DNA of 64,000 bases from a virus: the IMG/VR virus record IMGVR_UViG_3300037467_001798; one strand, given 5' to 3'. The notes beneath the pieces are model-generated. The model saw only the letters and a program-made list of their open reading frames with translations, was not told where the DNA came from and searched no databases. Positions 1-64,000 of the stretch are shown piece after piece. A program made the translations under genes and the position numbers. Each line of letters opens with the position of its first letter. Position 1 is the first letter of the stretch.

Positions 1-119
1 TGGCGCTGCAGCGTCTTGGCCTTGCCGGTGCAGTGGGCGTGCACCCAGCCGTTGCCCAGCCGGGTGCGCGGGCCGATGCCGTCGCAGATGTCGCAGTGGC
101 GGGGCTTGTAGCCGCTCAT
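1..119 (-). CDS. small CxxC-containing hypothetical protein (partial, runs off left edge)
   Basis: ATG at 119 overlaps the stop of the upstream ORF; translation MSGYKPRHCDICDGIGPRTRLGNGWVHAHC... Confidence 0.5.
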   Translation of the reverse strand, partial: MSGYKPRHCDICDGIGPRTRLGNGWVHAHCTGKAKTLQR

Positions 120-361
120 GGGTGGCTGCCCTCCAGGGCAAATGGCCAGGGTCCGCGCAGCTCGGTGCGCCGCGGGATGGTGGCCAGAATGCGCTCGATG
201 CGCTGCTCATGCGCCAGGGCGTCGGCGCGATAGCCGATGGCCTTGGCGGCCTTGGAGTCCTGGCCGTCGCGGCAAGGGGCGTGCACGCGCTGGCCGCCGG
301 CGATCAGGATGCGCGCGCCCATCTTGTGGCAGATCGCGCAGTAGTTGCGGCGGGTGGTCAT
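116..361 (-). CDS. small CxxC-containing hypothetical protein
   Basis: Re-called start MTTRRNYCAICHK...VHAPC within ORF 116..934; overlaps neighbours by 4 nt. Confidence 0.6.
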   Translation of the reverse strand: MTTRRNYCAICHKMGARILIAGGQRVHAPCRDGQDSKAAKAIGYRADALAHEQRIERILATIPRRTELRGPWPFALEGSHP

Positions 362-1032
362 GGCGCCTTCCGCTGGAACGCCAGCACCACCACCCACGGG
401 TTGGCATCCCAATACTGGGGGCCACCTCCGTTGATCGAGTCCCAGAGCACGGCATAGCGCGCCACCGGCCAGGGGATGGGCAGCATGCGGCCGGTGCGCT
501 GAGCCTCGCGCATCATCACGTCGTTGACGGCGATGTCGTCGTCGCCGCGCAGATACGACGCCGGGTGGCAGCTCTCGGCCTGGGCATCGGCCTCGCTGAT
601 GGCCTGCAGCCGCTCGATGCGCGCGTCGGCGGTGACCGCCAGCTCCAGCCGGCAGGCCCAGCGCGGCATGAACATCGACGGGCGCAGCTTGCCCCAGGCG
701 TGCGGCTCGTCCAGCGGGCCGTCGGCCTCGTACCACAGCGGCTCGCCGGCGGGGATGTCGCGCGGGGCCACGTGGTCCCACTTGGCCAGTGCGCGCCACG
801 CCTCGCGGCCCCAGATGCGCTCGCCGGCCTTGACCTTGCGCCAGGGCGACAGCGTGAAGCACCGGGGGTACGGCGGAAGCACCCGCGGCGGCTCGTAGCG
901 CCAGTCGAACACCGCCGCGCCTGGGCGGCTGCAAGGCACGTACAGCAGCCGCCGGGTCTGGGTCTTGGGCTGCTGCTCGCGCAGGATGGCCTGCACCATG
1001 TCGGGTTGAAAGAGGATGCCGTGTTCACGCAT
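358..1032 (-). CDS. phage ASCH/PUA-like hypothetical protein
   Basis: N-terminal ILFxxDMVxAIL...KTQTRR, PSMFMPRWACRL and W..NPWVVV motifs typical of this phage family. Confidence 0.75.
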   Translation of the reverse strand: MREHGILFQPDMVQAILREQQPKTQTRRLLYVPCSRPGAAVFDWRYEPPRVLPPYPRCFTLSPWRKVKAGERIWGREAWRALAKWDHVAPRDIPAGEPLWYEADGPLDEPHAWGKLRPSMFMPRWACRLELAVTADARIERLQAISEADAQAESCHPASYLRGDDDIAVNDVMMREAQRTGRMLPIPWPVARYAVLWDSINGGGPQYWDANPWVVVLAFQRKAP

Positions 1033-1603
1033 GGCCCAGCTCCTTGAGTGCTTCGTCGCGCGCGGCGTTCAGCTCGGCCATCTTGGCCGCGTCGCCGCCG
1101 CGGTCGGGGTGGTGCTGCATGGCCAGGCGACGGTGCGCGACCTCGACGTCGGCACGCTTGGCGTCACGCGGCACGGCCAGCACCTCGGCCCAGTGCTTGC
1201 CCGCCGGCGCCGGCAACGCGCGAAAGCCGGTGAACGATGCGCGCACCAGCGCCAACGTACCGTGGCGCAACTCCACCCGCCGCGCCTCGATGATGTGGTG
1301 GATGGCCTGCAGGTTGCTGGCCACCTTGGCATAGCGGTCCACAGGGATGCACACCTGCATGCCGTCCCAGGTGAACCACACACTCACGCCGGGATCGGAT
1401 GGCGCGTTCACGCCCAGCGTCACGTTGGAGCTGATGACCAGCCCCTCCAGCTTCTTGCCGCTGTCCTTGGCGAACAGCTCCAGGCTTTTCTGGACGTTCT
1501 TGATGGCGGTGTTCAGGTCGGTCTTGAAGGCGCCGGCCTCGCGGTACTGCTTGCGCGCGAAGCCCGGCGGCCAGGACAAGGGATAGGCGGTTGGCGTGGT
1601 CAT
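1025..1603 (-). CDS. J-domain protein (C-terminal J domain)
   Basis: Start MTTPTAYPLSWP; C-terminal WAEVLAV...HRRLAMQHHPDRGGD...LNAA with intact HPD. Confidence 0.85.
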   Translation of the reverse strand: MTTPTAYPLSWPPGFARKQYREAGAFKTDLNTAIKNVQKSLELFAKDSGKKLEGLVISSNVTLGVNAPSDPGVSVWFTWDGMQVCIPVDRYAKVASNLQAIHHIIEARRVELRHGTLALVRASFTGFRALPAPAGKHWAEVLAVPRDAKRADVEVAHRRLAMQHHPDRGGDAAKMAELNAARDEALKELGHA

Positions 1604-2253
1604 CCGCGGCCTCCTGGGAAGAAGCGGCCGGCGCCCATGCTGTAGCCCAGCGCCTCCAGGGTGCGGCTGTCGAACACGCCCGGCTCGGGCTTGATGGTCT
1701 CGCCGGTGAACTCGTAGTCGGCCAGCAGCTGGCCCACGAGCTTGGACAGCTGCAGCACCTTCTCGTTGCCCTCGATCACGGCGCGGGCGGCGGCCAGCTG
1801 CGCATCCACCAGGCCCTGGTAGATGTTGGCCGCGCCGTCGGTCTTGACCCGCACCAGGCCGCGGCGCTTTTCCAGCCGGCGCATCTTCTGGCGCGCCATC
1901 ATGATCTGCTGCTCGCACTCGCGCTGGCGCTGGCTCAGCTCGCCATGGCAGTGGGCCACCGGGTTGTGCGCCTCCAGCGCGCCGCTCATCAGGTCGGCCA
2001 GGGCCGAGACGGCCGCTGCCTGCATCGGGTCGCGGTCGCTGGCGCGCTCGTCGCCGGTGGCGTCGTAGCGGGCCCGCCGCTCGGGGTCGCCCAGCACCTC
2101 CCAGGCGCGGTTGACCGCCTGCATCGCCGCGGCGTCGCCGCCCTTGTCCGGGTGGTGTTCGCGGCTCTTGCGCCGGTAGGCTGCCTTGATGTCCTCGTGG
2201 GTGGCGTCGCGCGCCACCCCGAGCACCGCGTAGTGATCGGGGGGCTGCTGCAT
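1600..2253 (-). CDS. J-domain protein (N-terminal J domain plus helical region)
   Basis: Start MQQPPDHYAVLGVARDA...IKAAYRRKSREHHPDKGG...VNRAWEVLGDPERRARYD, a canonical J domain. Confidence 0.88.
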   Translation of the reverse strand: MQQPPDHYAVLGVARDATHEDIKAAYRRKSREHHPDKGGDAAAMQAVNRAWEVLGDPERRARYDATGDERASDRDPMQAAAVSALADLMSGALEAHNPVAHCHGELSQRQRECEQQIMMARQKMRRLEKRRGLVRVKTDGAANIYQGLVDAQLAAARAVIEGNEKVLQLSKLVGQLLADYEFTGETIKPEPGVFDSRTLEALGYSMGAGRFFPGGRG

Positions 2254-2792
2254 CAGCTGGGTTCCTTCATGCGCTCGGGGTGGTCGATGGCGAAGTTGTC
2301 GAAGGCCGCCTGGCGGCGCTCGACCGCGTTGATGTGGGCCTCGCTCAGGCTCTCGCTGCTGGCCACCTCCCAGTAGTAGCCCACCACGCGGCGCGCCACC
2401 GAGTCCTGGGCGCGCTGGATGAATACCGGCTCGTCGTCGGGGATCGGCGTGCCCGAGGCGCGGTTGACCAGCCGGCCCTGCAGGTTGACCGTGTACTTGG
2501 GCTCCTGCGCGACCGGCAGGCCCCACTGGTCCAGCGGCGTGCAGCCGCGCACGAACGCCTCGTCGGGCGAGACGCTGACGTAGCCGTCCGGGTACTTGAT
2601 GAGCCAGTTGCCCGGCTGCGGCCGGTGCTTGGCCAGCCACTCGGGCGGCATCGTGATGGCGGCGATCGTGTTGTCGCCGCTCTCCAGCAGGAGGGCGTCG
2701 GCGCTGACGCTGGCGATGCGCGCGGCATAGACCAGCTTGCAGCTGACGAAGGCCGGCATGGGCGGCACGGCGGGGCGGTTGAAGTCGGACAT
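2253..2792 (-). CDS. phage hypothetical protein
   Basis: PGNWLIKYPDGYVSVSPDEAF and DEPVFIQRAQD motifs both recur in phage accessory proteins. Confidence 0.7.
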   Translation of the reverse strand: MSDFNRPAVPPMPAFVSCKLVYAARIASVSADALLLESGDNTIAAITMPPEWLAKHRPQPGNWLIKYPDGYVSVSPDEAFVRGCTPLDQWGLPVAQEPKYTVNLQGRLVNRASGTPIPDDEPVFIQRAQDSVARRVVGYYWEVASSESLSEAHINAVERRQAAFDNFAIDHPERMKEPS

Positions 2793-2810
2793 GGGGTTGC
2801 TCCTTCGGGG

Positions 2811-3038
2811 TCAGTGGGGTGCGGCGGGGTACAGGGGCAGCTCGACGAACGGGCCGGTGTAGCCGGCCAGCCGCGCGTTCTTGAGCAGCAGCTGCGCGAA
2901 GTGCACAGCGAACTCGGGCGGAAAGCTGATGACGTCCACGCGGGCGTCGAAGTCCACCGCCACCTGCCAGGCGGGGCGGTCCTCGGTGGGCGTGAGCACG
3001 CCCACCTTCAGCTCGTACTGCGGGTCGGCGGCGGCCAT
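2811..3038 (-). CDS. hypothetical protein
   Basis: 75-aa ORF coupled to the stop of the exonuclease gene. Confidence 0.6.
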   Translation of the reverse strand: MAAADPQYELKVGVLTPTEDRPAWQVAVDFDARVDVISFPPEFAVHFAQLLLKNARLAGYTGPFVELPLYPAAPH

Positions 3039-4891
3039 CAGGCGGCGCGCTCCAGGTGGCGGGCGGCCACCGCCAGGCAGTGGCGCGAGATGGCCTGGCA
3101 GATGCGCGGCAGGTCATCCGGGTGGTACAGGGCGGCGTTGCCCTCGCGGTGGGCGGCAAAGCCCAGCGTCTCCAGGAAGGCCACGGTGACGCCAAAGCCC
3201 AGCTGCTCGGTCAGCGCGCCCAGCTTCAGGGTGGGCGTGCCGCGCGCGGCCGGCGCCGGCACGTGCAGCGTGAAGGGCTCGCCCTCGGGGTCCAGGTGCA
3301 CGCGCGGCACGGTGGCGCCGGCGCGAATCGGGATCACCGCCGCCGGCGCGGGGGTCGGGGCCGGGCTGGCCGCTGGCGGCAGGCCCGCGGGGGCCGCAGC
3401 AGCCGTGGCGGCCAGCTGCGCCTGGCGCTCGCGCTCGGCGTCCGCAGCGGCCTGGGCGGCCTGCTCACGCGCTTCGCGCTGGCGGCGCTGCTCGTCCTCC
3501 TGCTGGCGGCGGCGCTCCTCGGCGGCCTTGGCCTCGGCGATGCGCGCGGTGCACGTGGCGCGAAAGTCCGCTTCCTCCTTGAGCACCAGCGCATCCTGGT
3601 CGGGGAACAGGTGCAGGTGCTCCACCACGTCGGCGCTGGCCAGGTGCTTGATGTTGTTCTCGATGCGATCGGCCAGCGCGCTGAGCGCGATCTTCACCCG
3701 CGACAGCTCGGCGTCCACCGAGTCGTTCAGGGCCTTGACGGTGCGCTTGCTCTTGATGGCCTTGGCGAAGTCGGCCACCACCAGCGGGTGGGTGAGGGCC
3801 GGCACCAGCGGGCGGCCGATGCGCTCGTTCAGGTGCTTGCGGTGCGCCTCGGCCGCGGTCTGCCCGCGCTGGGCCACCTCCTGGCGGATGGCGGTCTCGC
3901 GCGCCTTGACCAGGTTGTCCAGGTCGATGCGGGTGCGCGCCAGGCCGGCCACGATCTTGTCCAGCGTGGTGACCACCTCGTTGACGTCGATCATCTGGGC
4001 CAGCGTCTGCTCCTTCAGGAGCGTGAGCTTTTTTTCCGACTCGTCGCACCACTTGACCGCTTCCTTGGCGTCGGCGAACTGCTGGTCGGTCTTGAGGTCG
4101 CGATTGATGCCGGCGATGTGCGCCAGCGCGGCCTCGCGCCAGATGGCCAGGTTGCTGGTGACCACGCGGCCCTCGACCTGGATGTGCAGCACCGGCAGCT
4201 GGTCGAGCTTCTCGCCTTGCGGGCGCTCGGCGTGCACCACCGGGGTGTGGGTGGCCAGGTCGACCTCCAGCTGGGCCCAGCCGGCCAGAATCTCGGCGCG
4301 CAGCTGCAGGTCGGGCAGGTAGATGCAATGGCGCTCGTCGACCAGCTGGCCCTGCTCGTCCCACTCGGTGGCCGAGAACAGCACCTGCTCGCAGCCGGAC
4401 ACCAGGCACTGCTGCTCCATCTGCACGCGGTAGCCCTTGGGCAGCTGGGCGGCCTCGTTGCGCTCCCAGCTGGTGGGGCCGCTGTGCGGCAGCGCCGCGC
4501 GCAGCACGTCGTTCAGGCTCTTGTGCTCCCAGTTGCGGTCCCAGGCGATGGTCAGGCCGTCGCAGCTGGCGCCCAGCGGGCGGCTCAGGCCCGGCCAGGG
4601 GATCGAGCCGACCACCGGGTACAGATCCTCGCCGATGATGCGCTCGCCCAGCGGGCGGGCCAGCGCCTCGCGCCGGTGGCCGGCGTCGTAGACCTTCTGC
4701 TGGAAGGGCGACACCTCGGGCGAGAAGCCATTGACCAGGGCGTCGAGCAAGTCGGTGCGACTGCGCCCGTGGGGGTCGCAGCCGAGCATGGCGGCGGCGT
4801 CGCCGGCGTTGTAGCGCCCGGCGCGCAGCTGCAGCCAGCGCGGGCTGCCTTGGGGGGCGTCCTTGTCGACGATCATGCGGGGGGTGGTCAC
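3038..4891 (-). CDS. YqaJ/lambda-exonuclease family recombinase nuclease with long helical C-terminus
   Basis: GSPRWLQLRAGRYNAGDAAAMLG, LGASCDG...WEHK (PD-(D/E)xK), Y..QMEQQCLVSG; adjacent to RecT; GTG start overlaps RecT stop. Confidence 0.88.
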   Translation of the reverse strand: MTTPRMIVDKDAPQGSPRWLQLRAGRYNAGDAAAMLGCDPHGRSRTDLLDALVNGFSPEVSPFQQKVYDAGHRREALARPLGERIIGEDLYPVVGSIPWPGLSRPLGASCDGLTIAWDRNWEHKSLNDVLRAALPHSGPTSWERNEAAQLPKGYRVQMEQQCLVSGCEQVLFSATEWDEQGQLVDERHCIYLPDLQLRAEILAGWAQLEVDLATHTPVVHAERPQGEKLDQLPVLHIQVEGRVVTSNLAIWREAALAHIAGINRDLKTDQQFADAKEAVKWCDESEKKLTLLKEQTLAQMIDVNEVVTTLDKIVAGLARTRIDLDNLVKARETAIRQEVAQRGQTAAEAHRKHLNERIGRPLVPALTHPLVVADFAKAIKSKRTVKALNDSVDAELSRVKIALSALADRIENNIKHLASADVVEHLHLFPDQDALVLKEEADFRATCTARIAEAKAAEERRRQQEDEQRRQREAREQAAQAAADAERERQAQLAATAAAAPAGLPPAASPAPTPAPAAVIPIRAGATVPRVHLDPEGEPFTLHVPAPAARGTPTLKLGALTEQLGFGVTVAFLETLGFAAHREGNAALYHPDDLPRICQAISRHCLAVAARHLERAA

Positions 4892-5937
4892 TGGGCGGTT
4901 CCTTCGGTGGTGGTGGGTTGTTGGGGTTCGATCCAGCTGGCGATTTCCATCTTCTGATCGCGCGTGAGGCTGTTGCGCGTCTCCAGCGAGGTGATGACGT
5001 CGTTGACGCTGTTGACGGCCAGGGCCTTCAGCAGGGTGGCCTTCTTGGCGGCCAGCTCCTGGTCGGTCAGGGCCGGCTTGCCGTTGTCGCTGGCGGCCAG
5101 GCCGGCGTCGGCGGCGGGCGTGGCCGCCGGAGCCTGGGTGGGCGCCGGGGTGGGGGCCGGCGGCGGCGGCGTGCCGGCGTCGTCGTCGTGGTGGTCGGCC
5201 GGGTTGTCCGTGGTCACCCAGGTGGCGCCGTCGATGTTGATGGTGCGGCCCTCGTCGGCGGCCCGGTTGGCCTCCATGGCCGCGGTCAGCTCGATCGACT
5301 GCGGCATGTACTTGAGCACCTGCAGCAGCGGCACCTTGCGCGCATACATCTCGTAATTCAGGCGGTTGCCCTTGAGCGCGTAGTGATTGCCGCCCACCTT
5401 GTTGAACAGCTGCAGGTGGCGGTCGACCTTGGAGCGGCGCCACACCTCGATCACCGGCACGTCCTGGCCCTTGATGCGGCCGATGGCGTACACGTACAGC
5501 AGGTTGTCGTAGTTCTCGGTCACCTCGTCGCCGGGCTTGTGGCGCACGAACGGGTTGTCGCCCAGGCAGTAGTCGAAGTCATCGCCCTTGTAGACGGCGC
5601 CGGTCCAGACGGTGCAGCGCCCGCCGCGGTTGGCCAGGTCCACCAGCCCCTTCCAGCCCGGCACGAAGGTGCAGGTGCCCTTGTAGGGGATCAGGTAGCC
5701 CTGGCCGTTGACGTTGGGCTCCAGCCCGAGCTGGGAGGCCGTCATGATGGAGGCGGCCACCGAGTGCGGGCTGCACTCGGCCAGCTGGGGATTGGCCGAG
5801 AAGGCCGTGAGCGCCAGCCGCGCCATGCGATCGACGCTCATGTGCTTGGGGATGGCCAGCGCCATCTGCGGCTTGAGCTTCTCCAGCCACTGCGAGGTGT
5901 GGCCGGGGGTCTGGAATTGGGGGACGAGTTGGCCCAT
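4888..5937 (-). CDS. recT: RecT family single-strand annealing protein
   Basis: PKHMSVDRMARLAL...NPQLAECS..S....MTASQLGLEPN..GQGYLIPY...GWKGLVDLA; EMYARK. Confidence 0.92.
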   Translation of the reverse strand: MGQLVPQFQTPGHTSQWLEKLKPQMALAIPKHMSVDRMARLALTAFSANPQLAECSPHSVAASIMTASQLGLEPNVNGQGYLIPYKGTCTFVPGWKGLVDLANRGGRCTVWTGAVYKGDDFDYCLGDNPFVRHKPGDEVTENYDNLLYVYAIGRIKGQDVPVIEVWRRSKVDRHLQLFNKVGGNHYALKGNRLNYEMYARKVPLLQVLKYMPQSIELTAAMEANRAADEGRTINIDGATWVTTDNPADHHDDDAGTPPPPAPTPAPTQAPAATPAADAGLAASDNGKPALTDQELAAKKATLLKALAVNSVNDVITSLETRNSLTRDQKMEIASWIEPQQPTTTEGTAQ

Positions 5938-5950
5938 GCGGGGCTTCCTT

Positions 5951-6133
5951 TCAGCGGTTGAAGAAAAACGGAAACAGGCGGCGCAGCGCGCGGCCGATGA
6001 AGCCGGGGCGGCGGCGCCACGGGCCTGACAGCTGCACCGGCACGTGCACGCGGCGCGGCTCGGGCTGCTGGCACGCCTGGCGCGAGGGGCAGCGCTGCGC
6101 GTCGCCCTTGCAGGCGCTGCAGCCTTCAAGCAC
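5951..6133 (-). CDS. small Cys-rich hypothetical protein
   Basis: 60-aa ORF filling the gap between operon genes; CSAC and CPSRQAC. Confidence 0.4.
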   Translation of the reverse strand: MLEGCSACKGDAQRCPSRQACQQPEPRRVHVPVQLSGPWRRRPGFIGRALRRLFPFFFNR

Positions 6134-6458
6134 GGCGCATCTCCCGGTCGGCCGCCAGCACGGCGTCGGCGGCCCGGATGGCGGTGGTGGCCAGGTAGGC
6201 CAGGTCGCGCGCTTGGCAGCCGGCCGCCGTCTGCCCGGTGGTCGGGTTGGGCATCAGCAGCGGCACCATGGCGAGCATGGCCAGCTGCGCGCGCGGGCTG
6301 CCCGCCGGCGCCGGTGCCGGCAGCAGGTCGGCCAGCTCGTTGCAGGCGGCCAGGGCGGCCTCGATCGCGCGTGCCTCGTCGCGGCTGGCCACGCCGCGCG
6401 CCTGCAGCAGCAGCAGCGTGCCCTGAATGGTCGCCAGGTGCATGGTGGGACTGCTCAT
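6126..6458 (-). CDS. hypothetical protein
   Basis: Re-called start MSSPTMHL; overlaps upstream stop. Confidence 0.55.
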   Translation of the reverse strand: MSSPTMHLATIQGTLLLLQARGVASRDEARAIEAALAACNELADLLPAPAPAGSPRAQLAMLAMVPLLMPNPTTGQTAAGCQARDLAYLATTAIRAADAVLAADREMRRA

Positions 6459-6628
6459 TGAGGTTTCTCCAGGTTGGCCAGCCGCATCGCGTGGTTGAGC
6501 ACCACGTCGACGGGGGCATCGGGCACGCGGGGCGTGAACAGCCACAGCGCGAAGCGGCGCGCGAGCGCGGCCAGCGGGCCGACCACCGGCGCGAAGCCGG
6601 ACAGGTCGATGGTGATGTGCAGCTTCAC
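6455..6628 (-). CDS. hypothetical protein
   Basis: GTG start MKLHITIDLSG; 4-nt overlaps on both sides. Confidence 0.5.
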   Translation of the reverse strand: MKLHITIDLSGFAPVVGPLAALARRFALWLFTPRVPDAPVDVVLNHAMRLANLEKPQ

Positions 6629-7047
6629 GAGGCGCTCCCGGTGGCCAGCACCTTGGCCAGGGCGGCGCGGGCGATGCGACCGCACTCCTCCTTGCTGCTG
6701 GCGCTGTTGACGCTGCACAGGCTGATCTGATGCAGTGCCGCCACCAGCTCGTCGCGCAGCACGCGCTGGTCGATCTGATCGGCCACGCTCCAAGGGAGGC
6801 CGCCGGACTGGCCCCTCGCCAGCACTTCGGACGGCACGCCGGCAAAGGCGTTGACGCATTGGACGATGCGGCGCGCATTGCCGCGTGCGTAATCGACGGC
6901 TTCGCGGCCGTCTTTCCCGCTCGCGCGGCCTGCATGGCAAGTTGCGATCAGTACGCCGTTCGGTCCGTACACCTCGGAGAAAAGCTCCGGCGAGCTGAGT
7001 TCATCGCTGCCACGGCGCCACGGTTCCGGCGTGTGCTGCGCGCTCAT
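6625..7047 (-). CDS. phage hypothetical protein
   Basis: HTPEPW N-terminus and NARRIVQCVNAF motif typical of phage early proteins. Confidence 0.7.
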   Translation of the reverse strand: MSAQHTPEPWRRGSDELSSPELFSEVYGPNGVLIATCHAGRASGKDGREAVDYARGNARRIVQCVNAFAGVPSEVLARGQSGGLPWSVADQIDQRVLRDELVAALHQISLCSVNSASSKEECGRIARAALAKVLATGSAS

Positions 7048-7556
7048 GCGTCACCTTCCTCTCGGTCCTCGGTGTCGCTGAACAGCGCGTCCCAGCACAG
7101 CTCGCACATGCCGGTGATGCCGGTTTCGCGCTGGCCTGGCAGGGTGAACACGTTGGCGCCGTCCTCGCCGCGCTCGCCGAAGCGAAACGGCTTCTTGCAC
7201 TGCACGCAGGTGAAGGGCTGGTACGGGCCCACCGGGGTGCTGACGCCACCGGGCTGGGCGAAATCGTCGTCCTCGACCACCACCACGTCGCCGCGGATTT
7301 GGTGGTCGGTGCCCGGCACGCAGTTGGCCCAGTACAGGCTGGTGGCGATGCGGTTGACCGGCAGACCCTTGGCCTGGCCGTTGTCGTCCACCAGCATCAC
7401 CACCAGCGGGTGGCCCAGGTGGCGCAGGTTCACCGTGTCCAGGCCGTCGGCGCGGATCATGGTGCGGATGGCGGCCATGCTCAGGCGGGCAGACAGCAGC
7501 TCGCAGCTGCCATCGGCCCGAATGAGCCGCCGCTGGCGTTCGGCGGCGCGCTGCAT
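7044..7556 (-). CDS. DUF3846-like hypothetical protein
   Basis: MLVDDNG..KGLPVN..AT.LY....IRGDVVVV motif; C-terminal CxxC...CxxC. Confidence 0.55.
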   Translation of the reverse strand: MQRAAERQRRLIRADGSCELLSARLSMAAIRTMIRADGLDTVNLRHLGHPLVVMLVDDNGQAKGLPVNRIATSLYWANCVPGTDHQIRGDVVVVEDDDFAQPGGVSTPVGPYQPFTCVQCKKPFRFGERGEDGANVFTLPGQRETGITGMCELCWDALFSDTEDREEGDA

Positions 7557-8653
7557 CAGGCCACCAGCGCCAGCGGCTTGGCCTCGGACACCTCGCGCCA
7601 CTGCGCCTCGGGCAGCGCCAGCAGCCGGAAGCCGGCGGCCTCCAGCTCGGTGGCCCGATCGTAGGAAGCCACGTCCTCGGCGGTGCGGGTGACCGCGTTG
7701 ACCAGGCCAAAGCGCGACAGGTCGCCGCCGGCGATCAGGTGGCGCAGCACGCCGCCCTTCTCGCCCTGGCTCAGGCCGATGGTGGGGCCCAGCTGCTCGA
7801 CCGCGGCGGTGACGTCGCCGGCGATCATCTGGGTGGTGGAGGCCGACAGGCGGGCCATGAAGCGGTCGAACTCCTGGCGATCGAACGCGCGCGTGATGAC
7901 ATCGCGCACCTTGCGCAGCACCACCAAGTCCTCCAGGCGCCGGGTCTCATCGCTCAGCAGCCCCTCCAGGTCGGCGTCGATGCGCCGGCCCACGTGCGCC
8001 GCGCGCAGCCCGGCGCCGTCGCGCACCATGCCGTTCAGGCAGGCCAGGAAGTGGGCGAACGGCTTGATGGCCACCGAGCCCAGGCCCACCTCGGAGTTGG
8101 AGATCATCACCCCGGCCTCCACGATGTCGCCCACCCGGCGGCTGCCCTCGACCTTGGCCACGATGTCGGTGGAGACCGCCTTGATGTACAGGCGGCTGTC
8201 GGTCACCGCGGTGCTGACCACCTTCAGGCCCGGCACCTGGCCCAGCACCTCCAGCGCCACCTCGGCCACCTCGTAGTTGTCGATGCGCTGGTAGCGGTCG
8301 GACAGGAAGGCGCGCACGTTGCCCGACAGGGTGCGCACCATGCGGCGCTCGCCGCCCTTGCTGGTAAGCCAGTGGTTCACGTTCTCGGCCAGCAGCTGGC
8401 CGCCGCCCTGGTCAGCCGGGATGGCGCGCAGCCGCTCGTAGTACGCCTTGGGGATGGTCAGGTAGTCGGCCAGCTGGGAGTGGCCCAGCTCGGTCAGCGG
8501 CATGGCGGTGGCGACCTCGGCGCGCACCGGCATGGCCAGGTGCATGTCGGTGTGCATCACCAGCGTGTTGGCCGGCGCCACGTAGTCGGCCTTGAGCGCG
8601 CGCTGCTGGGCCAAGGTGGTGGCCAGCGCGGTCGTGTCGAACATCTGTTTCAT
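7556..8653 (-). CDS. DUF932/DUF945 family protein
   Basis: RTLSGNVRAFLSDRYQRIDN, ISNSEVGLGS, CLNGM, FGLVNAVT motifs; RBS upstream. Confidence 0.8.
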   Translation of the reverse strand: MKQMFDTTALATTLAQQRALKADYVAPANTLVMHTDMHLAMPVRAEVATAMPLTELGHSQLADYLTIPKAYYERLRAIPADQGGGQLLAENVNHWLTSKGGERRMVRTLSGNVRAFLSDRYQRIDNYEVAEVALEVLGQVPGLKVVSTAVTDSRLYIKAVSTDIVAKVEGSRRVGDIVEAGVMISNSEVGLGSVAIKPFAHFLACLNGMVRDGAGLRAAHVGRRIDADLEGLLSDETRRLEDLVVLRKVRDVITRAFDRQEFDRFMARLSASTTQMIAGDVTAAVEQLGPTIGLSQGEKGGVLRHLIAGGDLSRFGLVNAVTRTAEDVASYDRATELEAAGFRLLALPEAQWREVSEAKPLALVA

Positions 8654-8689
8654 GGGTCTCTTTCTTGGGGAGAAGGTGAAAGGGGCGGC

Positions 8690-8980
8690 TTATTCGCCGC
8701 TGCGGATGAACATGGCGACCGCTTCCTGCAGCAGCCGCTCGGCCGTGGTGCCGCGCACGGCGGCGGTGATGCTCAGCCAGGTGTAGAGCTGCTCGTTCAG
8801 CTGCACCGGCCGGCTGGGCAGGTGCAGGCGCGCGGGCTGGGTCGTCACCTCGGCCTCGACGGGCTGGGCCTTGATCGGGGCCTTCTTGGCGGCGCTCTTG
8901 CGGGCCTTCCTGGCCGGCTTGGCCTCGGCCGCGGCGGGCCGCTCGGTGCGCGGCTTGCGCTCGTAGATTCCGCGGGGCAT
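8690..8980 (-). CDS. basic protein with possible C-terminal ribbon-helix-helix
   Basis: Lys/Ala-rich N-terminus, then VQLNEQLYTWL...AERLLQEAVAMFI. Confidence 0.55.
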   Translation of the reverse strand: MPRGIYERKPRTERPAAAEAKPARKARKSAAKKAPIKAQPVEAEVTTQPARLHLPSRPVQLNEQLYTWLSITAAVRGTTAERLLQEAVAMFIRSGE

Positions 8981-9180
8981 CAGTCGGCCCTCCCTCGCGG
9001 CAGGCGCAGGATGACCTTGCGGCCGCGCTTGAGGCACCAGTCGGCCTTGAGCGCGCACTGGTGCGCCATCGAGCGCACGCTGCGCACGGCACCGGCCAGC
9101 TCGCGGCGGCCGTAGTTCATGAACGGGACCCAGGCGCCGTCGACGCCGCGGTAGCAGACGGTGAAGGTGGAGGGGCTCAT
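8980..9180 (-). CDS. hypothetical protein
   Basis: Start MSPSTF coupled to neighbours. Confidence 0.5.
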   Translation of the reverse strand: MSPSTFTVCYRGVDGAWVPFMNYGRRELAGAVRSVRSMAHQCALKADWCLKRGRKVILRLPRGRAD

Positions 9181-9374
9181 CAGTAGGCCCCCCTGGTGCG
9201 GCCGCTCACGTGACGCTCGTGCTGGACCTGGCGTGCAAGGGCCTCGGCGTCGTTGCGCTCGTGCCACTGCGCTGCGGCCGACTGGGCGGTCTGCGGTGAC
9301 GTCTCGGGCAGGGGGGGAAAGTCCGGGGTGGCGCGCTTGGCCGCGACGGCGGCGCGCCGGTCATTGCGTTGCAT
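9180..9374 (-). CDS. hypothetical protein, first gene of the leftward operon
   Basis: AAGGAG RBS upstream of ATG (MQRNDRR...). Confidence 0.55.
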   Translation of the reverse strand: MQRNDRRAAVAAKRATPDFPPLPETSPQTAQSAAAQWHERNDAEALARQVQHERHVSGRTRGAY

Positions 9375-9417
9375 CTTGCTGTTCTCCTTTGCCGGCTCTT
9401 GGGTACCGGGCCGCGCC

Positions 9418-9445
9418 ATTATCTGTTTGCAGAAACGGCTGTCAA
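9418..9445 (-). promoter_or_regulatory. sigma70 promoter for the leftward early operon (pL-like)
   Basis: Minus strand TTGACA (9445-9440), 16 nt, GATAAT (9423-9418). Confidence 0.7.
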
Positions 9446-9472
9446 TCTGATTGTGGAATTGCTGGGGTAATC

Positions 9473-9489
9473 CCGATGGCTTGCATCGG
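9473..9489. promoter_or_regulatory. 17-bp palindrome, candidate operator
   Basis: CCGATG-N5-CATCGG between the divergent promoters. Confidence 0.45.
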
Positions 9490-9493
9490 CAGA

Positions 9494-9522
9494 TTGCGGC
9501 CCTTCCACTTTTGCCCTACCAT
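9494..9522 (+). promoter_or_regulatory. sigma70 promoter for the HTH gene / rightward operon (pR-like)
   Basis: TTGCGG (9494-9499), 17 nt, TACCAT (9517-9522); ATG follows at 9531. Confidence 0.55.
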
Positions 9523-9530
9523 CGCGCCCC

Positions 9531-9767
9531 ATGACCGAACCCCATGAGCCGGAGCGCAACCCGGATGGCCCGACCGCCACACTGCTGCGCCAACTTGCCG
9601 AGCACGGCTACAGCCAGGGCTACCTGGCGCGGGCGCTGAAGCTGCCGCAGTCGCGGCTGTCGCGCTGGTCCAACGGCGAGAACACGCACCGGGCCGACGA
9701 TGCGCTGCGACTGAGCGAGCTGGCCAGGAAGCTGTTGCGGCGCAAGCCGCGTCGCCGGGCCGAATGA
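9531..9767 (+). CDS. XRE-family HTH regulator (Cro-like)
   Basis: SQGYLARALKLPQSRLSRWSNG helix-turn-helix; first gene of the rightward operon. Confidence 0.85.
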   Translation: MTEPHEPERNPDGPTATLLRQLAEHGYSQGYLARALKLPQSRLSRWSNGENTHRADDALRLSELARKLLRRKPRRRAE

Positions 9768-9826
9768 CTCCCTTGCTGGCCGGGCGCCTCCTCCCCTGAT
9801 GTCTCCATCAGCCCGGCCAGCCCTGC

Positions 9827-9861
9827 AACCCCCGGCCCCGTAGTGGGTCGGGGGGTTTTTT
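9827..9861 (+). terminator. intrinsic terminator (tR1-like)
   Basis: AACCCCCGGCCC / GGGTCGGGGGGTT stem followed by a T run. Confidence 0.75.
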
Positions 9862-9896
9862 GAACAACAAGAACCTGCCCCAAGAAGGAGCCACGC

Positions 9897-10085
9897 ATGG
9901 CCGAGCCGATCCGCGCATATGCCGCGCTGAGCGTTGCCGAGATTCAGCAGCTGGCGCGCGAGCACGCCCAACAAGGCGGCCACGCGCTGCAGCACCCGTT
10001 CACCCCAGGCAGCACCCAGGCGGTGGCCTTTGAGCGCGCCTTCGTGGCCCGCCGCATCGAGCTGGACCAGGCCGAGACCGCCTGA
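9897..10085 (+). CDS. hypothetical protein
   Basis: 62-aa ORF with AAGGAG RBS. Confidence 0.65.
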   Translation: MAEPIRAYAALSVAEIQQLAREHAQQGGHALQHPFTPGSTQAVAFERAFVARRIELDQAETA

Positions 10086-10137
10086 TGCGCATGCGCCCGA
10101 GTCCCTCGGTGCCCACGATCACCAGGAAGCGCGCCGC

Positions 10138-11286
10138 GTGAACTGGTACGAGCACCACATCAAGGACTACGCCGCCGCGGTCCAGTACCACAGCTGGGAC
10201 GAGGACATGGCGTACACCCGGATGATCCGGCTGTACTACCGCAAGGAGCAGCCCCTGCCCGGCGACGCCGAGGAAGTGGCGCGCCTGATCGGGGCGCGCT
10301 CGCCCGAGCAGCGCGCCGCCGTCGACACCGTGCTGCGCGACTTCTTCACCCTGGAGGCCGACGGCCTGTACCACCAGGAAAAGTGCGACGGCGTGCTGGC
10401 CGAGTACCTGGCCGGCGAACCTGACCGCGAGGCCAAGAAGGCCAACGAGGACACCCGCCTGCAACGCCACCGCGAGGAGCGCCGCGACCTGTTCGCCAGG
10501 CTCAACTCCGTAGGACAACACCTACCCTGGAACGTCGGGATCAAGGAGCTGCGCGCCGCTGTCGCCGCCCTGCCCGTTTCAGGTGGCGTTTCAGGTGGTG
10601 TCCAGGAAGGTGGGCAATCTCCCTCTGATGCAACGGCAGCTGCAACGCCTGCAACGCAACCTGCAACGGCAACTGCCACGCCTGCCACGGCTACCCATTC
10701 CCCACTCCCCACTCCCCACTCCCCAGTTCCCAATAGTTCTGTATCGCAACCTTCGGTTGCTCTTGTGCCGGCTGCGCCGACACGGACCGAGTTGGAGGCG
10801 GGCCAAGCCGCATTCGACGAAGCAGCGTTCTGGGAGGCTGGCGCAGCGCCAGCCACGGCCAAGCCGACGCGCAAGCGCGCCGCCCGCTCGTCCGACGAGC
10901 ACGACGCGCCGACCAATCCGCTGTGGCGCGCCTACGCCAGCACCTTCGCCGAGGTGCACGGGCAGGAGCCGGTGCGCGAGCGCTCGGTCAACGCCCACCT
11001 CAAGACCCTGCTGGAGCGGCTTGGCAAGGACGACGCGCCCCAGGTGATCGCGTTCTACGTGCGCGACCGAGACCCGTGGTACACGAAGAAACTCCACCCG
11101 CTGGAGCTGCTCGTGCGCGACTGGCAGGGCATCCGCATCCGCTGGCTGCGCCATCGGCAGGGCCTGCCCGATCCGGCCGTGGCCGCCGGCCTGACCCCCA
11201 ACCGCCAGGAGGCGCTGCAGCAGCGCCTGAACCATGCCGGCAACACATGGCTGGCCAAGCAAGGAATCCCACATGACCGAGACTGA
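10138..11286 (+). CDS. DUF1376/YdaU-like replication initiator
   Basis: GTG start MNWYEHHIKDY....MAYTRMIRLYY.KEQPLP...VARLIGA..R.AV..VLRDFF; position after the Cro-like gene. Confidence 0.85.
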   Translation: MNWYEHHIKDYAAAVQYHSWDEDMAYTRMIRLYYRKEQPLPGDAEEVARLIGARSPEQRAAVDTVLRDFFTLEADGLYHQEKCDGVLAEYLAGEPDREAKKANEDTRLQRHREERRDLFARLNSVGQHLPWNVGIKELRAAVAALPVSGGVSGGVQEGGQSPSDATAAATPATQPATATATPATATHSPLPTPHSPVPNSSVSQPSVALVPAAPTRTELEAGQAAFDEAAFWEAGAAPATAKPTRKRAARSSDEHDAPTNPLWRAYASTFAEVHGQEPVRERSVNAHLKTLLERLGKDDAPQVIAFYVRDRDPWYTKKLHPLELLVRDWQGIRIRWLRHRQGLPDPAVAAGLTPNRQEALQQRLNHAGNTWLAKQGIPHDRD

Positions 11287-11917
11287 CAAGCCCCAGTTCG
11301 CGCAGCTGCTCACCCGCGTGCACGCCTACTACCGCCAGGATCTGACCGACGACATCATCGACATGTGGTGGGCCGGCCTGGAGCGCTACGAGCTGGAGCA
11401 GGTGTCCCGCGCGATGTCCGCACACGCCAGCGACCCGGAGGCGGGCAAGTTCTGCCCGCGCATCGCCGACCTGGTGCGCGTGCTGCAGGGCACCGCCACC
11501 GAGCGCGCCGTGATGGCCTGGGCCAAGGTGCACGAGGCGATGAGCCGGGTGGGCGCCTACCAGGACGTGGTGTTCGATGACCCGGCCATCCATGCCGTGA
11601 TCGAGGATCTGGGCGGCTGGCCCAAGGTGTGCCGCACCCCGCTCAAGGAGCTGTCGATCCTGCAGCACCGCTTCAGCGAGGCGCACCGCGCCTACGTGGC
11701 GCGCGGGGAGTTCGACTACCCGCGCCGCCTGCCGGGCGACCGCTCGCCGGACAGCGAGTACGCGAAGAAGGGCCTGCCGCCGCCGCAGCCGCTGATGGTG
11801 GGCGACCGCCGCGCCTGCCTGGCGGTGTTCGACCGTGGCGGCGACGCCGGCCGGGTGCGCATCGGGCCGGCGTCGGACCTGGTGCTGCCGCAGCTCAAGG
11901 ACGAGCGCCGTGGCTGA
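11273..11917 (+). CDS. replication accessory protein (helicase-loader-inhibitor-like N-terminus, DUF6475-like)
   Basis: F..LLTRV.AYY...D.WW..L...FCPRIADL; SVVFDDPAIH.VI..LGGW..C type motif; follows the initiator. Confidence 0.7.
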   Translation: MTETDKPQFAQLLTRVHAYYRQDLTDDIIDMWWAGLERYELEQVSRAMSAHASDPEAGKFCPRIADLVRVLQGTATERAVMAWAKVHEAMSRVGAYQDVVFDDPAIHAVIEDLGGWPKVCRTPLKELSILQHRFSEAHRAYVARGEFDYPRRLPGDRSPDSEYAKKGLPPPQPLMVGDRRACLAVFDRGGDAGRVRIGPASDLVLPQLKDERRG

Positions 11918-12122
11918 GCGATCTGCGGCCGTGGCTGCCGCCCTGGCGCAGGCGCTGGCGCACCGCGCGGGCGAGGAGCCGCAGCCGGTGCGCGCGGCGC
12001 GCAACACCGTCGCGCGCCTGACCAGCCTGGCGCACAGCCGCGACCTGAGCCCGCTGCACCGCGACTGCCTGGACGCCGCGCGGCGCGTGATTGCCCGCTG
12101 GGAGACCGGCAGCGCCGGCTGA
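11910..12122 (+). CDS. hypothetical protein
   Basis: GTG start overlapping the previous stop. Confidence 0.5.
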   Translation: MAERSAAVAAALAQALAHRAGEEPQPVRAARNTVARLTSLAHSRDLSPLHRDCLDAARRVIARWETGSAG

Positions 12123-12148
12123 CCCCACCCACCACGAGGAGACCAACC

Positions 12149-12415
12149 GTGACCACCACTCCCCTGAGCCAGTCGCACTGGCAGCGCGGCTGCGACGACG
12201 GCCGCGCCGGCCGGCCGCGGCGGCTGCCGTTCGATCCGGCCCAGGCCGCGGGCCTGTCGACCGAGGAGCGCGCCGCGCGGTATCGCGCCAACGAGGGCTA
12301 CAACAACGGCTACGACCACGGCGCCACCGCCAAGGTGGCCGAGGACCGCGCCGCTGCCCGTGCCGCCGGCAAGGCCGCCAGCGCGTTCACGGCGCGCCTG
12401 AAGGGCCGGCCATGA
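12149..12415 (+). CDS. hypothetical protein
   Basis: GAGGAG RBS; 88 aa. Confidence 0.6.
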   Translation: MTTTPLSQSHWQRGCDDGRAGRPRRLPFDPAQAAGLSTEERAARYRANEGYNNGYDHGATAKVAEDRAAARAAGKAASAFTARLKGRP

Positions 12416-12630
12416 CGCGCCTGTCGGTCGACGAGCAGCTCGATGCGGCCGCGCTGGTGATGCTCACCGACGGCCTGCAGCACGCCCCCAAGGCGCTGGC
12501 CTGGGCCATCGGCCGCATCGGCTGGCAGCGCGCCCGCGAGATTGCGCGCGAGGCCCGCAAGCCGCCGGCTCCCCTTTCCCTGCGCGAGCTGAGCCTGGGC
12601 GCGCAGACCCGCTGGCACGTGCCGGCATAA
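12412..12630 (+). CDS. hypothetical protein
   Basis: ATGA overlap; MTRLSVDEQL. Confidence 0.55.
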   Translation: MTRLSVDEQLDAAALVMLTDGLQHAPKALAWAIGRIGWQRAREIAREARKPPAPLSLRELSLGAQTRWHVPA

Positions 12631-12650
12631 CCACCGTCCCCGGAGGACCA

Positions 12651-13358
12651 ATGCGACCGTTTGAACTACCCGAGACCACGCAGGTGATCTGCACCAACGT
12701 GAACACCCGCCGCGAGCTGCACGGCAGCGATGGCGTGATGGCGTTTGACGCCGGCTTCATGCTCACCGGCCCGAACACGCTGCTGGACCTGATCGAGCCG
12801 GGCCTGCGCGAGGAGTACTACTTCAACGCGGCCAGGAAAAAGGGCCAGAAGGCGCTGCTGGCCGACGAGCCGCTGCCCAACCTGCGCCGCCCCAAGGTGC
12901 CCAACGAGGGCATCCCCTGGGACAAGGGCAGCAAGAGCCGCGGCTACCGCATCCAGCAGGACTGGGGCACCAACGAGGCGGTGGTCGACCTGACCGACGC
13001 CGTGATGTACGGGGTCAAGTTCGACTGCCTGGAAGGCGGCACCGTGAACATCTACTTCGGCATCCAGTACAACGGCGAGGAGCTGGACGACAACGACACC
13101 CTGGCGCGCATCGTGCGCTGGCAGGTCACGCGCGACATCCACATCCGCCTGCTGGCGCCGCCGGAGCTGCTCAAGGTGTCCAAGGGCTACCGCGCCAACC
13201 GGCCCGACACGCCCAGCGGCAAGGGCGCCAGCGACCCCGACCAGCAGGAGCTGGACGGCGGCCAGGACGGCCAGGACGATGCGGGCGACGAGCGCACCGA
13301 CACCAGCACCCCCACCGGCGCCTTCCTGGCCGCTGGCGAACCGGCGGTGAAGCACTGA
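12651..13358 (+). CDS. phage hypothetical protein
   Basis: GGAGG RBS; strong GC3 codon bias; 235 aa with acidic tail. Confidence 0.75.
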   Translation: MRPFELPETTQVICTNVNTRRELHGSDGVMAFDAGFMLTGPNTLLDLIEPGLREEYYFNAARKKGQKALLADEPLPNLRRPKVPNEGIPWDKGSKSRGYRIQQDWGTNEAVVDLTDAVMYGVKFDCLEGGTVNIYFGIQYNGEELDDNDTLARIVRWQVTRDIHIRLLAPPELLKVSKGYRANRPDTPSGKGASDPDQQELDGGQDGQDDAGDERTDTSTPTGAFLAAGEPAVKH

Positions 13359-13885
13359 TGCAGCTGGCCGAGCTGGTGAAACGGGCGACGGCGCCGATGG
13401 TGGCCCAGCCGGTGGTGCTGGCTCGGCTGCCGGCGCCCATCTCTGCGAACCGTTATTGGCGCACCCGCGTGATGATCCCGCCCAAGGGGTCGACCATGCC
13501 GCCGACGGCGCAGACCTACGTGTCGAGCGAGGCCAAGACCTTCAAGGAGTCGGTGGCCTGGCTGATGGCGCACCAGGGCGTGCGCCGCGTCATCACCGGC
13601 CGCGTGCAGGTGGACCTGCGGCTGCTGCCGCACTGCCCCAAGGACTGGAAAACGCGGGCCCGCAAGGACCCGCTGTACTGGGCCGACACCGTGGGGCGCA
13701 TCGACCTGGACAACGCCATGAAGGTGGTGCTGGACGCGCTCAAGGGCGTGGCCATCGAGGACGACGTGCAGGTGTGGCGCTCGTTCAGCGAGGTGCTGGA
13801 GCCGCAGGAGGGCGAGGACGAGTGCTGCATCCTGCAGCTGTCGCGCCTGGTGCGCGAGAACCCGCAGGGGGGCTTGGCGCTGTGA
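13358..13885 (+). CDS. rusA: RusA family Holliday junction resolvase
   Basis: PISANRYWR ... DLDNAMKVVLDALKG...EDDVQV catalytic signature. Confidence 0.88.
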   Translation: MQLAELVKRATAPMVAQPVVLARLPAPISANRYWRTRVMIPPKGSTMPPTAQTYVSSEAKTFKESVAWLMAHQGVRRVITGRVQVDLRLLPHCPKDWKTRARKDPLYWADTVGRIDLDNAMKVVLDALKGVAIEDDVQVWRSFSEVLEPQEGEDECCILQLSRLVRENPQGGLAL

Positions 13886-14040
13886 CGGTGGTGCTGCGCC
13901 CGCTCGGCCGCGGCAACTGGGCCCCGGTGGTGCTTCGCGTCGACCACGGCAAGAACACGCCGCTGCCGCTGGAGTTCTACGTCGGCCAGCGCGTCGAGCT
14001 GGGCGGGCACGTGTTCCGCGTCTCCAAGGTGCTGCCATGA
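13882..14040 (+). CDS. hypothetical protein
   Basis: GTGA overlap with rusA and ATGA overlap with the next gene. Confidence 0.55.
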   Translation: MTVVLRPLGRGNWAPVVLRVDHGKNTPLPLEFYVGQRVELGGHVFRVSKVLP

Positions 14041-14489
14041 CGACGCTGCAGTTCCTGGTGCGCACGCCGGTGCAGGCCCACGAGACCATCAACGGCCTGT
14101 GGAAGGGCGTGATCCAGCCGCACACCCGAACGGGTGCAGCGGGCGTCATCACCTGGGAGACCCACAACGCCTGGCTGCGCCGGAAGATGCGCGCCAAGTT
14201 CCACGGCCCGGTGCTGCGCGACATCTCCGAGCAGGTGTGGCTCACCGACCCCAAGACCGGGCTGCGCTACCGCAACACGAAAGCGGTGTGGAAAGAGTTT
14301 TTCCGCGAGCTGTTCATCGAGCCGGACATCGAGGAATACAAGGTGCGCGCAACCGGCGAAATCAAGTATCGACTCAAGCGGCTTTCCACTGAATCGCTCA
14401 GCGATGACCAGTTCTCCGAGTTTCTGACGGCCGTGGAGGCATACGCCATCACCGAGCTGGATGTCGAATTTCAGGACGAGGGCTATTGA
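14037..14489 (+). CDS. NinB-like recombination protein
   Basis: AKFHG..L.DISEQV.. WKEFFRELF ... STESLSDDQFSEFL..VEAYA. Confidence 0.7.
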   Translation: MTTLQFLVRTPVQAHETINGLWKGVIQPHTRTGAAGVITWETHNAWLRRKMRAKFHGPVLRDISEQVWLTDPKTGLRYRNTKAVWKEFFRELFIEPDIEEYKVRATGEIKYRLKRLSTESLSDDQFSEFLTAVEAYAITELDVEFQDEGY

Positions 14490-14638
14490 TGGCGCACCTG
14501 TTCATTCACCTGTACGCGCTGGTGGTGCTGCTGGCGCTGGCCGGCTCCGCGCTGGTGGTGCTGGCCTGGTTGTTCAACGACTGGAGAGACCTATGCCGTG
14601 GGAAGTCAAAGCCAAGAGGCGATATAGAAACCCCGTGA
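14489..14638 (+). CDS. small membrane peptide
   Basis: TGATG coupling; one hydrophobic helix (LYALVVLLALAGSALVVLAWLF). Confidence 0.4.
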   Translation: MAHLFIHLYALVVLLALAGSALVVLAWLFNDWRDLCRGKSKPRGDIETP

Positions 14639-14751
14639 TGGATGGCCTGCGCGCGCTGGAGGCGGCCGAGAAAAAGCAGGCCAAGAAACCATCCAGCGAG
14701 CCGGCCGTTAAAAGCAATTCCACCAACCCCAAGAAAGGAAAGAAGAAATGA
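14593..14751 (+). CDS. small basic hypothetical protein
   Basis: GGAGAG upstream of MPWEVKAKRRY; stop overlaps the next start. Confidence 0.4.
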   Translation: MPWEVKAKRRYRNPVMDGLRALEAAEKKQAKKPSSEPAVKSNSTNPKKGKKK

Positions 14752-15044
14752 GGAGCTTTGCAATTGGCGCCAGCGACTGGCTGCGCATCGCGCTGTCGAT
14801 CGTGCTGCGCGGCTGGACCTTGAAGGTGCTGTGGTCCTGGTTCGTGGCGCCGGTGTTCGCGCTGCCGCTGCTGACGCTGGCGCAGGCCACCGGGCTGGGC
14901 ATCGTGGTGGTGTGGGCGACCATCCACGCGGTGCCGCTCAAGGGCAACAAGGACAGGCCACGGCGCAGCCAGCAGTGGTGGATGACGCTGTGCATCCCGC
15001 CGGTGATGGTGGGCATCGGCTGGATCGTCAAGCAGTTCCTGTGA
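14748..15044 (+). CDS. small membrane protein
   Basis: Three hydrophobic segments; AAGGA RBS. Confidence 0.7.
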   Translation: MRSFAIGASDWLRIALSIVLRGWTLKVLWSWFVAPVFALPLLTLAQATGLGIVVVWATIHAVPLKGNKDRPRRSQQWWMTLCIPPVMVGIGWIVKQFL

Positions 15045-15051
15045 GCCGCCG

Positions 15052-15267
15052 ATGGACCGCTACGGCTGCCACAACCGACCGCCGCTGGCGGCGTCGTTCG
15101 TCGCCCAGGACGGCTACCGCATGGTGCGCGACGGCTATGGCCAGCCCAGCCAGGTGCCGGTCTACAAGGACATCCAGCACCACCTGTCGACCGACTGCCG
15201 CTACGTGCCGCCGCGCGGCATCCCCGACCCCAAGTGCGACGGCTGCCGCTGGAGGATCGCGCCATGA
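15052..15267 (+). CDS. small Cys-containing phage protein
   Basis: YGCHNRPP...CRY...DPKCDGC. Confidence 0.65.
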   Translation: MDRYGCHNRPPLAASFVAQDGYRMVRDGYGQPSQVPVYKDIQHHLSTDCRYVPPRGIPDPKCDGCRWRIAP

Positions 15268-15398
15268 CCAAACCCGCCCTGTGTCCCCAGCGCGAGCGCT
15301 GCGCCCAGCTGGCCGTGTGCCAGGCCAAGTGCACGCCCAAGCCGGTGCCGATCGCCGCGCCGCCGGCACCGCCGAAGGAGCCGCTGCGGTGGCCCTGA
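15264..15398 (+). CDS. small Cys-rich hypothetical protein
   Basis: Coupled on both sides; four Cys in 44 aa. Confidence 0.4.
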   Translation: MTKPALCPQRERCAQLAVCQAKCTPKPVPIAAPPAPPKEPLRWP

Positions 15399-15976
15399 TG
15401 CAGCGCAAGAAGCCGATGAACCGCGGCAAGGGCTTCAAGCCGCCCGAGCGCGTGACGTTCAACCCGCCGATCCGGCCGCCGGGCAAGAGCCGCGCGCGAG
15501 CCGTGGCCCTGATGGACCCCGAGCGCCACCGCGAGCAGGAGGCGCGCCGCGCCGCGCTGCTGGCCAGCCCAGGCCGCGCGGCCGTGATGGGCGGTGCCAC
15601 TTCCGGCACCGCGATCGAGAAGGAGCGCGCCAGCCAGTCCCAGGCGTACCAGGCCGCGGTGCGCTCGATCGGCTACTGCATGCGCTGCGGCTGCACGCTC
15701 AGGAAGGGCGAAGGCCAGTTCTGCCACGCCGACCAGGGCAAGGGCCAGGGGCTCAAGACCGACGTGCGCCGCGGCTGGCTCGGCTGCGCGGGCTGCCACT
15801 TCCACGTGGGCACCAGCGGCCGCATGCCCAAGGCGCAGCGCCGCGCCGAGGAGGACTGGCTGGCGCTCAAGACCCGGCGCACCCTGCGCGCGCGCGGCCT
15901 GTGGCCCAAGAGCCTGCCCGACACCTGGCGCGAACACGACGAACAACAACCAACGACGCAACCTGCTCCCCAATGA
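15398..15976 (+). CDS. Zn-binding HNH-like nin-region protein (DUF968/DUF1364-like)
   Basis: CMRCG...FCHADQGKGQGLKTD....GCAGCH. Confidence 0.7.
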   Translation: MQRKKPMNRGKGFKPPERVTFNPPIRPPGKSRARAVALMDPERHREQEARRAALLASPGRAAVMGGATSGTAIEKERASQSQAYQAAVRSIGYCMRCGCTLRKGEGQFCHADQGKGQGLKTDVRRGWLGCAGCHFHVGTSGRMPKAQRRAEEDWLALKTRRTLRARGLWPKSLPDTWREHDEQQPTTQPAPQ

Positions 15977-16398
15977 CACTGCAACTGCCCGACCCCGTGC
16001 GCAACAGCCTGCCGCACGGCGACAGAACCTGGCGCATCGTGGTGCCGATCCAGTGCGCGCTGGTGCGCATGCTGGAGGGCACCAGCGACCGCGAGGACGA
16101 CTTGTGGATCGTGGCCATGGCCATCAACCTGACCTGGGCGCGCTGCCAGGTGATCGGCGACGGCCAGGCCGGCCAGCGCCTGTGCGAGGCCGCCGGCCAG
16201 GTGCTGTCGGCCTGCGCCGACAAGGGCGGTGCGCCCACCCTGGTGCCCTTCACGCGCGAGCAAAAGCAGGACGTCATCAGCGCCCTGGCGCTGTACGTGG
16301 ACATCGTGCGCACCAGCTCGCCGCTGCAGCTGGAGCAGGCCCAGAAGAAGATCGAGGCCATGACCCGCGCTCACAACCGAAAGGCCCGCCGCGCATGA
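15973..16398 (+). CDS. hypothetical protein
   Basis: ATGA overlaps; helical 141 aa. Confidence 0.65.
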   Translation: MTLQLPDPVRNSLPHGDRTWRIVVPIQCALVRMLEGTSDREDDLWIVAMAINLTWARCQVIGDGQAGQRLCEAAGQVLSACADKGGAPTLVPFTREQKQDVISALALYVDIVRTSSPLQLEQAQKKIEAMTRAHNRKARRA

Positions 16399-16808
16399 CC
16401 ATCCGCATCCGGGGCACCACGCTGGAAGAACGTCTGGATGGCCTGCTGATCGAGTGGCACGAGTTCACCAGCAGCTACCGCCTGGGCAGCGGCCACCGCG
16501 CCGCGGCCAGCGTCACGCGCGACTACGCCACCCCCACCCACCACGACTGGAGAAACGGCGCCGAGGAAGCGCGCGCCGAGCGGCTGCGCATGCACGGCAT
16601 CTGCCAGGCGATGGATGCGGTGCCGGTCAACCCGCGGCCCTGGCGCTACGCCCTGCAGGCCCAGGCCAAGCAGCTGGCCACCGGCGCGCGCGGGCCGCTG
16701 TCATCGATCCTGCTGCCCGAGGACGACGACGAGATGGCGGTGCTGCTGCTGGAGGCCCGCAACAAGTTCGCAGCCGAAGTCATGAGACGAAAGGAAACCA
16801 TCGGATGA
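16395..16808 (+). CDS. possible late-gene regulator (antiterminator Q-like)
   Basis: LDGLLIEWH N-terminus, size, and position just before the late promoter/terminator; assignment is mainly positional. Confidence 0.45.
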   Translation: MTIRIRGTTLEERLDGLLIEWHEFTSSYRLGSGHRAAASVTRDYATPTHHDWRNGAEEARAERLRMHGICQAMDAVPVNPRPWRYALQAQAKQLATGARGPLSSILLPEDDDEMAVLLLEARNKFAAEVMRRKETIG

Positions 16809-17317
16809 GACAGATTCCCCTTCGCCGCCGCCCGCCGGGCCGGCTGGCCCCCATCGCCGCTGCCGGCACCCTCACCGCGGTGCAGGCGCAGCTCAGTGCC
16901 GCCGAGGCCGCTGCCATCCAGGAGGCCAACCTGGTGCTGCCGGTGCGCGACGCCGTGCGCGAGCTGGCCGAGAAACTGGTGACCGACCGCGACCAGGTGC
17001 TGCAGGCATGCCTGGTCGCCCATCTGGGTGAGATGCCCGAGCTGGCCGCGCTGGACGGGCGCCTGACGCGCCACCCCGACCGCATCACCGACCCGGCCAA
17101 CCCCGCGGACGTCGCCGGCGAGGTCTGGGCGGTCGACGGCGTGCCGCTGCTGCACACCGGCCCGGTGAGCATCCGCCGCACCGGCGACGAGATGCTGGCC
17201 GACCAGGATCTGCGCGCCCTGGTGCCGCTGCCGGCCGCGGTCCTGCAGGGACTTCCACGTAGGGTCATCCCCTACACGGCCGACCTGCAGGCGCCGGGCG
17301 AGACGAAGCAGGGCTGA
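16805..17317 (+). CDS. hypothetical protein
   Basis: ATGA overlap, last gene before the late leader. Confidence 0.6.
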   Translation: MRQIPLRRRPPGRLAPIAAAGTLTAVQAQLSAAEAAAIQEANLVLPVRDAVRELAEKLVTDRDQVLQACLVAHLGEMPELAALDGRLTRHPDRITDPANPADVAGEVWAVDGVPLLHTGPVSIRRTGDEMLADQDLRALVPLPAAVLQGLPRRVIPYTADLQAPGETKQG

Positions 17318-17326
17318 CGGAGCCGT

Positions 17327-17378
17327 CCTACAGGCATGTAGGCGCCCGCTTGCGTTGAGTTACCAATCTGTGGAGAAT
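17327..17378 (+). promoter_or_regulatory. late promoter (pR'-like) with upstream palindrome
   Basis: TTGCGT (17350-17355), 17 nt ending TGTG, GAGAAT (17373-17378); CCTACA-N4-TGTAGG at 17327-17342. Confidence 0.6.
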
Positions 17379-17384
17379 CCAGCC

Positions 17385-18020
17385 CCGGCGGGGTCGCGGC
17401 GTGAAAAACTCCCAAGTCGAGCTGTCCGACCCCCATCAGCGCCGTCCGACAGACGCGGCTGAGTCCTGATACACCACCCCAGCCCGAGAGAGACCGGCCC
17501 CGGAGCGCACGCTGCTCCGGGGCCGCTGAGCGTATGCCGGCGGCAGAGCAGCCACACCCTGGACCAGCGGCGCAACGCCGAGGGTGCCCGGAAAGCAGGG
17601 GCTGCCGCCGGCGCCAGTTTCCGGCGGAAGCAGCCGGCCAGGTGATGTCGAAGCGCCTGGGGTGGAACGCCCCTGCAAAGCGCCGGCTGCGGATTCGCGG
17701 CCTTCGGACCCAGCCCTGGCCGCCCCCTCGTTGCGAGGGCCGCCGACCCCTTCTCCCCCGCAGGACGATCCGCCGAGAGCTGGCCCGGTCCGGCCGTGCG
17801 CCGACGAGCGGCCGGGGAGTGTTCTCGACCCGCGGCAGGTCGGGCAAGCCAGTCGATGCTGCAAACGGCAGTCGCAGTCGCTGCGACACAGCGCACCCAG
17901 CCTGCGGAAGGAACCCCTCGCGGGCACCCCGCCGGTAAGCCCGATGGGTGGCGCCCCAATTCTTGGGAGCAGGCTCGCCTGTTCATTCGCCCGCCAGCTT
18001 GACCGCTGGCGGGCTTTTTT
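17385..18020 (+). ncRNA. candidate long structured leader / ncRNA
   Basis: No convincing CDS; several perfect hairpins (17497-17525, 17568-17580, 17725-17739, 17871-17887); bounded by promoter and terminator. Confidence 0.35.
17989..18020 (+). terminator. intrinsic terminator (tR'-like) ahead of the lysis genes
   Basis: Perfect 10-bp stem GCCCGCCAGC/GCTGGCGGGC plus T6. Confidence 0.85.
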
Positions 18021-18043
18021 CCACCTGCGAGGGGGACAACAAC

Positions 18044-18439
18044 ATGAGCGAACCCGCCGGCCCCGTCTCCTTCTCGCTGCTGGGCGCTGCCGTCGCCCTG
18101 GCCGGCCCGGTGCTGGGCCCGTACGCGCTGATCGTGTTCGCCGCCATGGTGGGCGCCCTGCTGGCGCTGTCCAAGGCCAGCACCGATGGCCACTGGGCGG
18201 GCCTGCGCTACGTCGCCCTGGCCTCGGCCATCGCGCTGCTCATCACCGGGCCCATCTGCTGGGCCCTGGCCACCTACCTGGGCGTGCCGGCCAACATCGC
18301 CCTGATCCCCGTCGCCTTCCTGCTGGGCGCCAAGCGCGACGCCCTGCTGGACTTCCTCAACCAGCTGTTGGACGCGGCGGCCGCGGCGTTCACCAGCGCC
18401 CTCGACATCGCGGCCAAACGAGGACGAGGTGGCGAATGA
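18044..18439 (+). CDS. putative holin
   Basis: Several TM segments, basic C-terminus, first gene of the lysis cluster. Confidence 0.7.
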   Translation: MSEPAGPVSFSLLGAAVALAGPVLGPYALIVFAAMVGALLALSKASTDGHWAGLRYVALASAIALLITGPICWALATYLGVPANIALIPVAFLLGAKRDALLDFLNQLLDAAAAAFTSALDIAAKRGRGGE

Positions 18440-19056
18440 ACGGTGCTCACGTGATGCTGGTGGTCCAGCTGGTGCTGGCGGTGGCCCTGATGTGGTCTTG
18501 CTTTTGCAGGCTGGTCAAGACCGACGAGGACACCTATCCCGAGGTGCGCTGGGCGATCCTGTTTGAGTTCGCCGCCGCCGGCATCGTGCTGGGCGCGCCG
18601 TTCATGCCGCTGCTGATGCCCGCCGACGCCCCCTGGCCGGCCTGGAGCACACCGCGCTGGGCCTGGGTGGTGCTGCTGGCCTCCATCACCGTGATGCAGA
18701 TCGTCACCTCGGCCTACTGGGACCACAACGCGCCGCCCGAGCGCTTCCAGATGGCCAAGCCGCTGCACGTCAAGCCCGCCGGCTTTCGCTCCACCGCCGG
18801 CGGCCCCGGCCTGGCCTTGATCGCGCTGGCCGCCGGCGCCTTGCTGGCCGGCCCCATGCTGCTGGCCCGCCCGGCCCAGGCCCAGGCCAAGAGCGACGCC
18901 GGCGACGACGTGCGCCAGGTGCACGTGCTGCAGAACGGCGAGGCCGCCCTGTGCAGCTTCAAGGACGGCTGCGTGGCCATGACGGCCGGCGCCTTCAAGG
19001 CCCTGATGGTGATGGCCAACGAGGCGCGCGACTGCCGCGCCCGCTCCTCCACGTGA
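18436..19056 (+). CDS. multi-pass membrane protein of the lysis cassette (holin/antiholin-like)
   Basis: Three to four TM segments followed by a signal-peptide-like stretch and a small Cys-containing domain. Confidence 0.6.
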   Translation: MNGAHVMLVVQLVLAVALMWSCFCRLVKTDEDTYPEVRWAILFEFAAAGIVLGAPFMPLLMPADAPWPAWSTPRWAWVVLLASITVMQIVTSAYWDHNAPPERFQMAKPLHVKPAGFRSTAGGPGLALIALAAGALLAGPMLLARPAQAQAKSDAGDDVRQVHVLQNGEAALCSFKDGCVAMTAGAFKALMVMANEARDCRARSST

Positions 19057-19676
19057 CGCCTTCGGACTGGCAGGCCGGGCTGGAGGCCGTCGGCGTGGGC
19101 CGCAAGCAGGCCGCCGCCTTCGCGCCGGCCTTCGCCGCCGAGTGGCAGCCGGCGCGCTTTTCCCGCGGCATGGACGACGTGCTGGCGCTGCTGCCGCAGG
19201 TGCTGCACGAGACCCAGAAGCTCACGCTGCTGGAGGAGAACCTGAACTACTCGACGGCCCGCCTGTGCGCGGTGTGGCCCTCGCGCTTTCCCGACACCCT
19301 CTCAGCCTCGCGCTACGCCTACAACGCCCAGGCGCTGGCCGAGCGTGTGTACGGCGGGCGCATGGGCAACGTCAAGCCGGGCTGGGCCTGGCTGTACCGC
19401 GGCATGGGCCTGCTGATGCACACCGGCCGCGACGCCTACGAGCTGCTGGAGCAGCTGGGCGAGGAGTTCGGCGGCTACCAGGACTTCACGGTGCAGCCCT
19501 GGCTGGTGTGCCAGCCGCACTTCGGCGCGGTGGCCGCCCGCCTGTGGTGGGAGGGGCGCATCCCCGATGGCCTGCTGTCCGACCAGGTGAAGGTGCGCCG
19601 CCGCGTCAATGGCGGCGCGATCGGGCTGGACCACTGCCTGCAGCTGGCCGCCGACTGCCGGAGGGCATTCGCATGA
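19053..19676 (+). CDS. GH19 family endolysin
   Basis: QVLHET...EENLNYS..RL..VWPSRF...LAERVYGGRMGN...YRGMG...TGRDAY...VNGG. Confidence 0.85.
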   Translation: MTPSDWQAGLEAVGVGRKQAAAFAPAFAAEWQPARFSRGMDDVLALLPQVLHETQKLTLLEENLNYSTARLCAVWPSRFPDTLSASRYAYNAQALAERVYGGRMGNVKPGWAWLYRGMGLLMHTGRDAYELLEQLGEEFGGYQDFTVQPWLVCQPHFGAVAARLWWEGRIPDGLLSDQVKVRRRVNGGAIGLDHCLQLAADCRRAFA

Positions 19677-19978
19677 GAAACAGACTCGTCGCCATGGCCG
19701 CCCTGCTGACGGCGGCCGGAACCGGCCCCTCGGTGCTGGTGGCCGCCCCGCCAGTGCGCCGACCGCTGCCGGCCGAGCCCGAGCCCCCGCGCAGCAGCGT
19801 CATCACCCCGCGCGGCCGCATCGACGGCGTGCTGCCCGAGATGCTGCCCGAGACGCTGCGCCGCCCCGGCATCCACCAGGCGCGCAGCGCCCGCACCCAG
19901 GACGCCGACGTGGCCCGCTGGAACGCCCAGGTCGACGCCAAGAAGGCCGCGCGCCGCGCACGCCGCGCCGCCCGCTGA
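19673..19978 (+). CDS. hypothetical protein
   Basis: ATGA overlap; hydrophobic N-terminus, basic C-terminus. Confidence 0.5.
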   Translation: MRNRLVAMAALLTAAGTGPSVLVAAPPVRRPLPAEPEPPRSSVITPRGRIDGVLPEMLPETLRRPGIHQARSARTQDADVARWNAQVDAKKAARRARRAAR

Positions 19979-20008
19979 TTCCCCCAACCACTCCCGAAGG
20001 AGAGAGCC

Positions 20009-20254
20009 ATGCACTACCGCAACGGCCGCGAGGCCAAGAACGGCGACACCATCGTCATGCTGGACAACGCCGGCAAGATCGTCCACGTGGGCGTTCTGCA
20101 CGACGCTGTGCCGGGCAACGACTACTGCAACGGGTTCATCGCGCCCGTCGCCAACACCAAGAGCTACGCCTGCATGGTGGACTGCCTGCACCTCGATGAC
20201 GTGGCGGCCATGCTCAAGGAGCGCGGCCTGGACAAGCGCCCCGAGGGCAAGTAA
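20009..20254 (+). CDS. conserved phage hypothetical protein
   Basis: AAGGAG RBS; MHYRNGREAKNGD motif. Confidence 0.7.
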   Translation: MHYRNGREAKNGDTIVMLDNAGKIVHVGVLHDAVPGNDYCNGFIAPVANTKSYACMVDCLHLDDVAAMLKERGLDKRPEGK

Positions 20255-20256
20255 CC

Positions 20257-20799
20257 GTGCGCCAGCGCGGCTTTCTCACCGAGCGCGCCATCGTGTGGCT
20301 GCTGGCCATCGCGGTGTGCGCTGGCCTGTGGGGCCTGGCGGTCAACGCCGCCCGCTCGGCCAAGCACGCCTACGACGAGCGCCGCCAGGAGGAAGGCCGC
20401 GAGCAGGTGCGCCAGCAGTGGCGCACTGCCGTCGACGCCGAGAACCAGCGCCAGGCCGCCATCGAGGCCGAGCGCCGCAAGAAACAGGAGACCGCCGATG
20501 AACAGAACGCCCTGGCTCGGGCCCAGCTTGCTGGCGATCTTGCTGCTGCCCGCGCTGCTGGCAGTCGGCTGCAGCAGCGTGTCGACGCCCTCGTCGCTGC
20601 CGCCCGGCGCCAAGCCGGCCCAGCACAACCGGCTGCCGGACTCGGGCCGGGTGTCCAAGGCGACGATCCCATCGGAGTGCTTGCCCTCGTGCTCGGCCGG
20701 GTTGACGCGGCTGCGGGACGAATTGGCCAGTACGCCGACGACCTCCGCGCCCGCGGCCAGCGCTGCGAAGCCGGCTACGACGCCGAGGTGACGCCTTGA
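20257..20799 (+). CDS. Rz: i-spanin (Rz, DUF2514-like)
   Basis: N-terminal TM helix then a coiled coil; ends ARGQRCEAGYD. Confidence 0.8.
   Translation: MRQRGFLTERAIVWLLAIAVCAGLWGLAVNAARSAKHAYDERRQEEGREQVRQQWRTAVDAENQRQAAIEAERRKKQETADEQNALARAQLAGDLAAARAAGSRLQQRVDALVAAARRQAGPAQPAAGLGPGVQGDDPIGVLALVLGRVDAAAGRIGQYADDLRARGQRCEAGYDAEVTP
20498..20791 (+). CDS. Rz1: o-spanin (Rz1) embedded in Rz in the +1 frame
   Basis: AGGAG RBS 7 nt upstream; signal LLAILLLPALLAVG-C lipobox; Pro-rich; CLPSC. Confidence 0.75.
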   Translation: MNRTPWLGPSLLAILLLPALLAVGCSSVSTPSSLPPGAKPAQHNRLPDSGRVSKATIPSECLPSCSAGLTRLRDELASTPTTSAPAASAAKPATTPR

Positions 20800-21008
20800 A
20801 CCCGCTGCCGCCGCACCAGCAGCGCGTGCTGGATGAGCGCCGCGAGCTGGAGGGCCGCCTGGACCGCTTGAGCGTGTTCCTGGGCACGCCCGCCTTTGAA
20901 GCCCTGCCCGAGGCCGAGCGCCAGCTGCTGGTCAAGCAGTCCGGCGCCATGGTCGCCTACAGCGACGTGCTGGCTGAGCGCCTGGACCTGTGGGGGATCA
21001 AGCCATGA
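20796..21008 (+). CDS. small helical phage protein (crAss001_48-like)
   Basis: HQQRVLDERREL..RL..L..F......L...Q...M..YSDVL..R pattern. Confidence 0.7.
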   Translation: MNPLPPHQQRVLDERRELEGRLDRLSVFLGTPAFEALPEAERQLLVKQSGAMVAYSDVLAERLDLWGIKP

Positions 21009-21361
21009 CCGGCGAAGGCACCGACTCCATCATCCGCGGCATCGCCGCCAGCCAGGAGCCCAAGCCGGCCTGCTCGCGCCTGCTGCTGGGCACCTGCAAC
21101 TGCACCGCCTACTGCGGCCCCTACCTGGAGAAGGTCGGCCCGCTGCGCAACCGGCCCCGCATCACCGGCGAATCGCTCAAGGGCATGGACATGGTGGCCC
21201 TGGAGTACCTGCGCAACGACCTGCACGTGGAGCTGGCCGCCGTCTACGACGCCATGCAGCGCGCCCGCACCGAGCAATCGGCCCGCCAGCGCGCCGAGCG
21301 CCAGGCCGCCACCGAAGCCCAGGCCAACGCCGCCCGTCCCCTGGACGCCAGCGACGCCTGA
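21005..21361 (+). CDS. hypothetical protein
   Basis: ATGA overlap; CNCTAYC. Confidence 0.55.
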   Translation: MTGEGTDSIIRGIAASQEPKPACSRLLLGTCNCTAYCGPYLEKVGPLRNRPRITGESLKGMDMVALEYLRNDLHVELAAVYDAMQRARTEQSARQRAERQAATEAQANAARPLDASDA

Positions 21362-21380
21362 CCACCCGAGGAAACGACAC

Positions 21381-21986
21381 ATGGCTGCCAAGAAAGCCAC
21401 CACGGCCCCAAAGAAGGCCCCGACGGCAGGGGCAACCCCTGCCAAGCGCCCAGCGCCCAAGACCACGGCCAAGAAGCCCGAAGCCCCCAAGCGCCCCACC
21501 GGCCGCCCGTCCCTGCACACCCCAGAGACCGTCCGCGCCCTGTGCGAGCACCTGATGGCCGGCATGGACCTGCGCACCGCCTGCGCCCAGCCGGGCATGC
21601 CCAGCGTCGGAACCGTTTGCCGATGGCTGCACGATGACGTGGACGGCTTTCGCGAGCAATACGCCCGCGCGCGTGAGATTCAGGCCGAGCTGGAGGCCGA
21701 CGAGGTGCGCTCGATCGCCGATGCGCCGGCCAAGGTGGTGCCGATCGAGTGGACCAACCACAAGCAGGTGAGCCGGCGCGTGCCGGTGCTGGTGGCGATC
21801 GATGCGGCCGAGATTGCCCAGCGCCGGCTGCAGGTGGACGCGCGCAAGTGGCGCGCCTCCAAGATGGCGCCCAAGCGCTACGGCGACCGCCTGGACGTCA
21901 CCCAGACCACCGAGCTGACGGTGGACGTGCGCGACCACACCGGCCGCAAGTTTGAGCCTGGCCAGAAAAGCGAAGCCGACGAATGA
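21381..21986 (+). CDS. terS: terminase small subunit (Sf6-type)
   Basis: GRPSL...CEHLMAG.DLR..C..PGMPS..TV.RWL...FREQYARARE.QA; RRLQVDARKW.ASKMAPKRYGD. Confidence 0.9.
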   Translation: MAAKKATTAPKKAPTAGATPAKRPAPKTTAKKPEAPKRPTGRPSLHTPETVRALCEHLMAGMDLRTACAQPGMPSVGTVCRWLHDDVDGFREQYARAREIQAELEADEVRSIADAPAKVVPIEWTNHKQVSRRVPVLVAIDAAEIAQRRLQVDARKWRASKMAPKRYGDRLDVTQTTELTVDVRDHTGRKFEPGQKSEADE

Positions 21987-23608
21987 CCGAGCTGGCGGTG
22001 GCTGAGAGCACGAAGCTGCAGCCGGTGCAGTTCGGCCAGGCGATGGCCGACTCTGTGCGCGCGCAGGGCCCGGCGCTGGCCGGCCCGCGGGTCGAGTACA
22101 GCTACGCGCCGCAGGGCACGACGCTGGAGCGCTACATCCTGGATCGGGCGCAGCGCTGCTTCATCATGGGCCCGCTGGGCTCGGGCAAGACCAACGCCAG
22201 CTGCTGGCGCCTGTTTCGCCTCATGTGCGAGCAGGCGCCCGACGCCAAGGGGCTGCGCAAGAGCCGCTGGCTGGGAGTGCGCAACACGTACCCAGACCTG
22301 TTCTCCACCACCATCAAGGACTGGCTGGAGATGTTTGAGCCGCTGGGGCGCTTCAAGCAAGGCGGCAAGGAGCCGCCCACGCACTTCCTGAAGTTCCGGC
22401 TGCCCGATGGCTCGCGCGTCGAGGCCGAGGTGGTCTTTCTCGCGCTGGACCGCGAGGACCACATCAAGAAGCTGCGCGGCATCCAGGCCACCGGCGCCTG
22501 GATCAACGAGGCCAAGGAAATCGCCAAGAGCATCGTCGACATGCTCGACCTGCGCATGGGCCGCTACCCCAAGGACGTGTGGCCCACCTGGTACGGCATC
22601 TTCGGCGACACCAACGCCTGCGACACGGACCACTGGTACTACCGGATGGCCGAGGAAATCTGCCCGGCCGGCTGGGTGTTCCTCAAGCAGCCTGGCGGCG
22701 TGGTGCGCCGCTCGCGCGAGGCGCCATGGGAGGTCAACCGCGGCCAGTACGCCCCGGCCATCCCCGGCCCGGCCGAGAACCTGCGCAACCTGGTCAAGGG
22801 CTACTACGGCAACGGCGTGCAGGGCAAGGCCGAAGCCTGGGTGCTGACGAACCTGGCCAACCAGTACGGCTACGTATCGGACGGCATGCCGGTGTGGCCC
22901 GACTACGTGGACAACGTGCACTGCCGCGCGTTCGACCTGGTGCCGGGCCTGCCGCTGCACATCGGGCTGGACTTCGGGCTGACGCCGGCGGCCATCATCG
23001 GCCAGCGCCTGCCCAATGGCCAATGGCGCTGGCGCTACGAGGTGGTGACCACCGACACCGGCGTGGCGCGCTTCGCCGGCATCCTCAAGGCATTCGTGGC
23101 CGAGCACTGCGCCGGCTTTGCGATCGGCAGCATCACGGGCGATCCGGCCGGTGACCAGCGCCAGCTGGGCGACAACGAGGAGCGCACGGTGTTCCAGCTG
23201 CTGGCGGCCAACGGCATCCAGGCGCTGCCGGCGCACACCAACGACTTCACCGTGCGCACCGAGGCGGTGGCCACCCCGCTGCGCCGCATGATCGACGGCG
23301 CGCCGGGGCTGGTGATCCACCCGGACATGCGCGTGACCCGCAAGGGCCTGCAGGGCGCCTACAAGTTCCGCCGCCTGCAGATCGCCGGCGACGAGCGCTA
23401 TCAGAACGAACCCCTGAAGAACGCCTGGAGCCATCCCTGCGAAGCCGGCCAGTACCTGATGCTGGGCGCCGGCGAGGGGCTGGCCATCCTGCAGCCGAAC
23501 ACCGCCGCCACCGCCCAGAGCGCCGCGGCCTACCGCGCCATCCGCGGGCTGCCCACCCAAGACCAGGACGCCGCAGGCTTCCGCCGACGTAGAGGACTGC
23601 CAAGATGA
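21983..23608 (+). CDS. terL: terminase large subunit
   Basis: Walker A GPLGSGKT, Walker B AWINEAKE, nuclease motif GLDFGLTPA, HPCEA C-terminus. Confidence 0.93.
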   Translation: MTELAVAESTKLQPVQFGQAMADSVRAQGPALAGPRVEYSYAPQGTTLERYILDRAQRCFIMGPLGSGKTNASCWRLFRLMCEQAPDAKGLRKSRWLGVRNTYPDLFSTTIKDWLEMFEPLGRFKQGGKEPPTHFLKFRLPDGSRVEAEVVFLALDREDHIKKLRGIQATGAWINEAKEIAKSIVDMLDLRMGRYPKDVWPTWYGIFGDTNACDTDHWYYRMAEEICPAGWVFLKQPGGVVRRSREAPWEVNRGQYAPAIPGPAENLRNLVKGYYGNGVQGKAEAWVLTNLANQYGYVSDGMPVWPDYVDNVHCRAFDLVPGLPLHIGLDFGLTPAAIIGQRLPNGQWRWRYEVVTTDTGVARFAGILKAFVAEHCAGFAIGSITGDPAGDQRQLGDNEERTVFQLLAANGIQALPAHTNDFTVRTEAVATPLRRMIDGAPGLVIHPDMRVTRKGLQGAYKFRRLQIAGDERYQNEPLKNAWSHPCEAGQYLMLGAGEGLAILQPNTAATAQSAAAYRAIRGLPTQDQDAAGFRRRRGLPR

Positions 23609-25866
23609 CGACCTACTCCCTCACCGCCACGAGCGCCGACGCGCCCGTGGGCATGTCCAAGCCACTGGCCCCCTACGACGACCGCCTGCAGGGCGTGGGC
23701 CGCGACTTCGCCGCCACCGGCGCCTTCAGCCTGTACGCGCTGGAGCGCATGCTGATGGACTGCGTGGACCAGCCGGCCTGGCGCCTGCGCGCCAAGCTGT
23801 GCGCCGCCTACTACGACGGCAAGCAGCTGGACGAGCTGCGCCGCTGGGCCCTGCGCCAGGAGAGCCTGGACGAGCGCGTGGTCAACCTGATCCGCCCCAT
23901 CGTCAACTCGGTGCTGGGCCAGGAGGCCAAGAGCCGCACCGACGTCAAGATCGAGGCCGACGACGACGAGTATTCGGACGTCGCCGCCGTCATCAGCGCC
24001 AAGCTCAAGGAGGCCGAGCGCGAGACCTACGCCCACAAGCAGGTCTCCGACGCCTACGCCTCGATGGTCAAGAAGGGCCTGGGCTGGGTGCACGTGTGCC
24101 GCAACGCCGACCCGCGCGCCTACCCGTACCGCGTCGAGGAGGTGCCGGTCGACGAGGTGTGGTGGGACTGGCGCGGCCAGAAGGGCACCATGCTCACCGA
24201 CCAGTGCCGCTGGCTGTGCCGCATGAAGATGGTCGACCTCGACGAGGTGATCGCCGGCATGCCCAAGCACCGCGCCATCCTGGAGCAGACGGTGGCCGGC
24301 TGGGACGACCCGCGCATGGACAGCCTGGGCATGCTGGGCCAGCCCGACGAGATGCAGCTGTTCTCGGCCTACGAGAATGAGCGGCGCTTTCACGCCAACT
24401 TCCGCAAGTGGGACTGGCTCGACTCGGCCCGCAAGATGGTCAAGATCATCGAGGTGTGGTACCGGGTGCCGGCCATGGCGGTGATGCTGCAGCTGTCGCC
24501 CACGCGCCGCATCGAGTACAACCCGCGCGACCCGCGCCACGTCGAGGCGGTCGCCCGCGGCCTGGTCAAGATCATCAAGGGCCCCACCAGCCAGGTGCGC
24601 CGCGCGCTGTACGCCGGCCCGCACCGCCTGCTGGACGAGGCCACCAGCCGCAAGCGCTTCCCCTACATCCCGTTCTTCGCCTACCGCGACGACGAGGACA
24701 AGAGCCCGTACGGCCTGATCGACGGGATGATCGCCCCGCAGGACGACTACAACGACCGGCGCCACCGCATCCAGTGGATGCTCAAGGCGCGCCAGCTGTT
24801 CGTCGACGACGACGCGCTGGCCCCGGCGTTCAACTCGATCGAGGACATCGCCGAGCAGGTCAACCGCCCCGACCTGGTGGCCGTGCTCAACGCCCAGCGC
24901 AGGAATCAGAACGGGCTGGTGATCCAGAACACCCTGAGCCTGCAGAAGGAGCAGTTCGACCTGCTGGGCATCGCCGAGCAGGACGTGCAGAAGGCCGCCG
25001 GCCGCTACGGCTCCAACCTGGGCGATGCGCAGGTGCAGTCGGGCATCGCCAACTCCATCCTGGTGGAGCAGGGCGAGCAGGCCATGGGCGAGATGAACGA
25101 CAACTACGTCTACGGCCGCCGCACGGTCTTTGAATCGCTGGTCGACCTGATCGCCGAGGACCACAAGGAGGGCGAAATCAAGGCCGCCGTCGGCCAGGGC
25201 GCAACGCGCCGCGTGGTGGTCCTGAACACCTGGGTGCCCGAGACGGTGCAGCAGCAGGACCCGCAATCGGGCCAGGTGGTGGAGGTGCCCACCGGCGGCA
25301 TGCTGCCCAAGAACATGGTGGCCGATGCGGAAATCCGCACCGCGCTGGCCGAGACGCCCAACACCCCGGCGTTCCGCCAGCAGACGCAGCTGCAGCTCAA
25401 GGAGGTCATCACCGCGCTGGCCGGCAACGGCCCGGCGCTGGCGGTGGTGGCACCGGCCTACATCGAGTCGACCAGCCTGGACAACCGCAAGGAGCTGGCC
25501 GACGACCTGCGCCGCGCCACTGGCCAGCCGATCCCCGGCGACAAGGAGGGCCGCAAGCGCGCCGAGGCCGCCCAGCAGCAGGAGCTGGCCGAGCAGAACG
25601 CGCTGGCCAAGGACAAGCTGCACGCCGAGGTGCAGGACAAGGCTGCCAGCGCCAACCTGAAGCACGCCCAGACCCGCAAGACGCAGGCCGAAGCCGAGCA
25701 GCTGGAGCGCACCAACGCCGCCGGCGGTGCCGAGGCCAGCGTGCAGCAGCAGCAAGCCGGCACCCAGCAGACGGTGCAGGCCACCCAGCAGGCGGCCGCC
25801 GCGGCCAACGACCCGGATGCCGAGGTCGACGACGCCATCAAGAAGGCCACCGCCGCCGTCGCCTGA
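23605..25866 (+). CDS. portal protein (P22-like)
   Basis: 753 aa after terL; NLIRPIVNSVLG, DAYASMVKKGLGW, FPYIPFF, PYGLI..MI.PQD..N; Gln/Ala-rich C-terminal helix. Confidence 0.92.
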   Translation: MTTYSLTATSADAPVGMSKPLAPYDDRLQGVGRDFAATGAFSLYALERMLMDCVDQPAWRLRAKLCAAYYDGKQLDELRRWALRQESLDERVVNLIRPIVNSVLGQEAKSRTDVKIEADDDEYSDVAAVISAKLKEAERETYAHKQVSDAYASMVKKGLGWVHVCRNADPRAYPYRVEEVPVDEVWWDWRGQKGTMLTDQCRWLCRMKMVDLDEVIAGMPKHRAILEQTVAGWDDPRMDSLGMLGQPDEMQLFSAYENERRFHANFRKWDWLDSARKMVKIIEVWYRVPAMAVMLQLSPTRRIEYNPRDPRHVEAVARGLVKIIKGPTSQVRRALYAGPHRLLDEATSRKRFPYIPFFAYRDDEDKSPYGLIDGMIAPQDDYNDRRHRIQWMLKARQLFVDDDALAPAFNSIEDIAEQVNRPDLVAVLNAQRRNQNGLVIQNTLSLQKEQFDLLGIAEQDVQKAAGRYGSNLGDAQVQSGIANSILVEQGEQAMGEMNDNYVYGRRTVFESLVDLIAEDHKEGEIKAAVGQGATRRVVVLNTWVPETVQQQDPQSGQVVEVPTGGMLPKNMVADAEIRTALAETPNTPAFRQQTQLQLKEVITALAGNGPALAVVAPAYIESTSLDNRKELADDLRRATGQPIPGDKEGRKRAEAAQQQELAEQNALAKDKLHAEVQDKAASANLKHAQTRKTQAEAEQLERTNAAGGAEASVQQQQAGTQQTVQATQQAAAAANDPDAEVDDAIKKATAAVA

Positions 25867-25873
25867 TCCCGCG

Positions 25874-26100
25874 GGCTCGCCACGCGCGAGCCGCCAGTTT
25901 CCCAGTCACTGCGAGCCGCCCGCCCGTACCACGGTGGGCGCGCTCGCGTGTAGCCGCCGCCCCGAAGGTTTGCCGCGTCGGGGCGGTGCGTATCCAAGCG
26001 GCTGCGAGCCGCCAGCGTGGGTCATCGTCCCCTCGCGCTGGTGTGTACCCCAGGGATGCGGGCGCAAGCCCGGTCGGCATCCGGCCGTGAAACGGAACCA
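25874..26100 (+). repeat. hairpin-rich intergenic region with GCGAGCCGCC direct repeats
   Basis: GCGAGCCGCC at 25886, 25911, 26004; stems with GCAA and GAAA loops. Confidence 0.6.
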
Positions 26101-26111
26101 GGAGAGAAAGA

Positions 26112-27104
26112 GTGAACACAGCACCGACCCTCGACGCCGAGGACCAGGCCATCCTCAACGCACTGCAGCCCGAAGGGGCCGTGCCGGGCAGCCCGCCCGG
26201 TTTCGGCGTCTCGTACGGCGAGCAGCCCGCTGGGGTGGACACCCCCGCAGCACCGGCTGCAGCCCCCGCGGCTGACGCTTCGCTGCAGCAGGTGGCCACG
26301 AGCCCGGCCCCCGCCCCGGTCGCCGCTGCACCTGCAGTCACCGACCCGAACGCCGCCGCACCCGCGCCGGCCGCCGCCGCACCTGCTCCCGCTGCCTCCC
26401 CGGCCCCGGCACCCGCCGAGCCGCAGGGCAACGTGAACAAGGCGCTGCGCGCGGCACGCCGCGAAGCGCGCCGGCTGGAAGGCCAGATGGAGCAGATGCG
26501 CGCGGAACTCGATCGGCTCAAGGCCGGCGGCGCTGCCGCACCGGCCGCTGATCCGAACGACCCGCTGGCGATGACCGAGGAGCAGATCGCGGAGCTGGAA
26601 GAAAACTTCCCCACCCAGGCCGCCCTGGTGCGCTCCGTGCGCCAGCTGTCGGCCCAGGTGCAGCAGACCCAGCGCGCTGCCGCGCCCGCCCCGGCGGCCG
26701 ACAGCCAGTGGGAGCCGCCCGTGGCCCCGGCCGCGGTGCAGGAAGTGATCGACCAGGTGCCCACGCTGCTGCAGTGGCAGGTGACCGAGGGCGATCAGCC
26801 CAAGTTCCAGATGGCTGTGGAGTACGACACAAGCCTGCTGGCCGACCCGCTGTGGAAGAACCGGCCCGCCGTCGAACGCTTCTCCGAAGCAGTCCGGCGC
26901 ACCGAAGCCGCCCTGGCCAGCCAGGCCGCGGCCTCTCCTGCGACGCAACGACAGGACCCCAATGCGGTGATCGCCGCAACTCCGGCCGCCCAGCCGTCCG
27001 GGGTGAGCGACTTCCGCGGCGGTGGTCCGGCCTCCGCTCCCGCCATCGACTTCTCGCGCATGACCGACGAACAGATCCTGTCGGCCCTGCCGGTGCAGCC
27101 GTAG
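26112..27104 (+). CDS. scaffolding protein
   Basis: Between portal and capsid; Pro/Ala-rich linker, central coiled coil, acidic composition; AGGAG RBS. Confidence 0.78.
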   Translation: MNTAPTLDAEDQAILNALQPEGAVPGSPPGFGVSYGEQPAGVDTPAAPAAAPAADASLQQVATSPAPAPVAAAPAVTDPNAAAPAPAAAAPAPAASPAPAPAEPQGNVNKALRAARREARRLEGQMEQMRAELDRLKAGGAAAPAADPNDPLAMTEEQIAELEENFPTQAALVRSVRQLSAQVQQTQRAAAPAPAADSQWEPPVAPAAVQEVIDQVPTLLQWQVTEGDQPKFQMAVEYDTSLLADPLWKNRPAVERFSEAVRRTEAALASQAAASPATQRQDPNAVIAATPAAQPSGVSDFRGGGPASAPAIDFSRMTDEQILSALPVQP

Positions 27105-27152
27105 GGGCGACGAGGCCACCACCTCAACCCGTTTCCCGATTAGGAGAAATCC

Positions 27153-28457
27153 ATGTCCCAGACTTCCGTGGCCAAAGGCTCTGCCCTGGCCAACAAGCAG
27201 TTTTCCACCGCGCTCAGCGCGATGGCGGTGCGCAAGCCCACGCCGCTGACGGCCCTCACGGGCCCGATGCCCACGCACGACAAGGCGATGCGCAAGCTCA
27301 AGCAGCAGACCACCAACGAGATGCCCATCGTGCGCGTCGACGAGCTGGCCAAGGGCCCCGGCGACACCGTGCAGGTGGACTGCGCACACGTGGTCAAGCT
27401 GCGCCCGGTGATGGGCGACAAGAACGCCTCCGGCCTGGGTGCTTCGCTCAAGTACAGCTCCAAGGACGTGGTGCTGGACATGGCCACGCTGCCGGTCTCC
27501 GCGGGCGGCAAGATGACCAGCCAGCGCACCCCGCACGACATGCGCAAGAACGCGCTGTCGCAGCTGGCGCGCGCGATCCCCGCCTTCCGCTGGCAGCGTG
27601 CCCTGGCCTTCCTGGCCGGCGCCCGCGGCTCGCAGGACGGCACCGACTGGGTGCTGCCGCTGGCCACCGACCCCGAGTTCGCCGAGATGATGGTCAACCC
27701 CATCAAGGCGCCCACCTACAACCGCCATTTCGTGGTCAACGGCACGGGCCTGACCGCCGGCGGTCTGCAGCTGGGCTCGCTGGCGACCACCGACGCGCTG
27801 CGCCTGTCGCACGTCGACGAGCTGGCCGCCCTGTGGGACGAGATGGCCGTCAAGATGGCCCCGATCCAGATCCCCGGCGACCCGGCTGCCGGTGACGATC
27901 CGATCAAGGGCGTGCTGATGGTCGACCCGCTGGTGTGGGACACCCTCATCACCGAGACCACCAGCGGCTACAACATCCGCAGCTTCCAGCAGAACGCGAT
28001 GGAGCGCGCGCGCTACGGCGACGTGGGCAAGCATCCGCTGTTCGCCGGCACGCCGCTGCTGTGGAACGGCATCCTCATCCGCAAGATGAGCTTCGCCATC
28101 CGCTTCAACGCCAGCGACAGCTACCAGTACGTGCCGGTGGCCACCCGCCTGGCGGCCACGGAATCCACCGGCACGGTCGCTTCGGGCCTGTCGACCACGC
28201 ACCAGGCGGCGCGCTCGATCTTCCTGGGCGCGCAGGCCCTGGCGCTGGTCTCCGGTGCCAACCAGTCGACCGAGGAGACCTACTCGCTGCTGGAGGAGCG
28301 CACCAACTTCGACCGCAACCTGGAGCTGGCCGGCGAAATCATGGGCACCGAGGACAAGCTGCGCTGGGCCCTGCCCAACAGCTCCGGTGACCTGGAGATG
28401 ACCGACTTCGGCGTCCTGGTGATCGATAGCGCGGTGCGCAAGCGCAGCGTCTCCTGA
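27153..28457 (+). CDS. major capsid protein (N4-gp56/DUF4043-like)
   Basis: 434 aa; MPIVRVDEL.KGPGDTV, LFAG....WNGILI motifs; strong AGGAG RBS and codon bias. Confidence 0.9.
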   Translation: MSQTSVAKGSALANKQFSTALSAMAVRKPTPLTALTGPMPTHDKAMRKLKQQTTNEMPIVRVDELAKGPGDTVQVDCAHVVKLRPVMGDKNASGLGASLKYSSKDVVLDMATLPVSAGGKMTSQRTPHDMRKNALSQLARAIPAFRWQRALAFLAGARGSQDGTDWVLPLATDPEFAEMMVNPIKAPTYNRHFVVNGTGLTAGGLQLGSLATTDALRLSHVDELAALWDEMAVKMAPIQIPGDPAAGDDPIKGVLMVDPLVWDTLITETTSGYNIRSFQQNAMERARYGDVGKHPLFAGTPLLWNGILIRKMSFAIRFNASDSYQYVPVATRLAATESTGTVASGLSTTHQAARSIFLGAQALALVSGANQSTEETYSLLEERTNFDRNLELAGEIMGTEDKLRWALPNSSGDLEMTDFGVLVIDSAVRKRSVS

Positions 28458-28560
28458 TGACGGTGGCGGGGGCTTGCCCCTGCCTCTGATCTGACCACGG
28501 CCGGCGGGCCCGTTCAGCCCGCCACTCACCCTGTTCTTTCCCATCTCATAGGAGGAAGCC

Positions 28561-29013
28561 ATGGCTTCTCTGAAATCCCAAAAGGCGACCGCCCCGGCCT
28601 TCATGCCTGGCGACGGCCGCGCGATGACCATCACCGACAAGGCGGTGCTCGGTGCCGGCAACCTGGGCACGCCCGCGGCTGCCGACACGATCGACTTCTT
28701 CGTGCCTGGCGGCACGAAGGTGACCGACCTGCACCTGGTGCTGGACGACTGCGACACGGGCGCTGCCTTCGTGTTCGGCGTCGGCTACCGCCCGGTCAAC
28801 TCGGCCAGCGCGCTGGCGCCCTCGTCCAGCTACTTCGCCGCGGCCGGTCAGACCACGGGCCAGGCCGGCGGCAAGCTGGACTGCTCGTTCAAGCCGATCA
28901 AGTTCGAGGAGGACGTGTACGTGCAGGTGGTGGTGGGCACCGCCCCGGCCGGCATCTCGGGCAACCCGGAAATCCACATGGTGGCTTCCGGCATCTCCGA
29001 AGGCATCAAGTAA
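28561..29013 (+). CDS. capsid decoration / minor head protein
   Basis: AGGAGG RBS, beta-rich 150 aa immediately after the capsid gene. Confidence 0.7.
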   Translation: MASLKSQKATAPAFMPGDGRAMTITDKAVLGAGNLGTPAAADTIDFFVPGGTKVTDLHLVLDDCDTGAAFVFGVGYRPVNSASALAPSSSYFAAAGQTTGQAGGKLDCSFKPIKFEEDVYVQVVVGTAPAGISGNPEIHMVASGISEGIK

Positions 29014-29039
29014 GCCCAGCGCCTTAGAGCGCGCACGCA

Positions 29040-29068
29040 CCCCCTGCCCCGAAAGGGGCGGGGGGGTT
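29040..29068 (+). terminator. GC-rich hairpin, possible terminator or processing site after the head genes
   Basis: CCCCTGCCCC-GAAA-GGGGCGGGGG; weak T tail. Confidence 0.5.
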
Positions 29069-29108
29069 CGTCCGCAAGGACCCCTGCAACGACAGGAGCT
29101 GACTCCCC

Positions 29109-29675
29109 ATGAAACTCGTTCACATCGCCTACGCCGGCGCCAAACAGGACGGCGAAACGGCGTTCTTCCAGCACACCGGCGGCATCACCTGGATGCCCGG
29201 CAGCGTCCACCAGGTCGAGGCCAGCCTGGCCGCGCGCATGCTGGAGCACCCCGACGTGTTCCGCCTGGCCACCACCGAGGACATGATCGCCGCTGGCATC
29301 GCCGCCGCGCCCGCGCCCGGCCCGGCCCCGGCTGCCCCGATCGTCCTGACCGCCATTCCGGCCGACGGCAAGCCCACTGCCGAACAGATCGCCGCCGCCC
29401 AGGCCCTGCTGGCTGCCGCTGGCATCGCCGACGGCCCGGTGCCCGCTGACAAGCCCGCCGAAGGCCCGGCCCACACCATCGCCCCGGCCGGCGTGCCTCT
29501 GGGCCACCCGCTGGAAGGCAGCCAAGTCACGAGCACGCAGCAGCCCGTGAGCGGCACGCCCACCGGCATCACCGAGACGGCCGCCAAGGTCGACGCCGGC
29601 GTCGCCGTGAGCCTGGCGCCCGGTGCCACCGTGGCCCCGGCCAAGGCTGCGGCCAAGACCGCCAAGGCCAAGTAA
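29109..29675 (+). CDS. hypothetical virion-region protein
   Basis: AGGAG RBS; Pro/Ala-rich C-terminal half. Confidence 0.7.
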   Translation: MKLVHIAYAGAKQDGETAFFQHTGGITWMPGSVHQVEASLAARMLEHPDVFRLATTEDMIAAGIAAAPAPGPAPAAPIVLTAIPADGKPTAEQIAAAQALLAAAGIADGPVPADKPAEGPAHTIAPAGVPLGHPLEGSQVTSTQQPVSGTPTGITETAAKVDAGVAVSLAPGATVAPAKAAAKTAKAK

Positions 29676-29678
29676 GCG

Positions 29679-30020
29679 ATGGCGCGCACGGTCACCGACG
29701 CCATCGCCGCGGCCCGCGACGTCCTCAACGACGAGGACGGCGGCTCCGACGGCGCGACCTACCGCACCAGCGACGCCAAGCTGCGCGGCTACGCGCTCGA
29801 TGGCATCAACGCCGTGCGCAACATCCGCCCCGACCTGTTCCTGGGCAACTGGGGCGACCTGGCCGCCCTGGCCGCCGACGGCACGCTGCCGCTGGCCGAT
29901 CAGTTCTTTCGCCCCGTCGTCTCCTACATGGTCGGCATGGCCGAGCTGAAGGACGACGAGCACGTCAACTCCGGCCGCGCCAAGTTGATGGCCGACCTGC
30001 TGCAAGGCTTCCTGCGATGA
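29679..30020 (+). CDS. head-tail connector/adaptor candidate (DUF6682-like)
   Basis: AARDVLND...RTSDA.L..Y..DG...RPDL pattern; position. Confidence 0.65.
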   Translation: MARTVTDAIAAARDVLNDEDGGSDGATYRTSDAKLRGYALDGINAVRNIRPDLFLGNWGDLAALAADGTLPLADQFFRPVVSYMVGMAELKDDEHVNSGRAKLMADLLQGFLR

Positions 30021-30658
30021 CCAAGGCCCTGACTGCCTTCTACGACTACCTGCTGCCGCAGCTGCCAGGCTGCACGCCGGCGCTGGTGGACATCGAGCTG
30101 AAGGAGGTGCTGCGCGACTACTGCGAGACCAGCCGCTGCTGGCGCGAGGAGCTGGCCCCGATCGCAGCCCAGGCCGGCGTGGCCCAGTACCCGCTGGCGC
30201 CCACCAGCTCCAAGACCGAGGTGGTGGGCCTGCTGTCGATGACCGAGGGCGCGGTGCTGCGCTGGAGCGCCAGCGAGCCGCGCCTGGATGTCGCCCAGCC
30301 GGTGGCCGACGTGCCCGCGGCCACCTACGCGCCGGGCCAGCCGCCCTTTGCCGTGAGCCCCGACGGCGTGTTCATCACGTTCGATCCGCCGCCCACCGAC
30401 ACCGTGCTGCTGACCGGCTGGATTCGCCCGCAGCGCTCGATCACCAGCGTGCCCGACTTCCTGTTCGACGAGCACCTGGGCGTGATCCGCGCCGGCGTGC
30501 TGGCGCGCCTGCAGGCCATGGGCGGCAAGCCCTGGACCGACCTGCAAGGCGCCCAGCGCAACGAGGCGCTGTACACCGCCCGCACGCACCTGCACGCGAC
30601 CAACGCGGCGCGCGGCCGCTCGCGCGCGCCCCTGCGCACCCGCGCCACCCTGATCTGA
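30017..30658 (+). CDS. head-tail adaptor candidate
   Basis: LPGC...LV...L....R.YCE.S..WR; I.AG.LARL..M.GKPWTD pattern; position. Confidence 0.7.
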   Translation: MTKALTAFYDYLLPQLPGCTPALVDIELKEVLRDYCETSRCWREELAPIAAQAGVAQYPLAPTSSKTEVVGLLSMTEGAVLRWSASEPRLDVAQPVADVPAATYAPGQPPFAVSPDGVFITFDPPPTDTVLLTGWIRPQRSITSVPDFLFDEHLGVIRAGVLARLQAMGGKPWTDLQGAQRNEALYTARTHLHATNAARGRSRAPLRTRATLI

Positions 30659-30674
30659 CCGGAGGACCCCACCG

Positions 30675-33600
30675 ATGACCGCGCCCACCGTAGCCGTCAC
30701 CGTCAACCTGTTCAACGCCGACGGCAGCCCCTGCCCCGACGGCACGCTGGTGACCGCCCGCCTGGACCGGCCCGACTACTACAACGGCATCATCGTGCCC
30801 AGCACCGTCAGCGCGCCCGCCGTCGCTGGCGTGGCCGTGCTGCAGTGCTTCCCGAACCACCCCAGCACCGGCCTGGGCACCTCGGGCAGCGTGTGGCAGT
30901 TCCGTGCCAACTGGGCCGGCGCGCAGCCGGTCAGCGAGCTGGCGCAGGTGCCCAACCTGGCCTGCGAGCTGTCGGCCATCCGCATCTCCGACGAGCCGGC
31001 ACCGGCGCTCGATGCTGCCCAGGCTGCCGTGGCCAGCGCCCAGGCCGCCGCCGGGGCGGCCGGAGCCAGCGCCGCCGATGCGCTGGACAGCGCCACCACC
31101 GCCGCCGCCTCGGCTGCCGCTGCCGCACAGGATGCGAGCGACGCGGCTGCCGCCATCACCGACGCCCAGGCCGCCGCCACCGCGGCGCAGGGCAGCGCCA
31201 ACACCGCCAGCGCGCAGGCCACCGCGGCCACCGGCTCGGCCAGCGCCGCGGCCAGCAGCGCGAGCGCCGCCGCCACCAGCGCCGCTGCAGCTGCGACGTC
31301 CAAGACCGGCGCCGAGGCCGCACGCGACACCGCCAGCGGCTACAAGGACCAGGCGGCCACCAGCGCCGCCACCGCGACCACCCAGGCTGCACTGGCCACC
31401 ACCAACGGCCAGGCCCAGGTCACGCTGGCCACCGCCCAGGCCACGGCCGCCGCTGGCAGCGCCTCGGCCGCCGCCGGCAGCGCCACCACCGCATCGAACG
31501 CTGCGACCACGGCCTCGACCGCCGCAACGAACGCCGGCAACAGCGCCACCGCCGCGGCCACCAGTGCCACCCAGGCGGGCGCCAGCGCCACCACCGCCAG
31601 CAACGCCGCCACCAGCGCGGGCGCCAGCGCATCGAGCGCCAGCACCGCCAAGACCGCGGCCGAGGCAGCCAACACCACCGCGCAGACCGCCGCCACAGGC
31701 GCGAGTAACTCGGCCAACGCTGCGGCTGCCAGCGCTTCGGCCGCCAACACCTCCAAGCTGGCCGCCGAGACGGCGCAGGCCGCGGCCGCCGCCTCGGCCA
31801 CCAACGCCGACGCCAGCGCCGCCCGCTCCGAGCTGTTTTCCAACAGCGCACTGGGCAGCGCCACGGTGGCCGGCAACACCATGAGCCAGCTGCTGGCCCA
31901 GTACGGCAGCGCCGCGGCCCTGACAGCCGCCCTGGCCATCGGCCTGGGGTATGTGACCACCAGCCAGGCCCAGACCCAGCTGGCCAAGCTGTACGCCGAG
32001 CAGGCCGCCAGCGTGGCCCAGCAGGATCTGTCGGGCGTGACCGGCGCGGCGCTGCACCGCTCGCCCAATGCCGTGACGGCGCTGTTCGTGTACGACACCA
32101 GCAAGGACAGCGACGGCGGCCTGCGCCTGTGCGAGCAATCGGCGAACACGTCCTGGTACAACGAGCCGCTCAATGGGCCGTGGCTGGCGATGAACACCGC
32201 CAACGGGTTCCAGTCCGAGCTGCAAGCCCGCGCTTACGGCGCGACCCTGGGCGCCGACACCGTGACCAATGGCAGCTTCGCCAGCGGCATCACGGGTTGG
32301 CTTGACGGCTCGACTGCCCCTGCGACCTTTACCTGGGACAGCAGCGGCAAGGCTCGGCTGACCCGCACCGACGCTAACAACGCGCGGATGGATCAGCAGC
32401 AGACCACCGTAGCCAGCACTCTGTACGAAGTGACGTTCACGGTGGCAGAGGCATCAGCCACCATCACGGTCGGAAACACGCAGGGCAGCGCCACGATGCT
32501 CGCCGGCACCGTGTTCGGCCCTGGAGTCAACAAGGCGTATTTCGTAGCGACTGGCACGGTTGCCTGGATTCGCTTCCTCACATCGGCTGTCGGCAGCGTC
32601 ACCATCGACGACGTTTCGTGCAAGCCGATCACCGCCTTCAACACCACCAGCGGCAGTTACTACCAGCTCGCCACGGATGGGAAGTTCTACCGGCTGAGCA
32701 AGAACCTGGTGAAGCAGTCGGTGTGGCCCGGCTCCGGCGCAAATACCGTCCCGACCGGGTGGGGCGCGATCGGCACAGCCGGCTCGCAGAGCCTCGCCAT
32801 GGCGCAGGAAGTCGTGAACGGCGTCAGCACCGGAGTCGTCAAGGTTCGGCGCATCAACGCCACCGGCTTTGAGGGCGTCGGCCAGAGTTCGGGGAACAAC
32901 CCGACGGTCGCACTACCGTCCGGCTTGCCGGTCAACTCCCGCATCCTGGTCCGCATTCCGACGGGAGTGACGGCAACGAGCTTGCGCTTCTACGACGGCA
33001 CGGGCATCACCACGATCGCGTCGGCCGCTACGCTCAACGCCCAGGCGAAGGATGTCTGGGTGGAGTACACAGTCAGCCACGTGCCGAGTGCCGCTCGCAC
33101 ACAGATCAACTTCATCGCCGACAGCGCGGCCATCGGGACCGGCTTCGACCTCGCGATGCCGCAGGTGGACTTCGGGGCCGCTCCTGGTGCCACCGTGCCG
33201 CTGGCCTACGAGGCCACCGGCGAGAACGAGGTGTTCCGTGGCAACAAGGCCAAGTTCCCGCGCCTGGCAGCCATCGTGGCCGAGGCGGGCAACGTCACGA
33301 TCTACGACCTGACCGAGCCGGGCCGGCCCATGTGGATGCGGTTTGTCACGAGTGCGAGCAACGCGCTCATCGTGGCGGGCAGCCTGACCTCAGCGGCCAT
33401 GCAGAACGGCCGCCTCATCACGGGTGCCAACGGCAGCGGCCTCGGGCAGATCGACTTCATCATGGACCGGGGCTGGCGGCACATCACCACCGGCCAAGAG
33501 ACGTACCTGGGCAGCATCGCCCAGCGCAATGCCGGCCTCGGGAAGATGCTGACCAGCAGCGCGCAGCCACTCAATGGCACGGCCGTGGTCAACGCCGTCG

Positions 33601-36203
33601 CCATGACGGTGCGCCCGAACGCCCCTATCGATTCGGTGACGGGCCTGCCGGTGCCGACCATCGCAGTGGCGGTGGGAACGGGCAACGCCGGCAACGCCGG
33701 GACCGTGCTGATGGACGACGGCACCGCAGTGAACTACGCCTACGCGGGCGCCGACGGCACCAGCGTGGCCTTCACCTCGCGCGGCGAACTGATGTGGGGC
33801 GTGACCGCCACGTCGACCATGTTCGTCACTCCCTTGGCGACGAGCAGCGGCAGCGTGGGCACCTTGGCGACCCGCAGCTACTCCTCGACCGGCGTCGTGG
33901 GCCTTGGCACCGGCAGCAAGGTGACGGTCGGAATGCCGCGCAGCATGTTCGCCTCCCGCGCGGCCGGCCAGCCGCTGGTGTCCATCGTGAAGGAGAACCC
34001 GAGCACGCAGGCCGCTGGTCTTGTGGCGCAGATCACCGGCACCTACAACACCGGCTCGATGGTGGGGGACATCCGCAGGGCGTGGCTGGCGGATACCCAG
34101 GCTGGGACGGTCAGCGATGCATCGCTGGTGAACAACGGCAACTTCGCCACGGCGACCGACTGGACCGGCCAGAACAACGGCGTTGTGAGCATTGCCGGCG
34201 GCCAGATGACGGTGACCAACAACGGCGCCTTCTTCGGCCGCGCGTTCAACAGCCTGCAGTTCCAGGTGGTTGCAGGCCAAGCCATCGAGTACTCGGTCAC
34301 GGTGCCGGCCGGCTCGGCGAACCCGTGCTTTATCAACCTGGCCGATGCCAGCACCGGCGCAGCCATGTCGACGCTGCCGTCCTCGATGGCGCCGGGCGGC
34401 ACGTACAAGGGCTTCCTCGTTGCGAACACGAGCGGCACCGCCGTGCTCCGCCTGGAGAACCAGTCCAGCGTGAACGGGGCGAGCTTCACGGTCAGTGCCA
34501 TCTCTGGCAAGCAGGCGACTGCCGACCGCAGCGTGAAGGCGAAGCCTGTCAGCACCTTCGGCACCCTCGCCAAGACCATCGTGGCGACCGCCGCGCAGAT
34601 GGTCGCCTACGCGAGTTTCTCGGCAACGAACTACCTGCAGGAGGCCTACAGCGCCGACTTGGACCTCGGCACCGGAGCCTGGACGGCCAGCGGGTGGATG
34701 AACGTGCCGAGCACGGGCTTCGGGCCGGCGAACTTCATCCGCAATAGCGCATTCGCCGGCGACACGGTGAATGACACCTCGGGCGGCGGCAACACGACCA
34801 ACGGTGTGACCACCTCCATCCTCGGCTACGGCACCGAGAGCGGCATGCGGTACTTCGACATTCGCATCAGCGGCACGCCTACGGCCACGAGCGCTGCGAT
34901 CCTCGCATGGAGCGGCAGCACTTCTCGGCCGTCGGCAGCCTTGGGGCAGACATTCGCCGGCCAAGTGTGCGTGACGCTTCAGGCAGGCTCGATGACCAAT
35001 GTGTCCCAGCTTGTCGCCGAGGTGGCCGAGTACGACAGCGGTGGAACTCCCGTCGCGGCCAGCGGCACGACGCTCACCCCGGCTGCGGGCAGCCTGCCTG
35101 CCAACCGCTACACGTTCTCACGCACCTGCAATGCGGCCAGCGTGAGCACGGTGGCGCTGCGTGGGTTCCGCCTGAACTACACCAGCGGCCAGGCAATCGA
35201 CATCACGCTGCGAATCGGTGCGCCCCAACTGGAGCGCGGCGCGACTGCCAATGCCTTCATCGCCTCGCCCGCCACGGCGCAGTTCATCGGCATCGCGCCG
35301 ATCATCCACCGCGGCGCGGCCACGGGCGCCTACTGGATGCTGGGCATCGACGGCAACGGCATGCTGGCCGCCGAAGTCTACGACGGCACCACGACGCGCC
35401 GCGTCACCAGCACGGCGGCCTACAACACCGGCGCCTGGGTCAAGGCCCGCGTGCAGTACGACGGCGCCGGCGCGCTCACGCTCAAGGCCAACGGCGAGCA
35501 GGTCGCCCAGGCCACGGGCGCCGCGCTGCTGACGCTGAACAACGCCAGTGCCGTCGCCACGGTGGGCAACAACCAGGCGCTGACGGCGGCCTTCCCCGGC
35601 TCGCTGGCGATGGTCAAGGTGGGCGCCACGGTGCCGTTCACCGAGCAGAGCCAGTGGGCCTACAGCCAGGAGCGGGCGATGTTCATGGACGGCGCCCAGG
35701 TCACGCTGCCGGACACGGGCAACGTGGTCGACATGGCCTACGACGACCGCCTGGACCGCATCAAGGTCGTCACCGCGGCCAACGAGTGCTCGTTCAGCGG
35801 CCTGGTGCGGGTGGAGTCGGCCGCGGTGCCGGCGGGCTCGTACAGCAAGGCCGCCATGCGCTCGGGCGTGAAGCTCCTGGCGCGCACCACGACGAACCCC
35901 GGCGTGGACGTGTCGATCGCCAGCAAGAACCTCATCGAGGAGCTGCTGCGCAAGGCCGAGGACGCCGCGCGGCTGGCCCGCCTGCCCGAGATGTACGCGG
36001 TGGATGCGACCGCCTCGCAGACCGACTTCGTGCTGCCCGCAGGCGCCGAAACCCGCAAGGTGTGGCTGGCCGGCTCGCTCAAGCGCGAGGGCGCGAGCAA
36101 AGACTACACGGTGCTGTTCGACGGCTTCAAGGAGACGGTGCGGGCCAACGCGGGCCAGAGCGTTGGCACCTCGGTCCAGATCGAATGGAGGAAGGCGGCA
36201 TGA
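30675..36203 (+). CDS. long tail fibre / receptor-binding protein with Ala-Ser-Thr stalk, carbohydrate-binding-like modules and LamG-like domain
   Basis: Stf-like N-terminus; A/S/T-rich repeats at ~31000-31870; repeated NGxF modules; ConA/LamG-like segment near 35300-35630. Confidence 0.85.
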   Translation: MTAPTVAVTVNLFNADGSPCPDGTLVTARLDRPDYYNGIIVPSTVSAPAVAGVAVLQCFPNHPSTGLGTSGSVWQFRANWAGAQPVSELAQVPNLACELSAIRISDEPAPALDAAQAAVASAQAAAGAAGASAADALDSATTAAASAAAAAQDASDAAAAITDAQAAATAAQGSANTASAQATAATGSASAAASSASAAATSAAAAATSKTGAEAARDTASGYKDQAATSAATATTQAALATTNGQAQVTLATAQATAAAGSASAAAGSATTASNAATTASTAATNAGNSATAAATSATQAGASATTASNAATSAGASASSASTAKTAAEAANTTAQTAATGASNSANAAAASASAANTSKLAAETAQAAAAASATNADASAARSELFSNSALGSATVAGNTMSQLLAQYGSAAALTAALAIGLGYVTTSQAQTQLAKLYAEQAASVAQQDLSGVTGAALHRSPNAVTALFVYDTSKDSDGGLRLCEQSANTSWYNEPLNGPWLAMNTANGFQSELQARAYGATLGADTVTNGSFASGITGWLDGSTAPATFTWDSSGKARLTRTDANNARMDQQQTTVASTLYEVTFTVAEASATITVGNTQGSATMLAGTVFGPGVNKAYFVATGTVAWIRFLTSAVGSVTIDDVSCKPITAFNTTSGSYYQLATDGKFYRLSKNLVKQSVWPGSGANTVPTGWGAIGTAGSQSLAMAQEVVNGVSTGVVKVRRINATGFEGVGQSSGNNPTVALPSGLPVNSRILVRIPTGVTATSLRFYDGTGITTIASAATLNAQAKDVWVEYTVSHVPSAARTQINFIADSAAIGTGFDLAMPQVDFGAAPGATVPLAYEATGENEVFRGNKAKFPRLAAIVAEAGNVTIYDLTEPGRPMWMRFVTSASNALIVAGSLTSAAMQNGRLITGANGSGLGQIDFIMDRGWRHITTGQETYLGSIAQRNAGLGKMLTSSAQPLNGTAVVNAVAMTVRPNAPIDSVTGLPVPTIAVAVGTGNAGNAGTVLMDDGTAVNYAYAGADGTSVAFTSRGELMWGVTATSTMFVTPLATSSGSVGTLATRSYSSTGVVGLGTGSKVTVGMPRSMFASRAAGQPLVSIVKENPSTQAAGLVAQITGTYNTGSMVGDIRRAWLADTQAGTVSDASLVNNGNFATATDWTGQNNGVVSIAGGQMTVTNNGAFFGRAFNSLQFQVVAGQAIEYSVTVPAGSANPCFINLADASTGAAMSTLPSSMAPGGTYKGFLVANTSGTAVLRLENQSSVNGASFTVSAISGKQATADRSVKAKPVSTFGTLAKTIVATAAQMVAYASFSATNYLQEAYSADLDLGTGAWTASGWMNVPSTGFGPANFIRNSAFAGDTVNDTSGGGNTTNGVTTSILGYGTESGMRYFDIRISGTPTATSAAILAWSGSTSRPSAALGQTFAGQVCVTLQAGSMTNVSQLVAEVAEYDSGGTPVAASGTTLTPAAGSLPANRYTFSRTCNAASVSTVALRGFRLNYTSGQAIDITLRIGAPQLERGATANAFIASPATAQFIGIAPIIHRGAATGAYWMLGIDGNGMLAAEVYDGTTTRRVTSTAAYNTGAWVKARVQYDGAGALTLKANGEQVAQATGAALLTLNNASAVATVGNNQALTAAFPGSLAMVKVGATVPFTEQSQWAYSQERAMFMDGAQVTLPDTGNVVDMAYDDRLDRIKVVTAANECSFSGLVRVESAAVPAGSYSKAAMRSGVKLLARTTTNPGVDVSIASKNLIEELLRKAEDAARLARLPEMYAVDATASQTDFVLPAGAETRKVWLAGSLKREGASKDYTVLFDGFKETVRANAGQSVGTSVQIEWRKAA

Positions 36204-36685
36204 GCTTCGTGAACCTGATGGTCGACGTGCGCTGGAGCGAGCACGACATCGTGCAGCGCATGGAGGCGATGATCCGCGAGCACTGCTCGGCGACCGAGGA
36301 GCTGATCTTGCACCGCAAGATGCTGGGCGCCTCGATCAACGCCTACGACCTGTCGGCGGGCGAGCAGGCGGAAATCGCCACCTACGCCGGCGTCTGCGCG
36401 GTCGCCCAGCAGGCCGGGCGCGACGCGCGCGCCGACATGGCGCTGCTGACCCAGGCGTTCGACGTGGAGGCGGCCCAGCGCCGCCTGGCGCTGCCCCAGG
36501 TCGAGCCCATCCTCGACCCCGAGGACCCGGCCCTGGTGCTCAATGGCCTGGAGGTGTTCGCCGACCAGGAGCAGCGCACCACGGCGCAGGCGCTGATCGA
36601 CGCGGCCGCGCAGGCCGTGCTCGACCTGGTGGCCGCGCGTGCCGCGGCCCGTGCAGCGCCGAGCGAGCCGGAGGTGCAGCCGTGA
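36200..36685 (+). CDS. tail-fibre-associated (assembly) protein
   Basis: ATGA overlap with the fibre gene; helical. Confidence 0.65.
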   Translation: MSFVNLMVDVRWSEHDIVQRMEAMIREHCSATEELILHRKMLGASINAYDLSAGEQAEIATYAGVCAVAQQAGRDARADMALLTQAFDVEAAQRRLALPQVEPILDPEDPALVLNGLEVFADQEQRTTAQALIDAAAQAVLDLVAARAAARAAPSEPEVQP

Positions 36686-36996
36686 TCGCCCTGGCCATCC
36701 TGCTGTACCTGCTGCTGGCCATCACCGCCCCGCGCGGGCGTTTGCGGCTGGTGCTGGTGGCGCCGCTGCTGGTGCTCGACGCCGCCGGCAACGTGCTGAT
36801 CGGCGGCTCCTGGCGCAACACCCTCTCGGGCGAGGCGCACGCGCACCGCACGCGCCGCTGGTGGGGCTGGACCGAGACCCTGATCGACGGCCTGTTCTTC
36901 TGGCAGGTCGACCACTGCAAGGCGCAGGCCGAGCGCGAGCGCCAGCACGGCAGCGTGTGGGCCGCCTGGGCCGCCGACTGGAACCTGGAGAACTGA
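36682..36996 (+). CDS. small membrane protein
   Basis: Hydrophobic N-terminus; DAAGNVL.GG....TLS...IDGLFFWQ.DHC motif seen in phage tail regions. Confidence 0.65.
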   Translation: MIALAILLYLLLAITAPRGRLRLVLVAPLLVLDAAGNVLIGGSWRNTLSGEAHAHRTRRWWGWTETLIDGLFFWQVDHCKAQAERERQHGSVWAAWAADWNLEN

Positions 36997-36997
36997 G

Positions 36998-37828
36998 ATG
37001 CCGCAGAAATTCGCCAACAACGCCCGCGCGCTGCTCACCGGCAGCATCACCGCGGCCTCCACCAGCCTGACCGTGGAGGCCGGCAAGGCCGACCGCTTCC
37101 CGGTGGCCAACACCACCAGCCACGCCACCCCGCTGGACTGGTTCAAGATCGGCGTGACCGACACCGCCGGCAACCTGGAGGTGATGTACGTGGGCACGCG
37201 CCCGGCCGGCTCGGGCAGCTTCAGCGTGCTGCTGCGCGGCCAGGAGGGCACCACCGCGCGCTCGTTCGCCGCCGGCAGCTTCGTGCAGAGCAGCCTGACC
37301 GCGCTGGACGTGCAGAACGTGCTGGCGGGCCTGTTCTCCTACCTGGGCGTGGTGGGCGCCGGCCCGGTGCTGGAGGTGTCCAAGACCGGCACCGGCGCGG
37401 CCGCCGGCGCGCTCTACATCAACGGCGCGGGTGAACTCGCATTCGCCCAGTCCAACGGCTCGGGCGGCATCACCGCCGATCGCGCCAAGCTCAATCTGAC
37501 CACCGGGCTGCTGACCGCCGCCGACCTGGCGCTGACCTCGGACGAGCGCCTGAAGAAGGACTGGCAGGACGTGCCCGCGGACTTCCTGCAGCAGCTGGCC
37601 GGCGTGCTGTGCGGCACCTACGCGCTGGTGGACGGGGGCGGCGCGCGCCTGGTGGGCGTGGGCGCGCAGAGCCTGCAGGCGGTGCTGGCCGAGGGCGTCA
37701 ACGAGGACGCGCAGGGCCAGCTGCAGGTGCGCTACGGCCAGGTGGCGCTGGTGGCGGCAATCCAGCTGGCCGGCCGCGTGCTGGCCATCGAGCAGCGGCT
37801 GGCGCGCCTGGAGGCCGCCGCGGCATGA
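36998..37828 (+). CDS. tail fibre protein with C-terminal peptidase S74 intramolecular chaperone
   Basis: KFANNA N-terminus; LTSDERLKKD cleavage motif; GVGAQ..Q.VL.E.V; terminal coiled coil. Confidence 0.85.
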   Translation: MPQKFANNARALLTGSITAASTSLTVEAGKADRFPVANTTSHATPLDWFKIGVTDTAGNLEVMYVGTRPAGSGSFSVLLRGQEGTTARSFAAGSFVQSSLTALDVQNVLAGLFSYLGVVGAGPVLEVSKTGTGAAAGALYINGAGELAFAQSNGSGGITADRAKLNLTTGLLTAADLALTSDERLKKDWQDVPADFLQQLAGVLCGTYALVDGGGARLVGVGAQSLQAVLAEGVNEDAQGQLQVRYGQVALVAAIQLAGRVLAIEQRLARLEAAAA

Positions 37829-39006
37829 TCCCGCTGACCGGCACCCTCACCGGCGCTGCGCTGCGCGCCGAACTCGGGCTTGGAAGCGGCGCCATCGCCT
37901 CGCTGCTGGCGGTGGACGGCCTGCGCCGCCTGACCAACCAGCCCACCGGCCCGGTCACCCTGTCGGCCGCGCGCGGCACCGCCTTGCTGCGCGCCAGCGC
38001 CGAGCAGCAGGCCGCCACCATCCTGTGCGGCAGCCCCGCCGCCGCCGGCGCCTACCGGCTGGTGATCGAGCCGGGGGTGGTGGTGGGCTCGACCAGCAGC
38101 GCGGTGGCCGCGCTGGACACCGGCCAGTTCCCCTCGGGCTCGACGCTGGCCATCGACGTGTACGGCAAGGTGCTGGGCGCGGCTGGGCCGGCCGGCTCGG
38201 GGGGTGCGGGCGGCGCCGGCGGCGCGGCCATCAAGGCCAACTACGCCGGGCAGACGGTGACCGTGCGCTACAAGGCCGGCGGCGAGATTCGCGCCGGCGG
38301 TGGCGGCGGCGGCAAGGGCGGTGCCGGCGGCACCGGGGGCACCGGCGGCCAGGGCTACTACAACACCAGCAGCACCGAGGGGCCGGCCTATGCCGCGGGC
38401 TCCTACGAGGTGGAGCACGTGCAGGGCTCGGGCACCTGGACCTTCCGCTGGGGCGGCGGCATCGTCGGCACCAGCGGCGGCACCTCGTTCACCTCGGGCC
38501 CCTACACCTACACCACCGGCGGGCTGGTGACCACCACCTCCGTCGGCAGCGGCGAAACCGGCGACCAGGTGTTCACCGACCATTACCAGGTCTACCGCAC
38601 CACCGCCGGCACCGTCATCACCAACGGCGGCGGCGGTGGCTCCGGTGGCGCGGGCGGCTCCGGTGGCCAGGGCCAGGGCTACAACCGCCAGTCCGCGGCG
38701 CAGTTCGGCTTTGCCGGCTCGCTGGGCAACGGCGGCGCCGGCGGCGGCACCAACGCCGGCACGGGCGGCACCGGCGGCCAGGGCGGCTCCGGTGGTGGCG
38801 GCGGCGCCTGGGGCGTGGGCGGCTCCGGCGGGGCCACCGGCTTTGCCGGCGCCACCGGCAACTCGGGCAACTACAGCGCCGGCAGCGCCGGCAGCGCCGG
38901 CTCGGGCGGCTTTTCTGGCGGCGCCGCCGGCAACGCCGTCATCAAGGGTTCGGCCAGCGTGACAGTCATCAACGACGGCGGCACCATCAGCGGCCCCGTC
39001 AGCTGA
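37825..39006 (+). CDS. glycine-rich adhesin (T-even gp38-like architecture)
   Basis: Short N-terminal attachment region, then many GGxGG runs flanking an aromatic-rich insert. Confidence 0.7.
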   Translation: MIPLTGTLTGAALRAELGLGSGAIASLLAVDGLRRLTNQPTGPVTLSAARGTALLRASAEQQAATILCGSPAAAGAYRLVIEPGVVVGSTSSAVAALDTGQFPSGSTLAIDVYGKVLGAAGPAGSGGAGGAGGAAIKANYAGQTVTVRYKAGGEIRAGGGGGGKGGAGGTGGTGGQGYYNTSSTEGPAYAAGSYEVEHVQGSGTWTFRWGGGIVGTSGGTSFTSGPYTYTTGGLVTTTSVGSGETGDQVFTDHYQVYRTTAGTVITNGGGGGSGGAGGSGGQGQGYNRQSAAQFGFAGSLGNGGAGGGTNAGTGGTGGQGGSGGGGGAWGVGGSGGATGFAGATGNSGNYSAGSAGSAGSGGFSGGAAGNAVIKGSASVTVINDGGTISGPVS

Positions 39007-39023
39007 ACAGGAGGAAGGACAGC

Positions 39024-39305
39024 ATGAAGATCAACTACCGCGTGACCGCGCACGACGCGACGCTGCACACGCTGCAGGTCGAATACTCGACCCCGGACGC
39101 GCCGGGCAAGGTGCTGCCGATGATGTTCGCCATCCCGGTGGTGGACGGCCAGCTGCTGGCGGGCCCGGCGCTGAACGAGGCCATCGCGGCGCAGGCGCCG
39201 GTGTTCGGCTTGAAGCGCATGGCCGAAGTGCACGGCGCGGGCGAGCCCGATCCGGCAGCCCTGCTGGCCATCTGCGGCGAGACCGACGCGACCGCGCCGC
39301 GATGA
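39024..39305 (+). CDS. hypothetical tail-region protein
   Basis: AGGAGG RBS; 93 aa. Confidence 0.65.
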   Translation: MKINYRVTAHDATLHTLQVEYSTPDAPGKVLPMMFAIPVVDGQLLAGPALNEAIAAQAPVFGLKRMAEVHGAGEPDPAALLAICGETDATAPR

Positions 39306-41314
39306 CCAGCCTGAACGCCAAGAGCTTTCGCCCGGCGGTCCCGCGCACCGAGGCGCGGCTGCTGCAGGGCAACTACGCCCAGGTCGCCCTGGCGTGCAAG
39401 CTGCTGCGCGGCTCGTTTGAGCCGTTCAAGGGCCCGAGCCTGGTGCGCACCTCCCCGCAGCCGTCGATCGGCACCGCCTGGCGTTATCGCAACGCCGGGG
39501 TCGACTACTGGCTGGAGTGGGTCGCCGGCGGCGTCGACGTGGTGCGCAGCCCCAACTCGCAGGACGTGCGCAACCGCATCTACTGGGCCGGCGACGGCGA
39601 GCCGCGCATGGCCGCCTTCTCCGACGCCATCAGCGGCGTCAGCTCCTACCCCGGCGCCTGGTACGTGCTGGGCGTCTACATCCCCGGCGCCATCCCCACC
39701 ATCACCCAGACCGGCGGCTCGGGCGCGCAGGAAACGCGCGCCTACATCCACACCTTCGTCACCCAGTACGGTGAGGAGGGCGCCCCCAGCCTGCCCAAGA
39801 TCGTCACCGGGTACAGCAACGCCACCAGCTGGGACATCAGCGGCATGGAGACCGCGCCGCCCAACTCGGGCACCGTCTCGGGCGCCGTCTACCAGGGCAA
39901 CAGCCTCACCCGCGTGACCGTGGACACCACCCGCGGGCTGGCCGCCTACGAGCAGGTGACCTTCGCCTCGGTGGTCGGCATGACCGACCTGAACGCGACG
40001 CTGACCATCGCCTCGGTGGTCGACGCCACCCACATCGACGTGCAGCTGGTGACCGGGCAGACCTACACCTCGGGCGGCACCTGGGCGCGGCGCGCACCGC
40101 ACAACACGACGAACATGCGCCGGCGCATCTACCGCACGGTGGGCACCAACGCCGACTACAAGTTCGTCACCGACATCCCGGCCTCGCAGACCACCTTCAC
40201 CGACAACATCGCGGCCACCGCGCTGGGCGGCGCCTGCCCCTCGATCGACAGCTACACCCCGCCCAAGAACGCGGTGGGCATGTGCTCGCTGGCCAACGGC
40301 TCGCTGTGCCTGGTGGCCGGCAACGAGGCGTGTTTCAGCGAAATCGGCAAGCCGCACAGCTGGCCGCTGGGCAACCGCTACTCCTTCGCCGGCCAGGCCG
40401 TCTCGGCCACCGCCGTGGGCAACTCGGTGGTGGTGGGCACCGATGCGGCGCCGGTGATCGTGGTGGCCACCCGCCCCGAGCAGGGCCAGGCGGCCAAGCT
40501 GGAGGGCGACGCGCTGCCGCCCAACATCGCCAAGCGCGGCACCGTGGACACCGGCAAGGGCGCCCTGTGGCCCTCGCACGATGGCCTGTGGCACGTGACC
40601 CCCGCCGGCGCCACCAACGTGGTCGACAAGCTCTACACCTTTGAGCAGTGGAAGGCCATGCGGCCCGAGACCTTCAAGGCCGCCTTCGTCGACCGCGACT
40701 ACTGGGCCATGCACGACACCACCGACGGCAGCACCAGCAAGCTGCTGCAGCTGGACTTCACCACGCCCGACGGCATCGTGGAGGTCGACGACCAGTTCGA
40801 CGCCCTGTACGCCAACCCGTGGGACGGGCGCATGTACGTGGCCAAGGGCCCCAAGCTGTACCTGTGGGACGAGGACGACACCAACCGCTACCTGGGCGTG
40901 TGGCGCGGGCCGGACTACCAGCTGGGCAAGCCGGTGAACTTCACGGTGGCCCAGGTGCATGCCGACTACGGCCAGATCGTGCCGCTGGACCTGAGCATCC
41001 AGACGGCCAACATCGCGCTGATGGCCAACGCCGACAACGTGGACGGCGCGCTGGGCGTGACCCCGCTGATGGCGGCGCCGCTGGCCGGCTCGGCCATCCA
41101 GGAGCAGCCCGCGCAGACCGCGCGCCGGGTGCAGTTCACCCTGCTCGACAATGACCAGGTGAAGTTCACCCGCGACGTCATCAGCTCCAAGCCGTTCCGG
41201 CTGCCCGAGGGCTTCAAGACCGAGGTGTGCTCGATCCAGATCAGCGCCTCGACCAAGGTGCACAGCGTCACCGTGGCGCAGGGCCTGGAGGAGCTGAAGG
41301 AGACCAGCGTTTGA
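39302..41314 (+). CDS. tail nozzle / tubular protein (P22 gp10 / T7 gp12-like)
   Basis: 670 aa beta-rich protein at the nozzle position; E..FSE...PHSWP motif. Confidence 0.7.
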   Translation: MTSLNAKSFRPAVPRTEARLLQGNYAQVALACKLLRGSFEPFKGPSLVRTSPQPSIGTAWRYRNAGVDYWLEWVAGGVDVVRSPNSQDVRNRIYWAGDGEPRMAAFSDAISGVSSYPGAWYVLGVYIPGAIPTITQTGGSGAQETRAYIHTFVTQYGEEGAPSLPKIVTGYSNATSWDISGMETAPPNSGTVSGAVYQGNSLTRVTVDTTRGLAAYEQVTFASVVGMTDLNATLTIASVVDATHIDVQLVTGQTYTSGGTWARRAPHNTTNMRRRIYRTVGTNADYKFVTDIPASQTTFTDNIAATALGGACPSIDSYTPPKNAVGMCSLANGSLCLVAGNEACFSEIGKPHSWPLGNRYSFAGQAVSATAVGNSVVVGTDAAPVIVVATRPEQGQAAKLEGDALPPNIAKRGTVDTGKGALWPSHDGLWHVTPAGATNVVDKLYTFEQWKAMRPETFKAAFVDRDYWAMHDTTDGSTSKLLQLDFTTPDGIVEVDDQFDALYANPWDGRMYVAKGPKLYLWDEDDTNRYLGVWRGPDYQLGKPVNFTVAQVHADYGQIVPLDLSIQTANIALMANADNVDGALGVTPLMAAPLAGSAIQEQPAQTARRVQFTLLDNDQVKFTRDVISSKPFRLPEGFKTEVCSIQISASTKVHSVTVAQGLEELKETSV

Positions 41315-43278
41315 GCACGCCCACGCGCAGCGCCATCCCGCTGGCCAAGACCGGCGACGCGGCCGTCGACCGGGCGCTGGAGGCCCTGACCCAGAACCTG
41401 AACGGCATCACCGGCCAGGAGAAGAACGCCGACGCCCTGGTGCAGGTGGATGCGGCCAGCACCACCACCGCGGAGTTGGCGGCCCGGCTGAACGTCATCA
41501 TCGAGCGGCTGGGCGGCACCCCGCGCGCCACGGTGGCACCGGCGCCACCGCCGTACATCATGGCGCCCGCCCCCGGCCCGACTCCGGTGCCCGCGCCCAC
41601 GCCGGCGCCTGCGCCCACCCCGGCCCCGACCCCGGCGCCCATGTACAGCTCGCGCATCCAGACCGAGGACGCGGAGCTGACCGGCATCACCACCTCGCCC
41701 GACCCGGTGGCCGGCTACGAGGGCACCGGCCACGCCGACTGGTTCACCGGCAGCGGCCAGCGCATCCGCGCCACCTTCACCGGCGTGCCGGCGGGCACCT
41801 ACCGCGTGCGCACCCGCTACTACGTGTTCGGCGCGCAGCAGAACTACATCGCCATCAACGGCGGCACCCCGGTGCTGCAGATCCAGGACACCGTGGGCGC
41901 CTGGACGCTGCAGGATCTGTCGAGCCTGTCGCTGGCCGGCGGCACCGTCACGGTGGACCTGACGCCCGACTACGGCTACTGCATGTGGGACTGGATCGAG
42001 CTGGTGCAGCTCAGTGCCGGCAGCGCCCCGGCGCCCTCGCCGCCGGCCCCCGCGCCGCCGGCCCCGGCCCCGGCGCCTGGCGCCGCGCCGCATTACCCCT
42101 TCGCCTCGCGGCTGGACCTCACGAGCGGCAGCTACCCGTACGGCATCAAGCCGACGAACTACACCGCCACCCAGATGGACACCAAGGTCAAGGCCGCCTA
42201 CGACGCCTGGAAGGCGGCGCGCCTGGCGGCCTCGCCCTCGTTCGTGGGCGCCGGCATCTACTCGGGCGTGACCATCACCGACGGCTACCACGTGCAGTTT
42301 GCCGACCCGGCCGAGTCCTGCCGCTCCGAGGGCCAGGGCTACGGCATGTTGATCCTGGTGCTGATGGCCGGCTACGAGAGCAACGCGCAGGCGATCTTCG
42401 ACGGCCTGTTCAAGGTGGCGCGCGCCCGCCCCGCCTATGGCATGCCCACCACGGCCAACGCGCACCTGTACCTGATGGAGTGGCGCCTGTACGCCAACAT
42501 GGGCAGCGCCGGAGGCGGCTACAACGCCAGCGACGGCGACCTGGACATCGCGCTGGCCCTCTTGATGGCCCATCGCCAGTGGGGCTCGGGCGGCGCCATC
42601 AACTACTGGCAGGAGGCCCAGAACACCATCGCGGCCATCAAGGCGGTCAACTTCGCCTCGACCGGCGAGCAGTACCTGCCGCAGAACCTGTCGCGCACCT
42701 CCGACTACATGATCGGGCACTTCCGCTCGTTCAAGGCCGCCACCGGCGACACCTTCTGGGACACCGCGCGCACCCGAAGCGCGGCGCTGATCGCCGGCAT
42801 CATCGCCAGCTACTCGGCCACCTACAAGCTGGTGCCCGACTTCATCTACAAGCCCGGCACCGACCCGCAGCCCTCGCCGGGCAACCTGATCGAGGGTGAG
42901 TGGGAAGGCTGGTACGGCCCCAACGCCTGCCGCGTGCCGTGGCGCTGGGGCACCGACTACGTGTGGAGCGGCGACGCCACCTGGAAGGGCTACGCCAAGG
43001 ACATCGTTTCCTTCATCCAGACCGACTGCGCGGGCAACCCGTTCAACGGCCACGACGGCTGGATGCTCAATGGCGCCTTCACCAACAGCCACACCTACAT
43101 GGCCGAGGGCATCCACGGCCCGGCCATGGTCGGGTGCATGGTCGATGCGACGTTCCAGAGCTTCCTGAACACCGAGTTCACCACCCACGCGGACAACTTC
43201 ACCACCGACTACTACGACAGCGAGCTGCAGCTGCTGCCGATGATCGTGGCGTCGGGCAACTGGTGGAGGCCGCTGTGA
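41311..43278 (+). CDS. virion-region protein: N-terminal anchor, CBM6/35-like module and GH8 glycoside hydrolase
   Basis: TTG start overlapping the nozzle stop; Pro-Ala linkers; RSEGQGYGMLILV, LMEW, ASDGDLDIALALLMAHRQWG..GAINY.QEA, NACRVPWR. Confidence 0.88.
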   Translation: MSTPTRSAIPLAKTGDAAVDRALEALTQNLNGITGQEKNADALVQVDAASTTTAELAARLNVIIERLGGTPRATVAPAPPPYIMAPAPGPTPVPAPTPAPAPTPAPTPAPMYSSRIQTEDAELTGITTSPDPVAGYEGTGHADWFTGSGQRIRATFTGVPAGTYRVRTRYYVFGAQQNYIAINGGTPVLQIQDTVGAWTLQDLSSLSLAGGTVTVDLTPDYGYCMWDWIELVQLSAGSAPAPSPPAPAPPAPAPAPGAAPHYPFASRLDLTSGSYPYGIKPTNYTATQMDTKVKAAYDAWKAARLAASPSFVGAGIYSGVTITDGYHVQFADPAESCRSEGQGYGMLILVLMAGYESNAQAIFDGLFKVARARPAYGMPTTANAHLYLMEWRLYANMGSAGGGYNASDGDLDIALALLMAHRQWGSGGAINYWQEAQNTIAAIKAVNFASTGEQYLPQNLSRTSDYMIGHFRSFKAATGDTFWDTARTRSAALIAGIIASYSATYKLVPDFIYKPGTDPQPSPGNLIEGEWEGWYGPNACRVPWRWGTDYVWSGDATWKGYAKDIVSFIQTDCAGNPFNGHDGWMLNGAFTNSHTYMAEGIHGPAMVGCMVDATFQSFLNTEFTTHADNFTTDYYDSELQLLPMIVASGNWWRPL

Positions 43279-43922
43279 ACCGCGAAGCCCTGTGCCTGGC
43301 GCTGGCGCGCCACCGCGAGGCGATCCCGCTGGAGGTGGCGCGCGCCATCATCGAGGAGGTGTGCCCGGTGCCGGCCGCAGCGACGCCGATCGACGTGTAC
43401 GCCCTGGACCCGGTGGCGCACGGCCCGTACACGATCGCGGCCGAGCGGCTGGCGGCGGTGCTGCCCGAGGTGCACCCGCTGCACCAGCTGCACTGGCGCG
43501 AGACCGAGAAGTACCGGCACGGCATCCCGATGGCGCCGGACTACCAGGCCATGATCGCGCGCGACGCGGCCGGGCACTGCCTGCAGCTGACGATCCGCCT
43601 GGAGGGCCAGCTGGTGGGGCACCTGCGCATGTGGCTGTGGCCGCGCTCGCTGCACACCAGCCGCCCGATCGCCGAGGAGGATGCGCTGTTCATCCACCCC
43701 GAGCACCGCGGCGGCTTCCTGGTGATGGCGCTGCTGCGCACCGCCGAGCGCTGGCTGCTGCAGGCATGCCCCGAGCTGAGCGAAATCAAGACCAACAGCA
43801 AGCTGGTGGCGCGCCGCGAAGGCGGCCCCGATGCCAGCGTGCTGATGCGGCGCCTCGGCTACCAGGCCGTGGGCCTGATGCATTCCAAGACCTTTATCCA
43901 AGGAGAGAGCCATGTGCAGTGA
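43275..43922 (+). CDS. GNAT family acetyltransferase-like protein
   Basis: EEDALFIHPEHRGG motif A; position between tail and ejection genes as in other podophages. Confidence 0.75.
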   Translation: MNREALCLALARHREAIPLEVARAIIEEVCPVPAAATPIDVYALDPVAHGPYTIAAERLAAVLPEVHPLHQLHWRETEKYRHGIPMAPDYQAMIARDAAGHCLQLTIRLEGQLVGHLRMWLWPRSLHTSRPIAEEDALFIHPEHRGGFLVMALLRTAERWLLQACPELSEIKTNSKLVARREGGPDASVLMRRLGYQAVGLMHSKTFIQGESHVQ

Positions 43923-45027
43923 AGCGCCCGACACCAGCGGGATGAACGCCGCCGCCGTGCAGCAGGCCGAGCTGTCGCGCGAGCAGCTGGACTTTTTCAA
44001 GCAGCTGTACGCCGACACGGCGCCCGAGCGCGAGGCGGCCGCTTCGCGCCAGAACGCGATCAGCGACGCGCAGCTGGGGCTGATGAACCAGCAGCAGCAG
44101 CTGACCGACGAGGCCAACACGCGCTACAAGGGCACCTTCGTGCCGATCGAGGAGCGCATCGCGCGCGAGGCGATGGCCTACGACACGCCCGAGCGGCGCG
44201 AGCAGGAGGCCGGCCAGGCGATGGCCGATGTCGGCTCGCAGGTCGACCTGGCGCGCGCCGGCGTGCAGCGCGATCTGGCCGACCGCGGGGTGGACGCCTC
44301 CAGCGGCAATGCGGCGGTGGCGCTGTCGCGCATGGCGCTCGGTGAGGGCGCGGCCAAGGCAGCCGCCGGCAACACCGCGCGCAAGCAGGTCGAGACGATC
44401 GGCGCTGCCAAGCTGGCCGACGCCGCGGCGATGGGCCGCGGGGTGATGACCAACCAGGGCACCACCGCCAGCCTGGCGCTCAACGCGGGCAACGCCTCCA
44501 GCGGCAACGCCGGCACGGCGCTGAACACGGCCACCTCGGGCGCCAACCTGATGCAGGCCGGCTACCAGGGCGCCCAGCAGGGCCTGGCCGGCGCGGCCAG
44601 CACCTACGGCAACATCGGCCGCATCGAGAGCCAGGACAGCGGCGGCCTGCTGGGCGGCATCGGCCAGCTGGCCATGGGCGCCGGCGCCATGGGCCTGAAG
44701 TTCTCCGACGAGAACATGAAGGAGGACCGTGAGCCGGTCTCCGGCGAGCTGGCGCTGCGCGCGGTGCGCGAGATGCCGCAGGTGGAGAGCTGGCGCTACA
44801 AGAAAGGCTCGGCCGGCGACGACGGCGGCCGCCGCCACATCGGCCCGATGGCCCAGGACGTCAACCGGCACATGGGCAACAAGGCCGCCCCCGGTGGCGT
44901 GCTGGTCGATCCGACCGAGCTGGTGGGCATCACCCTGGCGGCGGTCAAGGCGGTGGACGCCAAGGTCGACCGCGCCCTGTCCCTGGCCTCGACGGGCCGC
45001 AAACACAAGGAGAGCAAGCATGGGTAA
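43912..45027 (+). CDS. internal virion / ejection protein candidate with C-terminal S74-like domain
   Basis: Ala/Gln/Gly-rich helical body; FSDENMKED...W.YK...HIGPMAQD. Confidence 0.75.
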   Translation: MCSEAPDTSGMNAAAVQQAELSREQLDFFKQLYADTAPEREAAASRQNAISDAQLGLMNQQQQLTDEANTRYKGTFVPIEERIAREAMAYDTPERREQEAGQAMADVGSQVDLARAGVQRDLADRGVDASSGNAAVALSRMALGEGAAKAAAGNTARKQVETIGAAKLADAAAMGRGVMTNQGTTASLALNAGNASSGNAGTALNTATSGANLMQAGYQGAQQGLAGAASTYGNIGRIESQDSGGLLGGIGQLAMGAGAMGLKFSDENMKEDREPVSGELALRAVREMPQVESWRYKKGSAGDDGGRRHIGPMAQDVNRHMGNKAAPGGVLVDPTELVGITLAAVKAVDAKVDRALSLASTGRKHKESKHG

Positions 45028-46327
45028 CCTGGGTCGAGCGATCGCGCTGGCCGGTGCCGCCGTCGGCGGCTATGCCAAGGGCGCGCAGATGTACGACGAG
45101 GAGCAGCGCCGCAAGCAGGACCAGGCGGCGCAGAACGACGAGCGCGAGCTGCGCATGCGCACTGCGCGGCGCGCCGAGGCCGATCAGATCGCGCTGCGCG
45201 CAGCGGCCGCGCCGGTGCAGGACGCCGCCGGCGGGGTGACGGCGCCGCTGGATGCCGACAACCGCGACGTCGGCCAGGCCGACGGCCCCACGGTGGCCAA
45301 CGGCCAACTGCGCCTGGGCACCGCAGCGCAGGCCAACACCCCCGAGGCGCGCGCCACCCGCATGGCCGACACGCTCACCGCCCAGGGCCGCCCCGATGCG
45401 GCCATCACGCTGCAGCGCCAGCAGGCGGCGCTGACCAAGGAGCAGGAGGAGCGGGTTCGCCAGATCAAGACCGAGGGCTACCAGGACACCATGCGCGCCA
45501 TGATGACCGGCGACCCCGATGCCGTCGCGCAGGCGTTCAACAAGACCGGCTCGATGAAGATCGAAGGCCCGCTGAAGGTGGCCCCGCGCGAAATCGACGT
45601 GCCCGGCCTGGGCAAGGTGCAGAGCTTCGACTACACCGGCACGCTGGTGCGCGCCGACGGCAGCAAGAGCCAGGGCACGATCAACAGCCACCAGTTCGCC
45701 ATGAGCCTGCTGCCCTACAAGGACCACCTGGAGGTGCTGGGCAAGGCCGGCGAGCGTGACAGCAAGGCGCAGCTGCGGCTGGCGCAGGGCGAGGCCCAGG
45801 TGGCGCGCGGCGAGGCGGCGGTGGCCCGCGCCGAGGCGGCCGCCACCCGCGCGGGCAACGCCGGCAACAGCATGAGCGTGCGCGAGCTGAGCGAGGAGCG
45901 CAAGCAGGCCACCTCCCTGATGGACAGCTCCAGCCGCGGCATCGCCGAGACCCAGCGCGCGATCGCGGCGCTGCGCAAGAACGCGATCCTCATCAAACCG
46001 GGCTCGCCCGACGCGCTGGAGCTGGACAACCTGCAGGGCCAGCTGCAGCGCCACCAGGCCGCCTACGACGAGTCGCGCCAGCGGCTGTCGGAGCTGCGCG
46101 GCAGCCGCGCGGCCCCGGCCCCGGCGGTGCCGACCGCCACCCCGGTGTCGGCCCCTGGCTCGGGCGGCACCGGCAAGCCCACGACGGGCGGTGCTGCCAA
46201 GCCCAGCGGTAACCAGCAGAATCGCGCTCGGCCGGCCACCAAGGCCGAGTACGACGCGCTGCCGCCGGGCACCACGTACTGGCACCCCGGCAAGCAGGAG
46301 TGGCTGGTCAAGGGCGGCAGCAAGTAA
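45020..46327 (+). CDS. internal virion / ejection protein candidate
   Basis: Amphipathic N-terminus, coiled coils, position before the giant gene. Confidence 0.7.
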   Translation: MGNLGRAIALAGAAVGGYAKGAQMYDEEQRRKQDQAAQNDERELRMRTARRAEADQIALRAAAAPVQDAAGGVTAPLDADNRDVGQADGPTVANGQLRLGTAAQANTPEARATRMADTLTAQGRPDAAITLQRQQAALTKEQEERVRQIKTEGYQDTMRAMMTGDPDAVAQAFNKTGSMKIEGPLKVAPREIDVPGLGKVQSFDYTGTLVRADGSKSQGTINSHQFAMSLLPYKDHLEVLGKAGERDSKAQLRLAQGEAQVARGEAAVARAEAAATRAGNAGNSMSVRELSEERKQATSLMDSSSRGIAETQRAIAALRKNAILIKPGSPDALELDNLQGQLQRHQAAYDESRQRLSELRGSRAAPAPAVPTATPVSAPGSGGTGKPTTGGAAKPSGNQQNRARPATKAEYDALPPGTTYWHPGKQEWLVKGGSK

Positions 46328-46342
46328 CACCGAAGGAACGAC

Positions 46343-49300
46343 ATGGCGGGCAACGACTGGGGCATGAACGACGCGCGTGCGGACGCGCAGGGCAACGACT
46401 GGGGCGCCGATGACGCGCCGGCGGCGCGGCGCGAGCTGCCCGAAGGGGTGCGCCCGAGCGAGGCGGGCGCCGGCCGCGGCAGCGCGATGGACCCGCGCCA
46501 GCTGGGCGTGCCCGATGCGGCCGAGCGCGTGCCCCAGAAGATCGTGCCCGGCGCGCCGCCGCCGCTGGACTTCAAGCCGGTACCCTCCAACGGCGGGTTC
46601 GACCCCACGTTCGTGGTCAACCGCGAGCCCTACGGCTCGGTGCTGGAGGACCAGGGCGGCGGCGACGTGTCCAACGTGGTGGCCTCGCGCCGCGCCGGCG
46701 CCCAGGAGGATCTGACGCCCAGGCCGCGCATCGAGCCGCGCACGCGCACCGCCGACACCACCATGGCCGACAAGGGCGGCATGCTGCGCGACGCGCCGAT
46801 GCCCGTGCGCGCCGCGGCGCAGGCCGCCGCCGGCGCTGCCGAGGGCGCCTGGGGCACGGTGCGCGCTGGCGCCGACATCGCCGACAGCCTGGGCGTGCCA
46901 GGTGCCGCGGCGGCGGCGCGCTTTGCCGGCAGCGCCGCGCAGGGCGCCAAGCAGTACCAGGAGGGCATGGGCGATCCGCTGCCCAGCACCGACTTCGGCC
47001 CCGACAGCCCCGTGCCGTACCTGCGCAAGCAGGCCGAGGGCGCGGCCAGCTCGCTGGGCACCTCGGCCGCCTTCGCGGTGGGCCTGGGCGCCAAGGCGGT
47101 GATCCCGCTGATGTCGATCCAGTCGGCCGGCCAGCAGTACCAGGCCGCGCGCGAGGCCGGCCTGGAGCCGGGCGCCGCGCTGGCCAACGCCATCCCGTAC
47201 GGCACCTTTGAGGCCATCGGCGAGAAGTTCCAGGGGCTGGACAAGGCCGCCGCGGCGCTGCGCACGCTGATGACGCGCGGGGTGTCGGCGCGCGAGGTCA
47301 AGACCGCCGGCGACATCCTCATGCACGCGGGCATCCGCGAGGTCCCCGGCGAGGTGCTCACCTACCTGGGACAGACCGGGGTGGACCTGCTGCCGGGCAT
47401 CGGGTTGAACCCCAACCTGACGGTCGAGCAGTTCATCGACGGCCTGCGCGACACGGTGGTGCAGTCCTCGATGATGGGCCTGGCCACCGGCGGCGGCGGC
47501 GCCATCGCAGCGGCGCGCGCGCGCACCCCGCGCGAGCGCAGCGCCGAGGACATCGCCCGCGCCAAGGGCTTCCTGGTGCGCCAGGAGCAGATCGACCGCA
47601 TGGGCAAGGCCGGCGAGAAGGAGCTGGCCGGCCAGATGCAGCGCCAGCTCGATGGCGAGCGCGCCGAGGGCGAAATCGCCCTGATGGCCGACAAGCCGTG
47701 GGGCCGCAGCCCCGAGTTCGCGCAGCGCTACCGCGAGCTGCGCGCCGGCGGGGTCAAGCCGGCCGAGGCGGCCGCGCGCGCCTCGATGCACGCCAGCTGG
47801 GGCGAGCTGGCCGGCGGGGTGGGGCTGGACGAGGACGCCTGGAGGAAGGCCGCCGACGCCGCGGCCAAGCTGCCGCTGGACAAGGTGCCGGGGTTCTTTG
47901 AAGCGTTCACCGCGCAGATGGTCAAGAGGGGGCGGGCGCAGACCCTGCCCGAGGGCACCATCGCCGGGGCGGTGGCCGGGGTGCGCGACGACGCCACCCA
48001 CACCGCGCTGGCCGACGTCTACGGCGAGCAAGCGCCCACGGCCACCATGACCGCCATCCAGGAGCTGGAGCGGCGCGCCGACGGCGCGGCACCGGCCGCT
48101 AGCGGATCAGAAACGGCCGTTCCTGAGCCACAAGCCGCGTTGCCTGCAACGAATGAGCCGCAAGGCGAGACGGCGGCCGACTTCGGCGCCGACGACCTCA
48201 CGCGCAACGCGCACGGCATGCACGCCGGCGCCAGCTCGCCGAACAACGACAAGAGCGCCACGCGCGAGCAGATCCTGGCCGGCAACGCGCCGCTGGGCCA
48301 CATGCGCATCGGCGGCATGGGCGCCTCGATCGAGAACGCGCCGGGCAGCGAGCGCATCGACCTGCACAACGAGCCGCCCAACTGGCGCACGCCGATGGCG
48401 CACGGCTACGGCTACGGCTACTTCAAGCGCACCGAGGCGGCCGACTCCACCCAGGCCAAGCGCCAAGGCATCGACGCCTTCATCCGCGAGGACATCCCCG
48501 AGAACTACGACGGCCCGGTGCACGTGATCGACCAGGTGGGCAAGGGCGGCCGCTTCGACGAGCACAAGGCCATCGTGGCCCCCATCTCGGATGCCCAGGC
48601 GCGCCAGGTGTACCTGGCGCACTACGAGCCGGGCTGGCAGGGCCTGGGCGCAATGCGCACCTTCGACACGTTCAGCGAGTTCAAGAAATGGGCCCAGGAT
48701 GGACGAAAGAGCGACCCCGCCAACCCCGACGCCTTCGTGCGCAACCCCTTTGGCGAACACTGGAGCCTCAAGCCGGCCGCCCAGGCTGACGCGCGAGCAG
48801 CAGGAGATGGCCAGGCAGCACGGCCTGACGCCGCAGCAGGCAGCCCTGGTGCACTGGCCGGTGCGCAGCCCGTTGCAGTAACGCCCCTGCGGGTGGGCAT
48901 CACCCCCAACGACGCCCAGCCGGTGTCGATCCGCGCCGGCGTCATCCATGTGGGTGAGGAGCCGGCCTACGACTACGACAGCGGCGAGCCGGTGCGCATC
49001 GAGGGCGGCGCCAGCGACGCCCAGCTCAAGCAGGCGCTGCGCCAGGCCGGCGCGCTGGGCCGCCGCCAGCGCTTCTTCGGCGGCGCGCGCCAGGAGCAGC
49101 CGGCCCAGCATGATGAACCGGCGCCGGACGCGCTGGTCAAGGCCGACGACGGCCAGCCGTTCAAGAGCAAGGCCCAGGCCCAGAAGGCCAGGAAGGGCCA
49201 CCCCGACAAGCGGGTGGTGCGCATCGAGGGCGGCTGGGCGCTGGCCGACAAGACCGCCGCGCAGCTGGAGGCCGAGGCCGCCGCGGCGCGGCGCCTCACC

Positions 49301-52300
49301 GGCAACACCGGCGAGGCCGGCTCGCCCATCTCGGCGCACGCCTTCATCGCCGCCGCCGGTGGCCTGCAGCGCAGCGCCATGGCCGACGCCGGGTTCGATC
49401 GCAACCTGCAGGTGGGCAGCCGCTGGCTGTTCGCCGGCCAGGGCAAGGGCCTGACGATCGAGCAGGCCACCGAGCGCCTGGTCGAGGCCGGCTACCTGCC
49501 CGAGGGCGCCGGCCACAACCAGGCATTCGACCTGCTGCGCAAGAGCGCCACCCAGACCCCGCAGTACACCCCCGAGGGCTGGGAGCGCATCGCGCAGGCC
49601 GAGGGCCAGGCGCGCTTTGACGAGCACCTGCAGGCGCTGGCCGAGCAGGAGGCCCAAGGGGCCGATCCGTTCGCCCCGCTGGACCAGGATCTGCTGGACG
49701 AGGTGGGATTCGACGACCTGGACCCCGAGGAGCAGCGCGACTTCGCCGCGCTGGTGGCCGCGGCCGAGGCCGAGGGGATCGACACCGAGGCGATCCTTGA
49801 GGAAGCAGCCAAGCTGACGCAGAATGGAGACCTTCATGCCTACCACGCCGAAGTCACCCGCCTCCTTGCCCTCCAGCGCGCAGCCCGCGCTGGTGACGGC
49901 CGCGGACAACCTGCTGCAGCGCCAGGTGGTGGCCAAGGGCGGCCTGGCGCCGTCCAGCCGGGCGAGCAAGGCCGCCAGCCAGTACCTGGCCAAGCGGGCG
50001 ATGAAGCAGCTGCAGGCCAAGCCGGCGACCAACAAGGCGCCGTAGAGCGCGCGCGCATCACGCGCGACACCCCCGCCCCGCAAGGCACCACGATCGTCGA
50101 CGGCCAGGGCCGCCAGTACCGGGTCCACGTCAACCGCGGCCACGGCACGCTGGTCACGCATCCGATCGTCGACGGCAAGCCCCAGGTCAGCGCCGACACC
50201 GCGGTGCGCTTCTGGGTCGGCGGCGACGACATGCAGCCGGCCGGCGAGAACGACCGCACCGACCCGGTGTACCGGGCCGACCGGGAACTCATCACGCCCA
50301 GCCAGGACGAGAGCATCGGGAAGAACGATGCGGGCGAGCCGCTGTACCGCCGCAAGGACGGCTCCGTCTATCGGATGCATGCGGGCAAACCCGACTTCGG
50401 CGGCGACCTGGCCGCAGTCGGGGGCGACCTGCTGGGCGAGGCGCCCAACGCCAGCCAGCAGGAGGCGGCCCGCCTCAAGGCCGAAAAGGACGACAAGGCC
50501 CGCCGCGCGCGCGACGCCGCGCCGGAGGCCGACGGCTTCATGCTCACCGGCAGCGATCGCGCCGCTGACGTCGGTGCTGCCGCCGGCCAGAGCGACATCT
50601 TCGGCCAGGACGACAAGCCCGATCCGCGCCAGCCCGCGCCGGCCGACTGGCGCGAGCGCGCCGCCAAGAAGGCAGCGGCCGACCCGGTGGCAGCTGCGCG
50701 CAAGGAGCTGAACGACATCGGCCGCCGGCTGGACCGCGGCAAAGGCAGCAACCCCGGCACCAAGGTCTCCAAGGCCGAGGAGGCCAGGCTGCGCGCCCGC
50801 ATGGACGAGCTGAAGCGGATCATCGTCGAGGCCGACGCAGCCGAGGACCGGGCCGCCACCGCCGACACGGTGGTCAACGGCCAGCCGCGCACCACCGACA
50901 ACCCGCGCGAGTGCCTGCTGCTGATGGCGTGCGGTGCCGAGAAGAACATTCCGCACGGCGGGGCGGCTGCCGGCGACGCCTACACCGGCCCGCTGTGGCA
51001 GACGTTCCGCAAGCACGCGCCGGCCGGCGTCATGGCGCAGCCCGACCTGGCCATCCTGTCCGCGAAATACGGCTTCGTGGGCCGCGGCCAGAACATCGAC
51101 CCCTACGACGAGAAGATGACCGCCGAGAAGGCGGCCAAGATGGCGGCCACACCGCAGGTCGATCGCCTGGCATCGCCCTCCAAGACCGTCTACCGCGACG
51201 TGCAGCTGGTGGGCGGCGCCGAGTACCGCCAGGTCATGCGCGCGTACGTGGCCGCGGCCATCAACCAGGGCCTGATCGCCCCGGACGCGAGCATCCGCGA
51301 GACCACCGGCGTCAACGACAACGGCAAGGGCATCGGTGTGCACCGCGAGCAGCTGGCGCAGTACCTGGACGGCTTCGCTGCCGAAGGAGCAAGCAAGCCG
51401 GCAGGTGGTGAGCAGCAGGAGCTGCTGGCCCCCGGCATGCCCGAGGCGGCGCACCCCGAGCCTGGCCACGAGCCGCTGCCGATGCCGCAGGAGGCATTCG
51501 GCAAGGCGCTGGAGAACGTCGAGCCGTTCCTGCGCGGGGTGGGCGCCACCACGGTGGTGACCGAAAAGCGCGCCACCGAGACCATCACGCCCGAGGAGGC
51601 CGCGGCCCGCCTGCAGGAGTGGAAGGCCGAGGCCCGCCGCCAGGGGCAGACCGGCGCCAACGCCAGCAAGATGGTGCTCAGCCTGTTCGATGCGAGCGGC
51701 GTGTGGTCCCAGCCCTGGGTAGACGCAGGCTACGACGTGCGCACCTTCGACATCCAGACCGGCGAGGACATCAACGACTTCAGCAGCGAGTACCTGCTGG
51801 ACCAGCTGGACCTGCACGACGTGCACGTGATCCTGGCGGCGCCGCCGTGCACCGACTTTTCCAGCTCCGGTGCGCACGCCTGGAAGAAGAAGGACGCCGA
51901 CGGCCGCACCAAAGCCTCGATCCGCCTGGTGCAGCAGACCCTGGCCACCATCGAGCTGATGAAGCCCACGGCCTGGGCGCTGGAGAACCCGGTGGGCCGC
52001 ATCGCCAAGCTCAATGGCCTGCCGCCGCCGTCGCTGACCTTCCAGCCGCACAACTTCGGCGACCCCTACACCAAGCGCACGCTGCTGTGGGGGAACATGG
52101 AGACCGAGCTGCCGCTGGCCAACGTGGAGCCCACCCAGGGCTCCAAGATCGCCAATCTGCCGGGCGCCGACAAGTACGGCCGCAGCCTGACCCCCGAGGG
52201 CTTCGCCTACGCCTTCTTCATGGCCAACAACGCCCAGGCGCTGGGCGTGAGGGGCGTGCTGGCGCGCGAGTTCGCCAACGTGGCCGACGACGTGCGCGCG

Positions 52301-55300
52301 GCCTACGACGCCGGCAAGGCCGCTGGCATGCAGGACCACGAGATCGAGGGCGAGCTGCGCGATGCGGTGGGCGATGCGTACTACGGTGGGGCGTTTGAAG
52401 ATGCCGCCGAAGGTGCGCGCGAGCTGGCCGCCGAGTGGGGCAAGAAGGCCAAGCCGGCCGCCGCTCCCGCCAGCAGCCTGGCCGAGCGATGGGACGCCAT
52501 GACGCCGGCGCAGCGCAGCGACCTGCTGAAGGCAACCCAGGCCAAGCCCGAGACGATCGAGCGCACCAGCGCCAAGAGCTGGGGCGAGCTGAGTGACAGC
52601 TGGCACCGATCGCTGACTCGCGTGCTGGGCGACAAGCCGGCCGCCGCGCCGAAGGCCCAGACGGCAGCCGCGGCGCCGGCCGCCGCACCCGCACCGACCG
52701 CGCCCCCCAAGCCCAAGCACAAAGCGCCCGCGCTGCGCGCCGCCGGCCAGAAGCTGGTCGAGCAGGGCCAGGCCGAGGAAGGCAGGGACCGTCTGGCCAA
52801 CACCCACAAGCGCGCCGCCCAGGCAGCCAGCGCGAGCGCCGCAGCCCGTGCCCAGGTGGCCATGGGCAAGACCATGCAGAACCTGGCTGACGCCATCGAG
52901 GCCGGCCAGGCCGACAAGCTGGTGGGCGTGACCAGCAAGGCCCAGGTGGAAGCCCTGGACCGCGCCATTCTCTCGGCGATGAATGAACGGGACCGGGCCG
53001 AGAACAAGAGCTACGCCCAGACCGAGAAGGAGAAGGGCCGCGCGCCGGACGCCAAGGACGTGCAGTACGCCAAGCTGCCACACCCGAGCTGGAATGTGGG
53101 CGGCGCCACCCCGCAGCGGCTGGAGGAGGCCATCAAGGGAAAGAAGGGCGTGAAGGAGGTGCAGAAGCTGCTGCGCATCCCGCCCAGCGCCGAGCTGCTG
53201 TCCGCGCTCAAGAAGATGGGCGTCAGCCAGAAGGACATCGACTACGCCCTGGGCTGGTGGAACCAGGAGGCCATCGCGCGCCTGGGCCGCTTCGCGCGCA
53301 TGGGCATCACGACCGACGCCGAGCTGCGCACCGCGCTGAATCAGTACATCGAGCACCGCGACGGCCCGAAGGCGGAAGACCCGGTAAAGGCGCTGGAGCG
53401 CCGCCTGATCGGCCAGAAGGTCGGCATCGACTTCTTCCCGACGCCGGCCAGCGTGGCCCAGCAGATGGTGCAGCTGGCCGGCGTGAAGCCTGGCATGCGC
53501 GTGCTGGAGCCGTCCGCGGGCAATGGCAACATCGCCGACGCCGCCAAGGCCGCCGGCGCGCGGGTGGAAGCGGTGGAAATCTCCGACAGCCTGCGCGAGC
53601 TGCTGGAGGCCAAGGGCCACCGCCTGGTGGGCCGCGACTTCATGGAGCTGGAGGCGCCGCATCAGTACGACGCCATCCTGATGAACCCGCCCTTTTCCAA
53701 CCGGATGGACGCCGAGCACATCCAGCGCGCCTGGACCATGCTCAAACCGGGCGGCACGCTGGTGGCCATCGCCGGCGAAGGGGTGTTCTTCGGCTCCGAC
53801 AAGAAGGCCCAGACCTTCCGCGAGTGGCTGGACGAGAACGGCGCCGAGGTGGACAAGCTGCCCGCTGGCACCTTCAAGGACACCCAGCTGCTGGCCACCA
53901 CCGGCACCAACGCGCGGCTGATCTTGCTGGCCAAGCCGGGCGGGGACGAAGATTCCCCGCGACTGGCGCGTGGCATCTGGAAAAGCGAGCTGGCCTCGGC
54001 GATCGAGGGCTCCACCATGAAGGCCGCGCCGGCGCAGGGCTGGCAGGAATACCTGCGCGGGCTGCCCAAGAAGGGCATCAAGCCCGATGAAATCGGCTGG
54101 AGCGGCATCACCGACTGGCTGGCCCTGCAGGACCCGCGCGCCAAGGTGTCCAAGGACGACGTGCTGGCGTTCCTGGCCGACCACGGTGTCCAGGTGGGCG
54201 AGGTGCGCCTGGGTGGCCAGGTGCCGGACGAGCCGGACCTGCACATCACCGACCGGCAGCAGATCGAGCAGGGCGAATACCACGACCCGGTGTTCGATGA
54301 GGACACCGGCGAGGTGATCGAGCCGGGCCAGGACTACACCTACCTGACAGAGCTGACGGTGGAGGACCGCGAGAGCGGCGACCAGTTCATCGTCACGATT
54401 GACGAGGAGGCGGGCAACGTCACGGTGCAGGGCCCGGGCGGCCAGTTCATCGACGTGGCCGCGCCGATGAACCAGCAGGATGAGCAGGATGCGCTCGATG
54501 CCATCCGCCAGCACCTGATCGACCAGCAGAAGGCCGAGGCCGGCGGCAACGACGTGCACGGCCCCACCGAGTTCCACGACTGGAAGGCCATCAAGGAGGG
54601 CGGCGAGAACTACCGCGAGCTGCTGCTGACGCTGCCGCGCACGCCGGGCAAGACCCTGGTGGGCCGCGAGGCGGTGTTTGCCAAGTGGAAGCCGCAGATC
54701 GAAGAAGCGCGCAAGGCGATGGACGCCACGATGGGCGGCTCCATGCAGGAGCGCACCGACGCGATCGCCGCCTACGACAAGCTGGTCGACCAGCGCAACG
54801 AGGAGGCTGCCAGGACCGCCGGCGAAGTGCCCGACTTCACCGACCACCACTGGGGCGACACCGCCAACGTGCTGGCCCACGTGCGCTTTGACGAGCGCAC
54901 CGACGCCGACGGCAAAAAGGTGCTGTTCGTCCACGAAATCCAGAGCGACTGGGCCCAGAAGGGCCGCAGCAAGGGGTTCGACGTGCCCACCGGCATCAAG
55001 CCGGTGAGCGAGGAAGAACTGCGCGCCTTCACCGACCAGCTGGCCCAGGACTACGCCGACAAGCTGCGCGCCGACGGGGTGGATGGCGCCGAGGCCGAGC
55101 GCCGCGCCGCACGCGCCCAGTACCCGCAGATGGCCGAGGCGCTCGGTCGCGCGCAGCAGCTGCAGGACATGCAGGCCGGGCGCGAGCAGGCGCTGAGCGG
55201 CAAGAAGAAGGCCATCCCGCCTGGTCCCTTCGTGATGTCCACCGACGCCTGGGTGGCGCTGGCGCTCAAGCGCATCGTGCGCTACGCCGCCGACGGTGGG

Positions 55301-58300
55301 TTCGACAAGGTGGCGTTCGTCACCGGCGAGCAGAACGCGGCCAACTTCGGCCTGGAGCACCAGGTCGACAGCATCGCCACGACGTTCTACCGCGACGCGG
55401 ATCGCAAGATCGTGCGCGAGGTGCGCATCCACCCCAACCGCGGCAGCAGCATCGATCTGGGGGTGAACGAGGACGGGGTGGTGTTCTCGGCGCCGTCGAG
55501 CCTGGCGCAGGCCAAGGACCAGCCGTTGAGCGAGGTGATCGGCAAGGAGCTGGCCGACAAGATCATGGCCCACGGGCCCAGCGCGCCTGGCGCACGGCCC
55601 ACCGCGCTGCCGGAGGGCTACACCATCAGCATGGACCGGCACAGCGACCGCGACCGGCCATTCACGGTCATTCCGCCCGGCCAGATGCACGGCCAGCCGT
55701 TTGCCGGCCGGCACGCCACCGAGCAAGAGGCCATCGAGGCCGCGATTGACCGCATCGTCGGGCTGTCCAACGACAAGCCGCTGGTGCTGTCCGGCGACGG
55801 CCTGCGGGTGGGCGGCGACGGCATGCGCGCCTTCTACGACAAGATCGTGCCGGCGGCGGCCAACAAGCTGCTGGCCAAGATCGGCGGCGGCAAGCTCACC
55901 ACGGTGACGCTGCCCGAGGGCCTGGACAACTGGGAGGTGTTCAAGGGCGCCCGCGCGCTGTCGGGCATGTCCGAGAACCAGTGGAACAACACGCCGGCCC
56001 GCGAGGTGGAGGTGTGGCGCCAGAAGTTCCTGGCCAGCCGCGTGATGGGTCAGCCCGGCTTCGACATCACCCCGCGGATGAAGGAGCTGGCGGCCGAGGG
56101 CATGCCGCTGTTCCGCCGCCCCGAGGGCGAGCGCGCACCGATGACCCGCGGCGAGGTGGACGCCGCGCGCGACAAGCTGCGCGAGATGCGCCGCCAGGCC
56201 GCCGGCGCGGCGCGCGAGGACGTCGAGCGCATCGTCAACGAGCTGCGCGCCGACTGGGCCAGCGGCCCGCGCATCCGCGTGGTGGCCTCCACCCAGGACA
56301 TCCCCACGGCCGTGCCGGCCGACACCCGCGGCATGCTGCACGAGGGCACCGTCTGGATCGTGGCCAACGCCCACAAGAAGGGCCAGGGGCTGCGCCAGGC
56401 GGTGGGCATCACCCTGGCGCACGAGGCGGTGGCCCACTACGGGCTGCGGCGCCTGCTGGGCCGCAAGGACTGGCAGCAGTTGATGGCCAACATCCAGCTG
56501 GCCATCGCCTCGGGCAACAAGCCGCTGCGCGCCATCCAGGACTACGTGCGCCAGGCGTACCGCAACGCCGACGGCTCGTTCACCCTGTCCAAGGACATCG
56601 AGGCCGACGAGATTGCCGCGCGCGCGATCGAGCAGGCGGTCGACCGCGCCGGCAACTTCCGCCCCGGCCTGTCGTTCCTCAAGGCGGTGTGGGCCAAGGT
56701 GGCCCAGGCGCTGCGCAAGATCGGCATCAAGGTGCCGTTCACGAACGCCGAGCTGCAGGGCATGCTGGTGGCTGCCGCGCGCGGGCTGAAGCTGGGCCAG
56801 CGCCACGCGGGCACCGACAGCGCCGTCATCCGCGGCACGCGCTTCATGTACGGCGGGGTGGAGGCCGAGCGCGGCCCGCAGGGCGGGGCGATCGACTACA
56901 GCCAGCAAAGGGCATACCGCAGCCTGCGCGAGGCGCTCGACCGCGAGCAGGCCGGCTACAGCCCCGAGGAAATCCGCGAATCCACTGGCTGGTTCAAGGG
57001 CCCGCACGACGGCAAGTGGCGGTTTGAAATCAATGACCGCGACGCCCGCCTGGTGGGCTGGGACGCGATGCCCGAGTCCAAGCTGTTTGGCCAGGCGCAC
57101 AAGGTCAAGCTGGGCGAGCTGCTGGACCACCCGCAGCTGTTCGCGGCCTACCCGGCGCTGCGCGACGTCGAAGTGGTCAAGCGCGCGGGGTTCCTGGACT
57201 TCGGCGGCCTGCAAGGCTGGTTCGACGGCAAGAACGACATGGGCATCACCCCGTACGCGAAGGAGCCGCTGTCGACGCTGCTGCACGAGGTGCAGCACTG
57301 GATTCAGGCGCGCGAGGGCTTTGCCACCGGCGGCAACGAGAACATGGCCTTTGCGGCCATGACGCCCGAGCAGAAGGCGCGCGCTGGCGAGCGGGTGCTG
57401 CAGGCGCTGGACAAGCGCCGCGCCGCCCTGGCCAAGGAGCGCCTGGAGGCGGTCACCGCGCTGGAGTATTCCCAGACCGAGGGCGGCAAGCTGTACCGCA
57501 AGGCCCAGCAGATGTGGAGCGAGCACACCCAGGCCACCCGCGGCATGGCGCCCGACCACCCCGAGCGCCGGGCCGCCTTCGACAAGCTGGGCGAGATGGA
57601 GGCCGAGGCCGTGCGGCTGCTGGGCTTCAAGGACCGCTGGGCGATGAGCTGGGAGCAGACGATGGCGCTGTCGGCCGCCGGCAGAAACACGCCCGAGGAG
57701 CTGCGCGAGCGCGTCGCGCGCAAGGACGGCGAGCTGGTGGCCAACGAGCAGCGGCGCGCGGCGGTGCAGTCGGGCGACGAGGCGGCCATCGAGAAGGCGA
57801 TCGGCGAATCGGGCGAGGGGTACAACCTGTACAAGGCCATCGCCGGTGAAATCGAGGCGCGCGACATCCAGGCGCGCCAGCCGCTGAGCGACGACGAGCG
57901 CCGCGCCACGGCGCCCTTCAGCTCCGAGCAGTTCGACCCCAAGGACGTGATCGTCACCTACGGCCGGGGCGAGCAGGGCAGCCAGGAGCCGGCCATCCGC
58001 AAGGCGCTGGAGGCTGCCATCGCGGCCAAGCGGAGGTTCGACGCCGCGGACCGCAAAGCCGCTGCCGGCGACGTCAAAGACCCGGACGGCTACTTCGCGC
58101 TGGCCGGCAAGGCATCCGAGGCCGAGAAGGCTGCCGCTGCGGCCATCGCGGCCACGCCGGATGACGGCTTTGCCTTGGCGGCCAAGACCCGTGACGGCCG
58201 CATGCTGGCGCTGACGCGCTCGGCGCAGCGGCCCGGCAAGTGGCAGCTCACGCGCTTCGACCGCCAGGGCGAGCCGTGGGGCGACACGCAGTACGACGGC

Positions 58301-61300
58301 AAGCTGCAGGCGATCCGCGAGCTGCTGAGCGAGGCTGACCTGGCCAGCGTGCAGCTGGTTGGCGGCGGCTCGGAAAGCCGCGGCGAGCGCACCGTGCAGG
58401 TCGATGGCGTGCGCCACCCGGACAGCAACTCCAAGGGCCAGGTGCTGCACCCGACGTTCCAGGGGCAGGTCAACTTCTGGCGCTGGTTCGCCGGCTCCAA
58501 GGTGGTGGACGACAAGGGGCGGCCGCTGGTGGTCTATCACGGCACCAATGCGGACTTCGCCGAGTTTCGTGCTGGCAAGGGGGGTGAAGGTCAGTATTTC
58601 ACCGACAGCGCGGACCTCGCCAGCTTTCACGGGGAGAGGGATGGCGGCAACGTCATGCCCGTGTACCTGAGCATCAAGAATCCGGCGAGGGTGACGGAAT
58701 ACGAGAGCCTGGGAGGCAACCAAAAGGCGGTCGATGCGCTCGCGGCCAAGGGCCACGATGGCGTGATCTACGCGCGTGACAATGGCACTCGGGTGTTCAT
58801 CACCTTCGCGCCCGAGCAGATCAAGAGCGCCACCGGCAACGACGGGCAGTTCGACGCCGGCAGCGGCAACATCCTGGAGGACCGCGGCGAGACGCCGCCC
58901 CAGCTGGAGACGCACGAGGTGTCGATGGCGCCGGCGCTGGCCACGGCACTGCGCCGCTGGGGCAAGGGCCGCATCGGCGAGCGCGAGCTGGCCGCAGCCA
59001 TCGCAGCCGACCTGGAGACGCGCCGCACCCGGCGCGAAGAACGCCAGGCGGCCGACCGCGTGCGCGGGCCCGACTGGGTGCGCGAGCGGCTGTTTCGCGC
59101 CCGTCGCACCAACGAGCTGAACCCCGGCATGGTGGACATGGCGCTGTGGCTGCTGGAGCAGGCGCCGCACCTGGCCAACGGCCTGGGCATCAGCGTGCGC
59201 CAGGGCAACGGCGAGCTGGGTGCCCAAGGCACCTACAACACCGCCGAGCGGGTGGTGACCCTGTTCGTCACCGGGGGCAACGCCGACACCGCGGTGCACG
59301 AAATCCTGCACCACACCGAGCGGATGATGCCCACCGAGGTGCAAGACGGCATCCGCCAGGAGTGGGTCAAGCAGCTGGAGCACGCGGTCAACCAGGTCAA
59401 GGCCAAGCTGCAGGCGCCGGCCAAGAAGCCGGCCGCGGCCCCTGCGGGCTGGGGCAGCGTCGACACCGGCAACGAGGGCGACGACGTGGCCGAGCAGCTG
59501 CGCGCGCTGGACGCCATGCTGATCGCAGGGCGCGCGGGCGACGCCGACCTGAGCATGGCCATCTGGAAGGGCGGCAAGAACATCGGCCCGCCGCTGAGCC
59601 GCCATCTGCCTTACCAGCTGTCCACCCCGTCGGAGTTCTGGGCGGTCAACGGCGCGCGCATCATCAGCGAGCGCGCCCAGGCCGCCGGCGGCAGCTGGGT
59701 CGACCGCGCGGTGCAGTGGCTGCGCGAGCTGGTGCAGCGCGCCGCGGGGCTGCTGCGGCTGCGCTCGGACGCGCCGGTGCTGCGCGGCCTGCGCGCGGTG
59801 ATCGAGGGCCAAGGCGAGCTGCGCAGGGGCGCCGCCATGCTGGCCGAGCGCCGCGGCGGCATCCACGCCGACATCGCCGGCGGGGGGGACATCGGCGGCA
59901 CCGGCGCGCCCACCGACGACCTGTTCGCGCCGCCCAGCTGGACGGCGCCGGAGAACACCCGCGTCGACCGCCTGATCTACGAGCTGCAGGACGGCCGCAT
60001 CGACCTGCGCCGCGTGCAGCAGGCCATCCGCCAGGCCGGCCAGCAGATCAACGAGCCGTTCGACGCCCGCCTGGCCGAGACGCTGTTTCCCGGCCGGGTG
60101 GCCCGGCGCACCGAGAGCTTCATCCGCCGCGAGGTCAAGCCGCTGCTGGAGGCGCTGGTGCGCGCCGGCGTCAGCCAGGACGAGCTGGGCGACTACCTGC
60201 TGGCGCGCCATGCGCCCGAGCGCAATGCCACCATCGCCCGCAGGAACCCGGACCTGCCCGACGGCGGCGCCGGCACCAACTCCAAGGGCGAGCTGATGAC
60301 CACCCAGGCGGCGCGCGACTACATCGCGGCGATCGCGCCCGAGCGGCGCGCCCAGCTCGATGAGCTGGCCCGCCTGGTGGACGGCATCACCGGCGGCACC
60401 CGCGCGCTGCTGGTGGCCGAGGGGCTGGAGACCCAGGCGACCATCGACGCCTGGCAGGCGCAGTGGACGGCCTACGCGCCGCTGTTCAAGGACGAGGGCG
60501 AGGCGGGCCTGCCGCACCCCACCGGGCGCGGCTTCAACGTGCGCGGCGGCTCCTCCAAGGCGGCCACCGGCTCGACCAAGGAGGTGCGCAACATCCTGGC
60601 CCACGTGCTGATGCAGCGGGAATCGGCCATCACCCGCGCCGAGAAGAACCGGGTGGGCCTGGCCATCTATGGCATGGCCCTGAGTCACCCGAACCCGCAG
60701 TTCTGGACCACCATCCGCCCCGGCATGAGCGGCGAGGCGATCGGCGCCGAGCTGGCCGCCATGGGGGTGGACCCGGACACCGCGGTGGCCGGCATGCAAC
60801 GCACGCCCACCATCCGCGGGCTCGATCCGATCACCGGCCTGGTCACCGACCGGCCCAACCCGCTCTACAAGAGCCTGCCCGGCGCGCTGGTGGTGCGCGT
60901 CAACGGCGCCGACCGGGTGCTGATGTTCAACCAGGACAACGAGCGGGCGATGCGCCTGGCGCAGAGCCTGAAGAACGAGGACACGCTGACGCGGATGGAC
61001 ATCGGCGCCTCGGCCATCGGCAAGGCCACGCGCTGGCTGGCGGCGGTCAACACCCAGTACAACCCGGCGTTCGGGCTGGCCAACGTCACGCGCGACACCT
61101 GGGGCGGGCTGGTGAACCTGGGGTCCACGCCGCTGCGCGGCATGGGGCTGAAGGTGCTGGCCAACGTGCCGCGCGCGATGCAGGGCATCACCCGCGCGCT
61201 GGCCACCGACGAGAGGAGCCAGCACGAGTGGTCGCGGCTGTGGCAGCAGTTCCAGGACGACGGCGGGCGCACCGGCTGGCGCGAGATGTGGGCGCGCGCG

Positions 61301-62731
61301 GACGATCGCGCCGCGGCCATCGAGCACGAGCTGAAGAAGCTGGAGCGCATCGGCGGCAAGCTGGCCCCGGCCACCGTCGGCGCCAAGGTGCTGGCGCTGC
61401 TGGACCACTTCAACCTGGTGCTGGAGAACGCGGTGCGGCTGGCCGCCTACAAGGAGGCGCTGGACGAGGGGCTGAGCCGGCCGGCGGCGGCCAAGCTCGG
61501 GCGCGAGCTGACGGTGGACTTCAACCGCAAGGGCCGCAGCACGCGCGAGCTGTCGCCCCTGTACGCCTTCTTCAACGCCTCGGTGCAGGGCACCGCGCGC
61601 ATCATCGAGACCATCAAGGGCCCGACCGGCAAATCGGTGGTCGCCGGCGGCCTGGCGCTGGGCGTGCTGCAGGCGCTGATGCTGCTGGCGGCCGACTACG
61701 ACGAGGACGACATCCCCGACTTCATCAAGGCCCGCTCGCTCATCATCCCGCTGCCCAAGAAGCAGGACGGCAAAAAGCGCTTCATCTCGGTGCCCTACCC
61801 ACTGGGGCTGCACATCCTGCCCAACACGGGCCGGGTGCTCACCGAGCTGAGCCTGTCCGGGGGCAAGAACCTGGGCAAGAAGGTGGCCAGCGGGCTGGAT
61901 GAAATCGTCTCGGCGTTCAACCCGCTGGGCGGCGGCAGCATCTTCACGCTGCACGGGGCGCTGACCACCGTGCTGCCGACGGTGGCCGACCCGGTGGCCG
62001 ACCTGGCCACCAATACCAACTTCGCCGGCACGCCCATCGAGCGCGAGGGGTTCGGTGGCGAGCGCGACAACCGCCCTGGCTTCCAGCGCGCGCGCGAGCA
62101 GACCCAGCGCACCCTGACGGGCCAGTCGTACATCGAAATCAGCCGCATCCTCAACCGCTGGACGGGGGGCACGAACTACGAGGCCGGGGCGGTCAGCCCG
62201 ACGCCAGAGAAGATCCGCTATCTGACCGAGGTGGTGGGCGGCGGGGTGGTGCGCGAGCTGGAAAAGGCGATCGACACCGGCCACGCCATGGCCACCGGCG
62301 AGCCGGTCAAGCCGCAGGGCATTCCGGTGTTCGGGCGCTTCTACGGCGAGGTGGAGGCCGATCGGGTGGAGCGCTCGCGCTACGGGGCCAACGCGCGTGC
62401 GATCGACCAGGCGCAGGCGGCGTTCGCGGCGGCCAGGAAGGCCGGCGATGCCGACGAGGCGGCGCGCATCGCGGCGCGGCCGGAGTTTGCGGCTGGCCGG
62501 GCCCAGGACCAGGTGCAGCGCCGCCTGCAGGAGCTGAACCGGCTGGCGGTGCGCACGGTGGACGATCCGCAGACCATGAAGGAGATTGACCAGGCGCGCG
62601 CCGAGGCGATGCGGGTGCTCAACGAGGCGCTGACCGAGCTGGAGCGGGCCCAGCGCGGCCCGACGCCAGGCGAGCGCCTGAAGCAGGGCGCGCGCAAGGT
62701 CATCGGGGTGCCCGAGCCGGCGGCACCGTGA
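46343..62731 (+). CDS. giant polyvalent protein (5462 aa), probable ejected DarB-like protein
   Basis: Single ORF with consistent GC3 bias and AAGGA RBS; pyrophosphatase-like, C5-MTase (PPC, ENPV), N6-MTase (EPSAGNG, NPPF), three HExxH-type motifs, LPD23-like, ART (YHGT..YFTDS) and LPD38-like (DFNRKG..LYAFFNASVQG) segments. Confidence 0.92.
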   Translation: MAGNDWGMNDARADAQGNDWGADDAPAARRELPEGVRPSEAGAGRGSAMDPRQLGVPDAAERVPQKIVPGAPPPLDFKPVPSNGGFDPTFVVNREPYGSVLEDQGGGDVSNVVASRRAGAQEDLTPRPRIEPRTRTADTTMADKGGMLRDAPMPVRAAAQAAAGAAEGAWGTVRAGADIADSLGVPGAAAAARFAGSAAQGAKQYQEGMGDPLPSTDFGPDSPVPYLRKQAEGAASSLGTSAAFAVGLGAKAVIPLMSIQSAGQQYQAAREAGLEPGAALANAIPYGTFEAIGEKFQGLDKAAAALRTLMTRGVSAREVKTAGDILMHAGIREVPGEVLTYLGQTGVDLLPGIGLNPNLTVEQFIDGLRDTVVQSSMMGLATGGGGAIAAARARTPRERSAEDIARAKGFLVRQEQIDRMGKAGEKELAGQMQRQLDGERAEGEIALMADKPWGRSPEFAQRYRELRAGGVKPAEAAARASMHASWGELAGGVGLDEDAWRKAADAAAKLPLDKVPGFFEAFTAQMVKRGRAQTLPEGTIAGAVAGVRDDATHTALADVYGEQAPTATMTAIQELERRADGAAPAASGSETAVPEPQAALPATNEPQGETAADFGADDLTRNAHGMHAGASSPNNDKSATREQILAGNAPLGHMRIGGMGASIENAPGSERIDLHNEPPNWRTPMAHGYGYGYFKRTEAADSTQAKRQGIDAFIREDIPENYDGPVHVIDQVGKGGRFDEHKAIVAPISDAQARQVYLAHYEPGWQGLGAMRTFDTFSEFKKWAQDGRKSDPANPDAFVRNPFGEHWSLKPAAQADARAAGDGQAARPDAAAGSPGALAGAQPVAVTPLRVGITPNDAQPVSIRAGVIHVGEEPAYDYDSGEPVRIEGGASDAQLKQALRQAGALGRRQRFFGGARQEQPAQHDEPAPDALVKADDGQPFKSKAQAQKARKGHPDKRVVRIEGGWALADKTAAQLEAEAAAARRLTGNTGEAGSPISAHAFIAAAGGLQRSAMADAGFDRNLQVGSRWLFAGQGKGLTIEQATERLVEAGYLPEGAGHNQAFDLLRKSATQTPQYTPEGWERIAQAEGQARFDEHLQALAEQEAQGADPFAPLDQDLLDEVGFDDLDPEEQRDFAALVAAAEAEGIDTEAILEEAAKLTQNGDLHAYHAEVTRLLALQRAARAGDGRGQPAAAPGGGQGRPGAVQPGEQGRQPVPGQAGDEAAAGQAGDQQGAVERARITRDTPAPQGTTIVDGQGRQYRVHVNRGHGTLVTHPIVDGKPQVSADTAVRFWVGGDDMQPAGENDRTDPVYRADRELITPSQDESIGKNDAGEPLYRRKDGSVYRMHAGKPDFGGDLAAVGGDLLGEAPNASQQEAARLKAEKDDKARRARDAAPEADGFMLTGSDRAADVGAAAGQSDIFGQDDKPDPRQPAPADWRERAAKKAAADPVAAARKELNDIGRRLDRGKGSNPGTKVSKAEEARLRARMDELKRIIVEADAAEDRAATADTVVNGQPRTTDNPRECLLLMACGAEKNIPHGGAAAGDAYTGPLWQTFRKHAPAGVMAQPDLAILSAKYGFVGRGQNIDPYDEKMTAEKAAKMAATPQVDRLASPSKTVYRDVQLVGGAEYRQVMRAYVAAAINQGLIAPDASIRETTGVNDNGKGIGVHREQLAQYLDGFAAEGASKPAGGEQQELLAPGMPEAAHPEPGHEPLPMPQEAFGKALENVEPFLRGVGATTVVTEKRATETITPEEAAARLQEWKAEARRQGQTGANASKMVLSLFDASGVWSQPWVDAGYDVRTFDIQTGEDINDFSSEYLLDQLDLHDVHVILAAPPCTDFSSSGAHAWKKKDADGRTKASIRLVQQTLATIELMKPTAWALENPVGRIAKLNGLPPPSLTFQPHNFGDPYTKRTLLWGNMETELPLANVEPTQGSKIANLPGADKYGRSLTPEGFAYAFFMANNAQALGVRGVLAREFANVADDVRAAYDAGKAAGMQDHEIEGELRDAVGDAYYGGAFEDAAEGARELAAEWGKKAKPAAAPASSLAERWDAMTPAQRSDLLKATQAKPETIERTSAKSWGELSDSWHRSLTRVLGDKPAAAPKAQTAAAAPAAAPAPTAPPKPKHKAPALRAAGQKLVEQGQAEEGRDRLANTHKRAAQAASASAAARAQVAMGKTMQNLADAIEAGQADKLVGVTSKAQVEALDRAILSAMNERDRAENKSYAQTEKEKGRAPDAKDVQYAKLPHPSWNVGGATPQRLEEAIKGKKGVKEVQKLLRIPPSAELLSALKKMGVSQKDIDYALGWWNQEAIARLGRFARMGITTDAELRTALNQYIEHRDGPKAEDPVKALERRLIGQKVGIDFFPTPASVAQQMVQLAGVKPGMRVLEPSAGNGNIADAAKAAGARVEAVEISDSLRELLEAKGHRLVGRDFMELEAPHQYDAILMNPPFSNRMDAEHIQRAWTMLKPGGTLVAIAGEGVFFGSDKKAQTFREWLDENGAEVDKLPAGTFKDTQLLATTGTNARLILLAKPGGDEDSPRLARGIWKSELASAIEGSTMKAAPAQGWQEYLRGLPKKGIKPDEIGWSGITDWLALQDPRAKVSKDDVLAFLADHGVQVGEVRLGGQVPDEPDLHITDRQQIEQGEYHDPVFDEDTGEVIEPGQDYTYLTELTVEDRESGDQFIVTIDEEAGNVTVQGPGGQFIDVAAPMNQQDEQDALDAIRQHLIDQQKAEAGGNDVHGPTEFHDWKAIKEGGENYRELLLTLPRTPGKTLVGREAVFAKWKPQIEEARKAMDATMGGSMQERTDAIAAYDKLVDQRNEEAARTAGEVPDFTDHHWGDTANVLAHVRFDERTDADGKKVLFVHEIQSDWAQKGRSKGFDVPTGIKPVSEEELRAFTDQLAQDYADKLRADGVDGAEAERRAARAQYPQMAEALGRAQQLQDMQAGREQALSGKKKAIPPGPFVMSTDAWVALALKRIVRYAADGGFDKVAFVTGEQNAANFGLEHQVDSIATTFYRDADRKIVREVRIHPNRGSSIDLGVNEDGVVFSAPSSLAQAKDQPLSEVIGKELADKIMAHGPSAPGARPTALPEGYTISMDRHSDRDRPFTVIPPGQMHGQPFAGRHATEQEAIEAAIDRIVGLSNDKPLVLSGDGLRVGGDGMRAFYDKIVPAAANKLLAKIGGGKLTTVTLPEGLDNWEVFKGARALSGMSENQWNNTPAREVEVWRQKFLASRVMGQPGFDITPRMKELAAEGMPLFRRPEGERAPMTRGEVDAARDKLREMRRQAAGAAREDVERIVNELRADWASGPRIRVVASTQDIPTAVPADTRGMLHEGTVWIVANAHKKGQGLRQAVGITLAHEAVAHYGLRRLLGRKDWQQLMANIQLAIASGNKPLRAIQDYVRQAYRNADGSFTLSKDIEADEIAARAIEQAVDRAGNFRPGLSFLKAVWAKVAQALRKIGIKVPFTNAELQGMLVAAARGLKLGQRHAGTDSAVIRGTRFMYGGVEAERGPQGGAIDYSQQRAYRSLREALDREQAGYSPEEIRESTGWFKGPHDGKWRFEINDRDARLVGWDAMPESKLFGQAHKVKLGELLDHPQLFAAYPALRDVEVVKRAGFLDFGGLQGWFDGKNDMGITPYAKEPLSTLLHEVQHWIQAREGFATGGNENMAFAAMTPEQKARAGERVLQALDKRRAALAKERLEAVTALEYSQTEGGKLYRKAQQMWSEHTQATRGMAPDHPERRAAFDKLGEMEAEAVRLLGFKDRWAMSWEQTMALSAAGRNTPEELRERVARKDGELVANEQRRAAVQSGDEAAIEKAIGESGEGYNLYKAIAGEIEARDIQARQPLSDDERRATAPFSSEQFDPKDVIVTYGRGEQGSQEPAIRKALEAAIAAKRRFDAADRKAAAGDVKDPDGYFALAGKASEAEKAAAAAIAATPDDGFALAAKTRDGRMLALTRSAQRPGKWQLTRFDRQGEPWGDTQYDGKLQAIRELLSEADLASVQLVGGGSESRGERTVQVDGVRHPDSNSKGQVLHPTFQGQVNFWRWFAGSKVVDDKGRPLVVYHGTNADFAEFRAGKGGEGQYFTDSADLASFHGERDGGNVMPVYLSIKNPARVTEYESLGGNQKAVDALAAKGHDGVIYARDNGTRVFITFAPEQIKSATGNDGQFDAGSGNILEDRGETPPQLETHEVSMAPALATALRRWGKGRIGERELAAAIAADLETRRTRREERQAADRVRGPDWVRERLFRARRTNELNPGMVDMALWLLEQAPHLANGLGISVRQGNGELGAQGTYNTAERVVTLFVTGGNADTAVHEILHHTERMMPTEVQDGIRQEWVKQLEHAVNQVKAKLQAPAKKPAAAPAGWGSVDTGNEGDDVAEQLRALDAMLIAGRAGDADLSMAIWKGGKNIGPPLSRHLPYQLSTPSEFWAVNGARIISERAQAAGGSWVDRAVQWLRELVQRAAGLLRLRSDAPVLRGLRAVIEGQGELRRGAAMLAERRGGIHADIAGGGDIGGTGAPTDDLFAPPSWTAPENTRVDRLIYELQDGRIDLRRVQQAIRQAGQQINEPFDARLAETLFPGRVARRTESFIRREVKPLLEALVRAGVSQDELGDYLLARHAPERNATIARRNPDLPDGGAGTNSKGELMTTQAARDYIAAIAPERRAQLDELARLVDGITGGTRALLVAEGLETQATIDAWQAQWTAYAPLFKDEGEAGLPHPTGRGFNVRGGSSKAATGSTKEVRNILAHVLMQRESAITRAEKNRVGLAIYGMALSHPNPQFWTTIRPGMSGEAIGAELAAMGVDPDTAVAGMQRTPTIRGLDPITGLVTDRPNPLYKSLPGALVVRVNGADRVLMFNQDNERAMRLAQSLKNEDTLTRMDIGASAIGKATRWLAAVNTQYNPAFGLANVTRDTWGGLVNLGSTPLRGMGLKVLANVPRAMQGITRALATDERSQHEWSRLWQQFQDDGGRTGWREMWARADDRAAAIEHELKKLERIGGKLAPATVGAKVLALLDHFNLVLENAVRLAAYKEALDEGLSRPAAAKLGRELTVDFNRKGRSTRELSPLYAFFNASVQGTARIIETIKGPTGKSVVAGGLALGVLQALMLLAADYDEDDIPDFIKARSLIIPLPKKQDGKKRFISVPYPLGLHILPNTGRVLTELSLSGGKNLGKKVASGLDEIVSAFNPLGGGSIFTLHGALTTVLPTVADPVADLATNTNFAGTPIEREGFGGERDNRPGFQRAREQTQRTLTGQSYIEISRILNRWTGGTNYEAGAVSPTPEKIRYLTEVVGGGVVRELEKAIDTGHAMATGEPVKPQGIPVFGRFYGEVEADRVERSRYGANARAIDQAQAAFAAARKAGDADEAARIAARPEFAAGRAQDQVQRRLQELNRLAVRTVDDPQTMKEIDQARAEAMRVLNEALTELERAQRGPTPGERLKQGARKVIGVPEPAAP

Positions 62732-62990
62732 AGTCGTCGTAGGGGCTGCCAGCGACGACTGTGTGGGCGGTGGGGTCGAACCCCATCGCCTGCAGCAGCA
62801 GCGGGTGGTGCCAGGGCTTGCCCACCAGCGCGCGCGCCTCAACGCCCATCGAACGCCGCTGGGGCGCCCAGCCGCTCGGGTGCTTTTCCTGCCAGGTCAG
62901 GGTGAAGTCCTCGCCATGCGTGGCGATCAGGTGGTAGGGCAGGTTGTCCTCGCAGACCAGCCGCACATCGGCGATCACGCGGGTACTCAA
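62700..62990 (-). CDS. hypothetical protein
   Basis: TTG start overlapping the upstream stop; 3' end overlaps the giant gene convergently by 32 nt. Confidence 0.5.
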   Translation of the reverse strand: MSTRVIADVRLVCEDNLPYHLIATHGEDFTLTWQEKHPSGWAPQRRSMGVEARALVGKPWHHPLLLQAMGFDPTAHTVVAGSPYDDFTVPPARAPR

Positions 62991-63442
62991 GCGTGCACCT
63001 TGAGCAGGAGGGGCCGGGCCTTGGCCGGCGGCGGGGTGGTCTGGGCAATCTTCCAGCGCCCGCCGGCGTCCGGGTCCGGCCACAGCCACACCAGCTCGTA
63101 GCCGGCGGGCACCTGCTGCGCGGGCTGCTGCGGGGATGCGGCAACAAGAGCGGCGCGAAACTGCTGCCATGCCTCCACTGAAAAGGTGATCGACTCACCA
63201 TCGCGGACGGTGGCGCCGGCCGCCAACGCAACCGTTTCCAGGGGGATGGCCGCGTGCAGGTCGGTCTGCTGCGCTGGCTGCTGTGCCTGTGAGGCTGCTT
63301 GCAGGGTGCGGGCAACTTCGACGGCTGCGTGCGGGTAGAGCGCAGCGGCGATGTTCTCGGCAGAGTGCCCCTGCTCGCGCAGGGTGTCGACGAAAGCCTC
63401 GACATAGCGGCGCGTCTGCTCAATAGGCTTGAAGTCAGCCAT
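62987..63442 (-). CDS. phage accessory hypothetical protein
   Basis: Start MADFKPIEQ; QQPAQQVPAGYELV motif typical of phage early accessory proteins. Confidence 0.6.
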   Translation of the reverse strand: MADFKPIEQTRRYVEAFVDTLREQGHSAENIAAALYPHAAVEVARTLQAASQAQQPAQQTDLHAAIPLETVALAAGATVRDGESITFSVEAWQQFRAALVAASPQQPAQQVPAGYELVWLWPDPDAGGRWKIAQTTPPPAKARPLLLKVHA

Positions 63443-64000
63443 TGCCGTTCTCCTTCCGCACTTCCACCGCCTGCGGCTGTCCTGCTGGCGCTGCTGCGCT
63501 GGGGGCGGCGAGAAGCATGGCGTCCCAGCAGCATTCAGCGTCGATTTCACGGCAGCCGAGCGGCAAGGCTCGCTGCCCGGCCTTATCCATCTCCACCGTG
63601 GACTTGATCGGCACCAGCTTGTATCCGTCCGGCACCACGGGTGCGGGCGCTGCCTCGCTGCTGGTGGCTGGCTGTCCTACTGAGCCCTGCACCTCAAGCG
63701 TCCCATCCGCGAGGCCACGCCGCACCGCTTCCTGCAACTCGGGGAACTCACTGAGCGGCCGTCCTTCCCATTGGCCGTTTCGGAACACGGGCGCTGCTGG
63801 CTGTCCTGCGGGAGCTGCGATGGGGGTGAACGGGCCGCTCGCAAGATCGTCCAGAAGCTGCAACAGGTGCGGGCCGGCAAGCGGAGCCTCGCCGTTGTAG
63901 ATGCCAGCCTTCTGCGCCGCCGCAGCGATGGCCGAGGCGAGCAACTCCAGCTTGCGCCGGTCCTCCCCGATGGGGGCATCAGCCCTGGCTGGGGTGGCGA
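63435..64000 (-). CDS. phage accessory hypothetical protein (partial, starts beyond right edge)
   Basis: Frame open to the window end; VVPDGYKLVPI..T.EM...W.AMLLAAP motif. Confidence 0.65.
   Translation of the reverse strand, partial: ATPARADAPIGEDRRKLELLASAIAAAAQKAGIYNGEAPLAGPHLLQLLDDLASGPFTPIAAPAGQPAAPVFRNGQWEGRPLSEFPELQEAVRRGLADGTLEVQGSVGQPATSSEAAPAPVVPDGYKLVPIKSTVEMDKAGQRALPLGCREIDAECCWDAMLLAAPSAAAPAGQPQAVEVRKENGNG

Follow-up and report, generated by a model that had tools for sequence, protein, structure and literature searches.

Gene content and domain architecture

The window, a 64,000-nucleotide stretch of viral DNA (IMG/VR record IMGVR_UViG_3300037467_001798), has a GC content of 70%. 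The gene under study lies in a tail module, directly behind a nozzle gene, and its 655-aa product has the five-part layout (helical N-terminus, Pro/Ala linker, CBM, second linker and GH8 domain) that an earlier note had claimed from the sequence.

39302..41314, + strand: nozzle gene, 670 aa; adjoins the target gene upstream with a 4-nt overlap; homologous to 8JOV_A
41297..41303, + strand: Shine-Dalgarno-like AAGGAGA, 7 nt 5' of the TTG start, read from the sequence
41311..43278, + strand: whole target gene, 655 aa (anchor, linker, CBM35-like module, linker, GH8)
41311..41538, + strand: N-terminal anchor, residues 1-76; two helices, predicted homotrimer; conserved in P0122 and P0123
41539..41643, + strand: linker 1, residues 77-111, Pro/Ala/Thr-rich; pLDDT below 50, no predicted secondary structure
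41644..42021, + strand: CBM35-like beta-sandwich, residues 112-237; sub-threshold Pfam match, Foldseek, pLDDT 83-96
42022..42093, + strand: linker 2, residues 238-261, Pro/Ala-rich; from the AF2 model and composition
42094..43275, + strand: GH8 (alpha/alpha)6 catalytic domain, residues 262-655; Pfam, PDB search, AF2 and Foldseek

The TTG start codon at 41311 overlaps the stop TGA of the upstream gene (TTGA), so that the coupling to the nozzle gene described earlier was borne out, and this start is in line with where the homologous proteins P0122 and P0123 begin. Third-position GC is 0.94-0.99 in frame across 41300-43250 and moves to another frame just past the stop, indicating that the open reading frame is real. 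In the AF2 model (mean pLDDT 85), the CBM beta-sandwich (residues 111-237) and the GH8 domain (262-655) are predicted with confidence; confidence is low for residues 1-100, and residues 64-100 and 241-257 appear disordered. The module previously called CBM6/35-like is CBM35-like by Foldseek, which aligned it over about 125 columns with the CBM35 modules of 3WNO/3WNP (E ~2e-6) and also matched 3ZM8; the Pfam CBM_35 score for residues 117-231 stays at 21.7 bits, under the cut-off of 28. Relatives with about 50% identity bear PF16990.

Fold and active site of the GH8 domain

Pfam Glyco_hydro_8 matched residues 324-646 with an E-value of 2.3e-14 and 53.6 bits, well over the cut-off of 24. The top match for the target is BGlc8H of Paenibacillus sp. 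X4 (5XD0; 1.3e-66, 35% identity; TM 0.91, rmsd 2.0 A), followed by the chitosanases ChoK of Bacillus sp. K17 (1V5C), the founding GH8b enzyme, and 7CJU/7XGQ (E ~1e-56, 34% identity, TM ~0.9) and by CelA (1CEM, 5e-25; TM 0.85), so that the superpositions on CelA and Bacillus chitosanase proposed earlier both succeeded. The GH8 enzymes of the BcsZ type, which belong to another subgroup, share the fold with TM 0.70-0.75 and 17-20% identity.

42328..42330, + strand: E340 of SEG, predicted proton donor; aligned with the CelA Glu by HMMER
42532..42546, + strand: D408-G-D410-L-D412, GH8 signature Asp cluster, in ASDGDLD (residues 406-412)
42892..42906, + strand: loop E528...E532; E528 a candidate catalytic base, aligned to the ChoK Glu
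42922..42924, + strand: N538, standing in for the CelA-type catalytic-base Asp in the HMMER alignment

The SEG glutamate and the ASDGDLD motif, which the earlier note had read as intact, are also strongly conserved. E340 is kept in 69 of 69 GH8 rows of our alignment (A1), D408 and D410 in 69 of 71 rows and D412 in all 71; the CelA glutamate aligned to E340 is Q in the substrate-complex entry 1KWF. The assignment to the GH8b subtype was upheld at two positions. N538 is aligned with the D of the CelA motif Y-K-Y-D-A-T-R and is N in 69 of 69 GH8 rows, and R541 too is conserved across these 69 relatives. E528 lies with E532 in a loop that forms a 6-residue insertion compared to CelA, the loop sequence being ...PSPGNLIEGEWEGWYGPNACRVPWR, with N538; HMMER pairs E528 with a loop Glu of ChoK (chain position 261), which we take to be Glu309, since the spacing of 187 between the presumed ChoK residues E122 and E309 matches that in the chain. 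At position 528 all 69 GH8 rows have D or E, and at position 532 there are 64 rows with E and 3 with D, while ChoK has Thr at this nearly invariant position and Asn at the classical base. BGlc8H and Cel8Pa have the Asn at the CelA-Asp position and the F/I-L/I-E-G loop Glu, as in the target. The GH8 literature (PMC6173055, citing Adachi 2004) puts the acid and the alternative base where these residues lie. We conclude from these alignments that the domain is a complete GH8 enzyme of the chitosanase/lichenase type ("GH8b", Asn/loop-Glu) with E340, D408/D410, E528/E532 and N538, in which either E528 or E532 is the candidate catalytic base.

Inactivated enzymes occur among phage receptor-binding proteins, and the GH8 domain might accordingly have been kept solely as a carbohydrate-binding module for receptor recognition, without hydrolysis. 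We regard this as highly improbable: the active-site residues that define the subfamily are all intact and conserved across 69 relatives, and the separate CBM already provides binding.

The slot behind the nozzle gene

The nozzle protein matches PDB chain 8JOV_A (E 7.6e-48), a 577-aa protein of GP4 present there in 6 chains, and phrog_511 (3.8e-112), and its homologues include 933W L0124 and GP4 gp74; judged by its sequence, it forms the hexameric nozzle in a T=9 podophage of the GP4/933W type. A preprint on phi24B names the homologous gp57 a hexameric nozzle, and the gene behind it encodes the trimeric needle gp56, whose N-terminus is anchored in the nozzle lumen. The 933W genes L0124-L0125-L0126-L0127 correspond in order to phi24B gp57-56-55-54, L0126 and L0127 fitting the preprint lengths of 75 and 204 aa respectively, and L0124 and L0125 overlap by 4 nt, too, as at the target gene. 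SU10 has the same order, with nozzle gp17 followed by needle gp18. By analogy, and as a refinement of the earlier placement in a virion module, the target gene would occupy the central needle/fibre slot, rather than a generic tailspike position. In the cultured relatives GP4, CSP3 and Atu_ph08 this slot holds just a protein of 81-116 aa, and the window contains further fibre genes both upstream and downstream of the target.

The N-terminal anchor, with helices predicted by AF2 at residues 17-33 and 53-66, shares 54% identity with residues 5-74 of P0122 and is also conserved in P0123; the C-termini of both proteins are unrelated to GH8. An N-terminal module that is conserved independently of the enzyme part is characteristic of tail proteins that attach to the virion. 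Three copies of residues 1-80 were predicted to associate with an ipSAE of 0.80, compared to 0.01 for the best control; 21 of 30 solved one-chain pairs but none of 23 single chains attain the mark for this test, which was calibrated on two copies, whereas the target run used three. The runs share at least 85% of contacts, with a partner pLDDT of at least 76. The anchor has no detectable sequence similarity to the 933W/phi24B needle or to the short proteins encoded behind the nozzle in GP4, CSP3 and Atu_ph08, and, unlike known needles, the target protein contains no coiled-coil shaft, beta-prism tip or Tail_Tip domain. It does resemble the podophage central needles (phi24B gp56/933W L0125, SU10 gp18 and P22 gp26) in being encoded next after the nozzle or hub, in its predicted trimeric, virion-binding N-terminus and in a distal part that varies between phages; in place of their distal structures it would carry disordered tethers with a CBM and a monomeric enzyme.

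A lateral mount of the same enzyme in the same role must be weighed here. The N-terminal trimers, up to six of them, would then dock outside the nozzle or adaptor, in the manner of T7-type fibres or KP32/KP34-type spikes, and another component would plug the channel. A trimeric N-terminal adaptor is also typical of lateral fibres, and the small size of the slot protein in GP4, CSP3 and Atu_ph08, along with the dissimilarity of the anchor to known needles and its missing coiled-coil shaft, would fit such an arrangement. We nevertheless consider it unlikely, because the phi24B/933W and SU10 structures assign the post-nozzle gene to an axial needle, an order that P22 shares, and place the lateral-fibre genes upstream, and because the window already has separate fibre genes on both sides of the target.

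Exchange of the enzyme part and spread among phages

The metagenomic phage L009 is a sister of the phage studied here, with a nozzle 69% identical over its full length and flanking genes at 47-60% identity to those of the window. Its slot protein has only the first ~78 residues in common with the target (53-54% identity), and its C-terminus is a GH12 glucanase, as indicated by a profile match to PDB 2JEM (2.4e-20) and by top Foldseek matches that are all GH12. GH12 is a family of endoglucanases and xyloglucanases.

The CBM-GH8 part in turn occurs behind other tail proteins. Proteins encoded directly behind the nozzle gene of SU10-like podophages share about 50% identity with residues 112-654; the nozzle of these phages is unrelated to that of the window and matches 8ZKK 'nozzle gp16' (3e-14). 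The tail module of a siphophage ends with the cassette in a 1103-aa beta-helix+CBM35+GH8 protein, a prophage remnant of Ramlibacter tataouinensis has a Gp80 N-terminus fused to the GH8 domain alone, and in large tail proteins of IMG/VR contigs the GH8 domain, again alone, has a phiJL001-type hub, a beta-helix or GH5 as its fusion partner. These combinations indicate that the CBM-GH8 cassette is an exchangeable phage tail module.

The phylogeny against bacterial GH8 enzymes that had been called for groups the query with phage-type proteins in a clade (SH-aLRT 96) whose rows are 24 phage-type proteins and 2 bacterial lipoproteins, with 2 more bacterial lipoproteins as sister to this clade. Because this clade is mostly phage-type, the cassette appears to circulate among phages; the proposed capture of a bacterial secreted enzyme therefore holds at depth, but not as a fresh capture here. 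Searches of cultured phages (INPHARED) and BFVD viral proteins found no convincing relative, and the dozens of metagenomic phage relatives of this architecture are uncharacterised, so that the characterised phage orthologues whose existence would have undercut the earlier reading did not appear.

A monomeric, cellulase-like catalytic part on flexible linkers is typical of secreted enzymes, which raises the alternative of a soluble, non-structural glycanase made late and freed at lysis, where it would loosen biofilm or strip receptors from lysed cells. This is improbable. The target protein has no signal peptide, whereas its bacterial relatives have lipoprotein or Sec signals; its gene is coupled to the nozzle gene in the tail module; the sister phage keeps the N-terminal module and swaps the enzyme part; and in other phages the cassette is fused to the N-termini of bona fide tail proteins.

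Host and substrate

The closest cellular relatives are lipoproteins of Comamonadaceae, mostly Ramlibacter: among the best 80 genome loci, 56 belong to Comamonadaceae, 40 of these to Ramlibacter. A Wzx/Wzy EPS cluster surrounds the homologue in Ramlibacter sp. Leaf400 and in at least 6 further genomes, but an EPS-cluster location was found for only 1 of 4 bacterial homologues looked up and for 11 of 84 loci by homology test. Like BcsZ/CMCax of cellulose operons, these enzymes are GH8 proteins of EPS clusters; they are 46-50% identical to the target, have the same set of catalytic motifs and presumably act on the EPS of their own cell, and they are lipoproteins in a clade separate from the phage enzymes. 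Composition and the occurrence of homologues suggest a Comamonadaceae (Ramlibacter-like) host for this soil-type podophage.

Among characterised enzymes, the nearest are beta-1,4/beta-1,3-1,4-glucanase-chitosanases of broad specificity. BGlc8H and Cel8Pa are beta-1,3-1,4/beta-1,4-glucanases with broad substrates and chitosanase side activity; they are secreted single-domain Firmicute enzymes, from which the target differs by its CBM, its putative virion anchor and its Pro/Ala tethers. By analogy, the substrate is most likely a glycan of the host EPS, capsule or biofilm with a beta-1,4-gluco-configured backbone. It is possible, if doubtful, that the protein is instead a true chitosanase acting on a partly de-N-acetylated amino-sugar polymer in a GlcN-containing host EPS. 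GH8b includes the similar ChoK, a secreted bacterial enzyme that prefers chitosan, and both R. tataouinensis and one IMG/VR protein have a GH18-like region beside GH8, with scores below or near threshold. However, the best match is a broad-spectrum glucanase, characterised members of the subgroup degrade CMC, beta-glucan and lichenan at least as well as they do chitosan, the sister phage bears GH12 in the same slot, and GH8 stands beside a GH5 cellulase domain in another phage protein.

Proposed role

Taken together, we propose, with a probability of about 70%, that the protein is an EPS/capsule depolymerase which a GP4/933W-type podophage carries on its virion, probably in an axial position, and which acts on a beta-1,4-linked polymer. 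Residues 1-76 would form a trimeric plug or anchor docked on the nozzle, most likely in the central channel, the seat of the tail needle in related phages. Each of the three chains would continue through a disordered Pro/Ala tether into the CBM35-like module, which would hold the polysaccharide, and through a second tether into the monomeric (alpha/alpha)6 GH8 enzyme. This enzyme would cleave beta-1,4 linkages with inversion, with E340 as the acid and the loop carboxylate E528 as the base, E532 helping or alternating, in replacement of the CelA-type Asp (here N538). Candidate polymers include a glucan, a mixed-linkage glucan or a partly GlcN-containing polymer, and cleavage may open a path along the tail axis through the EPS or slime layer of the host. 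If it behaves like other needles, the protein would leave the particle at DNA ejection.

The enzyme fold and its position are unusual for phages, and our searches brought up no comparable enzymatic needle; the general strategy is already known. Classical tailspike depolymerases (such as P22 gp9 and the Klebsiella KP32/KP34 spikes) share with the target a modular logic in which the N-terminal module that binds the particle is conserved and the glycan-degrading module at the C-terminus can be exchanged, but they are rigid, intertwined trimers of right-handed beta-helices, whereas the catalytic part of the target is predicted to be a monomeric (alpha/alpha)6 barrel on flexible linkers with a separate CBM. 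Erwinia phage S6 (Schitoviridae) is a cultured podophage that encodes beta-1,4-glucanases against a host exopolysaccharide (PMC9544554), namely the GH5 cellulase gp095 and the GH48 gp094, with bacterial cellulose as its first receptor. It differs from the phage described here in GH families and folds, in its N4-like lineage and in carrying these genes in a polymorphic tailspike region.

Position in the tail module

The gene at 41311-43278 is best read, from its sequence and its neighbors, as encoding a virion-borne depolymerase seated on the nozzle of a podophage, probably in an axial position by analogy with the needles of related phages. This supports, with refinements, the particle-borne enzyme proposed in the earlier note. 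The features on which this reading draws, all on the plus strand of the window, are as follows:

39302-41314, plus strand: nozzle gene, 670 aa
41311, plus strand: TTG start of the target gene (41311-43278, 655 aa), overlapping the TGA of the upstream gene by 4 nt, with AAGGAGA 7 nt before it
43335-43922, plus strand: GNAT acetyltransferase gene, next after the target, start uncertain (GTG 43335 or 43368); Acetyltransf_1, E 6e-8
46343-62731, plus strand: single giant ORF, 5462 aa, positional counterpart of giant ejection/'DarB-like' proteins

The product of the nozzle gene matched chain A of PDB entry 8JOV (E 7.6e-48), a 577-aa protein of phage GP4 present in six copies, and its homologues include GP4 gp74, 933W L0124 and counterparts in podophages of Burkholderia, Agrobacterium, Pseudomonas and Vibrio. 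In the virion of phi24B, described in a 2026 preprint, a T=9 head is joined by two adaptor rings to a hexameric nozzle (gp57) with six lateral fibres (gp61), and the central needle, a trimer of gp56, inserts its N-terminal domain into the nozzle lumen and comes away when the DNA is released. Genes L0124-L0125-L0126-L0127 of 933W follow the same order as phi24B gp57-56-55-54, and the lengths of 75 aa and 204 aa given in the preprint agree with L0126 and L0127. L0125 overlaps L0124 by 4 nt. The order is alike in SU10, with nozzle gp17 followed by needle gp18, and also in P22, where genes 10 and 26 stand in the corresponding order. Because the gene following the nozzle encodes the needle in phi24B/933W, SU10 and P22, the target occupies the needle slot. 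We claim this position only, and not membership of a needle family, because the AlphaFold2 (AF2) model of the target has no coiled coil past residue 66 that could form a shaft, and BLAST revealed no similarity to the 933W needle L0125, which carries a Phage_Tail_Tip domain.

Among cultured relatives, the protein in this slot measures 81 aa in Atu_ph08, 106 aa in GP4, 116 aa in CSP3, 303 aa in Skulduggery and 422 aa in 933W, the last being the one with the Tail_Tip domain. A GNAT acetyltransferase gene comes next in Atu_ph08, GP4 (gp72), CSP3, Skulduggery and the window, with 933W as the exception; this conserved gene thus separates the nozzle/needle genes from those of the ejection proteins. 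Homology of the target's N-terminal anchor to the short proteins that follow the nozzle in GP4, CSP3 and Atu_ph08 was considered but not borne out, as BLAST returned nothing and hhalign gave a probability of 0.2% from profiles of only three sequences each; the resemblance is one of positional analogy only. GP4 gp73 is absent from the PDB.

A shared anchor with exchangeable enzymes

A search with residues 1-110 alone returned two proteins, P0122 and P0123, which share residues 5-76 with the target at 53-54% identity and have C-termini unrelated to it. The first is encoded on a contig of a sister metagenomic phage, L009:

L009:10001-11398: P0122, needle-slot protein with the anchor and a GH12 domain; both catalytic Glu motifs present

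The nozzle of this phage is 69% identical to that of the window over its full length, and its flanking fibre genes are syntenic and 47-60% identical; P0122 itself could be aligned to the target over the first 78 residues only. Its C-terminal domain gave a weak Pfam GH12 match, with PF01670 detected in 13 of 43 homologues, and a profile of the family matched the GH12 xyloglucanase 2JEM at E 2.4e-20. The top 50 Foldseek matches of the AF2 model of this domain were all GH12 enzymes (TM ~0.8), and the two catalytic Glu motifs are invariant in the family. By profile and by predicted structure, then, the domain is a GH12 glucanase. Since the anchor has been kept (54% identity) while the C-terminus is GH8 in one phage and GH12 in the other, residues 1-76 appear to be a particle-specific module and the remainder an exchangeable enzyme cassette. 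The target thereby shows the pattern of tailspike and fibre enzymes, in which a conserved N-terminal particle-binding module carries an exchangeable C-terminal module that degrades glycans. Homologues of the P0122 GH12 domain were also found in Ramlibacter and in fusions with CBM35 or with a hub N-terminus of phiJL001 type.

When residues 1-80 were modelled as a complex of three copies, the score was 0.80, and the best control gave 0.01. On the two-copy set used for calibration, 21 of 30 solved one-chain pairs attained this mark, and none of 23 single chains did. Contact agreement between runs was at least 85% and pLDDT at least 76. These predictions support a homotrimer of residues 1-80, an anchor that would tether the CBM35-like and GH8b modules.

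Domain architecture and fold

The earlier note had described a GH8 domain accompanied by a carbohydrate-binding module, and both parts were recovered. Residues 324-646 matched Pfam PF01270 (GH8) at E 2.3e-14, their 53.6 bits exceeding the cut-off of 24. For PF16990 (CBM35) the score of 21.7 bits lay under the cut-off of 28 (E 2.7e-4), and we therefore call the module CBM35-like and do not assign it to CBM35, although the same profile is present in relatives about 50% identical across the CBM region. In PHROGs, the GH8 part alone found a match, with a family of 2079 positions that bears the label 'major tail protein', over its positions 1253-1640.

An AF2 model built from 71 sequences (mean pLDDT 85) begins with two helices (17-33 and 53-66) and a disordered Pro/Ala/Thr stretch, continues with a confident beta-sandwich (111-237) and a disordered Pro/Ala stretch (241-257), and ends in a very confident helical barrel (262-655, pLDDT >90). 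The barrel has the (alpha/alpha)6 fold, with TM 0.85-0.91 to solved GH8 enzymes; Foldseek placed BGlc8H (5XD0) first (TM 0.91, rmsd 2.0 A), followed by Bacillus chitosanases at ~0.9 and CelA at 0.85, the two superpositions that had been proposed as a check, and then GH8 xylanases (0.7-0.8) and BcsZ-type enzymes (0.70-0.75). The beta-sandwich matched the CBM35 of 3ZM8 and superposed on that of 3WNO/3WNP over ~125 columns, with E 2e-6 to 4e-6, 25% identity and rmsd 2.9-3.3 A.

Catalytic subtype

Catalytic positions were assigned from HMMER alignments to solved chains. E340, in the S-E-G motif (codon 42328-42330), aligned with the proton-donor Glu of CelA (Glu95), on the second inner helix; a Gln takes its place in 1KWF, the substrate complex of the E95Q mutant. 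The ASDGDLD block aligned with the GH8 signature A-x-D-G-D-x-D, and among relatives A406, D408, G409, D410 and D412 are invariant or nearly so. The proton donor and this block are therefore intact, as had been read from the sequence: E340 and D408/D410/D412 are all present and conserved.

The same reading had assigned the enzyme to the Asn, or chitosanase/lichenase, subtype (GH8b), and the alignments agree. N538 stands where CelA has its classical base Asp (Y-K-Y-D-A-T-R), at the end of helix alpha8, and ahead of it the target has a 6-residue loop insertion that CelA is without. E528 in this loop aligned with the ChoK Glu at chain position 261, which sits 187 residues past the S-E-G Glu, equal to 309 minus 122, and which we take to be Glu309 in ChoK numbering; the catalytic pair of ChoK, placed in the GH8b subgroup of chitosanase/lichenase type, is reportedly Glu122 and Glu309, a result attributed to Adachi et al. 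2004. In an alignment with 69 GH8 relatives, no GH8 row departs from the target at E340, D408, D410, N538 or R541, with E340 conserved and N538 an Asn in 69 of 69; column 528 is Asp or Glu in all 69, and column 532 holds 64 Glu and 3 Asp. Both E528 and E532 are thus candidates for the base. PMC6173055 describes the acid role of the conserved Glu of GH8 enzymes and cites, from Adachi et al. 2004, the concept of GH8 subgroups that differ in where the base lies. The nearest solved enzymes lie on the same side, as E values were 1e-66 for BGlc8H and 1e-56 for ChoK versus 5e-25 and 1e-9 for GH8a/GH8c, and the fold is nearer to ChoK/BGlc8H (TM 0.9) than to GH8a (CelA, xylanases) or GH8c (BcsZ). By its aligned and conserved residues, the target has the full GH8b active-site set.

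The GH8 cassette in other tail proteins

Residues 112-654, comprising the CBM, linker and GH8 domain, are ~50% identical to metagenome proteins of 612-695 aa. Three contigs with such relatives are from SU10-like podophages. Each has, after the SU10-type adaptor, a gene of 483-485 aa whose end is overlapped by the cassette gene. In one of these loci, L001, the protein encoded upstream is homologous to a nozzle (PDB 8ZKK 'nozzle gp16', 3e-14) but has no sequence relationship to the nozzle of the window. A siphophage tail module ends in a 1103-aa protein of beta-helix, CBM35 and GH8, and a prophage remnant of Ramlibacter tataouinensis encodes a 1007-aa protein with a Gp80 N-terminus and GH8, adjoining a lysozyme gene, as well as a second Gp80 protein with a weak GH18 match. 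In strain TTB310 the two Gp80-N-terminus tail proteins (L005:6157-8469 and L005:10001-13024) flank the phage lysozyme, and the remnant adjoins an integrase fragment and an abortive-infection-like AAA/DUF4435 pair.

Scans of IMG/VR and of GTDB genomes with the single protein found nothing, and relatives in these two sets came from alignment-based scans alone. In IMG/VR these revealed GH8 relatives on eleven contigs, where some of the domains end proteins of 1100-2000 aa fused to a phiJL001-type baseplate-hub N-terminus, a beta-helix or a GH5 cellulase domain:

L016:3111-9182, L017:5859-9191, L019:5844-9170 and L013:63-6032: large IMG/VR tail proteins with GH8, combined with GH5, phiJL001 hub + BR0599, or beta-helix

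We examined the history of the domain in a quick maximum-likelihood tree of 125 GH8 domains (LG+G4, SH-aLRT support only, midpoint rooted), in which the 'phage-type' label was confirmed by genomic context for five proteins and the IMG/VR rows. The target fell within a clade of 24 phage-type proteins and two bacterial lipoproteins (support 96), to which two further lipoproteins were sister (support 100). The other side of the tree held 88 bacterial rows, with the three IMG/VR proteins of L016, L017 and L019 separately among them, which suggests that their GH8 domains were acquired independently of the main phage-type clade. The earlier note had considered that the enzyme might have been captured from a bacterial secreted protein. 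Recent capture is not borne out, since the position of the target in a mainly phage-type clade indicates a cassette that circulates among phage tail proteins and was not freshly acquired here; exchange with Comamonadaceae genomes has nonetheless taken place. The lipoprotein GH8s nested in the mainly phage-type clade are P0023 and P0032, from Comamonadaceae MAG loci L023 and L032, and may represent transfer from phage to bacterium. Close to the P0023 gene are a RES/Xre toxin-antitoxin pair and a gene for an Mrr-like nuclease.

Comparison with described phages

The earlier note had regarded a GH8 fold as atypical for a phage depolymerase, and our searches bear this out, as no GH8 relative in GenBank phages or in BFVD was convincing. 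Against INPHARED, tblastn with the whole target gave no match, and the GH8 part, at E up to 1, gave only two weak matches of 22-27% identity; a convincing relative was present in none of 50,697 GenBank phage records. The BFVD fold search yielded no convincing GH8 fold, with top matches at TM <0.2 from linkers or the CBM and one match at TM 0.35/0.41 and 10% identity. The full-text literature, of which coverage was partial, contained no description of a GH8 phage depolymerase or tail protein, and apparent matches were false positives, arising for example from a phage named GH8 or from GH84 and GH87. The closest cultured functional analogue that we found is Erwinia phage S6, for which bacterial cellulose is the first receptor; unlike the target, its GH5 and GH48 enzymes lie outside the corresponding slot, in another genomic region.

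Which encapsulated or biofilm-embedded bacteria are accessible to a phage is determined by its virion-borne depolymerases, for which there is also demand as enzymes against biofilms. To our knowledge, nearly all of those characterised are rigid beta-helix trimers on lateral spikes. The target differs from these in being an (alpha/alpha)6 GH8 enzyme with its own CBM, on flexible linkers, in the slot of the axial needle of related phages. The strategy of digesting host glycans with a tail enzyme is classical; what is unusual is the fold, the tethered cellulase-like architecture, the needle-slot position, and the swapping of GH8 and GH12 on one anchor. The target is not a one-off, given this swapping and the recurrence of the GH8 cassette in uncultivated phages of soil and fresh water, where it is borne by several tail scaffolds that are unrelated, and it offers a concrete candidate for an enzymatic needle.

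A more far-reaching proposal, to which we give roughly two chances in five, is that the needle of Comamonadaceae phages has become a modular, cellulase-like 'drill head' with swappable cassettes that move between nozzle families and siphophage tips. A small trimeric plug would sit in the nozzle channel and bear three catalytic heads on flexible tethers, in some cases together with a CBM. The heads would be exchanged as cassettes, GH8 in the target and GH12 in the sister phage, and the GH8 cassette would also reach the tail tips of siphophages and pass from one nozzle family to another, unrelated one. If this is correct, one ejectable protein would combine matrix degradation with channel gating, a combination that the literature searched does not describe for any cultured phage.

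Substrate, bacterial relatives and host

BGlc8H, Cel8Pa and celA1805 are reported in the literature to cut barley beta-glucan, lichenan, CMC, PASC and chitosan. By analogy with the GH12 domain in the slot of the sister phage and the fusion of GH5 to GH8 elsewhere, a glucan or mixed-linkage glucan, with a beta-1,4-gluco-configured backbone, is a likelier substrate of the target than a chitosan-like polymer.

With each species represented by one genome, an alignment-based scan gave 199 relatives, and Comamonadaceae contributed 56 of the best 80 (Ramlibacter 40, Polaromonas 9, Caenimonas 3, Acidovorax 1, unnamed 3); the closest bacterial relatives are lipoproteins with 55-60% identity. Together with the G+C content of the window, 70% throughout, this distribution points to a Ramlibacter-like host. 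The homologue of Ramlibacter sp. Leaf400 is part of an EPS cluster of Wzx/Wzy type, which also encodes Wza, Wzz, a priming transferase and several glycosyltransferases:

L021:1-21208 (Leaf400); also L037, L038, L041, L043, L050 and L088: Wzx/Wzy EPS cluster with a GH8b lipoprotein

The GH8 gene is embedded in this same cluster in at least six further genomes, and two to four others place it in a second neighbourhood of EPS type. In the L021-type cluster, conserved in several Comamonadaceae, the lipoprotein gene stands between Acetyltransf_6 and FAD oxidoreductase genes, and its product is a candidate EPS-processing glycanase. That all bacterial relatives reside in EPS clusters was rejected, since this held in one of four look-ups, the other three having unrelated neighbours, and in 11 of 84 loci by a homology test. 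The EPS clusters of the probable host group (Ramlibacter and relatives) that encode homologous GH8s could provide a route to the chemistry of the EPS. Close GH8b relatives also occur in predators (Bdellovibrionales and myxobacterial MAGs; L066, L072, L076, L046, L099 and L100), with identities in the best segment of 44-61%, and 35% for L100; these bacteria may use the enzyme against the matrix of their prey.

Gene models in the window

The window is from a tailed phage, with several fibre genes and genes for a terminase, a portal of P22 type and a major head protein of the Phage_capsid_3 family; it has no tRNA genes. The target ORF is genuine: in-frame third-position GC is 0.94-0.99 over 41300-43250 and then switches frame. 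Its start coincides with the N-termini of the two homologues P0122 and P0123, and all elements of the gene that had been listed from the sequence, from the anchor to the GH8 domain, were located at the coordinates assigned to them. The listed ORF 43292-43945 is an off-frame artefact by GC3, and showed no similarity to 933W L0127. The giant ORF at 46343-62731 holds the same position as the very large ejection/'DarB-like' proteins of GP4, CSP3, Skulduggery and phi24B, but at 5462 aa it far exceeds its counterparts in GP4 (3224 aa), CSP3, Skulduggery and phi24B (gp47) in length. Upstream of the nozzle, tblastn with the GP38-family protein of the sister phage placed the true extent of the GP38-family gene at 37825-39006 (plus strand), beginning where the S74 fibre gene at 36998-37828 ends. 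The listed ORF 38025-39305 (426 aa), in another frame, is probably spurious, and once it is discounted ~300 nt are left ahead of the nozzle gene.
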